A stretch of 32,000 bases of DNA, from the NCBI RefSeq assembly GCF_000007185.1, contig NC_003551.1:240001-272000 (forward strand). Reading direction: 5' to 3'. The DNA is from Methanopyrus kandleri AV19. GTDB taxonomy: Archaea; JAADCQ01; Methanopyri; Methanopyrales; Methanopyraceae. Shown one piece after another: positions 1 to 32,000 of the stretch. Within the stretch, counting starts at the first letter, position 1. Each line of letters opens with the position of its first letter. Made by a program: the position numbers and the translations under genes. The notes below the pieces were generated by a model that saw only the letters and a list, made by a program, of their open reading frames with translations, made no database searches and had not been told where the DNA came from.

Positions 1-974
1 TTCAGCCTGATTTCCTCCGGCTCCTGGTCGAAGTCTATCGCCGGCGGGTCCTGTGGGCACGCCTCCTCGCACAGGCCGCACTGGATGCAGTGCTCCATGT
101 CGATCGTGTACACCAACGGCATCGCCTGCGGGAACGGCACGTAGATCGCCTTCCTGGTGCCGATTCCCAGATCGAACTCGTTGGGCACCTCGATCGGACA
201 GACCTCGGCGCAGACTCCGCAGCCCGTGCACGCGTCCTCGTCCACGTACCGCGGCTTCTTCTCGATCGTTACCTCGAAGTTACCGATGTAGCCGTCCACG
301 TCCTTGACCTCGGCGTAAGTGATCATCTCGATGTTCGGGTGGTTACCCACCTGCACCATCTTCGGAGCCAGGATTCACATGGCGCAGTCGTCGGTCGGGA
401 ACGTCTTCGCCAGCCGTGCCATGTTGCCTCCGATCGTCGGCTCCTTCTCCACCAGGTACACCTTGAAGCCCTGATCCGCGAGGTCCAGGGCCGCCTGGAT
501 CCCGGCGATACCACCACCGATGATGAGAACGCTGTTCTCGACCTCCACCTCCTTCGTCGGCACGTCCTCGAGCCGCTTAGCACGCTCCACTGCCGCCCGA
601 ATTAGGTCCTTGGCCTTCTCCGTGGCCTTCTCCGGCTCCTGCATGTGCACGAACGAGCAGTGCTCTCGGATGTTTACCATCTCCATGTAGTATGGCGACA
701 ATCCGGCCTCCTTGACGCAGTTCCTGAACGTGTTCTCGTGGATCTTCGGCGTACAAGCTGCCACGACTACTCGGTCGAGGTCGTGTTCCTTGATGGCTTC
801 CTGGATGATCTCCTGACCCGGATCGGCGCAGAAGAACGGGTAATCCGTCGCGTACACGACGCCGGGCAGTTTCTTGGCGTACTCAACGACCTCTTCGACG
901 TCGACGGACGCCTTGATGTTCACACCGCAGTGGCACACGAACACGCCTATCCTGACGTCGTCCTTGTCGCCCAC
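1..974 (-). CDS. hdrA: Heterodisulfide reductase subunit A, selenocysteine-type isoform (N-terminal ~323 codons; gene continues past the left window edge). In-frame TGA at 375..377 read as Sec
   Basis: GTG start 972..974 preceded by GGGGGTGAG. N-terminus has VCHCGVNI and the FAD motif [16 protein letters not shown]. After the TGA the same frame stays open to base 3 and encodes [48 protein letters not shown], colinear with the paralog at 13054..15024. Confidence 0.9.
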
Positions 975-1027
975 TGGTTCTCACCCCCTATGCCGTTGTG
1001 GCCACGCCCGGTCACACGATGTCCGAG

Positions 1028-1035
1028 TTATAAGC
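1028..1035 (-). promoter_or_regulatory. TATA-box-like element upstream of Sec-type hdrA
   Basis: TTATAAGC about 55 nt upstream of the GTG start, with a GGGGGTGAG ribosome-binding site between them. Confidence 0.3.
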
Positions 1036-1088
1036 GTTGGGATATTGGAGGCGGAAATCGGGGAGATTGGAGGGGAGACACAAGGGCG

Positions 1089-1865
1089 TTAGAGCTGAAG
1101 TCCGGGGAAACACTTCGAGAGTAGCATACAGAAGATATCGGAGGCGTACTTGGTCAGGTTGTTCACCATGTTGTCCAGCTCGCTTTTGGCGCTCTCGTAG
1201 GCGCTCTTCTCGTTGCCACTGGCGCTCTTAAGGGCATTTTCTACACGATCATATAACATTGCTATCGGGCCGAACGATTTGATCGCCTCCTTCAAGTTCA
1301 CCTGAAGCTCCGCCGTCACCGCGCTCAGTAGCTGCATCAACGTCGCGTTCGGGCCGATGAACTGGACCAGCATCAGATGGAACTCGTTCAGCGGCTTCTG
1401 GAAGGATTCCTCGTGTAGTTTCTGGTTCACTACCGCCTTGACCGCTGACAGTACTACGGCGAACACTATGTCCTCGGGTCGTGGCTCATGGTAGGCTTGA
1501 CCGCGGAGGCAATCGATCACCGCAGCCACACCATTGCTCAACGCGTCACACAGCGACTGCGTCAAGCCGCTGGCCAAGCTGTAGTACTCGGGTGGTATCG
1601 TCGTAGTGACGTTGGCGGATCCCGTCGTGGAGGTTGACTTTGTTTCATCCGTTCCGATCGTGAGCGGTACACCGACGACGCTGACACCCACATCTGAGCC
1701 TGCATCTGCGCCTGCAGACGGCTTGACGGTCGCTGTAGGCGCCGTTTCAGTGGTCGCCGACGTCTGGAGTTCCGCCGCTGAGGCTATCGGGATCACTACC
1801 ATCGCTACTAGGAGGGTCGCGATGGCGCTAGCACGCATACGATCATCCCTGAGCGTAACAGGCAC
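1089..1865 (-). CDS. Hypothetical secreted protein: signal peptide, Thr/Ser-rich linker, alpha-helical C-terminal domain
   Basis: 258-aa [24 protein letters not shown] looks like a signal peptide (the true start may be that internal Met at about 1838), followed by a T/S/A-rich low-complexity stretch. No family recognised. Confidence 0.6.
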
Positions 1866-1872
1866 GTTACCG

Positions 1873-1880
1873 TTTTAAAA
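1873..1880. promoter_or_regulatory. Palindromic TATA-like box (TTTTAAAA) in the 48-nt divergent intergenic region
   Basis: Only AT-rich element between the secreted-protein gene (-) and rpl10e (+). It lies about 35 nt upstream of the rpl10e ATG. Confidence 0.35.
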
Positions 1881-1913
1881 TCTCTACGAAGCGGGTGGCG
1901 GGGGTGGGTAGCG

Positions 1914-2435
1914 ATGGTGAACCGTCCGGCCCGGATCTACCGGGAGTGGAAGGGTCCGGCGTACACGCGAAGGGAATACATCAAGGGAGTCCCGGACCCA
2001 AAAATCCAGCAGTTCGACATGGGGAATCCGGCGGGTGACTTCGACGTAGAGGTATCACTGGTGGCCAGGGAACGCGCCCAGGTCACGCACAACGCGCTCG
2101 AGGCGGCCCGTGTCGCCGCGAACCGTTACCTGACCAAGACCGTGGGTAGGCAGAACTACCACCTGAAGATCCGAGTGTACCCCCACCACGTTCTGCGCGA
2201 GAACCCACTGGCCACGGGAGCCGGAGCGGACCGAGTTCAGGAGGGAATGCGACTGGCCTTCGGGAAGCCGATCGGTACGGCGGCCAGGGTGCGTGAGGGT
2301 CAGCGCGTGGTTACGGTCCGGATCGACCCGGAGAACTTCGAGCACGCCAAGGAGGCCCTGCGCCGCGCGGGCATGAAGTTCCCGTTCCCGTTCACCATAG
2401 TGGTCGACAAGGGTGAAGAACTGGTTCAGGACTGA
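1914..2435 (+). CDS. rpl10e: 50S ribosomal protein L10e (uL16)
   Basis: 173 aa. [37 protein letters not shown] is the typical archaeal L10e N-terminus. Confidence 0.95.
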
Positions 2436-2468
2436 TGCGATACCGATCCGTGCTGAGGGGGGCCCACC

Positions 2469-4781
2469 GTGAAGTACGTCCGGTGGTTCGAGGAGATATC
2501 GAAGGATGACGTCGACGTCGCCGGAGGCAAGGGCGCGAACCTGGGCGAGATGACGCAGGCGGGACTACCAGTCCCGCCCGGCTTCGTGGTCCTGTCCACA
2601 GCCTACGATGAGTTCCTCGAGCGCACTGGCCTGAAGGAGAAGATAAAGGAAATACTTTCCTCCCACGACCTGTCCGACAACGACGAGCTTCAGGAGGCCG
2701 CGGAGGAGATTCAGCGGCTGATCGTTGAGGTCGAAATGCCGGAGGAGATCCGTGAGGAGATCGTGAAAGCCTACCGGGAGCTCTGCGAGAAGGTCGGTAA
2801 GGAAGAGGAGTTCGTAGCTGTCCGCTCGTCGGCGACCGCCGAAGACTTACCGGAAGCTTCCTTCGCGGGCCAGCAGGAGACGTTCCTGAACGTCCAAGGT
2901 GAGGAGGACGTCGTGAAGTACGTGCAGAAGTGTTGGGCGTCCCTATTCACCCCTCGGGCCGTGGCTTACCGGGAGGAGCAAGGGTTCGAGCATCTGGACG
3001 TTTCGATCGCCGTCGTCGTCCAGAAGATGGTAGATTCGGAGAAGTCAGGAGTAATGTTCACGGTCCACCCCTACACCGGCGAGCGGGACAAGATGGTGAT
3101 CGAAGCCGTGTGGGGTCTCGGCGAGGCCGTAGTCAGTGGGGAAGTCACTCCCGACACCTACATCGTCGACAAGAACACGTTCGAGGTCATCGAGGAGCAG
3201 ATATCCGAGCAGGAGTGGATGTACACGAAGGACCCGGAAACAGGGGAGACGGTCAAGGCCGAGGTGCCTGAGGATAAACGCGACGCTAGGAAGCTGACGG
3301 ACGAAGAGATCAAGGAACTGGCGGAGATCGGAGTAGCCGTGGAGGAGCACTACGGGTTCCCGCAGGATATCGAGTGGGCCATCGAGGACGACGAAGTATA
3401 CGTGCTGCAGTCGCGTCCGGTCACCACAATACCAGAGGAGAAGGGCGGAGAGGAAGAGATAGAGGCGGAAGAGTTGGAGGGCAAGATCCTCGTCCGCGGC
3501 CTAGGGGCCAGCCCGGGGATCGGTACGGGCGAAGTCAAGATCGTGATGGACGTGGACGAGATCGACAAGGTGGAGGAAGGGGACGTCCTGGTCACCAAGA
3601 TGACCACACCGGACATGGTCCCGGCGATGCGGAAGGCGTCGGCCATAGTCACCGACGAAGGCGGAATCACATGCCACGCCGCGATCGTGTCGCGAGAGCT
3701 GGGAATCCCGTGTGTGGTCGGTACGGGCAACGCCACGGAGGTCCTCGAGGAGGGGCAGGTGGTAACGGTCGACGGAGAGCGTGGAGTCGTGTACGAGGGT
3801 GACGTGCGCAAGGCCCTCCGTGCCGAGGAGGAAGAGGAGGAGCGGGAAGAGAAGGAGATCGTGGTGGAGCGCCCGGCCGCTGAGCCAGTGACCGCTACGG
3901 AGATCAAGGTTAACGTCAGCATGCCCGAAGCCGCGGAGCGTGCCGCTAAGACGGGAGCCGACGGTGTCGGATTGCTCCGTATCGAACACATGATCCTGGG
4001 CGTGGGAGTACATCCCCGCAAGCTCATCGAGGAGGGTGAGCGCGAGAAACTCGTGCAAGTGTTGATGGACGGGATCCGCAAGGTCGCGGACGCCTTCTAC
4101 CCGAAGCCCGTATGGGTCAGAACCCTGGACGCTCCGACCGACGAGTTCCGCGAGCTCGAAGGTGGTGAGCGGGAGCCCGAAGAAACCAACCCGATGCTCG
4201 GTTGGAGAGGTATTCGTCGCGATCTCGAGGAGCGGGAGACTCTCGAGTGTCAGTTCGAGGCTATCCGCCGCCTCCACCAGGAGGGTTACGATAACATCGG
4301 CGTGATGATTCCGTTGGTACAGCACCCCGAAGAACTGCGCCGCGCTAAGCGGATCGCCAAGGAAGTAGGGCTCAAACCGCATCGTCAGGTCGAGTTCGGA
4401 ATGATGGTGGAAACACCTGCCGCCGCGGTACTAATCGACGAATTCATCGAAGTAGGCCTCGACTTCGTGAGCCTCGGTACCAACGACCTCACCCAGTACA
4501 CGTTGGCGGTCGACAGGAACAACGACAAGGTGGCATACCTCTACGACGAGAAGCACCCGGCAGTACTCCGGCTGATCAAACACGTCATCAACGAGTGCAA
4601 GGAGGCTGGAGTGAAGACGAGCATCTGCGGTCAGGCGGGTAGCGACCCGAAGATGGCCGAGATACTAGTGAAAGCGGGCATCGACAGCATCTCGGCGAAC
4701 ATCGACGCGGTGCCCCAGATCCGGCGGATCGTAGCCCGGGTAGAGCGGAAGATACTGCTGGATAAGATGAGGGAGTTCTAA
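2469..4781 (+). CDS. ppsA: Phosphoenolpyruvate synthase (pyruvate, water dikinase)
   Basis: 770 aa, GTG start. Has the ATP-grasp N-terminus (VGGKGANLGEM), phospho-His swivel domain (TDEGGITCHAAIVSRELGIPCVVG) and PEP-utilising C-terminal TIM domain (GTNDLTQYTLAVDR). Confidence 0.95.
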   Translation: MKYVRWFEEISKDDVDVAGGKGANLGEMTQAGLPVPPGFVVLSTAYDEFLERTGLKEKIKEILSSHDLSDNDELQEAAEEIQRLIVEVEMPEEIREEIVKAYRELCEKVGKEEEFVAVRSSATAEDLPEASFAGQQETFLNVQGEEDVVKYVQKCWASLFTPRAVAYREEQGFEHLDVSIAVVVQKMVDSEKSGVMFTVHPYTGERDKMVIEAVWGLGEAVVSGEVTPDTYIVDKNTFEVIEEQISEQEWMYTKDPETGETVKAEVPEDKRDARKLTDEEIKELAEIGVAVEEHYGFPQDIEWAIEDDEVYVLQSRPVTTIPEEKGGEEEIEAEELEGKILVRGLGASPGIGTGEVKIVMDVDEIDKVEEGDVLVTKMTTPDMVPAMRKASAIVTDEGGITCHAAIVSRELGIPCVVGTGNATEVLEEGQVVTVDGERGVVYEGDVRKALRAEEEEEEREEKEIVVERPAAEPVTATEIKVNVSMPEAAERAAKTGADGVGLLRIEHMILGVGVHPRKLIEEGEREKLVQVLMDGIRKVADAFYPKPVWVRTLDAPTDEFRELEGGEREPEETNPMLGWRGIRRDLEERETLECQFEAIRRLHQEGYDNIGVMIPLVQHPEELRRAKRIAKEVGLKPHRQVEFGMMVETPAAAVLIDEFIEVGLDFVSLGTNDLTQYTLAVDRNNDKVAYLYDEKHPAVLRLIKHVINECKEAGVKTSICGQAGSDPKMAEILVKAGIDSISANIDAVPQIRRIVARVERKILLDKMREF

Positions 4782-4786
4782 CGCCC

Positions 4787-5512
4787 GTGTCCCTCCTGAA
4801 ACATCTTTCCGAGCTGGGATTGTCCGAACGAGAGGCGCGGGTGTACCTGTACCTGGTCCGCGCCGGTGAGGCCAACGCACGGGAGGTGAGCGAGGGAGTC
4901 GAGATCCCGTACTCGAAGGTTTACTCCGTCCTACGATCGCTGGAAGACAAGGGATGGGTGGAAGCCGACCGGAGCGCCAGACCTACCACCTACCGACCGG
5001 TATCCCCGGACGTCGCGGTGAAGCGAGCCCTGGAGCAAGAGCTGAACAGGATCCGACGTGAGCTGGAGGAACACGCCAAGGTCGCCGTGAGGAAACTTTC
5101 CGAGATATACAGAGCGGAACGCGAGACCGTGGCCCGCACGTATCACGGTAAGTCCGCCAGGGAAACGCTCGCAGAAGTGCTAAGATCGTCGGAAGACATA
5201 GCCTGCATCGTCCACTTAGGCCGCAATCTGCCACGCTGGCTCCTGGAGTCGCTTCGGCGGATGGAAGGTTTGATGATCCTTAGGGCTAAGGAAGGGTCCG
5301 AGGTCGCCGACGAACTGGAACCCGATGTGAAGGCACCCATCGATATCGAACCCCGAAACACCTTAATAGTGCTCTCAGCGGACCGCCGCGAGTTTTTCTT
5401 GGGTAAGTTCGGTGAGGGCGACTACCTGCTCTCACTCGAGGAGCCGATACTGGCCCAAGGGATTCACGATGCGGTCACGAGAGCGTGTAAATCGCGCTCA
5501 CGGCACGCTTGA
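4787..5512 (+). CDS. TrmB-family transcriptional regulator
   Basis: 241 aa. N-terminal wHTH LGLSEREARVYLYLVRAGEANAREVSEGVEIPYSKVYSVLRSLEDKGWV is typical of TrmB. GTG start lies 5 nt after the ppsA stop. Confidence 0.8.
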   Translation: MSLLKHLSELGLSEREARVYLYLVRAGEANAREVSEGVEIPYSKVYSVLRSLEDKGWVEADRSARPTTYRPVSPDVAVKRALEQELNRIRRELEEHAKVAVRKLSEIYRAERETVARTYHGKSARETLAEVLRSSEDIACIVHLGRNLPRWLLESLRRMEGLMILRAKEGSEVADELEPDVKAPIDIEPRNTLIVLSADRREFFLGKFGEGDYLLSLEEPILAQGIHDAVTRACKSRSRHA

Positions 5513-5990
5513 GTACCGGGTCAGGTAAGACCCTAAAGCCTAGGAAGGACAGCACCGACTCCAACTTGTCCGAAGTCCACACGCACCAGTCCAGCGGAGT
5601 CCTGGGCGGCGGACCGTACGGGAACATATGACGCCTGACAGCCCGAACAACGGCGGGGTCGACGTTCACCTCTTCCAGGAGCTCGCTCCCGGTTCTCCAG
5701 TGACAGATACCACAGTGGCCGCCCGGGTCGAGCTTACAGAGTGGGCATCTCGGAATTCCGTAACCGATGTCGTGCAGTAACCCCGATTCGAGGGCGATTT
5801 TGCCGTCGACTCTGAACTTCCCCGACAGTCGCCAGCACAGGTAAGCCACCTTCAACGAGTGCTCGAGCCTCGTATCACCACGGTGTCCGCGGATGTCGTG
5901 CAGGCGACATAGTCGCCGAAGGACGCGTTCGGGGAGATCGGAAACCACCTCCTCCAGGACACGTAGAAAGCGCAAATGTTTCGACTCCAA
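5475..5990 (-). CDS. HD-domain phosphohydrolase-like protein with an inserted CxxC..CxxC knuckle
   Basis: 171 aa. HSLKVAYL..GLLHDIGY are H..HD motifs, with an inserted CPLCKLDPGGHCGIC. The 3' end overlaps the convergent trmB-like gene by 38 nt. Confidence 0.65.
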   Translation of the reverse strand: MESKHLRFLRVLEEVVSDLPERVLRRLCRLHDIRGHRGDTRLEHSLKVAYLCWRLSGKFRVDGKIALESGLLHDIGYGIPRCPLCKLDPGGHCGICHWRTGSELLEEVNVDPAVVRAVRRHMFPYGPPPRTPLDWCVWTSDKLESVLSFLGFRVLPDPVLKRAVSAIYTLS

Positions 5991-6011
5991 TAACGTTTCC
6001 CCACGGGGCGC

Positions 6012-6296
6012 TCAGAGGGTGCGACTGGCACTCACCACCTCGACCTGATTGACCTCGTCGACCTCCTTGAGAGCGTCCTCGAGCGCGTCGGTACCTCCCT
6101 CGGCGTCCGGCACTACCACCTTCACTCTGATCGCCTTCAGCCCGAAGGCGATAGGTTCTTCCTCCATGCCTTCGATGTCCACGACGTCCATGGACTCGAG
6201 CTTCTCGCGGATGGCCTCCTTGAGTTCCTCGTAGTCCACATCGGCACTCTCCGGGAGGACTTTCAGGTCCACGAGTACTTTCGACACCACTATCAC
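6012..6296 (-). CDS. ef1b: Translation elongation factor aEF-1 beta
   Basis: 94 aa. [42 protein letters not shown] is typical of aEF-1beta. Confidence 0.9.
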
Positions 6297-6300
6297 CCCC

Positions 6301-6615
6301 TTAAGGACCTATGAAGCCGCAGTTGGGACACTGGTACCGGTTGCCCAACCTCCTACACTTCTGGCATCGGGTGATCACGACCTCACCGCACTTCGGGCAC
6401 GGATGGGAAACCGCACGCTCGCCGGGAGCGATCGGTCCACCGCACGCGGAACATACGGCGTAGTCGGCACGCTCTATACGACCGGCTTCGGTCATCTCGA
6501 CTTCCTCTGCGGCCTCCTCGATGAGTTCTTCCCGCGTCTTACCCCCTGTTTCCTTCAGCTCTTCTGAAGAAGCCCTCTCCACGCCGACTTCCCGCTCCTC
6601 GTTCTCCTCCGCCAA
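6301..6615 (-). CDS. Double zinc-ribbon protein (COG2888-like) with an acidic N-terminal extension
   Basis: C-terminal CSACGG..CPKCGE..CQKCR..CPNCG gives four CxxC pairs. It sits immediately upstream of aEF-1beta, a conserved archaeal gene pair; its stop is 4 nt before the ef1b GTG. Confidence 0.75.
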
Positions 6616-6665
6616 TCGGTACCCCCTAAAGAGCGGCCCGAAAAGGATGCTATATCAGTGGCGGG

Positions 6666-6908
6666 CTAGCCCTTCTTCTTGATGTAGATCACGAAGTGGT
6701 CCTCTCCCTCCTCCACGTCCAGGACCTCGTGCCCGTTCTCCTCGGCGAACCTCCGGATGTTGTCCTTCGCGGGAGGGTAATCGCCGACGACCTTCAGGAC
6801 CTCCCCTTCGCTCATCTCCTCCAGCTTCTTCCTAGTTTCGAGCACGGGCATGGGACAGATCTTACCCCGAACGTCCAGCTCTTCGTCGTACTCGACCATC
6901 CAGGTCAC
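6666..6908 (-). CDS. TusA/SirA/YedF-family sulfur (selenium) carrier protein
   Basis: 80 aa. LDVRGKICPMPVLETRKKLEEMSEGEVLKVV carries the CPxP active-site motif of the TusA fold. Confidence 0.85.
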   Translation of the reverse strand: MTWMVEYDEELDVRGKICPMPVLETRKKLEEMSEGEVLKVVGDYPPAKDNIRRFAEENGHEVLDVEEGEDHFVIYIKKKG

Positions 6909-7038
6909 CCCCGACTCAACCCATGCGATAGGTATTCGGATTTGTTCCCTACAATTCTCAATGGGTATAAGGTCAGTTAATGGTCATATTTAACCACGAA
7001 CTCCATTAGTGTAATGCAGGAATTCGATTTAATAATAA

Positions 7039-8334
7039 GTGAGAAAGTGTCGAGCCGAGGGGATCTTGTTGGATATCAGAGAGATTTGGAAAGAGCTCGG
7101 AATCGACCTAGAGCGGCATGATGAGTTGCTCGAAGCCCTGCCGGAGGTGTACGAAGAGATCTTCCTGAGTCAGGAAAACCGTCCCGAGCGTATGTCCTAC
7201 TTCGACGAGGTAGTCGCCGATATCCACGGCGCACGAGTCCGGGAGCTGTACGAGATGAGACAGGAGGGTAAACCGATCCTAGGGACGTTCTGCGTCTACG
7301 TGCCGGAGGAGATCGTCCTCGCCGCGGGCGGTGTTTGCGTAGGGTTATGTGGCGGAGCGGAGTTCCCGATCCCGGACGCCGAAAAGTACCTCCCACGCGA
7401 CCTGTGCCCGTTGATCAAATCGTCCTTCGGCTTCCTGGTATCCAGACTGTGCCCTTACTGCCAAGTCGCGACGGTAATCGTCGGCGAGAACACTTGCGAC
7501 GGCAAGAAGAAGATGTACGAGATAATGTCAGAACACAAGGATGTCTACGTGATGGAAATGCCGCAGGTGAAAGATGAAGAGGGTCTCGAGTACTGGCACG
7601 AGCAACTGATTAAATTCAAGGAGTTCGTAGAGGAACTATCCGGGAACGAAATCACCTATGAGTCATTATTAGATGCTATAGAACGTGTGAACGCCAAGCG
7701 GGAAGCCTTTAGAAAGTTATACGAGCTCAGGAAGCACGACCCAGCACCTATAAGCGGACGTGACGCGAACTTGATAGCCCAGATAGCGTTCTACGATGAT
7801 GTAGATAGATTCACAGAGAAGGTAAACGAACTCAACGAAGAGCTCGAAAAACGGGTGGAAGAAGGCGAAGGTGTCGCCGAGGAAGCACCGAGAATTCTCG
7901 TAGCCGGCACGCCGATGCCGATTCCACACTGGAAGCTGCTTTACGTCGTGGAGTCCTGCGGCGCGGTGGTAGTTTGTGAGGAGTCGTGCACGGGCACCAG
8001 GTACTTTGAACGGGAGGTCAGCACAGAAGGAGACGACGTTGAAGATCTTATTAAGAATATTGCGGAGGCATACATGGAAACGAAATGTGCTATCTTCACA
8101 CCGAACGATGAAAGAGTTAAAGATATTATTAAGAAATACAAAGAGTGGAACTGTGATGGGGTGATTTTGTATAACCTTAAATTCTGTCAACCGTACGCTG
8201 TGGAACACTCAAAGATCGAAAGTAGGCTGAGAGAAGAAGGAATCCCTGCACTAAAACTTGAATCCGACTACAGCGAGGAGGACGTGGAACAACTGAAAAC
8301 TAGGATCGAGACGTTCTTGGAGTCGATCGCCTAG
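7039..8334 (+). CDS. 2-hydroxyacyl-CoA dehydratase / benzoyl-CoA reductase D-component family protein (possibly double-cubane-cluster type)
   Basis: 431 aa, Cys-rich (LCPLIKSS, CPYCQ..ENTCDGKKKMYE, CEESCTGTRYF, KFCQPY), typical of the HgdB/BcrC-like family. The true start may be an internal TTG a few codons in. Confidence 0.75.
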   Translation: MRKCRAEGILLDIREIWKELGIDLERHDELLEALPEVYEEIFLSQENRPERMSYFDEVVADIHGARVRELYEMRQEGKPILGTFCVYVPEEIVLAAGGVCVGLCGGAEFPIPDAEKYLPRDLCPLIKSSFGFLVSRLCPYCQVATVIVGENTCDGKKKMYEIMSEHKDVYVMEMPQVKDEEGLEYWHEQLIKFKEFVEELSGNEITYESLLDAIERVNAKREAFRKLYELRKHDPAPISGRDANLIAQIAFYDDVDRFTEKVNELNEELEKRVEEGEGVAEEAPRILVAGTPMPIPHWKLLYVVESCGAVVVCEESCTGTRYFEREVSTEGDDVEDLIKNIAEAYMETKCAIFTPNDERVKDIIKKYKEWNCDGVILYNLKFCQPYAVEHSKIESRLREEGIPALKLESDYSEEDVEQLKTRIETFLESIA

Positions 8335-8341
8335 GGCCCGC

Positions 8342-9646
8342 TCACACCATCTCCTCGACCTTTTCTATGACCATTTCGAGGAATTCTACGTCGTTGAGCA
8401 TGCTTTCGGGTGGTTCGACGACCTTGCGCATCCTGATGGGTACTGAGTCCATTCGGTAGGCGGTGCCTTCCCATTCGATGCCGGCGATGGTTACGGGCAC
8501 GTACAGGTCGGCGAGTTCGGCGGTCGGCGTCCAGTGCGGGTCCACGCACACGAGCGGGATCCTAGCCATGTGCTCCACAGCCTTCCGCGGGAAGTGCGCA
8601 CCCGGATCACTGGCGATTACGAAGGCGGCGTCCACTTCTCCCCTGATCAGTACGTCCACCGCGGAGAACTCGCCTGGGTTGTACCGCGGGTACCCACGGC
8701 TGAAGTCCACGGCGAACGGGTAGCCCGTAGTCCACGTGAGCACCTCGTTGAAGCCGGTCACGTTGTAGTGACCTCGCATCATGATCAGAGTCCACTTCGC
8801 GTACTCGTTCAGATCTCGGATCAAGCAGATCGCGTTGTCGATGTTCCGATGACGACCCCGGGACATCGTGATGCCCATGCCCCAGAACAGTGTGCCGAAG
8901 CTGGCCTCCTTGATCAGGTCAGCGACCTCGTGCACGGCTTCCACCGGAATTCCCGCCACCTCCTCGCGCTCGATCTCGATCCCGTGAACAGCCGCCCGGA
9001 GCGCGCTGATCAGCTCATAGTCCTCGTTGGGTCTAACCTGCAGGTGGACGTCCGCTAGCTCGGCCGTAGCGGTCCTCCGCGGGTCCACGACGATGATAGT
9101 ACGATCCTCACGACCCTTCGGTCGGAAGAAGCCGCGGGTGAAGGCGGTGTAACGGCTCATGTGCCGCGGGTGGGCGTGCATAGGGTTGCAACCCCAGTAG
9201 ATGATGACGTCCGCTCGATTCTTCACTTCACCCAATGTACAGCTAGGAACACCGGCGTCTTGCAATCCAAGTGTTGACGGTCCATGACACACTGAAGCGG
9301 TATTATCTATCACAGCTCCAACTTTTTCTGCAATCTCTATCCCAACTTCATGTGCTTCACATAGCGTTGAAGACCAGCCATACATCAGAGGCCATTTCGC
9401 CTCAACAAGTATTCTTGCCGTCTCTTCTGCGGCGTCTTCGTAGTCGATTTTCTTCCATTCTCCGTTCTCTTTGATCATCGGCTCGGTGTGACGATGATCC
9501 TCCTGCGCCGTCAAGAACTTCGCAGCACCGATCCTACAAGCATGCCGTACTTCCACGATCTCACCGTCCTCCACGACCACCTCTAGATCATCACACAGCG
9601 TACCACAGAACGGACAGACCACATCCTTGATCACTTTACGACCCAA
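8342..9646 (-). CDS. fwdB: Formylmethanofuran dehydrogenase subunit B, cysteine-type (fwcB-like)
   Basis: 434 aa. N-terminal CPFCGTLCDD cluster motif. Active site NTASVCHGPS with Cys120 (TGT, 9287..9289) at the position held by Sec in Sec-type FwdB/FdhH. No other fwd subunits are adjacent. Confidence 0.9.
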   Translation of the reverse strand: MGRKVIKDVVCPFCGTLCDDLEVVVEDGEIVEVRHACRIGAAKFLTAQEDHRHTEPMIKENGEWKKIDYEDAAEETARILVEAKWPLMYGWSSTLCEAHEVGIEIAEKVGAVIDNTASVCHGPSTLGLQDAGVPSCTLGEVKNRADVIIYWGCNPMHAHPRHMSRYTAFTRGFFRPKGREDRTIIVVDPRRTATAELADVHLQVRPNEDYELISALRAAVHGIEIEREEVAGIPVEAVHEVADLIKEASFGTLFWGMGITMSRGRHRNIDNAICLIRDLNEYAKWTLIMMRGHYNVTGFNEVLTWTTGYPFAVDFSRGYPRYNPGEFSAVDVLIRGEVDAAFVIASDPGAHFPRKAVEHMARIPLVCVDPHWTPTAELADLYVPVTIAGIEWEGTAYRMDSVPIRMRKVVEPPESMLNDVEFLEMVIEKVEEMV

Positions 9647-9688
9647 TATGACCCCCGTAAACGCCGTGATCGTCTCAGCTTTTGAAAG

Positions 9689-9697
9689 TTATTAATC
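9689..9697 (-). promoter_or_regulatory. TATA-like box (ATTAATAAC on the minus strand) upstream of fwdB
   Basis: AT-rich element about 45 nt upstream of the TTG start, with a GGGGGT ribosome-binding site between. Implies fwdB has its own promoter. Confidence 0.35.
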
Positions 9698-9748
9698 CCG
9701 GAGTTCAATGGTTATTCGTGTTCATAAAGGGCGCAACAAGCCCAATAT

Positions 9749-10504
9749 TCATTTTTCTAATACCCATAAAGCAGCCCCAAATGCTCCGGCTACGTGGGCT
9801 TCATTAGGTACGTTTATCCCCATCTCCAGCCTGTCTGAGAGGAGCTCGGCGAAGACCCGACAGCGTGCCATGCCGCCGACCAGCACCACCTCGGGCTCCG
9901 GCGACACCTTGTCGATCATGGTGGCGACGCGCTCGGCCACGGAGTCGAGGACGCCCAGCAGGATCCTTTCGACGTCGATCCCGCGGTTCACCAGCGAGAT
10001 CACCTCCGTCTCCGCGAAGACCGCGCACATCGAGTTGATCTTCACGGGATCGTCCGCGCCGCTCGCGTGCTCGTCGACCTCCGACATCTCGATCCCGAGC
10101 CGCCGGCACACGTTCTCGACGAACCTCCCGGTACCGGCCGCACACTTGTCGTTCACCTGGAAGTCCACGACCTTGCCGTCCTCCACTTTCATCACCTTGG
10201 TATCCTGACCGCCCACGTCTATCACCGTCCTGGCACCTTCGACCAGCTGGGAGGCACCTAGGGCGACCGCAGGAAGCTCGGGCACGGTCTCATCGAACTC
10301 GTCGCTCAGAGCCTCCCTACCGTATCCCGTGACGGCCGTGACGTCGAACTCGTCGATGCCCGCGCCTAGCTCATCTAGGGCACGCCGTAGCACTTTCTTC
10401 ACGGGACCTGTCGACTCCACCACGGTATGGTCCTCGAGCGAGCCGTCCTCCACGATCGCACACTTCAGGTGGGAAGATCCCGCGTCCACGCCGAGGACCC
10501 GCAC
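9749..10504 (-). CDS. BadF/BadG/BcrA/BcrD-type ATPase (activase of 2-hydroxyacyl-CoA dehydratase-like enzymes, HgdC-like)
   Basis: 251 aa. MRVLGVDAGSSHLK is an ASKHA phosphate-1 motif; also VIDVGGQDTKV, KCAAGTGRF (cluster Cys) and VVLVGGMAR. Confidence 0.85.
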   Translation of the reverse strand: MRVLGVDAGSSHLKCAIVEDGSLEDHTVVESTGPVKKVLRRALDELGAGIDEFDVTAVTGYGREALSDEFDETVPELPAVALGASQLVEGARTVIDVGGQDTKVMKVEDGKVVDFQVNDKCAAGTGRFVENVCRRLGIEMSEVDEHASGADDPVKINSMCAVFAETEVISLVNRGIDVERILLGVLDSVAERVATMIDKVSPEPEVVLVGGMARCRVFAELLSDRLEMGINVPNEAHVAGAFGAALWVLEK

Positions 10505-10645
10505 GGTTTGTCCCCGGTTGATTTCTCCACGTACATCGCCTTGACGTCGTTGGGTGATTCATTCGATAGCTATTACCGAATTTCATACCATCACAGGACT
10601 CTTCATCAAGTACTCTAATGTCGTTTTGATACCGGAAAGAGCACT

Positions 10646-10654
10646 GATTATAAC
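10646..10654 (+). promoter_or_regulatory. TATA-like box (GATTATAAC) upstream of the yeeE-like operon
   Basis: About 45 nt upstream of ATG 10695, with GGGGGAG at 10681..10687 as ribosome-binding site. Confidence 0.35.
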
Positions 10655-10694
10655 GGGATGCGATACCGGCTGGCCGCACCGGGGGAGACGAAGC

Positions 10695-11156
10695 ATGGCC
10701 AGAGTATCACCGCTGGTTACGGGACTGGTAGCCGGCGTCTCCGCCGCGATACTGCAGGCGGTCTTCAAGGTCAGCCCACCACCGGCGTACGGGATCTGTA
10801 TAGCGTGCCACACCAGGGACCTGGTGAACTGGATAGTGAACCATGCCGCGGGAACCACGCTCGGGATGGCGCCGGTCTCCAAACCCTTCCCGGTGCTGAC
10901 CGTCGTGGGTATTTTCATCGGGGCACTGATCGCGGCGTTCGCCCACGGCGAGTTCAGGATTCGGAGGACCCACCATCCGATTCTAGGGTTCGTGCTCGGT
11001 TTCCTGGTCATCAACTTCGCACTCTTCATGGGTGGCTGTCCGATCCGAACGAGCCTGAGGACGATGTACGGGGACGTCGTAGCGCTCCTCGGACTGATCT
11101 CCATAGCCGTCGGCGTGATACTGGGCGCCGAGTTCTACCTCAAGAGAAAGGCGTGA
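10695..11156 (+). CDS. YeeE/YedE-family membrane protein, half-size (repeat 1 of a split transporter)
   Basis: 153 aa from the internal ATG of ORF 10554..11156. About 4 TM helices. Motifs ICIACHTRD and GGCPIR match the second half. Confidence 0.75.
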   Translation: MARVSPLVTGLVAGVSAAILQAVFKVSPPPAYGICIACHTRDLVNWIVNHAAGTTLGMAPVSKPFPVLTVVGIFIGALIAAFAHGEFRIRRTHHPILGFVLGFLVINFALFMGGCPIRTSLRTMYGDVVALLGLISIAVGVILGAEFYLKRKA

Positions 11157-11170
11157 GGGGGGAACGGAGC

Positions 11171-11644
11171 GTGGCGGAGTACCTGCACGCCATCGGGACG
11201 CTCGCGTTCGGCGTGCTGATCGGCTACCTGGGCCAGCGGTCCGCGATGTGCTTCATAGGAGGAATCCGAGACGTGTACCTACTACGCGACACGTGGCTCG
11301 TGCAGGGCCTGATCGGGTTCCTCATCGGTGCCTTCTTCGGGCTGGTGGTGTTCGGAGCCGCGGGTATGATCAAGAAGTTCCCGTGGTTCCTGTACAAGGG
11401 AGCGTCCGCCATCCCGGGTGACGTCCTCGGCAAGAAGCCGGGGTTCGCCGCCCACGCGGCGGTGACGGTGATAGGCGGTCTCGGCGTGGGTTTCCTGTCG
11501 GTGGTTCAGGGTGGCTGTCCGTTCAGGAACTACGTGATGGCGGCCGAGGGCAACGTGACTGCGATGGCGTACCTGCTAGGGGTGTTCGTCGGTGCGGTGT
11601 TCTTCCACGCCTGCATCGTGCCGATCTTCGGGCCGCCGAAGTGA
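11171..11644 (+). CDS. YeeE/YedE-family membrane protein, half-size (repeat 2 of a split transporter)
   Basis: 157 aa from GTG 11171, preceded by GAGGGGGG. Only the 3' part of ORF 10658..11644 is credible. Motifs MCFIGGIRD and GGCPFR. Confidence 0.75.
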   Translation: MAEYLHAIGTLAFGVLIGYLGQRSAMCFIGGIRDVYLLRDTWLVQGLIGFLIGAFFGLVVFGAAGMIKKFPWFLYKGASAIPGDVLGKKPGFAAHAAVTVIGGLGVGFLSVVQGGCPFRNYVMAAEGNVTAMAYLLGVFVGAVFFHACIVPIFGPPK

Positions 11645-11648
11645 GGGG

Positions 11649-12227
11649 ATGGAAATGGGGCTCCTCTCCCGCCTCCGCTCCGCGTTTTCCCGGGATGAGG
11701 GACCGTCAGACGAGCGCGAGGGTAAGGGCCTGATCGTCTTCGAAAGCGCCAGGGACGCGATGAAGGCGGAGAGGACCCTCAAGGAGGCCGGATACGACGT
11801 CCGGGCGGTGGCCCCACCGCCGGAGATCCGCGAGGGGTGCGACCTGGCGATCGAGTACGACCTCGTCGACGAGGTAGGCGTGCGCCGAACGCTCGAGGAG
11901 ATCGGTGTGGAACCGCTGAAGTTCGTATCACTCGAGGACCCTTCCCTCAAGCCCATCGAGCTGGTTCGCGTCAAGGAGGTCGACGGATACATCATGGTCC
12001 GATGCGGCAACATGAAGGTGACCGTGGATCGGGACGGGACGATAGTGAACGTGTCGGGTGGAGGGTGTCCCGACGTCCCTTACCTGGCGCATGAACTCGT
12101 GGGCAAGAACGTTCTCGAGCTGTCGGAGAACTCGATGCCGGCGAGCTTGGGATACACGCTCTGCGCGTACACCCTGGACAAAGCCGTGAGGAAGGCCAAG
12201 GAAGTACTCTTAGGGGAGGGAAGTTGA
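11649..12227 (+). CDS. DUF3343 (putative Se/S carrier-like) domain fused to an uncharacterised Cys-containing C-terminal domain
   Basis: 192 aa from ATG 11649. GLIVFESARDAMKAERTLKEAGYDVRAVAPPPEIREGCDLAIEYD fits the DUF3343 pattern. The C-terminal ~100 aa (VRCGNM..SGGGCPDVPY) is unassigned. Confidence 0.65.
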   Translation: MEMGLLSRLRSAFSRDEGPSDEREGKGLIVFESARDAMKAERTLKEAGYDVRAVAPPPEIREGCDLAIEYDLVDEVGVRRTLEEIGVEPLKFVSLEDPSLKPIELVRVKEVDGYIMVRCGNMKVTVDRDGTIVNVSGGGCPDVPYLAHELVGKNVLELSENSMPASLGYTLCAYTLDKAVRKAKEVLLGEGS

Positions 12228-13048
12228 TCATCGCGGGTACGGTTCCGATCGAAGGTCTCGGCCCCGTGGAGGGGAAGGTCGAGCCGCTGGACGATCGAAT
12301 ACGCGTCGCCGGTCGTGAGATACCCGTTTCCATGGGGACCGCCGCACTGGCCGCCGCGGCGGCCCGTGTTCTGGAGTTCCTGGGTGAGGATGAACCACGG
12401 CTTATCACCGCGGGGGATCTGGGAGAAGGGGACGGTAGTCTCGAGATCTACCGTCGCCTGAGGGAGGTCGACGATGACGTGCTCGTGATCCACTACATCA
12501 AGCCGAAGATAGACGAGATCCGACGCGTCGATACGTCAGGCAAGGTCATCGCGGACGCCGGAGGGATGTACGCCGCCAAGGCCGCGGGTATCGGACCCGA
12601 GTTTCACCTGTTCCTGCCGGACCCCGGAGAACTCGCGTTCCTCGCGGACGAGAAGGCCCATCATCCGGCCTACGTTCGAGGGTTCATCGCTGAAGTCGAC
12701 GAGGAGGAGGTTCCGAGCCTGGTGAGACGTGCCTACGAGGAGGACCAAGTCCCGGATTATATGGTGGTTAAGGGGAGGCGTGACCACGTCGTCCACCGGG
12801 GTGAAGTGGTGGAGACCGTCGATGAGCCCCTCGTCGAGGCCATGGAGTGCATCGGGGGTACGGGCGACACGCTCACGGGGATCGTCGCCGCACTCATCGC
12901 CGCGGGGTTCGGAACCGAGGAGGCGTGCGTGATCGGCTGTAGGGTGAACCGGAGGCTCGGTGAAATCGCGAACGCGACTCCGACAACTAGGATACACGAG
13001 CTCACCAGGGCGATACCGGAGGCCCTGTGCGAAGAACTGAGGGAGTGA
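12224..13048 (+). CDS. Ribokinase-fold protein resembling the YjeF_C / NAD(P)HX-dehydratase family (function unknown)
   Basis: 274 aa. C-terminal IGGTGDTLTGIVAALIAAG anion-hole motif. Block order (ADAGG.., LPDPGELAFL, VVKG) resembles Carb_kinase. The TTG start overlaps the upstream stop (TTGA). Confidence 0.55.
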   Translation: MIIAGTVPIEGLGPVEGKVEPLDDRIRVAGREIPVSMGTAALAAAAARVLEFLGEDEPRLITAGDLGEGDGSLEIYRRLREVDDDVLVIHYIKPKIDEIRRVDTSGKVIADAGGMYAAKAAGIGPEFHLFLPDPGELAFLADEKAHHPAYVRGFIAEVDEEEVPSLVRRAYEEDQVPDYMVVKGRRDHVVHRGEVVETVDEPLVEAMECIGGTGDTLTGIVAALIAAGFGTEEACVIGCRVNRRLGEIANATPTTRIHELTRAIPEALCEELRE

Positions 13049-13053
13049 GGAGG

Positions 13054-15024
13054 CTAAGCGGGGTCCCTGAAGGCCCCCTCGATCTGCTTGTACAACTGCT
13101 CGGTCTTGAAGTGGTTCTGCTCCATGGCACCGCTCGGGCACGCCGCCGCGCAGGTCCCGCATCCCTTGCACAAAGCGGCCGTGACTTCGGCCACGAGCTT
13201 CCCGTCCTTCTCGACGAGTTCTATGGCACCGTACGGACAGAGTTCCACGCAGGTACCACAACCGCCGCAGATCTCCTCGTCCACCTCCGATACTATGGGC
13301 TCTACGGCCACCTCACCGGCCGCCAATGCCGTGGCGGCGCGAGCCGCGGCGGCAGAACCCTGGGCGACCGAGGAGGGTATGTCCTTCGGACCTTGACACG
13401 CTCCGGCCAGGAAGATACCGTCGATCGCCGTGTCCACGGGCCGCAACTTCGGATGTGCTTCCATGAAGAAACCGTCCGGCGAACGTGAAATACTGAGGAC
13501 CTCCTGGATGACGTCGGCCGAGTCCCGCGGCACCATACCTACGGACAACACCACCAAGTCGTACTCCCTTTCGACCACGTCGCCGAGCAGCGTATCCTCG
13601 GCACGCACGATGAGGTTCTTGGTCTCCGGGTCCTCGACTATCTCCGCGGGCCGGCCGCGGATGAACCGGATGCCGTACTGCTTCTGCGAGCGTTCGTAGT
13701 ACTCCTCGTAACCCTTACCGAACGCCCGCACGTCCATGTAGTAGATATCGATCTGTGTCTCCGGGTACTTCTCCCGGATCAGCTGCGCCAACTTCATCGC
13801 GTACATGCAGCAAACGTTGGAGCAGTACGGATTGGTCCTGTGCGGGTCACGTGAGCCAACGCACTGGATGAATGCAATACGTTTCGGTTTCTTTCCATCA
13901 CTGGGCCTCACCACCTTGCCACCGGTGGGTCCCGAGGCGTTGATGAGCCTCTCCAGCTCTATCGACGTGATCACGTTGTCGTAGACGCCGTACCCGTACT
14001 CCTCGCGCTCGGTCGGGTCGCACGTGTCGTATCCGATGGCGCAGATGATAGCACCGACCTCTTCCTCGACGATCTCGGGCTCCTGATCGAAGTCTATCGC
14101 GTCGGCGTCGCATACCTCTTCGCAGAGACCGCATCGGATGCAGTGCTCCTCGTCGATCGTGAACACCGACGGGACCGCCTGCGGGAACGGCTTGTAGATG
14201 GCCTTCCTCATCCCCAGGCCCTCGTCGAACTCGTTGGGCACCTCGATCGGGCAGACCTCCGCGCACGCGCCGCAGCCCGTGCACGCGTCCTCGTCCACGT
14301 ACCGCGGCTTCTTCTCGATCTTCACCGTGAAGTTGCCCACGTACCCGTCCACCTCGACGACCTCGGCGTAGGTGTACATCTTGATGTTGGGATGCTTGGA
14401 CACGTCCACCATCTTCGGTGCCAAGATGCAGATGGAGCAGTCGTTCGTGGGGAACGTCTTGTCCAGCTGGGCCATCCTGCCCCCGATGGACGGCTCCTTC
14501 TCGACCAGGATGACCTCGAAGCCCATGTCCGCGAGGTCCAGGGCCGCCTGAATCCCGGAGACTCCGCCCCCGATGACCAGGGCGCGGTCGGTCACGTCCA
14601 CCTTGATGGTCTCGAGGGACTCGAGCAGCCGGGCCTTGGCCACCGCCATGCGGACGAGGTCCTTAGCTTTCTCCGTGGCCCTGGCCGGATCGTCCATGTG
14701 AACCCATGAGCAGTGCTCCCTGATGTTCGCCATCTCGAAGCAGTAGGGGTTCAACCCGGCCTCCTCGACGCACCGTCGGAACGTGGGCTCATGTAGCCTG
14801 GGCGAACAGGCCGCCACGACGACACGGTTCAGATCGTACTTCTCGATGTCGCGTTGAATGATCTCTTGACCCGGGTCGGAGCACACGTACTTGTAATCGC
14901 GCGCCACGACCACGTTCTTCAGCGTCTTGGCGAACTCGGCCACTTCCTTGACGTCGACGACGCCGGCGATGTTCACGCCGCAGTGGCACACGTAGACGCC
15001 GATGCGCGGCTCTTCCTCCGCCAA
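13054..15024 (-). CDS. hdrA: Heterodisulfide reductase subunit A, cysteine-type isoform (full length)
   Basis: 656 aa. [22 protein letters not shown], four ferredoxin CxxCxxCxxxCP motifs. Cys199 (TGC, 14428..14430) aligns with the TGA of the left-edge paralog. Confidence 0.95.
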
Positions 15025-15030
15025 CCACCA

Positions 15031-16479
15031 TCACCCCTCCACAATCCGAACTAGCCTACCGGCGCGGTGAACCTCGAGCGTGAGCCTGGGACGCTCGCCG
15101 AGTACGTGGGTCGCACAAGACAGGCAGGGGTCGTAAGCCCGGATCACCATCTCCATCCGGTTGAGGACCTCGGGGGAGGCGTCCTCGGGACTCCTCAGGT
15201 ACTCCTCAGCGACCTTCTTGACGCCGAGGTCCATGGCGGGGTTGTTCTGGACCGTGGCGACGATCAGGTTGACCTCGGTGATGAGCCCTTCCTCGTCCGT
15301 CTTGAAGTGGTGGATCAGCGTCCCACGCGGTGCCTCCACGCAGCCGATACCCTCGCCCGTGACGTCGTCCGGATCCACCTCCTCTCGGACATCGTCACCC
15401 GTGATCTCGTCGTCCTCTAGCAGCTCGACGCAGCGTTCGGCCGACGACAGCAGCTCGATCGTCCTCGCGTAATGATACAGCATCGGGTGGTGGCACGGTT
15501 TCCCGTACTCGTCGACGAGCTCCTCGTAACGCCCCTGAGCCCTGGGCGTGGCCATCCTGTCGCACACGTTGAGACGGGAGAGCGTGTTGACCCGGTAGAG
15601 TCCCTCCTCCTCGCCCTTGTCGCGCAGGTACGGGAACTTGAGGTAGGAGTACGGTCGCACGGCCTCGGCGATGTGATCGAGGTACTCCGACGGCTCGAAC
15701 TCCCTATCGACGTTGCCCTCAGGATCCACGACGCGGATCACACCGTCGTACAACTCGTGCACGCCGTCGCTGACCATCCCCATATGGTAAGACTCCAGAT
15801 ATCCGAGCTCGAGCAGTCCCTCCTCCTCGAGGCGCCGGGTTAGCTCCTCGGCCAAGTCGACGGTGCGCTCCGCCAGCTCGACCGCGCTCCTAGCGAGTTC
15901 GAGGAGCTCCTCCCGTCGGTCCTCCTCCAAGGGCTTAGATACGCCGCCCGGAACGGCGGTGACGGGGTGTATGGGCTTGCCACCGACCGCCTCCACTATC
16001 GTCTGTCCTATCTTCCTCAGCTCGATGGCACACTTCACGACCTCGGGGTTCTCCCTAGCCAGTGCGAGGACATGGCGCTTCATAGGATCCTCCTCTTCGG
16101 GTTTGACCAGGTCCGGTGCCGCGAGGAAGTAGAAGTGGAGCGCGTGACTGTGCACCGTCGCGGCGTGATGCATCAGCTCCCGCAGCTTCCGAGCCGGCTC
16201 CGGAGGCTCCACGCCGAAGACCTCGTCGGCGGCCTTGGCGCTGGCGAGGTGATGGGCCACCTGACATATCCCACAGATCCTCGGCGTCAGTATCGGGGCG
16301 TCCTCGATCGGTCTTCCTTCGAGGAACTTCTCGAAACCGCGGACTTCGACCACGTGGAATCTGGCGTCCTTCAGGTTCCCGTCCTCGTCGAACTCGACCA
16401 CGATCTTACCGTGACCCTCCACCCTGGTGACCGGCTCGACGTTCACTACCATCTCCGACAACGTACCGACCCCCCTCAC
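15031..16479 (-). CDS. mvhA: F420-non-reducing [NiFe] hydrogenase large subunit (Mvh/Vhc type, Cys form)
   Basis: 482 aa. N-terminal RICGICQVAHH and C-terminal DPCLSCATH Ni-binding motifs (first Cys TGC at 15124..15126). Not split into a VhuU-like peptide. Confidence 0.95.
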   Translation of the reverse strand: MRGVGTLSEMVVNVEPVTRVEGHGKIVVEFDEDGNLKDARFHVVEVRGFEKFLEGRPIEDAPILTPRICGICQVAHHLASAKAADEVFGVEPPEPARKLRELMHHAATVHSHALHFYFLAAPDLVKPEEEDPMKRHVLALARENPEVVKCAIELRKIGQTIVEAVGGKPIHPVTAVPGGVSKPLEEDRREELLELARSAVELAERTVDLAEELTRRLEEEGLLELGYLESYHMGMVSDGVHELYDGVIRVVDPEGNVDREFEPSEYLDHIAEAVRPYSYLKFPYLRDKGEEEGLYRVNTLSRLNVCDRMATPRAQGRYEELVDEYGKPCHHPMLYHYARTIELLSSAERCVELLEDDEITGDDVREEVDPDDVTGEGIGCVEAPRGTLIHHFKTDEEGLITEVNLIVATVQNNPAMDLGVKKVAEEYLRSPEDASPEVLNRMEMVIRAYDPCLSCATHVLGERPRLTLEVHRAGRLVRIVEG

Positions 16480-17390
16480 TCCCTATCCACCCTGAACGGC
16501 ATCAGCGAGCCGGCGAGCGTGAACCGGTAGAACCAGCCTACCACGTCAGGGACGGACTCCACGAGCTCGGAAGGGTCGACGTCGTCCACATCGGCCCGGA
16601 AGATCGAGGCGATCGCGGACATCATCTCCGCACCTTGGTCGGGGATTTCTCCGGCCGGTCCCGCACAACCCGCACACGGTACCCCGGCTTCGGGACAGCG
16701 TGCCCCGCACCCCGCCCGTGTAGCGGGTCCCATGCACGGGTAACCCTGCTCCAGCAAGCACCGGTCCGGATCGGGCTCACCCTCGACCGGGCGGCGGATC
16801 TCGTGGATCACGGTCTCTTCCTTCTTCCGAGGACACTCCTCGCAGAGGTTCGTCGTCGAGAGCTCGGGTTCGCGTCCGTCGAGGATCGCTGTGACCGCGT
16901 CCGCGATCAGGTCGGGCTCCGGGGGGCAGCCGGGTAACTCGTAATCGACGTCGATGACATCGGAGAGCGGGCGAACGCGCCACGTTAACTCTGGGACGTC
17001 TTCGGACGGTATCACACCGTCCTCGTTCTCCGTGCTGGCGGTTTCCACGTAGACGGTCCTCAGGAGCTCCTCGTTGGAGTACAGGTTGGCCAGTCCCGGG
17101 ACGCCGCCGTAGCAGGCGCAGGTACCCACCGCCACGACGATCTCCGCACGCTCCCTGAACTCCTCCGCTACCTCTACGTTCTCCTCGTTCCTGATACCAC
17201 CCTCGATCAGGACCACGTCCACATCCTCGGGGATCTCCTTGGTATCCATGAGCACGGGGCAGTGAACCAGCTCGGCGTCGCCCAGGAGGTCCAGAAGCCG
17301 CTCGTGGAGGTCCAACACCGAGACGTGGCAACCGGAGCAACAGCACAACCACGTCGTGGCGATCTTCACCAAACGCACCACCCCCTTCAC
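16476..17390 (-). CDS. mvhG: F420-non-reducing hydrogenase small subunit
   Basis: 304 aa. [27 protein letters not shown] and the C-terminal Cys cluster are typical of MvhG/VhuG. It has 4-nt overlaps with both neighbours. Confidence 0.9.
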
Positions 17391-17812
17391 AGCCTTTTCA
17401 ACCTCTCACGGAGTTCCAATGGTCCCAGCTCTAACAACGTCTGATGAAACTCAGTCATAACCTCAGCGAACTTCTCACCCTCCGAAGCTGAAATCCACTC
17501 GTATCTGAAACGCTCAGGTTCAATGCCTATTTCGGCTAAAAATTTCTTCAATAACTCGGCCCTTCTCCACCACTTGTAATTACCTGATTGGTAATGACAA
17601 TCTCCCAAGTGACATCCTCCTACGAACACTCCATCAGCACCTTCTCTAAACGCTTTTAAAACAAGAGATGGTTCTATTCGTCCCGAGCACATCACCCGAA
17701 TAATTCGAGTACTTGGAGGATATTGCATCCTACCAACGCCAGCGGTATCCGCTCCTCCGTACGAGCACCAATTGCAGCAGAAAGCTATGATTTTAGGTTT
17801 CCACTCTCCCAT
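17387..17812 (-). CDS. mvhD: F420-non-reducing hydrogenase iron-sulfur subunit D (all-Cys form)
   Basis: [42 protein letters not shown] is typical of MvhD. I place the start at ATG 17810..17812 (GGAGGG ribosome-binding site) rather than the TTG at 17866. Confidence 0.9.
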
Positions 17813-17852
17813 AGACGCCCTCCGGAGCTCCTTTGTCCACATAAGAAAAAGC

Positions 17853-17861
17853 TTATTATTT
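17853..17861 (-). promoter_or_regulatory. TATA-like box (AAATAATAA on the minus strand) upstream of mvhD
   Basis: About 45 nt upstream of the preferred mvhD ATG. It lies inside the N-terminal extension of the longest ORF, which supports the shorter start. Confidence 0.35.
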
Positions 17862-18053
17862 GACAAATTTCAGCGCTATTCCCCGAACTTAAACCCCATA
17901 AGTTACCTCCTACCGATCAATTTGCGTGATCATAAGTGACATCGATCTCCATTGAAAGCGTTAGAGCAACTGTCCTCGTACGTGGCCGAAAACCGCGCCG
18001 GGAATCGGTGGGACTTTAAACTCGCAGGGATACGGGTGGGGAGGGGCCGTACC

Positions 18054-19379
18054 GTGACGTTCTTTCGACACATCCTGCTGGCGTCCTTGGCGTGTCTCAC
18101 GCTTCCCATCGCGGCAACATGTGTGAATGAAGAATTCGAATCGAAGGTCGAAAGTCTGATACAGAATCCCGACTTCCAGGGTACGAAGGAGATCACGCTG
18201 TACGCATCGGGTTCGTACGTGATGACGGGCCGTATCAAGGTGTCGTACAGAGGACCGGAGGAAGTTGAGCCCGTCGAGGTGGATAAGCTCATCAACGGGC
18301 TGAAGGAACTGCGTGAGGATCTAGATCCGTTGGCCGGTCAAAACGAACCCATCAAAGATCTGCTCGGCGCACTGAAAAAGTTCGACGACACCTCGGACGT
18401 TCTGGAGAAGTTGAAGGAGAAGACGCAGGGGTTGAAGCTCGCAGCGTGTGAGATCGATGTGGATCTATGGTATGTCGGGGAAACTGGTACCCCACCGTCG
18501 GACCTACCCCAGATCCTCCAACAACTGCGGACCGAGGGGGAACTTCATCTCAGCTACAAGATACCTTACCCGGAAGCACACGTATACGTCGTGGGGAGTG
18601 TGGAGCTCCTCGATCGGGCGCTGAACCTACCCATACGAGCGGTGTTCTCGTACGATTATCCCAACGACGGCTCCGGTGTGAAGGTTTCAGTGGATACCGA
18701 GCATCGCAAGTTCACGATAGAAACGACCGATAATATCTACAACCTGATAGTGGTCGAGCTCACGCTCCACGGTGGACTCCAAGAGGTCGAGAAACTGGCG
18801 GACCTCAGCGTCGAGTCCTCGGAGGACCTACAGAAGCTGCTCGAGAATACCGAGGTGAAGGTGGAATGCTACCCACGAGGAGGTCGGACCGCCGAGATCA
18901 ACGGATTACCCCTGATGGTCGATGAAGGGGCCGCGATAGTGGTCTACGCGGTCGGGAGCAACCCCATCAACTCCATCGTCGCGTCTAAGATCGCGGAGCT
19001 CATGGGCAAGAACCCGCTGGTGGTGACTCTAGGAAACGCCGACCTCCAGGTGGGAACCGACGGCAAGACGTTGGTCATCAAGGGATCCGCACCGGGTGGT
19101 CTGGTGGTGATCTACGGGCCGGCCGGACCGGATAACACGCTGGACGTCACCTCTCGAGTAGGCACGTTGCAGGTCGCCAGAGCCCTCGGAGCCCAGGTAC
19201 CGCCGTTAGTTTCTCTGTTCGGATGGATACTGGGACCGCTACTGGGGTCGATCACGACCACTTACACACCCGCGTTCAGCGGCGAGCTACGGATGTCACC
19301 CCGCGGTATCGGGATGGCTACACCCGCGGTGATCGCCGCCCTACTCCTCGGCGTCCACGGACGCCGCCGTTCTAAGTAG
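18054..19379 (+). CDS. Hypothetical cell-surface protein (N-terminal signal peptide, C-terminal TM anchor with basic tail)
   Basis: ORF 17952..19379. Preferred GTG start at 18054 after GGGGAGGGG. Signal-like FFRHILLASLACLTLPIAATC. The C-terminus PAVIAALLLGVHGRRRSK resembles an archaeal C-terminal anchor. Confidence 0.6.
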   Translation: MTFFRHILLASLACLTLPIAATCVNEEFESKVESLIQNPDFQGTKEITLYASGSYVMTGRIKVSYRGPEEVEPVEVDKLINGLKELREDLDPLAGQNEPIKDLLGALKKFDDTSDVLEKLKEKTQGLKLAACEIDVDLWYVGETGTPPSDLPQILQQLRTEGELHLSYKIPYPEAHVYVVGSVELLDRALNLPIRAVFSYDYPNDGSGVKVSVDTEHRKFTIETTDNIYNLIVVELTLHGGLQEVEKLADLSVESSEDLQKLLENTEVKVECYPRGGRTAEINGLPLMVDEGAAIVVYAVGSNPINSIVASKIAELMGKNPLVVTLGNADLQVGTDGKTLVIKGSAPGGLVVIYGPAGPDNTLDVTSRVGTLQVARALGAQVPPLVSLFGWILGPLLGSITTTYTPAFSGELRMSPRGIGMATPAVIAALLLGVHGRRRSK

Positions 19380-19781
19380 TTCCTTGTAGCCGTCGCGCTC
19401 CGGGAACTCCTCGAGCTCCTCGGCTTCTTCCTCCAATTCCTTCAACACCCCTCTCACTTTTTTCCGATCCCTGGAAGCCACGACGAGCACGAACTCATCA
19501 CCCGGTTCCGCCCGATCGATCGCCTCGCGGATTTGACGGGTCCCCGTCAACCTCACCAGGAACTCCAAGTCCAGGGACCGTGCCAGGTTGCGGTCGCTCT
19601 CGAACGCTCGAATGGCGCGACAGGCGGCCGAAGCGATCACGCGGTAATCGGCGTACTCGGTGGAAATCGCCTGGATGATAACCCCCGTCGAAGAGCGCTC
19701 GATTATCCTACGAGGATCACCCCTACGGATCGAACAGTGCAGGTACAGCGGACCGGACCAGTGGTCGAACTTCAGGATCAC
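19341..19781 (-). CDS. cgi121: KEOPS complex subunit Cgi121
   Basis: 146 aa. ARSLDLEFLVRLTGTRQIREAIDRAEPGDEFVLVV matches the conserved Cgi121 core, as I recall it from the M. jannaschii protein (..EILVRASGQRQIHEAI..). Confidence 0.75.
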   Translation of the reverse strand: MILKFDHWSGPLYLHCSIRRGDPRRIIERSSTGVIIQAISTEYADYRVIASAACRAIRAFESDRNLARSLDLEFLVRLTGTRQIREAIDRAEPGDEFVLVVASRDRKKVRGVLKELEEEAEELEEFPERDGYKELLRTAASVDAEE

Positions 19782-20021
19782 GCGACCTCCCCCGCGCCGG
19801 AAAACCTCATTACGCCGATATCATTGTTAATGTTCGGCCCGGACCCAGCCGGCGGTCGGGAGGCGGTAGTAACCAGCGATGACCGGCCGACGCCAGCCGT
19901 CCGGGCCACATCGCCCGGGTGAGGTCCCCCGAATGGGGGCGACCGTGATCCCGGGCGGGTTTACCCCGCCCCAATCCGCCACGCAGGGTCGCAGCGGCCG
20001 AACGAACCGGGGGTCCGCCGC

Positions 20022-21596
20022 GTGGACCCGCGGGAACTGGCTGAGCGGTTGACCGAGCGCGACTTAAGGATCCTCATTCACTTAGCGGAAAGCGGGGAAG
20101 CAACACCCGAGGAACTCGCCGAGTCGCTGGACGTCGACCTGGGTCCCGTTATGAGATCACTCTACTGGCTCGAGGAGCGTGGGTTGATAGAGTCCGAGGA
20201 AGAAACGCACGAGGTGTACGAGTTAGGTGATGAAGGAAAGGAGTACGCCGAGGAAGGGCTGCCGGAGCTCCGCATCGTCGAGGTCTTAAGAAAGATAGGC
20301 GGTGAGGGACGACTGGAAGAGGTCCTAGATCGTGCCGGAGTGCCCCGGAAGCTGGCCGGACCCGTCCTAGGATGGCTGAGGAGGAAAGGACTGGCGGAGA
20401 TCAAGAGGGAGGACGGGGAGACGTCGCTCGTTCTCCTGGAGGAGGAGCCTGAGGACGTGGATCAATCCGTGCTCGAGGCGTTGGCCGCTGAGGGTTCCGC
20501 GTCCGTCGAGGAGCTTGCGAGAAAGCTAGAGATGGATGAAGAGGAAGTGGAGAAGGCCCTGAAGAGGTTGAGTGAGCGCGGTGACGTCCTGAGAGCGCGG
20601 GAGGAGACCGTCAAGAAAGTCAGGCTAACCGAACGCGGTGAGGAAGTCGCGGAGCACGCCCCAGAAGTGCTGGAACGTGACTGGATCACGGAGCTGAAAC
20701 CCGAGCATTTGAGGGAGGGAACTTGGAAGGAGAAGGAGTTCAAGCCATACGACGTGAAGGCACCCACGAGTCCTACCTTCCCCGGCAAGCGCCACCCACT
20801 GAAGGAGGTTATCAACGAGATACGTAGGATCTTCCTCGAGATGGGTTTCGTGGAGGTGTCCGGACCGCTGGTCGAGTCCAGCTTCTGGAACTTCGACGCC
20901 CTGTTCCAGCCGCAGGATCACGCCGCCAGGGAGATGCAGGACACCTTCTACCTGAAAGAACCCGCCGAGGCCGAATTGCCGGACGAGGAAGTCGTCGAGA
21001 AGGTCCGGGCCGTGCACGAGGATGGTGGCGACACGGGATCCAGGGGTTGGGGGTACGAGTGGGACGAGGGTGTGGCCCGAAAGACGGTCCTTCGTACTCA
21101 CACGACGGCGGTGTCGGTTCGGAAACTGTACGAGGTGGAGGGGCCTCCACTCAAAGCGTTCTCGATCGGCCGGGTGTACCGGCGCGAGACGGTCGACTAC
21201 AAGCACTTGCCGGAGTTCCATCAGTGTGAGGGAATAGTCCTGGCCAAGGACGTCTCGTTCCGGGACTTGCTCGGGATACTCGAGGAGTTCTACCGACGGA
21301 TGGGGTTCGAAGAGGTCAGGTTCAGGCCCGCCTACTTCCCCTATACGGTCCTCTCCGTCGAACCCGAGGTATACTTCGAGGAGAAAGGCGATTGGGTGGA
21401 GCTAGGCGGTGCGGGCATTTTCCGCCCTGAGGTGCTTCAACCCCTGGGGTTCGATCCCGACGTGGTGTGTTTAGCATGGGGCTTGGGCGTCGAACGACTG
21501 GCGATGCTGAAGTTGGGAATAGACGACATACGAGATCTGTACATGAGCGACCTCAAGACGCTCCTGGAGCTACCCACCGCCAGGGCACGGCGCTGA
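20022..21596 (+). CDS. pheS: Phenylalanine--tRNA ligase alpha subunit
   Basis: 524 aa. Archaeal-type N-terminal wHTH repeats. Class II core FQPQDHAAREMQDTFYL, LRTHTT, GRVYRRE, GAGIFRPEV. Confidence 0.95.
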   Translation: MDPRELAERLTERDLRILIHLAESGEATPEELAESLDVDLGPVMRSLYWLEERGLIESEEETHEVYELGDEGKEYAEEGLPELRIVEVLRKIGGEGRLEEVLDRAGVPRKLAGPVLGWLRRKGLAEIKREDGETSLVLLEEEPEDVDQSVLEALAAEGSASVEELARKLEMDEEEVEKALKRLSERGDVLRAREETVKKVRLTERGEEVAEHAPEVLERDWITELKPEHLREGTWKEKEFKPYDVKAPTSPTFPGKRHPLKEVINEIRRIFLEMGFVEVSGPLVESSFWNFDALFQPQDHAAREMQDTFYLKEPAEAELPDEEVVEKVRAVHEDGGDTGSRGWGYEWDEGVARKTVLRTHTTAVSVRKLYEVEGPPLKAFSIGRVYRRETVDYKHLPEFHQCEGIVLAKDVSFRDLLGILEEFYRRMGFEEVRFRPAYFPYTVLSVEPEVYFEEKGDWVELGGAGIFRPEVLQPLGFDPDVVCLAWGLGVERLAMLKLGIDDIRDLYMSDLKTLLELPTARARR

Positions 21597-22271
21597 TCAG
21601 CGGTCCAGGCGTCTCCACACGTCCCTCCAGCGATCCCCACACCTGTGCTTAACCTCGTACTTCAGCAGGTTAAGCAGCGTGGCCACGAATACCTCGTCGG
21701 TACCCCGGATCACGGACTCGGGCCTGAACCCGTTGTTCGCGAGGGTCGCTAACCACGGGATACCCGCCTCGGAGACGAACGCCTCCACCGACACCTCAAG
21801 CTCGGACGAGAAGGCGTCGATTACCGCCAAGACGGCCGCGTCAACGCACACTCGCCACGCGTCACCGTTCGCGGATGTCAGCGGGTACGAGAGTTCCGAA
21901 CCGCGTGACCACGTGAACACGTCCGCCAGAGCCGCCGAGAAAAGTCCCAGGACCCCTGCAGTCAGCGACAGAGGGTTCTCGTCGTCCCGTACGTCCATAG
22001 ACAGTAACATCAGCTCACGATGACCCACCCACACGGGAGCCCGTAGCTCATGAACCCTCAACTTTTTCCCCGTTAGCACGTCCAGGATCCACTTGGGAAC
22101 CTGCACTGCACCCTCCCGGATCCCTGAGAACACGCCGCCCAGACCCCCGGAGATGATGAGACCCCGGTACGCATCGTCGGATCTGTGAAGACCGGCACTC
22201 GGGCTGAGGCCCGTGCACACTTCCCACATCCTTATTACCATGTCTTCACGGGGGGCCGTAGTTGGAGTCAC
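21597..22271 (-). CDS. Hypothetical protein (no recognised family)
   Basis: 224-aa ORF with normal composition. The start could be the internal MVIRMWEV (22241). No recognisable motifs. Confidence 0.45.
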   Translation of the reverse strand: MTPTTAPREDMVIRMWEVCTGLSPSAGLHRSDDAYRGLIISGGLGGVFSGIREGAVQVPKWILDVLTGKKLRVHELRAPVWVGHRELMLLSMDVRDDENPLSLTAGVLGLFSAALADVFTWSRGSELSYPLTSANGDAWRVCVDAAVLAVIDAFSSELEVSVEAFVSEAGIPWLATLANNGFRPESVIRGTDEVFVATLLNLLKYEVKHRCGDRWRDVWRRLDR

Positions 22272-22552
22272 CGGTGAAAGAGCATCGGGAAGGAACGCTG
22301 ATCCGAGTGCGGGTGAACCCGGACGCGGATACCACCGATCTGAAGGGGGTCGATGAGTGGCGTGGAGTCCTAGAAGTCGACGTGGCCGCGCCGCCGGTCA
22401 AGGGCAAAGCGAACCGCGAGCTGCTCGAGTTCCTCGGAAGGAAGCTCAACACGACCTGCGAATTGGTCTCGGGGGAGAAGTCCAGGGAGAAGTTAGTGCT
22501 CGCACGAGATGTCTCCGTCGATGAGGTGAAGGAACGGCTGGGATTGCGTTAA
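22262..22552 (+). CDS. DUF167 / YggU (UPF0235) family protein
   Basis: 96 aa. LIRVRVNPDA..LEVDVAAPPVKGKANRELLEFLGRKL..VSGEKSREKLV is the classic YggU pattern. Alternative GTG start at 22274. Confidence 0.85.
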   Translation: MESPVKEHREGTLIRVRVNPDADTTDLKGVDEWRGVLEVDVAAPPVKGKANRELLEFLGRKLNTTCELVSGEKSREKLVLARDVSVDEVKERLGLR

Positions 22553-22559
22553 GCGTCAC

Positions 22560-22861
22560 GAGAAGTAGTCGAGCGTACGCAAGGCGGCGACCGCGCGGAA
22601 ATCTCCGAGACGGGTAACGACGCTCGGTGTGGGCCCGGGTTGAAGCGACGGGCTCATCGGCGGCGGAACCGCCGACCCTCTTACTAGTGTCCCGTCGCCG
22701 TCCCCCCGGGCCCTTCATCGGCTGTACCCGGCGGTAGCCGACCCGGCGGGTCATCCCCGGGATGGGACCGCGTCACCCGCGGGCGGGGAGGCCGGGCTTC
22801 GGTCCGGTGGGTCATCCCTTGCACACGGAGCCTCTTAGTCCGAAGCTCCACCGGAACTCGC
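22560..22861. ncRNA. Candidate structured non-coding RNA (family and strand unassigned)
   Basis: About 300 nt with no credible ORF. Nested helices: GGGCCCGGG 22631..22639 with CCCGGGCCC 22705..22713; GCGACGGG 22645..22652 with CCCGTCGC 22691..22698. Hairpin TCGGCGG/CCGCCGA at 22657..22675. C(UUCG)G hairpin at 22792..22807 on the plus strand. Four GATGA motifs on the minus strand. Confidence 0.3.
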
Positions 22862-22923
22862 CGAATTTTAACCATACCGCCTGAAACAGTCGTAGTCCCA
22901 TCCGAAATCGTAACGTTTTTCTG

Positions 22924-22933
22924 AAATTAAATA
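22924..22933. promoter_or_regulatory. AT-rich TATA-like element (AAATTAAATA) within the AT-rich core 22862..22935
   Basis: The only AT-rich stretch in a GC-rich 580-nt gene-poor interval, with a second box AATTTTAA at 22864..22871. Could drive transcription in either direction. Confidence 0.3.
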
Positions 22934-22978
22934 CGCCCGTGGAAGGGGGCGAACTCGCCGGTCATCGCCGCCCATCTG

Positions 22979-23827
22979 GTGATTACGCGCCGGTCGGAGT
23001 CCCCCGAGGTGAAACCTCCGCCCGAGGAGGCGTGGATAGGCAGGCCGGTGAGGCCCGCTCAGGGCTTCCACACACGGGTCTCGATGATCGCGGGCGTAAT
23101 GCTGGGAGGACCCGCCGACGTTGAGTTCCCGAGGATGGCCCACCCGCTCGAGCTACCCCATTACCTCGAAATAGACGGCGACACTTGGCGTCGACTGAGG
23201 TGTCGGTTGGAGTCACTGGAGGACAGGAGTCCGGATTTAGGAGACGCCGTCCGGGAATACATCAGGGAAGCGTTCAGGTGTATAACAAAGCCCGACTTCG
23301 CGACGGCCCTTAAAGCGTGCACTCCCGTCATCGCCCTTGACACTCCGCTGTGGCGCGACGCACGAAGTGTGGTTCGCGCGATCGCGAGGCTACTGACGAG
23401 AGTCACGGGAGTCGAGGTACAGCCCCCTCCGGACATCGCGGTAGAACTTCGAGCGACGCTGTACCCGATCGCCGAGCGGGCGCTGGTATCCACACTACTC
23501 GCGCAGGCAGTAGCGCATCGTATTCGATCGTTGGGGTTACGGTCGGAATACCTGAGCGCGTACTTGGACGCGCCCTCCGGTGAGTCCCCACCCCGTGAAC
23601 TCGGGGACGTCTCCGACCTGTACGCGACGCTAGTGAAGGACTTCGATGGGTACCTCGCGCGAGTACTGCGCTTGAACCGGTACGTCACGGTAACGGCCGG
23701 CCGTAGATTCGTGCTCACACCGGACGATTACGACCCGACGTGGAGGGGTTACCTTCAAGGTCTGCGTAGGTTCTGGGAGAACAGACGTGGGATGGAGGAG
23801 ATAATCAGGCAGTGGGGCTTGGCCTGA
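22979..23827 (+). CDS. Hypothetical alpha-helical protein (no recognised family)
   Basis: 282-aa longest ORF. A shorter version from ATG 23135 (MAHPLELPHYLEIDG.., GAGG just upstream) is equally plausible. Confidence 0.5.
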   Translation: MITRRSESPEVKPPPEEAWIGRPVRPAQGFHTRVSMIAGVMLGGPADVEFPRMAHPLELPHYLEIDGDTWRRLRCRLESLEDRSPDLGDAVREYIREAFRCITKPDFATALKACTPVIALDTPLWRDARSVVRAIARLLTRVTGVEVQPPPDIAVELRATLYPIAERALVSTLLAQAVAHRIRSLGLRSEYLSAYLDAPSGESPPRELGDVSDLYATLVKDFDGYLARVLRLNRYVTVTAGRRFVLTPDDYDPTWRGYLQGLRRFWENRRGMEEIIRQWGLA

Positions 23828-25357
23828 TCAGCTACGCTTGCGGGCCATCAGCGAGTTGATACCGTCGATGAACGCCTCCAAGCTCGCCACGACGATGTCT
23901 TCCCGTGAGGAGCCGGAATGCACTATATCACCGGTCTCCGGATCGCGCAGCTTGACATCCACGTGGGTGATAGCGTCGGTACCGCCTGTCAGCGCCTCAG
24001 CCCGATACTCGACGAGCTCGAAGTCGATCCCTTGATCCTTGAGGGCCCGCTCCAACGCCTTGATAGTAGCGTCCACGGGTCCCACGCCGGTAGACGCGGC
24101 CTCCTTCCTGGTCCCGTCGATCTTCACGACGATCGAGGCCGTCGGTATAGTCCTCTTCCCGGTGACCGTCGTGAAATCCTCGACCTCGATGTCACGCTCA
24201 GCCGGTCTCCCCAGTACGTCCTCGGCGATCGCGCGGAGATCGGCCTCGGTGATCCGCTTCCCACGGTCCCCCAACCGCTTGAGGCGTCGGAGGATCTCCA
24301 GGAGCTGCTCGTCGTCGACGTCGACACCCATTTGTTTCAACTTCTTACGGATCACGCTTGTTCCTACGTGTTTACCTAGGACGAACCGGCGTTCATGCCC
24401 GACTTTCTCGGGCGGAATGGGCTCGTAAGTACTCTCGTCCTTTAGGATGCCGTCGGCGTGGATCCCCGACTCGTGGGTGAAAGCGTTCTCACCTACCACG
24501 GCCTTGTTCGGTGGTACCCTAACGCCGGTCAGCCTCTCCACGAGCTTGGAGAGCTCCGTCAGCCGCTCGGTCCGGATGCCGGTGTCCACGCCGTACAGCT
24601 CCTCCAGCACTACCACCACCTCCTCCAACGCCGCGTTGCCGGCGCGCTCGCCGATCCCGTTCACGGTCACGTGGACCTGACGCGCCCCCGCCCTGACGGC
24701 GGCGACGGTGTTGGCCGTCGCCATACCGAAGTCATCGTGACAGTGCACGCTGAGGATGACGTCCTCACCGACGCGCTCCCGGAGCTTCTTCACCGCCAGG
24801 AACATACCCTCCGGCGCCATCACTCCGACGGTGTCGTTGTAACCGAGACGTTCGGCGCCCGCCTCCAGGCAGGCGTCGAACACCTCGTACAGGTACTCGA
24901 GCTCCGTCCTGGTACCGTCTTCGGTGGAAATCTCCACCGTCAACCCGTGATCGCGCGCGTACTCTACGACCTCGCGAGCGCGCTCCAGGACCTCTTCACG
25001 ATCCATCCGAAGCTTCTTCTTCACGTGGACCTCGGAAGTAGGTACGACGATGTGAACCGCGTCGGCCTCGGCTTCGACCGCCGCGTCCACGTCACCCTTC
25101 ACCATACGCGCCATACTGCACACTTCGGCGTCGAGCTCCTCCCGGGCGATGCGCCGAATCGCCTTGAGTTCTCCCTCACTCGCGGCCGCGAAGCCGGCTT
25201 CGATCGTATCCACGCCGATCTCGTCGAGCTTTCGGGCGATCCGCAGCTTTTCCTCGGGGGTCAGAGCGACTCCCGGGGTCTGCTCCCCGTCCCTCAGAGT
25301 GGTGTCGAATATCCTCACCTCGTCCGGCGGGTCCGCGTCCGCGTTGGCCTCTCTCAA
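23828..25357 (-). CDS. leuA: 2-isopropylmalate synthase / (R)-citramalate synthase family enzyme
   Basis: 509 aa. IFDTTLRDGEQTPGV, HCHDDFGMATANT, VNGIGERAGNAALEE plus the C-terminal LeuA-dimer regulatory domain. LeuA and CimA cannot be told apart by eye. Confidence 0.9.
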   Translation of the reverse strand: MREANADADPPDEVRIFDTTLRDGEQTPGVALTPEEKLRIARKLDEIGVDTIEAGFAAASEGELKAIRRIAREELDAEVCSMARMVKGDVDAAVEAEADAVHIVVPTSEVHVKKKLRMDREEVLERAREVVEYARDHGLTVEISTEDGTRTELEYLYEVFDACLEAGAERLGYNDTVGVMAPEGMFLAVKKLRERVGEDVILSVHCHDDFGMATANTVAAVRAGARQVHVTVNGIGERAGNAALEEVVVVLEELYGVDTGIRTERLTELSKLVERLTGVRVPPNKAVVGENAFTHESGIHADGILKDESTYEPIPPEKVGHERRFVLGKHVGTSVIRKKLKQMGVDVDDEQLLEILRRLKRLGDRGKRITEADLRAIAEDVLGRPAERDIEVEDFTTVTGKRTIPTASIVVKIDGTRKEAASTGVGPVDATIKALERALKDQGIDFELVEYRAEALTGGTDAITHVDVKLRDPETGDIVHSGSSREDIVVASLEAFIDGINSLMARKRS

Positions 25358-25404
25358 CAGCTCCCTAACGGCGGATAAAGCGATCCCCCACGTCAGGCAC
25401 GCCC

Positions 25405-26217
25405 CTACAGCCTCTCCTGGACGGCACCGATGAGCTCCCGGTACGCTTCTTCAAGCTTTCGCGGATCGGACCTTCGTGTCCTATCGAGCGGTGGGAGCCT
25501 GACCACCTCCAAGGGCTCCAGGACCTCGAGCAGGCTCAGCGTCACCGCCTCCGGGCCGGCGAGCGTCTCGGCAGCCCGGGCGTAGTCCCTGAGATCGTAC
25601 ACCAGGGCCGTGCCGGGACCGACGGCGACGGCCACGCCGTCGTACTTGAGGACGCCGGGCCAGGGAACGGCCAGGTTGTTCAGGCTCTCCACCAGTACGG
25701 GACCCTCCTTACGGACTCGACTCCAGGCCCGGTCGATCGTCCGACGCAGCTCTTCGGGAGCGGGTTCCTCGCGGACTTCCCTCACCTCGCACTCACGGGC
25801 CATTTCCATCGTCTCGTCGGGCACGTACCTGAGTTCGGTCCCCTCCGTGTACAGGAACACGGTTTCGTCCAACCGGTCCATCAGGACGTACGCGTCGGTC
25901 TGGGCGGAGAAATACCTCAATGAGACGTCGGACTTCACCGCAGTCCCCACGTCGGGAGACGTCCACACGCGGTGAACGGGGTTGAGCGTGATCAACGGCA
26001 GATCAACCTCGGCGACCTTCGCCAGCTTGAGCACGTCACGACTGACGGGCAGCCCGAGCTCCACGCATCTGCGCGTATGGTCGTAGTGCAACCATACGTT
26101 ATGACCGGACCTGGGTTTGAACGGTACGAGGTCGAGCGCAGAGACCAGAGGCAACGCGGCGGTCGTCTTACCGGAGTCGGTTTCTAGAAGGCCGACGACC
26201 AGCACGACGTGCGTCAC
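25405..26217 (-). CDS. Predicted P-loop NTPase-like protein (dethiobiotin-synthetase/CobQ-like N-terminus), function unknown
   Basis: 270 aa. N-terminal VVLVVGLLETDSGKTT is a Walker-A-like loop. The remainder is unassigned. Confidence 0.5.
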   Translation of the reverse strand: MTHVVLVVGLLETDSGKTTAALPLVSALDLVPFKPRSGHNVWLHYDHTRRCVELGLPVSRDVLKLAKVAEVDLPLITLNPVHRVWTSPDVGTAVKSDVSLRYFSAQTDAYVLMDRLDETVFLYTEGTELRYVPDETMEMARECEVREVREEPAPEELRRTIDRAWSRVRKEGPVLVESLNNLAVPWPGVLKYDGVAVAVGPGTALVYDLRDYARAAETLAGPEAVTLSLLEVLEPLEVVRLPPLDRTRRSDPRKLEEAYRELIGAVQERL

Positions 26218-26245
26218 GGGCCCTGCCCCCGCGGGGTGAGAGGAG

Positions 26246-26977
26246 ATGTTGGAGTGGCGTCCCGAGCCCGGTTATGACCCTTTAGAGACAGCGGAACGTG
26301 TGCGTGGGTGGGTGTGTGAAGGAAGACGACGAAAGTACTACCGGTTCCGGGAGACCCGCTTCTACGGTGGATGCGCCACGGCCGACGCCGTGGGGTGCAA
26401 CCTCGACTGTGCTTACTGTTACGTTAATTACCCGCGGAGGCATCCCTGGGACCGACGCTGGAAGTTTCACCGGCCAATCGACGTTGTGGAGCGCCTGAAG
26501 AACATGGGGGGCGATGTCGTGCGTGTTTCCGGCTGCGAACCGACGCTGTGTAAGGAGCACATCCTCGAGCTCATCGAGCTCTGCGGGCGGGAACTCCCCG
26601 ACCGGAAGTTCGTCCTGGAGACGAACGGCACGATCCTGGGAGCCGACCGTTCGTTCGTGAGGGAACTAGGGAATCACGAACACGTTCACGTACGCGTGTG
26701 TCTGAAGGGGTACGATCCTCAATCGTTCGCGCGAATCACCAACGCGAACCCGGACGGGTTCGATCTACAGCTCCGGTGCTTAAGATATCTTTTTAAAGAG
26801 GGAATATCCTTCCACCCGGCCATACCCCGTCTGTTCCGCCCGGAAGATATCGACAAGCTAGCCGGAGTACTCTCGGACATCGGAGTCCCACCCTCATCAC
26901 TCGAAGTGGAGCCGATCAGGGTCTATGACCACGTCCGTAGGGAGTTGAGACGGCGGGGGCTAACGGTTGTGCGGTGA
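26246..26977 (+). CDS. Radical SAM protein (uncharacterised subfamily)
   Basis: 243 aa. GCNLDCAYCYV is a CxxxCxxC motif, preceded by YYRFRETRFYGGCATAD. GAGGAG ribosome-binding site. The 3' end overlaps the next gene by 11 nt. Confidence 0.85.
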   Translation: MLEWRPEPGYDPLETAERVRGWVCEGRRRKYYRFRETRFYGGCATADAVGCNLDCAYCYVNYPRRHPWDRRWKFHRPIDVVERLKNMGGDVVRVSGCEPTLCKEHILELIELCGRELPDRKFVLETNGTILGADRSFVRELGNHEHVHVRVCLKGYDPQSFARITNANPDGFDLQLRCLRYLFKEGISFHPAIPRLFRPEDIDKLAGVLSDIGVPPSSLEVEPIRVYDHVRRELRRRGLTVVR

Positions 26978-28979
26978 TCCAGGGCTTCTCACGCTGGTCT
27001 TGCTCATCCTACTACTAGCGGTGGCCTCTTTGCCCGCGGGTTCTGTGGTTTTGGCCTCGGCCTTAGCCCCCGTGGCGGTGGTCGGCGGACTAGCACTCGA
27101 GTACGGCCTCGTAGATCCGAGGACCGTGCCCGTGTTCGGACTACTCGCGGTCCCCGGACTCATCCTAGGACTCCGAACAGCCCGAAAATACCCCAAACAA
27201 CACCTACGCCACAGGCTAATCATAGCGGTAATTATCACAGTGACTTTTTTTCTTTCAAATTTAACAATATACGTGTTTAAGGGAACAGTATCTTTCGTAG
27301 CAGGCGGAGACGTACCCAGGCATGCTTCTCTAGCGTTGTCTTTCCTCACTACCGGTAAGCCTCCCGTTTTCTACGATACGTTGAGGCGGGAGTATCGTCC
27401 CGTTCATTACCCCTCGGGACTCGGACACGCGGCGATCACGGAGTCGATCGTGTCGTTGTTATTCCATCCGAAAGATCTACGGGAAGCGGCGAGCTGGCGA
27501 GTTCAGTACGGTTCAACAATTATTGAACTCGTTGAATACCATGTGAGCACAGCCATGATAGCATCAGCCATCATCGACATCATCCTCCTTACGCTCGGAC
27601 GATTGCCTATTTTAGTAGCTACACTTGTAGCATGCGCAATATATTTGACGTATCCTGGACCGGTGCCGTTCTTTCAGTCACTAGCTATGCTATCAGCATC
27701 GATCGTAGCTATAATTCTTAATTCACGATGGATTTCAACATTTTTAATACTAAGTGCTGTAGTAATTCATTTCTATAGTGTGGTGGTCATGAGCTTACTT
27801 ATTCCAGTTCTGATCCAAACTAGAAAACAATCCACTATATCGTTACTCCTTGGTATGGCAACTGGAATCATTATACAATTCCCTTACGTACACTGGAGTG
27901 CGGCAGTGCATTTCCCACGTTATCCAGCCCACCCGAATCACTTACCACCAGATCGGGAGTTAGGGCCGATAGTGTACATAATACAATTTATGTTTACAGC
28001 ATTTGCTGCATATCCACCGTTCATTTTCCCCAATGCTAGTGATATGCTATATACTATCCCATTTATAGCCGCTGTAATGTTAATACTTATCAGAATTCGG
28101 AAATTATTACCGCAAGATCTCAAAATAATATGGATCATGTATATAACCACTATTGTTATCTTAGGAGTTACCTTCGGGCGATTCATTGGAAAACGATTTT
28201 TATTTACTGCACCATTGTTAACGACTTTAACTTTAGGTTTTGCAGCAGCAAATTACCACTTATTAGCGCTCAGTATACTAATTAGTTATTGCGCTTTAAC
28301 TACTGATTGGTGGTACATATATTTCATTAATACTCCACCAATCGATGTATTAGAAAAACATTGGAAACTATTCTATAATTCATTCTGCAAGGGTGAGACT
28401 ATCGCTACAGTATCAATAGGCTTACTGCCATTCACATCCACATGGAAACCACAAAAGGTAGCTCAGGTAGTTAGAACGTTCCCAGAACCAGGTTTGCCCA
28501 TATTGGTTACTGAAGAGGAAAACAACCTCACCCTAAGACTTCTACCGTTAACTCAAGTCAAAGGCAAATACATCGTGGAGAAGTTACCACCAACGAAACG
28601 TGTCTGGTCAGTCGACGACCGGGCAGGCTCATTCAGACGGAACGTCCTAGTAGCAGCGGAACGGTACGACTCACACGTCCTGACGTATGTGGCAATAATG
28701 AGCTACGGCTCGGTACCCACCGTGTTAGTCATTAAGGGGAAGACGTGGGGAGCCTCCATGGCCTTCATGACACTCATGGAGCCTACCGATGATTTATCAG
28801 TGTTTATCAGGACGCGACATGTCCCCAACGGGTATTTAGTCAGAATCTCAGATTGGCAAGGTGTGAGGGTTATGAAGATAACGATCTCCGGGGCCAGATG
28901 GGTTGGTGATAAACTGGTGTTCCACGGATCTCTGAGGGACCTCATCGCGAACATACGAGTCACCGGCGACTTGGTTTAA
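26967..28979 (+). CDS. Large polytopic membrane protein, paralog A (>=12 predicted TM helices plus a ~190-aa C-terminal soluble domain)
   Basis: 670 aa, TTG start. Motifs shared with paralog B: PPVFYDTLR.EYRPVHYPSGLGH, PFFQSLAML, PYVHWS..FPRYPAHPNHLPPDR, LLPFT.TWKP, VVRTFPEP. Confidence 0.8.
   Translation: MCGDPGLLTLVLLILLLAVASLPAGSVVLASALAPVAVVGGLALEYGLVDPRTVPVFGLLAVPGLILGLRTARKYPKQHLRHRLIIAVIITVTFFLSNLTIYVFKGTVSFVAGGDVPRHASLALSFLTTGKPPVFYDTLRREYRPVHYPSGLGHAAITESIVSLLFHPKDLREAASWRVQYGSTIIELVEYHVSTAMIASAIIDIILLTLGRLPILVATLVACAIYLTYPGPVPFFQSLAMLSASIVAIILNSRWISTFLILSAVVIHFYSVVVMSLLIPVLIQTRKQSTISLLLGMATGIIIQFPYVHWSAAVHFPRYPAHPNHLPPDRELGPIVYIIQFMFTAFAAYPPFIFPNASDMLYTIPFIAAVMLILIRIRKLLPQDLKIIWIMYITTIVILGVTFGRFIGKRFLFTAPLLTTLTLGFAAANYHLLALSILISYCALTTDWWYIYFINTPPIDVLEKHWKLFYNSFCKGETIATVSIGLLPFTSTWKPQKVAQVVRTFPEPGLPILVTEEENNLTLRLLPLTQVKGKYIVEKLPPTKRVWSVDDRAGSFRRNVLVAAERYDSHVLTYVAIMSYGSVPTVLVIKGKTWGASMAFMTLMEPTDDLSVFIRTRHVPNGYLVRISDWQGVRVMKITISGARWVGDKLVFHGSLRDLIANIRVTGDLV
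27016..27208 (+). repeat. 5' conserved block, copy 1 (193 bp; partner 29060..29252)
   Basis: By-eye alignment at offset 2044 gives 5 mismatches in 193 bp. The first 97 nt are identical. Confidence 0.9.
28873..28972 (+). repeat. 3' conserved block, copy 1 (100 bp, identical to 30947..31046)
   Basis: By-eye alignment at offset 2074 gives 100/100 identity. The block ends 7 nt before each stop codon. Confidence 0.9.
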
Positions 28980-29013
28980 GAGTGCGTGTGAACGTGCCGT
29001 AGGGGGCCAGTTA

Positions 29014-31053
29014 TTGAGTGACCCCGGGCTTTTCATGCTGATCTTACTAGTCCTGTTATTAGCGGTGGCCTCTTTGCCCGCGGGTTCTGTGGTTTTGGCC
29101 TCGGCCTTAGCCCCCGTGGCGGTGGTCGGCGGACTAGCACTCGAGTACGGCCTCGTGGACCCGAGGATCGTACCCGCGTTCGGACTACTCGCGGTCCCCG
29201 GACTCATCCTAGGACTCCGAACAGCCCGAAAATACCCCAAACAACACCTACGTCATAGACTAACTATAGCAGTAATCCTGCTGACGGCATATCTCTCAGT
29301 GGACTTGACCTTATACGCTTTCAAAGGGAATATCGGCGCTACTATGGGTGATCCTTCAAGACATGCCTCTTACGCGCTAACGTTGTTAACCGCGGGTGAG
29401 CCCCCGGTTTTCTACGATACACTGAGACAGGAGTACCGTCCAGTCCATTATCCGTCCGGTCTCGGTCACATCGCGATTACGGAGTCGATCGTATCGTGCC
29501 TGTACCATCCGAAGGATGTACAGGAGGCCGCAAGCTGGCAGGTTCAATTCGGATCAGTATTCCTTGAACTACTTGAACATCACTTGGACGCGGCGTTGAT
29601 AACGTCCTCGATAGTCGATCTTCTGTTGATCGCACGCGGACGGTTACCAATCTATATAATACCCCCTCTAGCATACATAACATACCTAACATGCACCGCA
29701 CAATATGCAGAATTCATACCGTTCTTCCAATCACTAGCAATGCTTGCCGCCTCGGCAGTGGCACTTATACTCAATTCACGATTGCTATCAGGGCTTCTCG
29801 CACTAGGAGCCATAGCAATCCATGCCTATGGTGTTATAATTGTAACAACGTTAATTCTAGCTTTACTATGGGCTAAGAAAACCAGAATTACAACTGTAAC
29901 CCCAATACTTTTAGGAACTATAATCGGAGCTATTATGCAATATCCCTATGTACACTGGAGCGTAATGACATATTTCCCACGCTATCCGGCCCACCCTAAT
30001 CATCTACCGCCAGATCGTATACTTAGCCCAGTAGCGTGTCTATTACAGTTCTTTTTCACAGCATTTGCAGCGTATCCCATGATTCTATTCCCTACAACTA
30101 ATAGCTTACCTTATGTGTTGCCATTTACAGTAATCAATGTTTTAATCATTATTAAAGTCCGTAAATTACTTCCCTCTGTTCTTAGAGTAATGTGGATAAC
30201 ATGTATAGTTACAATTCTAGCATTAGCTGTGGTTTCCGGAAGTATAGTCGGAGGACGTCTTTTAGTTGTAGTTCCATTACTAACAGCTATGAGTTTAGTT
30301 CTACCAGCAGCAAATAGAAACTTATTAGCACTAGGAGCATTATTTGGATATTGTGCGCTAACTATTCATTGGTGGCTTGCAATCATAATACATGGAAATG
30401 AAGGTATTAGTACACTACCGGTTTGGGTTCTAAAAGAACATTGGAATATATTCTATAAATCCCTTTGTAATAAAGACGTTATAGCCACTCTACCCGAAGG
30501 CTTGCTCCCATTTACATGTACATGGAAACCACGTGAAGTTGCTTACGTAGTTCGAACGTTCCCTGAACCTTACACCTCTATACTGTTGACAGCCAAGGAG
30601 GGTAGTGAGATATTACTATACGCACCTCCGGTGCGAGCTGAAAGAGGATACATTGTAAAGAAGTTGCCACCTCCGGGGCGCGTCTGGGTGGCCGGTAACC
30701 GCGCTGGGTCACTCCGATGTAACGTCCTGATCGGAGCGGAACGGTACAACCGTCAGGTGATAATACACGTTAACGTGGTTAACTACAGTTGGGTACCTAT
30801 ACCCACAATAAACATCAAAGGAAAGCTCCGGAAGAGGGCGATAGTGCTCTCAACACCGAAATCGAGCACGTTACCGGCTATCAATGTCCACCGTATTCCG
30901 GAGGGTTTCCTTGTCAGGATCTCGTATTCGCACGGTGTGAGAGTTGTGAAGATAACGATCTCCGGGGCCAGATGGGTTGGTGATAAACTGGTGTTCCACG
31001 GATCTCTGAGGGACCTCATCGCGAACATACGAGTCACCGGCGACTTAGTCTGA
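29014..31053 (+). CDS. Large polytopic membrane protein, paralog B (tandem duplicate of 26967..28979)
   Basis: 679 aa, TTG start after AGGGGG (alternative ATG at 29035). Colinear with paralog A throughout. Confidence 0.8.
   Translation: MSDPGLFMLILLVLLLAVASLPAGSVVLASALAPVAVVGGLALEYGLVDPRIVPAFGLLAVPGLILGLRTARKYPKQHLRHRLTIAVILLTAYLSVDLTLYAFKGNIGATMGDPSRHASYALTLLTAGEPPVFYDTLRQEYRPVHYPSGLGHIAITESIVSCLYHPKDVQEAASWQVQFGSVFLELLEHHLDAALITSSIVDLLLIARGRLPIYIIPPLAYITYLTCTAQYAEFIPFFQSLAMLAASAVALILNSRLLSGLLALGAIAIHAYGVIIVTTLILALLWAKKTRITTVTPILLGTIIGAIMQYPYVHWSVMTYFPRYPAHPNHLPPDRILSPVACLLQFFFTAFAAYPMILFPTTNSLPYVLPFTVINVLIIIKVRKLLPSVLRVMWITCIVTILALAVVSGSIVGGRLLVVVPLLTAMSLVLPAANRNLLALGALFGYCALTIHWWLAIIIHGNEGISTLPVWVLKEHWNIFYKSLCNKDVIATLPEGLLPFTCTWKPREVAYVVRTFPEPYTSILLTAKEGSEILLYAPPVRAERGYIVKKLPPPGRVWVAGNRAGSLRCNVLIGAERYNRQVIIHVNVVNYSWVPIPTINIKGKLRKRAIVLSTPKSSTLPAINVHRIPEGFLVRISYSHGVRVVKITISGARWVGDKLVFHGSLRDLIANIRVTGDLV
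29060..29252 (+). repeat. 5' conserved block, copy 2 (partner 27016..27208)
   Basis: Same alignment as copy 1. Confidence 0.9.
30947..31046 (+). repeat. 3' conserved block, copy 2 (identical to 28873..28972)
   Basis: Same alignment as copy 1. Confidence 0.9.
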
Positions 31054-31206
31054 CGGTTGAGAGGGGAACTAGGTCGGGTAAGGCCCCTGTTCGTCATCGC
31101 GTAGCTCCGACGAAACCTCCCTCCTCATCCCCTCGAGTTCGTTCGGGGTGGAACGGTCGGGGAAGCCCAGGTACAGGTCATCAGGGACTCCCCCGGTACG
31201 GCCTCC

Positions 31207-32000
31207 TCATCCCGTGAGCCGATCGAGTGCCTCTTCGAAGGCTTCCTCGGTGCGTTCCAGGTCCGTCTCGGTGTGCGCGATGGACAGGAACCAGGCCTCG
31301 TAATTCGAGGCCGCGATCCATACGCCGTGCTCTAACAACTCCCTGTGGAACCGCTTGAACGCATCGTGGTCGGCCGAGTTTACGTCGGCGTAATCTCGGA
31401 CCTCTTCGATCCCGAAGTACACCTGGAACATGGACTCCACTCGGTTCACGACTCCTTCGATGCCACGGTCCTCGAGGCCGTCCTCCAGGGCGGAGGCCAA
31501 CCGCTCCGCCTTCGATGAGAGTTCGTCGTAGGGTCGTTCACGTTCGAGTACCTCGAGCGTCACCAGGCCCGCCGTAGCCGACACCGGGTTGCCGTTGAAC
31601 GTGCCGGCCTGGTATACTTTGCCCTCGGGTGCAACGCGCGACATGTACTCCTCCGGGCCTCCGAAGGCCCCTATCGGGAGCCCTCCTCCCAGGATCTTAC
31701 CCAGGCAGACGAGGTCCGCGTCGATACCGTAGTACTCCTGGGCACCACCCAACTCCAGTCGGAATCCCGTGATCACCTCGTCGAAGATCAGCAACCGCTC
31801 GGTCCCGTCGCAGTACTCGCGAAGTACTTTCAGGAACTCCTCGTCGGGGGGCACACAGCCGGCGTTACCCAGCACGGGTTCCACGATCACCGCACCGATC
31901 TCCTCGTCGAACCTCTCCACGGTCTCCACGAAAGCTTCGACGTCGTTGAACGGGCAGACGAGGGTGTTCTCCGCCACCGACTCCGGGATACCCGGTGAGT
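31207..32000 (-). CDS. hemL: Glutamate-1-semialdehyde 2,1-aminomutase (C-terminal ~264 codons; N-terminus lies beyond the right window edge)
   Basis: VIVEPVLGNAGCVPP, LLIFDEVITGFRL, LGKILGGGLPIGAFGG are class III aminotransferase/HemL motifs. The frame stays open upstream of the GTG at 31977 to the window end (..SPGIPESVAENTLV). Confidence 0.9.
   Translation of the reverse strand, partial: SPGIPESVAENTLVCPFNDVEAFVETVERFDEEIGAVIVEPVLGNAGCVPPDEEFLKVLREYCDGTERLLIFDEVITGFRLELGGAQEYYGIDADLVCLGKILGGGLPIGAFGGPEEYMSRVAPEGKVYQAGTFNGNPVSATAGLVTLEVLERERPYDELSSKAERLASALEDGLEDRGIEGVVNRVESMFQVYFGIEEVRDYADVNSADHDAFKRFHRELLEHGVWIAASNYEAWFLSIAHTETDLERTEEAFEEALDRLTG

Follow-up and report, generated by a model that had tools for sequence, protein, structure and literature searches.

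Cells have to obtain trace selenium although sulfur is present in large excess, and to hand it on to selenophosphate synthetase; how they do so is the question addressed here, and the systems described so far that come closest to the present locus are operons built around channels of the YeeE/YedE family. In the TsuA(YeeE)-TsuB(YeeD) thiosulfate uptake system, the substrate of a PF04143 channel with a cysteine-lined pore is taken over by a small cytoplasmic cysteine protein encoded by the adjacent gene (PMC11582611). PmpA and PmpB of Serratia, each about 130-150 aa long, represent the N- and C-terminal halves of a full-length YeeE/YedE (PMC11582611), and in the YeeE-TusA-DsrEFH type II ('YTD') cluster an importer of the YeeE family, a small sulfurtransferase and, downstream, a dedicated acceptor share one operon (PMC13293266). 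In 2015, archaeal YedE was reported to be split into two adjacent genes, and DUF3343, with its conserved cysteine, was proposed as a selenium chaperone, DUF3343 proteins being found also in organisms without SelD (Lin et al., PMC5322559).

A 2024 study of M. maripaludis states that a selenium-specific transporter is not known from any organism (Funkner et al., 2024, PMC11097638). The M. maripaludis locus MMJJ_13010 to MMJJ_12980 has the same four-gene order as that of M. kandleri. The study records that selenium depletion of strain JJ raised MMJJ_13010 by 5.40, MMJJ_13000 by 5.28 and MMJJ_12990 by 2.28 log2 units, and that deletion of both yedE halves gave no clear selenium-utilisation phenotype with ten selenium sources and did not derepress a selenium reporter (PMC11097638). 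The fourth gene, MMJJ_12980, was not found in one supplementary file of that study, which includes the table of selenium-regulated genes.

In Methanopyrus kandleri AV19, four genes (g1-g4) were read from the sequence on the + strand at 10695-13048 of the window, that is, of the whole stretch of 32,000 nucleotides that was analysed. The genes, the domains of g3 and the flanking features are as follows.

7039-8334, + strand: double-cubane-cluster protein (DCCP)-type anaerobic reductase, 431 aa, possible accessory gene
9749-10504, - strand: acyl-CoA-dehydratase-activase-type ATPase, 251 aa, divergent, possible accessory gene (PF01869, 181.5 bits)
10505-10694, no strand: intergenic stretch between g1 and the divergently transcribed activase gene, candidate promoter location
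10695-11156, + strand: g1, putative N-terminal channel half, ATG start, 153 aa
11171-11644, + strand: g2, putative C-terminal channel half, GTG start, 157 aa
11649-12227, + strand: g3, putative carrier, ATG start, 192 aa
11724-11927, + strand: N-terminal domain of g3, DUF3343/Se_S_carrier, residues 26-93 (PF11823, 67 bits, cut-off 25)
11949-12209, + strand: C-terminal domain of g3, DUF8182 (PF26554), residues about 101-187 (precomputed match on an identical protein)
12224-13048, + strand: g4, predicted kinase-fold protein, TTG start, 274 aa

The 14-nt gap between g1 and g2 (11157-11170), the 4-nt gap between g2 and g3 and the 4-nt overlap TTGA of g3 and g4 (12224-12227), which the first-pass annotation had taken to imply a single transcript, are all present in the sequence, as is, in the translations, every motif that it quoted for g1-g4. 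RefSeq starts g3 at an ATG at 11655, which gives a protein of 190 aa and a g2/g3 gap of 10 nt. Each gene is preceded by a Shine-Dalgarno-like G-rich stretch: GGGGGAG (10681-10687), 7 nt ahead of the ATG of g1, GAGGGGGG (11155-11162) before g2, GAGGGG (11643-11648) before g3 and GGGGAGGG (12213-12220) before g4. The TTG start of g4 is backed by the N-terminus M-[IL]-x-[IV]-x-G-T-[VIM]-P, which is found throughout the family. Judged from the sequence, the gaps between the four genes leave no room for internal promoters; the sole stretch long enough for a four-gene promoter is 10505-10694, where an A+T-rich ATTATAA at about 10647-10653 is a candidate element. The operon contains no YedF or TusA gene, and no regulator was identified directly beside it in the M. 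kandleri window or at the M. maripaludis locus. The nearest regulator candidate in the window, of TrmB type, lies about 5 kb upstream (4787-5512). Because g3 is identical to an annotated protein, and because g3 and g4 have about 2060 and about 1720 homologues, respectively, with E-values down to 1e-160, g1-g4 are judged to be real genes rather than chance open reading frames.

On profile evidence, g1 and g2 correspond to the N- and C-terminal halves, respectively, of a YedE-type channel. Both proteins exceed the 27-bit cut-off of PF04143 (Sulf_transp, YeeE/YedE family), g1 with 33.2 and g2 with 34.2 bits, in agreement with the family to which they had been assigned. The top-scoring family for both is TIGR04112 (seleno_YedE), which they match colinearly, g1 over model positions 3-133 of 337 (75.3 bits) and g2 over positions 187-307 (67.6 bits), the sum being 143 bits against a cut-off of 200 that was set for single-chain proteins. 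These matches, and the alignment of g1 with g2 around GGCP[IF]R, bear out the earlier proposal that each of the two genes represents a single internal repeat of full-length YedE. Conserved pore cysteines are present in both repeats, namely Cys35 and Cys38 in ICIACHTRD and Cys115 in GGCPIR of g1, and Cys27 in MCFIGGIRD and Cys116 in GGCPFR of g2; we infer that they are equivalent to Cys22, Cys91 and Cys293 of TsuA. The hydropathy profile of g1 contains about four hydrophobic segments, and g1 is 68% identical to its M. maripaludis orthologue.

The g3 protein is 100% identical to the M. kandleri proteins P0121 and P0122, for which matches to PF11823 and PF26554 are precomputed. The PF11823 score agrees with the earlier assignment of its N-terminus to DUF3343, in which Cys64 (GCDL, in EGCDLAIEYD) is invariant in all 23 aligned homologues. 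The C-terminal part had been described as an unassigned domain with a Cys motif of its own; it is indeed a separate domain with such a motif but is no longer unassigned, since it corresponds to Pfam PF26554 (DUF8182), which is precomputed for P0121 and for all of the 120 listed g3 homologues. In the AlphaFold2 model of g3 (pLDDT 88.9), DUF8182 is predicted to form a four-strand beta-meander followed by helices, and no solved structure matched g3 at E<1e-3. The domain has an invariant motif, N-x-S-G-G-G-C-P-D-V-P-Y-L, and Cys172 is invariant too. The cysteine of the motif is Cys140 of g3 (SGGGCPDVPY), encoded by TGT at 12066-12068.

The codon aligned to that of Cys140 is an in-frame TGA on 38 contigs from elsewhere (3 Dehalococcoidia genomes and 35 metagenome contigs, in two divergent clades), and the conserved frame continues beyond it; wherever the flank is sufficient, a g4 gene follows. 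The TGA is likely to encode selenocysteine: with TGA at a conserved cysteine in several independent sequences, DUF8182 presents a Sec/Cys pair, of which M. kandleri itself carries the Cys form. As to a bacterial SECIS hairpin just after the UGA, in clade A a 5-bp hairpin with a GGUCU loop lies 17-29 nt downstream of the U of UGA and contains one compensatory pair (GC to UA in 3/23), and in clade B an invariant 20-nt stretch could pair in 93% of cells, without covariation. Because Cys140 is invariant and is exchanged for an in-frame TGA in two clades, it is read as the putative reactive centre of the domain. No DUF8182 family was found in a 2026 catalogue of prokaryotic selenoproteins.

By its predicted structure, g4 is a divergent ribokinase-fold protein that is closest to YjeF_C/NnrD. 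It passes PF01256 (Carb_kinase/YjeF_C) with 33.0 bits against 27, over residues 94-263 only. The motif GGTGDTLTG occupies residues 211-219 (12854-12880), of which GGTGD (211-215, 12854-12868) is invariant across the family as G211-G212-T213-G214-D215; DAGxMYxxK and F-x-P-D-x-G-E-L-A-F-L-x-D are further family-invariant motifs. In a Foldseek search of the PDB with the AlphaFold2 model (pLDDT 92, pTM 0.92), the best match was TM0922 Nnr (TM 0.64, 16% identity), and 198 chains matched at E<=1e-3; every one of the 50 listed is a ribokinase-like kinase or an Nnr protein. The PF01256 score, the invariant GGTGD and the predicted fold together uphold the earlier description of g4 as a YjeF_C-like, ribokinase-fold protein. 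g4 looks catalytically competent, since neither the GGTGD anion hole, including its aspartate, nor the P-D-x-G-E motif varies within the family, and since the ribokinase fold is predicted with confidence.

RefSeq and JGI label the homologues of g4 'NAD(P)H-hydrate dehydratase'. These names, the PF01256 match and the closeness of the TM0922 Nnr fold would agree with a housekeeping NnrD that merely lies beside transporter genes, but this explanation is barely credible. The score of g4 against TIGR00196 (yjeF_cterm, NnrD) is 27.8 bits where the cut-off is 129.85, its alignment with TM0922 by sequence is confined to the C-terminal third (profile positions 221-281), and the structural identity is as low as 16%. 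Furthermore, its adjacency to g3 in genomes of distant phyla, mostly with overlapping genes, and its fusion to g3 in five clusters are unexpected for a housekeeping repair enzyme. The RefSeq name is therefore probably wrong for the g4 family.

Synteny was assessed in the local neighbourhood of the 80 best-scoring loci, from 80 species genomes. In 77 of them g4 comes immediately after the carrier gene g3, and 72 contain YedE, so that the module is conserved far beyond M. kandleri; counterparts occur in at least 560 species. The first-pass annotation had suggested a co-occurrence analysis across archaea, but the module is mostly bacterial rather than specific to archaea. Among the top matches, all named archaeal homologues are from Methanopyrus or Methanococcales, which are classical selenocysteine-using methanogens. 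In other genomes, the stop codon of g3 overlaps the start codon of g4, or is at most 20 nt away from it, at 75 of 78 junctions. In five 50%-identity clusters, DUF3343, DUF8182, a linker and g4 are fused in frame; the fusion genes are found in the orders TusA-fusion and, once, seleno_YedE-TusA-fusion-SelD. These natural fusions suggest that g3 and g4 work together.

Genes of selenium metabolism recur around the module: SelD, LysR_Sec_metab or YedF is near it at 30/80 loci, SelD adjoining it at 20 and the selenium-type LysR regulator at 17 (scores of 355 bits for SelD, TIGR00476; 258 for LysR_Sec_metab, NF040786; 185 for YedF, TIGR03527). Single-chain YedE proteins from the same module elsewhere score 381-495 bits against the TIGR04112 cut-off of 200, and every one tested passes. 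In view of the published split YedE and DUF3343-selenium link, and of the induction of the orthologues by selenium starvation, selenium is most likely the chalcogen of the module. The first-pass annotation had proposed uptake and activation of a chalcogen species; with seleno_YedE as the best match and the curated selenium neighbours, that proposal is narrowed to selenium as the most likely one. Its description of the combination as uncharacterised still applies to the C-terminal domain of g3, to g4 and to the combination itself, but not to the split archaeal YedE and the DUF3343-selenium link (PMC5322559) or to the selenium response (PMC11097638), which have been published. In the passages of the two papers that were searched, no reference was found to DUF8182 and its Sec/Cys site, to the kinase-fold gene or to its fusion with g3.

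The module could instead handle sulfur, the channel importing thiosulfate or zero-valent sulfur, g3 carrying a persulfide and g4 aiding delivery to thiocarboxylate carriers or cofactor biosynthesis. Both SoxT and the thiosulfate importer TsuA/YeeE belong to PF04143 (PMC11582611), a family with true importers of thiosulfate and of sulfur, the analogous YTD cluster is a sulfur system (PMC13293266), and at 10-12 of the 80 loci g4 is followed not by SelD but by genes for ThiS, a JAB-like protein, two Lyase_1 proteins and ThiF. The presence of DUF3343 in organisms without SelD (PMC5322559) and the yedE deletion without a clear selenium phenotype (PMC11097638) would also fit. Nevertheless, handling of sulfur is considered unlikely: against the TsuA/YeeE models NF041049 and NF052577, with cut-offs of 645 and 400 bits, g1 and g2 reach only 14-26 bits, whereas seleno_YedE matches best; the single-chain partners that pass TIGR04112 include those of the ThiS-type loci; selenium genes are near 30 of the 80 loci; in M. 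maripaludis, expression of the orthologues rises under selenium starvation (PMC11097638); and the DsrEFH type II proteins encoded by the YTD genes are other proteins than g3 and g4.

It is also conceivable, though very unlikely, that the genes serve to monitor the selenium or sulfur status and not to supply the element, with a YedE-type transducer resembling SoxT1B and with g3 and g4 as a relay to regulators. SoxT1B, which is YeeE-like, acts in signalling (PMC11582611), the selenium-type LysR regulator lies beside the module at 17/80 loci, and yedE deletion gave no uptake phenotype in the M. maripaludis study (PMC11097638). The same study, however, reports that the deletion did not derepress the selenium reporter, neither the M. 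kandleri nor the M. maripaludis operon has an identified regulator directly beside it, and a carrier-fused kinase-fold enzyme followed by SelD is a better fit to metabolism.

The two flanking genes may contribute to the same process. The double-cubane protein passes NF040772 with 495.8 bits against 350 and matches PDB 6ENO/7YYL with 530 bits (E about 1e-158), and the activase passes TIGR00241 with 241.7 bits against 125.4; the activase is likely to be the reductase partner of the double-cubane protein. Homologues of the latter are found beside the module at loci L063, L068, L076 and L080 (45-51% identity) and also at L011 and L065, and homologues of the activase adjoin it at L011, L065, L068, L069, L076 and L080.

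Taken together, the four genes are, with some confidence, read as one operon for high-affinity acquisition and hand-over of selenium. This model builds on observed features: how the genes are arranged, which domains and folds are assigned to them, their conserved synteny, the fusions of g3 with g4, the pairing of Sec with Cys, and the linkage to curated selenium genes; the substrate, the order of the relay, the g3-g4 complex and all chemistry of g4 are its conjectural parts. g1 and g2 would pair to give a pseudo-symmetric channel equivalent to the single-chain 'seleno-YedE' of bacteria, whose four or five pore cysteines would let an inorganic selenium species through the membrane. Once in the cytoplasm, the selenium would be captured covalently by the cysteines of g3, first by Cys64 of DUF3343, from which it would move on to Cys140 in the glycine-rich loop of DUF8182 (selenocysteine in some organisms). 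g4 would form a complex with g3 and spend ATP or ADP on the carrier-bound species, the best guess being an NnrD-like phosphorylate-then-eliminate step, by which a selenium-oxygen species might be dehydrated or condensed onto the carrier thiol, or released. SelD would then receive selenium that is reduced and protein-bound. Thiols and selenite react spontaneously, and hence a need for ATP is not obvious.

A more specific possibility, regarded as doubtful, is that g3 and g4 form a new two-component selenium-assimilation enzyme, in which selenium held by Cys/Sec140 would meet the nucleotide site of g4 and pass through a phosphorylated Se-O or Se-P intermediate before SelD, while the double-cubane reductase and its activase may provide low-potential electrons. 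Alternatively, the two proteins could be a selenium-activating kinase, the Cys/Sec loop of DUF8182 entering the ATP site of g4 to yield selenophosphate or a precursor, in parallel to or upstream of SelD. SelD also has a glycine-rich N-terminal loop with Cys or Sec. This similarity, the Sec/Cys pair in the glycine-rich loop of DUF8182, the natural g3::g4 fusions, the ribokinase phosphoryl-transfer motifs retained in g4 and the single locus ordered YedE-TusA-fusion-SelD all accord with such a kinase. It is nevertheless quite improbable, because SelD itself lies beside the module at 20/80 loci, which argues that g4 is no substitute for it, and because the characterised members of the ribokinase superfamily phosphorylate hydroxyls of small molecules; to our knowledge, none acts on a protein-bound group or on selenium.

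The operon is a testable candidate for the route of selenium into selenoprotein synthesis, with concrete genes and residues: beside a candidate channel it encodes a carrier with a Sec/Cys site and an uncharacterised, putatively nucleotide-dependent enzyme, joined in some genomes by a double-cubane reductase. If the two-component enzyme exists, it would fill missing selenium-specific steps between the environment and selenophosphate; a new family of selenoproteins would be added, and a double-cubane protein would gain its first physiological role.

In comparison with TsuA-TsuB, the channel here consists of two chains, its partner is a DUF3343-DUF8182 protein and not the TusA-like YeeD, and a kinase-fold enzyme is added. 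PmpA and PmpB, for which no carrier or kinase partner is described (PMC11582611), belong to another subfamily that is predicted to handle sulfur, and each has one conserved cysteine, whereas each half here has two cysteine motifs. The hosts of the YTD cluster overlap largely with those of the module at the level of phyla (Desulfobacterota, Nitrospirota; PMC13293266), but its downstream proteins are DsrE-like, act in dissimilatory sulfur oxidation and are unrelated to g3 and g4, and its neighbours are dsr genes and not SelD. With NnrD/YjeF_C, g4 shares the ribokinase-like fold, the GxGD anion hole and the P-[HD]-x-G-E motif; it differs in an N-terminal beta-meander of its own, in the family-specific invariant motifs and in its pairing with a cysteine carrier (77/80 loci). 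SelD would resemble the g3-g4 pair as an ATP-using selenium enzyme with Cys or Sec in a glycine-rich loop, but its fold (AIRS/PurM family) is unrelated to that of g4, and it is present besides g3 and g4, often adjacent to them.

The four closely spaced genes that the first-pass annotation read as an uptake-and-activation operon for a chalcogen species are best classed as a system of YeeE/YedE type that imports and relays a chalcogen, and our reading of the sequence places them as follows.

10695-11156, plus strand: g1, N-terminal YedE half
11171-11644, plus strand: g2, C-terminal YedE half
11649 (or 11655, the RefSeq start) to 12227, plus strand: g3, cysteine carrier with DUF3343 and DUF8182 domains
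12224-13048, plus strand: g4, ribokinase-fold protein

Every motif previously quoted for g1-g4 was found in the sequence, and the junctions are those originally described, with 14 nt between g1 and g2, 4 nt between g2 and g3 (10 nt if g3 begins at its RefSeq start) and a TTGA overlap of g3 with g4. A G-rich, Shine-Dalgarno-like stretch lies 5′ of each of the four starts, and the product of g3 is 100% identical to an annotated Methanopyrus kandleri AV19 protein. Because the junctions are tight, the 190-bp spacer common to g1 and a divergent gene (10505-10694) is the sole region able to hold a promoter, and the convergent hdrA has its stop codon 5 nt from the end of g4, a single transcript for g1-g4 is the simplest reading.

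Profile searches bear out the assignment of both halves to the YeeE/YedE family, because PF04143 was passed by g1 with 33.2 bits and by g2 with 34.2 bits (cut-off 27); the best NCBIfam match of each is TIGR04112, 'YedE family putative selenium transporter'. Since separate stretches of TIGR04112 are covered (positions 3-133 by g1 and 187-307 by g2), the genes correspond to the two internal repeats of single-chain YedE, as had been proposed. g1 and g2 can also be aligned to one another in the region of GGCP[IF]R, and about four hydrophobic segments occur in either half. The DUF3343 domain of g3 was likewise recovered (PF11823, Se_S_carrier/DUF3343; 67 bits, residues 26-93). Its C-terminal domain of about 90 residues is present as first seen, but is not unassigned, being DUF8182 (PF26554) by a precomputed match in the newest Pfam; no mention of 'DUF8182' was found in the literature searched. 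In the AlphaFold2 model of g3 (pLDDT 88.9), an alpha/beta domain precedes a four-strand beta-meander and helices. Among solved structures, an HMM search returned only a designed Rossmann protein (E 0.009), and Foldseek against the PDB gave no relative at E<1e-3, only ACT-like matches with a TM of about 0.25.

The module is conserved elsewhere. A pattern scan with a g4 profile over one genome per GTDB species gave at least 560 confirmed relatives, and the best 80 loci, whose hosts are Thermodesulfobacteriota, Nitrospirota, Dehalococcoidia/Anaerolineae, Clostridia, Actinomycetota, Bathyarchaeia and Methanococcales, were analysed. Among these, the carrier gene is directly upstream of g4 in 77 and a YedE gene occurs in 72, with only three loci lacking it despite enough flank; at 75 of 78 junctions the stop of g3 overlaps the start of g4 or is within 20 nt of it. 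All four genes recur in identical order at the M. maripaludis locus, where 61 nt separate yedE from the carrier gene. In 57 of the 80 loci, YedE and the carrier are separated by a TusA-like gene of ~75 aa, which is absent from the M. kandleri and Methanococcales loci; TusA is also absent from Desulfocapsa-, Desulfobulbaceae- and Thermodesulfatator-type loci. Identity of the module with the published 'YTD' sulfur-disproportionation cluster was ruled out; both 'conserved hypothetical proteins' of the latter are DsrEFH type II (PMC13293266).

The kinase fold suggested for g4 is supported, weakly by PF01256 (33 bits, residues 94-263) and by an AlphaFold2 model (pLDDT 92) with a ribokinase-like fold, which among solved structures comes closest to the Nnr protein TM0922 (TM 0.64, 16% identity). 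This match, together with the name 'NAD(P)H-hydrate dehydratase' given to the family by RefSeq and JGI, would favour a true NnrD; because g4 fails the NnrD equivalog TIGR00196 by ~100 bits (27.8 versus 129.85) and the genomic context is against it, the name is probably an over-annotation. An HMM search over the whole set of 1.8 billion representative proteins revealed in-frame fusions of the form DUF3343-DUF8182-linker-g4 in five clusters of 514-588 aa (P0246, P0253, P0254, P0256 and P0270), and fusion genes lie at the following locus coordinates.

L117:753-2393
L118:4350-6110
L120:960-2504

Their contexts are TusA-fusion and, in L118, seleno_YedE-TusA-fusion-SelD. In view of these natural fusions, the carrier and the kinase-fold protein almost certainly act together; no paper on YedE with a 'carbohydrate kinase' in a selenium context was found in the literature searched. 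The pairing would also suit a SelD-like two-component selenium kinase, a less probable rival reading against which stands the presence of SelD next to the module in 20 of the 80 loci.

In the alignment of g3 homologues, the DUF8182 stretch N-x-S-G-G-G-C-P-D-V-P-Y-L is invariant, and at the codon of its Cys (Cys140 of g3) 38 contigs from two divergent clades, A and B, have an in-frame TGA, giving the form SGGG-U-PD[IV]P. In three Dehalococcoidia genomes, with the TGA codon aligned to this Cys at the positions below, the conserved frame runs past the TGA to a normal stop and is followed by g4.

L012:7823-7825
L032:7837-7839
L007:2050-2052

The 35 further contigs (L082-L116), all true g3 homologues, were retrieved by scanning metagenomes for the TGA form. 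Because TGA and Cys replace each other at an invariant position, as is classical for a Sec/Cys pair, Cys140 is marked as a reactive centre, and the TGA-type DUF3343-DUF8182 proteins are a probable selenoprotein family. A SECIS search found weak covariation in clade A, where a hairpin of 5 bp closes a GGUCU loop and one pair is compensatory, and none in clade B, which has an invariant stretch of 20 nt; the case for selenocysteine accordingly depends on the Sec/Cys alignment and not on RNA structure. In-frame stops in homologues of g4, YedE, TusA, YedF, DUF1858, ThiS and JAB proved to be only read-through past true stops, and a text search of a 2026 review cataloguing prokaryotic selenoproteins found no DUF3343, PF11823, PF26554 or GGGU-motif entry. 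Often (15 loci; for example, L005:8865-9098, L041:8858-9109 and L078:4586-4819), the gene 3′ of g4 encodes a small protein of the DUF1858 family with the motif C-x-C-C; PMC13188914 counts DUF1858 (CxxU) among the selenoprotein families.

All tested single-chain YedE proteins from the loci pass TIGR04112 (381-495 bits), and at least one of SelD (TIGR00476, 355 bits; 20 loci), a selenium-associated LysR regulator (NF040786, 258 bits; 17 loci) and YedF (TIGR03527, 185 bits; 9 loci) lies near the module in 30 of the best 80 loci. An apparent SelD in the M. maripaludis locus (L001), flagged by clustering, turned out to be methanogenesis marker 2 and was removed from the SelD counts. Named archaeal homologues among the top matches all belong to Methanopyrus or Methanococcales. 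Selenium depletion of M. maripaludis JJ raises the two yedE halves by 5.3-5.4 log2-fold and the DUF3343 gene by 2.3 log2-fold (PMC11097638); counting against selenium, deletion of yedE is without clear phenotype in that study, and a search of a supplementary file with its table of selenium-regulated genes did not recover the orthologue of g4. A sensing role is a further, improbable rival; a kinase-fold protein fused to a carrier and followed by SelD accords better with metabolism. Sulfur trafficking, a rival reading too, is favoured by 10-12 of the 80 loci, in which ThiS/JAB/ThiF-type genes take the place of SelD 3′ of g4. The conserved set after g4 in the Desulfocapsa-, Desulfobulbaceae- and Thermodesulfatator-type loci (L020, L024, L027, L030, L031, L038, L042, L044, L053, L059, L067 and L072) encodes a ThiS-like protein, an unassigned 190-aa, possibly JAB-like protein, a Glu/Leu/Phe/Val-dehydrogenase-like protein, two Lyase_1 proteins and ThiF, which suggests that the module feeds a thiocarboxylate or selenocarboxylate pathway in these loci.

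With selenium as the most likely cargo, a channel would be built from the two YedE halves, imported selenium would be received on the cysteines of g3, and g4, bound to g3, would perform a nucleotide-dependent step on the carrier-bound species. Our preferred guess, held with low confidence and modelled on the nearest relative NnrD, is that g4 would phosphorylate and then eliminate, driving dehydration/condensation or release, with reduced selenium passed to SelD. We infer this chemistry; what was observed is the anatomy, linkage and pairing of the genes.

The surroundings of the operon include the following features.

9749-10504, minus strand: activase-type ATPase (TIGR00241, 242 bits), divergent from g1
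7039-8334, plus strand: double-cubane cluster reductase (NF040772, 496 bits; PDB 6ENO, 530 bits), two genes beyond the activase
8342-9646, minus strand: FwdB-like molybdopterin subunit (active-site motif SVCHGP)
13054-15024, minus strand: HdrA (NDCSIC)
15031-17866, minus strand: MvhA/G/D-type hydrogenase genes

Homologues of both the double-cubane protein and the activase adjoin the g3-g4 module or SelD in six of the best 80 loci (L076:9758-11818, with the order G3-G4-TusA-DCCP-activase-SelD; L080:9372-13434; L068; L063; L011; L065). The reductase and activase may be fifth and sixth components, perhaps giving reducing power, although this link is weaker. Double-cubane proteins are not known to have an assigned physiological substrate, which makes a role in selenium reduction a lead. 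The FwdB-like, HdrA and Mvh-type neighbours have Cys at positions that can be selenocysteine in Methanococcus, and a selenium-independent isoenzyme cluster could surround the selenium-uptake genes; nothing on fwcB of M. kandleri was found in the literature searched. Elsewhere in the window, at 26967-31053 (plus strand), G+C falls from about 0.62 to 0.44-0.50 in a stretch that includes two large ORFs (670 and 679 aa) without a Pfam match and may be a foreign or lineage-specific island.

Within the best 80 of at least 560 relatives, YedE is mostly a single chain of ~360 aa in bacterial loci, and it is split in Methanococcales, one of two Bathyarchaeia loci (L039), Dehalococcoidia and Anaerolineae; split YedE goes beyond archaea, into Chloroflexota. 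The split form of the latter two classes has the order g3-g4-YedE_N-YedE_C (L007, L012, L032, L060 and L074; metagenome contigs L083-L116), and a second complete module, with single-chain YedE, Cys-type g3, g4, TusA and YedF, often adjoins the first, in tandem with the Sec-type one. As far as we can tell, there is no earlier report of split YedE in Dehalococcoidia and Anaerolineae. The view that the combination is uncharacterised holds in part: the literature searched gave no mention of the conserved g3-g4 pair or its fusions, the DUF8182 Sec/Cys site, split YedE in Chloroflexota or the double-cubane link, but selenium-responsive expression has been published, as have split archaeal YedE and the DUF3343-selenium idea (PMC5322559). 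PmpA/PmpB are likewise half-size pairs of the YeeE family and were already known (PMC11582611).

What the first reader, a model, noticed from the sequence alone, without database searches (positions are those of the whole stretch)
26967..31053. Tandem membrane-protein paralogs with homogenised termini and diverged cores
Two adjacent 670/679-aa genes are colinear, but identity is very uneven. The 5' block (27016..27208 vs 29060..29252) is 188/193 identical, with a 97-nt perfect run. The last 100 nt before the final two sense codons (28873..28972 vs 30947..31046) are 100% identical. The ~1.6-kb interiors have diverged to roughly 50-60% amino-acid identity, apart from short motif islands (PPVFYDTLR.EYRPVHYPSGLGH, PYVHWS..FPRYPAHPNHLPPDR, VVRTFPEP). 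This is the signature of ongoing gene conversion or recombination anchored at conserved ends. It resembles a cassette-like arrangement that allows exchange of variable cores. The >=12-TM plus C-terminal-domain architecture is reminiscent of GT-C glycosyltransferases or polymerases, but I could not identify catalytic motifs.
Basis: seen in the sequence. Interest (0 to 1): 0.75.

Follow-up and report, generated by a model that had tools for sequence, protein, structure and literature searches.

The report
Tandem membrane paralogs with converted ends
Two neighbouring copies of a membrane-protein gene found only in the heat-loving archaeon Methanopyrus keep near-identical ends by copying DNA between each other, while their middles diverged long ago. 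This is a clear but ordinary case of partial gene conversion, not a cassette-swapping system.

Summary
The window is Methanopyrus kandleri AV19. The genes are AAM01495.1 and AAM01496.1, annotated 'predicted membrane protein, family MK-41'.

- **Identity:** the 5' blocks are 188/193 identical and the 3' blocks 100/100. Synonymous divergence is 0.08-0.09 in the blocks and about 1.9 (saturated) in the cores.
- **Conversion:** in eight related loci from other Methanopyrales assemblies, the cores form two old lineages. A groups with an A-type gene of a distant Methanopyrus (bootstrap 1.0), and B groups with the single-copy genes. Both end blocks instead group A with B (0.99 and 0.82). AV19 B's 3' block is closer to AV19 A than to B of another M. 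kandleri strain. This is segmental gene conversion between ancient tandem paralogs.
- **No core exchange:** I found no further copies among predicted proteins and no swapping of cores.
- **No function assigned:** GT-C membership has no support. There are no Pfam, NCBIfam or PDB sequence hits, and the transmembrane part could not be modelled.
- **Family behaviour:** it is genus-restricted, has GC3 of 0.40 against 0.70-0.81 in neighbouring genes, evolves fast and is often lost or broken. A deeper Methanopyrales lineage with the same synteny lacks it, so it is probably an ancient insertion.

Interest is modest.

The parts
26246..26977 (+). Radical SAM gene (243 aa). Its last 11 nt overlap the TTG start of copy A. 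It is the conserved upstream neighbour of the MK-41 locus in every Methanopyrus genome examined.
   Evidence: Pfam Radical_SAM 1.2e-18. Generic NCBIfam hits only. Same overlap in L001, L002, L005 and L006. Intact even where MK-41 is degraded (L008) or absent (L009).
26967..28979 (+). Copy A: the A-type MK-41 membrane protein gene (670 aa), identical to AAM01495.1.
   Evidence: 100% identity to P0001. The core groups with the A-type gene of L007 at bootstrap 1.0.
27016..27208 (+). 5' converted block in copy A, covering codons about 17-81 (the N-terminal hydrophobic segments up to the K/R-rich loop).
   Evidence: 188/193 identical to 29060-29252, with a 97-nt perfect run at 27016-27112. dS 0.09. 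A+B clade bootstrap 0.99, while A differs from A7 at 42/193 sites.
28873..28972 (+). 3' converted block in copy A, covering most of the last ~35 codons.
   Evidence: 100/100 identical to 30947-31046. dS 0.08 over codons 636-670. A+B clade bootstrap 0.82.
28980..29013 (+). 34-nt spacer between the copies, with a GGGGG run 7-11 nt before the TTG start of copy B. A similar run precedes copy A. The spacer is homologous to the A7-B7 spacer of L007.
   Evidence: Sequence read directly. Junction comparison.
29014..31053 (+). Copy B: the B-type MK-41 gene (679 aa), identical to AAM01496.1. It is the ortholog of the single-copy genes of SNP6, KOL6 and other Methanopyrus assemblies.
   Evidence: Cluster members P0002/P0005. 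The core tree places B with B4, L5, L6 and L1.
29060..29252 (+). 5' converted block in copy B.
   Evidence: Same as for 27016-27208. The contig of M. kandleri MAG L004 begins inside this block, at B coordinate 29126, consistent with a repeat-induced assembly break.
30947..31046 (+). 3' converted block in copy B.
   Evidence: 100/100 identical to copy A. B against B4 differs at 14/107 sites here versus 75/1821 elsewhere, Fisher p = 2.6e-4.
31054..31076 (+). G-rich junction after copy B. It may be a remnant copy of the ancestral radical SAM 3' end. This is weak evidence.
   Evidence: In the outgroup L009 the radical SAM stop codon abuts TCGGGCAAGGCCCC directly. In AV19 the matching TCGGGTAAGGCCCC follows this 23-nt stretch.

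Best explanation
Copies A and B are two ancient tandem paralogs of a Methanopyrus-specific polytopic membrane protein (family MK-41).

**What the cores show.** The cores separated before the sampled Methanopyrus lineages diverged and now evolve independently and vertically.

**What the ends show.** The first ~65 codons after codon 16 and the last ~35 codons are repeatedly overwritten by non-reciprocal homologous recombination (gene conversion) between the two copies in the same chromosome.

**Inferred mechanism.**
- The ends are the most constrained parts of the protein, so they diverge slowly and stay similar enough to pair.
- Pairing lets conversion homogenise them, which keeps them pairable.
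- The fast-evolving cores are too mismatched for heteroduplex extension, so tracts stop at sharp boundaries.

**Timing.** The 3' tract in AV19 (100/100 identical) was converted after AV19 split from another M. kandleri strain. The 5' tract (5 differences) is older.

**Wider history.**
- The same direct repeats are natural substrates for deleting one copy. This fits the independent loss of the A-type copy in at least two, probably three, lineages.
- The locus looks like an old insertion between a radical SAM gene and hemL. It is dispensable, fast-evolving and AT-rich.

**Protein function.** It is not established. My low-confidence guess is an envelope-facing enzyme or transporter-like protein whose conserved loops face outwards.
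For: **Shown**
1. Block identities and sharp boundaries.
2. Synonymous divergence of 0.08-0.09 in the blocks against 1.88 in the core. The same blocks diverge between species at dS 0.43-1.2.
3. Incongruent trees. The 5' block groups A+B (0.99), the core groups A+A7 (1.0) and puts B with B4/L5/L6/L1, and the 3' block groups A+B (0.82).
4. Quartet site patterns: AA7|BL5 202, AB|A7L5 86, AL5|BA7 38. The AB pattern leads only within 27000-27199.
5. B against B4 differs at 13% of sites in the 3' block and 4% elsewhere (p = 2.6e-4). A against B differs at 3/107.
6. L007 also has a tandem arrangement: an A-type gene, then a 30-nt homologous spacer, then the start of a second copy.
7. In the flanking-gene tree L007 pairs with single-copy L008, and AV19 pairs with the single-copy SNP6/KOL6 clade. 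The tandem state therefore predates these splits.
8. Contigs of L004 and L007 end inside or at the 5' block, as expected if those genomes also carry a repeat there.
9. The deeper-branching L009 has the same synteny and no MK-41 gene.

**Inferred**
- That mismatches block tract extension, and that losses arose by recombination between the repeats.
- Concerted evolution by recurrent conversion, including tandem duplicates in methanogens, is documented in PMC6053082.
Against: - The trees are NJ trees on p-distances from short blocks (193 and 107 nt). Core dS is saturated, so the relative ages of the splits are approximate.
- The comparison sequences are mostly MAGs. The frameshifts in A7 and the contig ends could be assembly artefacts. 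The partner copies (A of L004, B of L007) were not recovered, so homogenisation in those genomes is indirect.
- The direction of conversion could not be inferred.
- The first 49 nt of the single-copy genes look B-like rather than A-like. This does not fit a simple crossover within the 5' block as the route to deleting copy A.
- No genome-wide DNA search for extra block copies was possible. Both genome-contig scans returned nothing, not even the known locus.
Confidence: 0.85

Rival explanations
1. A recent tandem duplication in the M. kandleri lineage. The cores then diverged very fast under positive or relaxed selection, and the ends stayed the same through purifying selection alone.
For: The ends are also the best-conserved parts between species, at 75-84% nt identity against 45-70% in the cores. 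Core dN is high, for example 0.257 for B against L5 compared with 0.015-0.055 in flanking genes.
Against: - Synonymous sites are saturated in the core (pS 0.69) and nearly unchanged in the blocks (pS 0.08). Selection on the protein cannot produce this.
- An A-type ortholog exists in the distant L007 genome and groups with A at bootstrap 1.0.
- The blocks diverge at synonymous sites between species (pS 0.33-0.60), so they are not intrinsically frozen.
Confidence: 0.03
2. A cassette or allele-swapping system. The conserved ends serve as recombination anchors through which variable cores are exchanged, either between the two copies and silent cassettes or between strains by homologous recombination. 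The purpose would be to vary an exposed membrane protein.
For: - Conserved ends flank hypervariable, AT-rich cores.
- Core dS between AV19 and SNP6 is 1.32, against 0.34-0.44 in flanking genes. Between close strains the ratio is only about 0.65-2. That could mean occasional import of divergent alleles.
- The gene is often lost or broken, as contingency loci are.
Against: - Proteome-scale searches returned only MK-41-locus proteins, apart from one repeat-protein hit (P0020) judged spurious.
- No recombinase or invertase lies next to the locus; the neighbours are housekeeping genes.
- The B-type core tree matches the flanking-gene tree, and A pairs with A7.
- The B and B4 cores are colinear and 96% identical.
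- No relatives were found in viral contigs, phage records or plasmids.
Confidence: 0.07
3. The identical blocks are held constant by a nucleotide-level function, such as an embedded RNA, a regulatory element or an antisense transcript, rather than by conversion.
For: The 5' block is GC-rich (0.6-0.67) inside an AT-rich gene. Long antisense ORFs overlap both 5' blocks, at 26960-27349 and 28848-29240.
Against: - The same blocks differ by 16-25% between Methanopyrus lineages, so the nucleotide sequence is not tightly constrained.
- Rfam gives no credible hit in 26000-31500.
- The antisense ORFs are the expected shadow of GC-rich coding sequence.
Confidence: 0.03

Closest known systems
Concerted evolution of prokaryotic paralogs by recurrent gene conversion (for example tuf, amoA/B, and the methanogen mtrA tandem duplicates; PMC6053082)
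   Same: Paralogs within one genome are more alike than orthologs between genomes. Homogenisation extends to synonymous sites. The copies are tandem, and the host is a methanogenic archaeon.
   Different: - Conversion here covers only the two termini, about 15% of the gene, while the cores remain two old lineages.
- The gene is a dispensable, genus-restricted orphan, not a core metabolic or complex subunit gene.
Family MK-41 of the M. kandleri AV19 genome annotation (AAM01495.1, AAM01496.1)
   Same: The two genes are these records exactly.
   Different: The annotation only names a two-member paralogous family of predicted membrane proteins. It says nothing of the mosaic identity, the A-type and B-type lineages, the losses or the insertion history.
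GT-C glycosyltransferases and Wzy/WaaL-type polymerases and ligases
   Same: Large polytopic proteins with conserved charged and aromatic loop motifs and, in some families, a C-terminal soluble domain. Like wzx and wzy genes, this gene is AT-rich and very divergent between strains (the wzx/wzy comparison is from my own knowledge).
   Different: - No sequence match to any Pfam or NCBIfam family or to any solved chain.
- The main conserved acidic loop follows the fourth hydrophobic segment, not the first.
- The fold could not be tested.
- The locus is not in a glycan gene cluster.
Silent-cassette antigenic variation loci (pilE/pilS, vlsE)
   Same: Conserved flanks border variable cores, and gene conversion is the mechanism.
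   Different: - There are only two copies, both complete ORFs with their own starts.
- Conversion homogenises the conserved ends rather than moving the variable cores.
- No silent cassettes were found.

Membership tests
Segmental concerted evolution (gene conversion between paralogs) | Within the tract, paralogs in one genome are closer to each other than to their orthologs in other genomes. Outside the tract the reverse holds. | tested here: met
   5' block: A-B 5/193 against A-A7 42/193. Core: A-A7 0.33 against A-B 0.40 p-distance. Bootstrap 0.99, 1.0 and 0.82 for the three segments.
Segmental concerted evolution (gene conversion between paralogs) | Homogenisation includes synonymous sites. 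| tested here: met
   pS is 0.085 and 0.075 in the blocks against 0.689 in the core. Interspecies pS in the same blocks is 0.33-0.60.
Segmental concerted evolution (gene conversion between paralogs) | Evidence that the process is recurrent or recent rather than a single old event. | tested here: met
   The 3' block of AV19 B differs from B4 at 14/107 sites but from AV19 A at 3/107, so an event followed the strain split. The 5' block has 5 differences and is shared with B4, so it is older.
GT-C glycosyltransferase superfamily | Detectable sequence relationship to a GT-C family (PMT, PMT_2, STT3, ArnT-like and others) or to a solved GT-C chain. | tested here: not met
   No Pfam family for A and only sub-threshold noise for B. 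No NCBIfam hit. A family profile against all PDB chains gives 0 hits at E <= 10.
GT-C glycosyltransferase superfamily | GT-C fold of the transmembrane module. | tested here: inconclusive
GT-C glycosyltransferase superfamily | A catalytic acidic residue in the first extracytoplasmic loop. | tested here: inconclusive
   The invariant D/E residues sit in a ~100-aa acidic loop after the fourth hydrophobic segment, which is predicted to face outside by the K/R distribution. This comes from a crude hydropathy analysis only.
Silent-cassette variation system | Several partial or silent copies that share the conserved blocks. | tested here: not met
   Protein-level searches returned only MK-41-locus proteins, plus one repeat-protein hit judged spurious. 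No other copy occurs in the 32-kb window. A genome-wide DNA search was not possible.
Silent-cassette variation system | Variable cores are exchanged between copies or strains. | tested here: not met
   The cores track paralog type and genome phylogeny.
MK-41 family (M. kandleri annotation) | Identity to the annotated members. | tested here: met
   A equals AAM01495.1/WP_011018650.1 and B equals AAM01496.1/WP_011018651.1.

The most novel reading that the evidence does not exclude
MK-41 may be a horizontally acquired, envelope-exposed membrane protein locus under diversifying pressure, for example from a virus or other extracellular interaction. In that reading the conserved, conversion-maintained ends also act as homology arms. 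Whole divergent cores would be imported from other Methanopyrus strains through them, and copies gained or lost. That would explain the 3-4-fold excess of synonymous divergence over flanking genes at deep but not shallow distances, the persistent AT-richness, and the repeated loss and inactivation.
Probability: 0.1. Interest if true: 0.6.

Novelty: new member of a known kind. Interest (0 to 1): 0.35.

Why it matters
The locus gives a clean, well-bounded archaeal example of conversion confined to gene termini. Orthologs bracket the timing of the events. It also flags a genus-specific, fast-evolving, dispensable membrane protein locus in a hyperthermophilic methanogen whose function is unknown.

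It does not reveal a new mechanism. The practical lessons are:
- The two genes should not be read as a recent duplication.
- Identical ends break short-read assemblies at this locus.
- Single-copy Methanopyrus genomes carry the B-type gene.

Tried and rejected
- **Remote homology.** Pfam, NCBIfam, PADLOC and PHROGs gave nothing for the two proteins, and a family profile found no PDB chain. An exhaustive HMM search of 1.84 billion representatives returned only Methanopyrus proteins, plus a repeat-protein hit (P0020) that I judged spurious.
- **Extra copies.** Two genome-contig scans and one metagenome scan found nothing, not even the known locus. Methanopyrus appears to be masked or absent there, so these results are uninformative. 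There were no relatives in viral contigs, plasmids or phage records.
- **GC-biased conversion as the cause of the GC-rich ends.** Rejected. Changes shared by A and B within the blocks are 3 S>W against 2 W>S, and single-copy genomes show the same GC3 pattern.
- **An embedded RNA.** There is no credible Rfam hit.
- **Functional coupling to the radical SAM gene.** That family is widespread and uncharacterised, and it stays intact where MK-41 is degraded or absent. Obligate coupling is therefore unlikely.
- **Bacterial promoter and terminator scan.** Not meaningful for an archaeon.
Full report
**Identity of the window and the genes.** ORF listing shows two adjacent same-strand ORFs, 26967-28979 (670 aa, copy A) and 29014-31053 (679 aa, copy B), both with TTG starts. 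They lie in a sharply AT-rich stretch, 44-50% GC against about 60-65% in the rest of the window. A search of 5.8 billion proteins found copy A at 100% identity as AAM01495.1/WP_011018650.1 of Methanopyrus kandleri. UniRef names it 'Predicted membrane protein, family MK-41'. Copy B is AAM01496.1. The neighbours are housekeeping genes: a LeuA-type synthase, a radical SAM protein whose stop codon overlaps the start of A by 11 nt, HemL-type aminotransferase, PheRS, HdrA/Mvh and PEP synthase.

**Checking the observation.**
- The proteins are colinear and 57.7% identical.
- Block 27016-27208 against 29060-29252 has 5 mismatches in 193 nt, with a 97-nt perfect run. Block 28873-28972 against 30947-31046 is 100/100 identical. 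Mismatch density jumps abruptly at both inner boundaries.
- Third-position identity is 0.9-1.0 in the blocks and about 0.4 in the core.
- Nei-Gojobori pS is 0.085 (5' block), 0.075 (3' block) and 0.689 (core, dS 1.88).
- The blocks are not intrinsically invariant. Between Methanopyrus lineages their pS is 0.33-0.60. Scaled to that, the deficit between A and B has P of about 1e-6 and 2.5e-8.
Their third-position identity is ordinary at 0.43-0.5, so they reflect protein constraint, not conversion.

**Related loci.** Exact-protein look-ups gave the same locus in other Methanopyrales assemblies.

| Locus | Source | State of MK-41 |
|---|---|---|
| L001 | Methanopyrus MAG | single copy, 681 aa |
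| L002, L003 | MAG and Logan assembly | single copy, broken by an 11-nt tandem duplication ACGAGGGGCAG |
| L004 | M. kandleri MAG | contig begins inside the 5' block of a B-type gene, here called B4 |
| L005, L006 | strains SNP6 and KOL6, complete genomes | single copy, 674 aa |
| L007 | Methanopyrus MAG | A-type gene with frameshifts (A7), a 30-nt spacer homologous to the AV19 spacer, then the start of a second copy; the contig ends at the point where the 5' block begins in AV19 |
| L008 | Methanopyrus MAG | single copy, heavily degraded pseudogene |
| L009 | deeper Methanopyrales lineage (70.5% GC, leuA 78% identical) | absent; same synteny, but only 126 nt separate the radical SAM gene and hemL |

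**Conversion versus alternatives.** NJ trees with bootstrap differ by segment.
- In the 5' block A and B are sisters (0.99), and both differ from A7 at 41-42 of 193 sites.
- In the core A pairs with A7 (1.0). B pairs with B4 and then with SNP6/KOL6 and L001, which mirrors the flanking-gene tree.
- In the 3' block A and B are sisters again (0.82).
- Quartet site patterns agree: AA7|BL5 202, AB|A7L5 86 and AL5|BA7 38, with the AB pattern leading only within 27000-27199.
- AV19 B differs from its ortholog B4 at 14/107 sites in the 3' block and at 75/1821 elsewhere (p = 2.6e-4). It differs from AV19 A at 3/107.

At least one conversion event therefore followed the split of two M. kandleri strains. 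The 5' tract, with 5 differences that B4 shares, is older. A recent duplication with fast core divergence is excluded by the saturated synonymous divergence of the cores and by the A-type ortholog in L007.

**History of the locus.**
- In the flanking-gene tree L007 pairs with single-copy L008, and AV19 pairs with the single-copy SNP6/KOL6 clade. No rooting makes the tandem genomes a clade.
- The tandem A+B state is therefore old, and the A-type copy was lost at least twice and probably three times.
- The directly repeated end blocks are obvious substrates for such deletions. This is inference. The B-like first 49 nt of the single-copy genes do not fit a simple crossover within the 5' block.
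- L009 lacks the gene and has a clean junction. Together with GC3 of 0.40 against 0.70-0.81 in neighbouring genes, this suggests an ancient insertion into the Methanopyrus ancestor.
- A G-rich 20-nt stretch after the stop codon of B may be a remnant of the ancestral radical SAM 3' end. That evidence is weak.

**How the family evolves.**
- For AV19 against SNP6, core dN is 0.257 and dS 1.32. Flanking genes give dN 0.015-0.055 and dS 0.34-0.44.
- The ratio dN/dS is about 0.2, so purifying selection still acts.
- Three of the sampled lineages carry frameshifted or degraded copies (L002/L003, L007, L008). The protein is dispensable.
- Between close strains, core dS is only about 0.65-2 times that of the flanks. 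I cannot fully explain the contrast with the deep comparisons.

**What the protein is.**
- No family library, PDB sequence search or exhaustive HMM search links it to anything outside Methanopyrus.
- AlphaFold2 with the eight available sequences gives about 20 helices up to residue 486 and a beta-rich C-terminal domain. Confidence is very low for the membrane part (pLDDT 38.7).
- The C-terminal domain modelled alone (pLDDT 62.6, pTM 0.65) matches nothing in PDB or BFVD.
- A crude hydropathy and K/R analysis places the two conserved loops on the outside. These are the ~100-aa acidic loop carrying PPVFYDTLRxEYRPVHYPSGLGH and the loop carrying PYVHWS..FPRYPAHPNHLPPDR.
- GT-C membership is unsupported by sequence and untestable by fold here.

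**Comparison with what is known.** Concerted evolution by recurrent conversion is well documented in prokaryotes, including tandem duplicates in methanogens (PMC6053082). The comparative paper on SNP6 and KOL6 contains none of the terms I searched for that would describe this locus, such as 'duplicat', 'membrane protein' or 'pseudogene' (PMC5504354). This case is a new example of a known process. Its notable features are that conversion is confined to both termini of an orphan membrane protein gene, and that orthologs bracket the events in time.

**Verdict.** Interest is modest at 0.35.

Noticed in passing
window 57-356 and 14110-14409: A 300-nt direct repeat at 82% identity links two HdrA-like genes. 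One is the 656-aa ORF at 13054-15024 (minus strand). The other is an ORF at the window start whose listed part, 375-974 (minus strand), lies just upstream of the repeat. This is a second paralog pair in the window that might also show segmental homogenisation.
   Followed up: no
L002 9660-11695 and L003 2327-4362: The single-copy MK-41 gene of this strain is split by an 11-nt tandem duplication (ACGAGGGGCAG twice) relative to SNP6. The duplication appears in both a MAG and a Logan assembly. It looks like a slipped-strand inactivation.
   Followed up: partly
L009 6733-6858: A deeper Methanopyrales lineage (70.5% GC) keeps the synteny from the radical SAM gene to hemL but has no MK-41 gene at all, only 126 nt between the two. 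This suggests MK-41 is an insertion specific to Methanopyrus in the narrow sense.
   Followed up: partly
window 27260-28840 against 29300-30900 (the cores): At sites where A7, L1 and L5 agree, A and B share 35 derived changes. Of these, 29 are GC-to-AT. That is more than I roughly estimated independent change would give. The cause could be parallel AT-ward drift at hot sites in the AV19 lineage or eroded old conversion patches, for example around 28200-28500.
   Followed up: partly
window 25405-26217 (minus strand): A 270-aa protein with no Pfam or NCBIfam hit is divergently paired with the radical SAM gene in every Methanopyrales locus seen, including the distant L011. This is a conserved uncharacterised gene pair.
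   Followed up: no
window 27245-27251: A T7 homopolymer lies in copy A just after the 5' converted block. It is the only run of 6 or more identical bases in either gene, and a possible slippage site.
   Followed up: no
window 7001-10000 and 17001-19000: Two further dips in GC, to 0.53-0.56. The second includes a 475-aa ORF (17952-19379) with no Pfam hit. These may be other lineage-specific genes.
   Followed up: no
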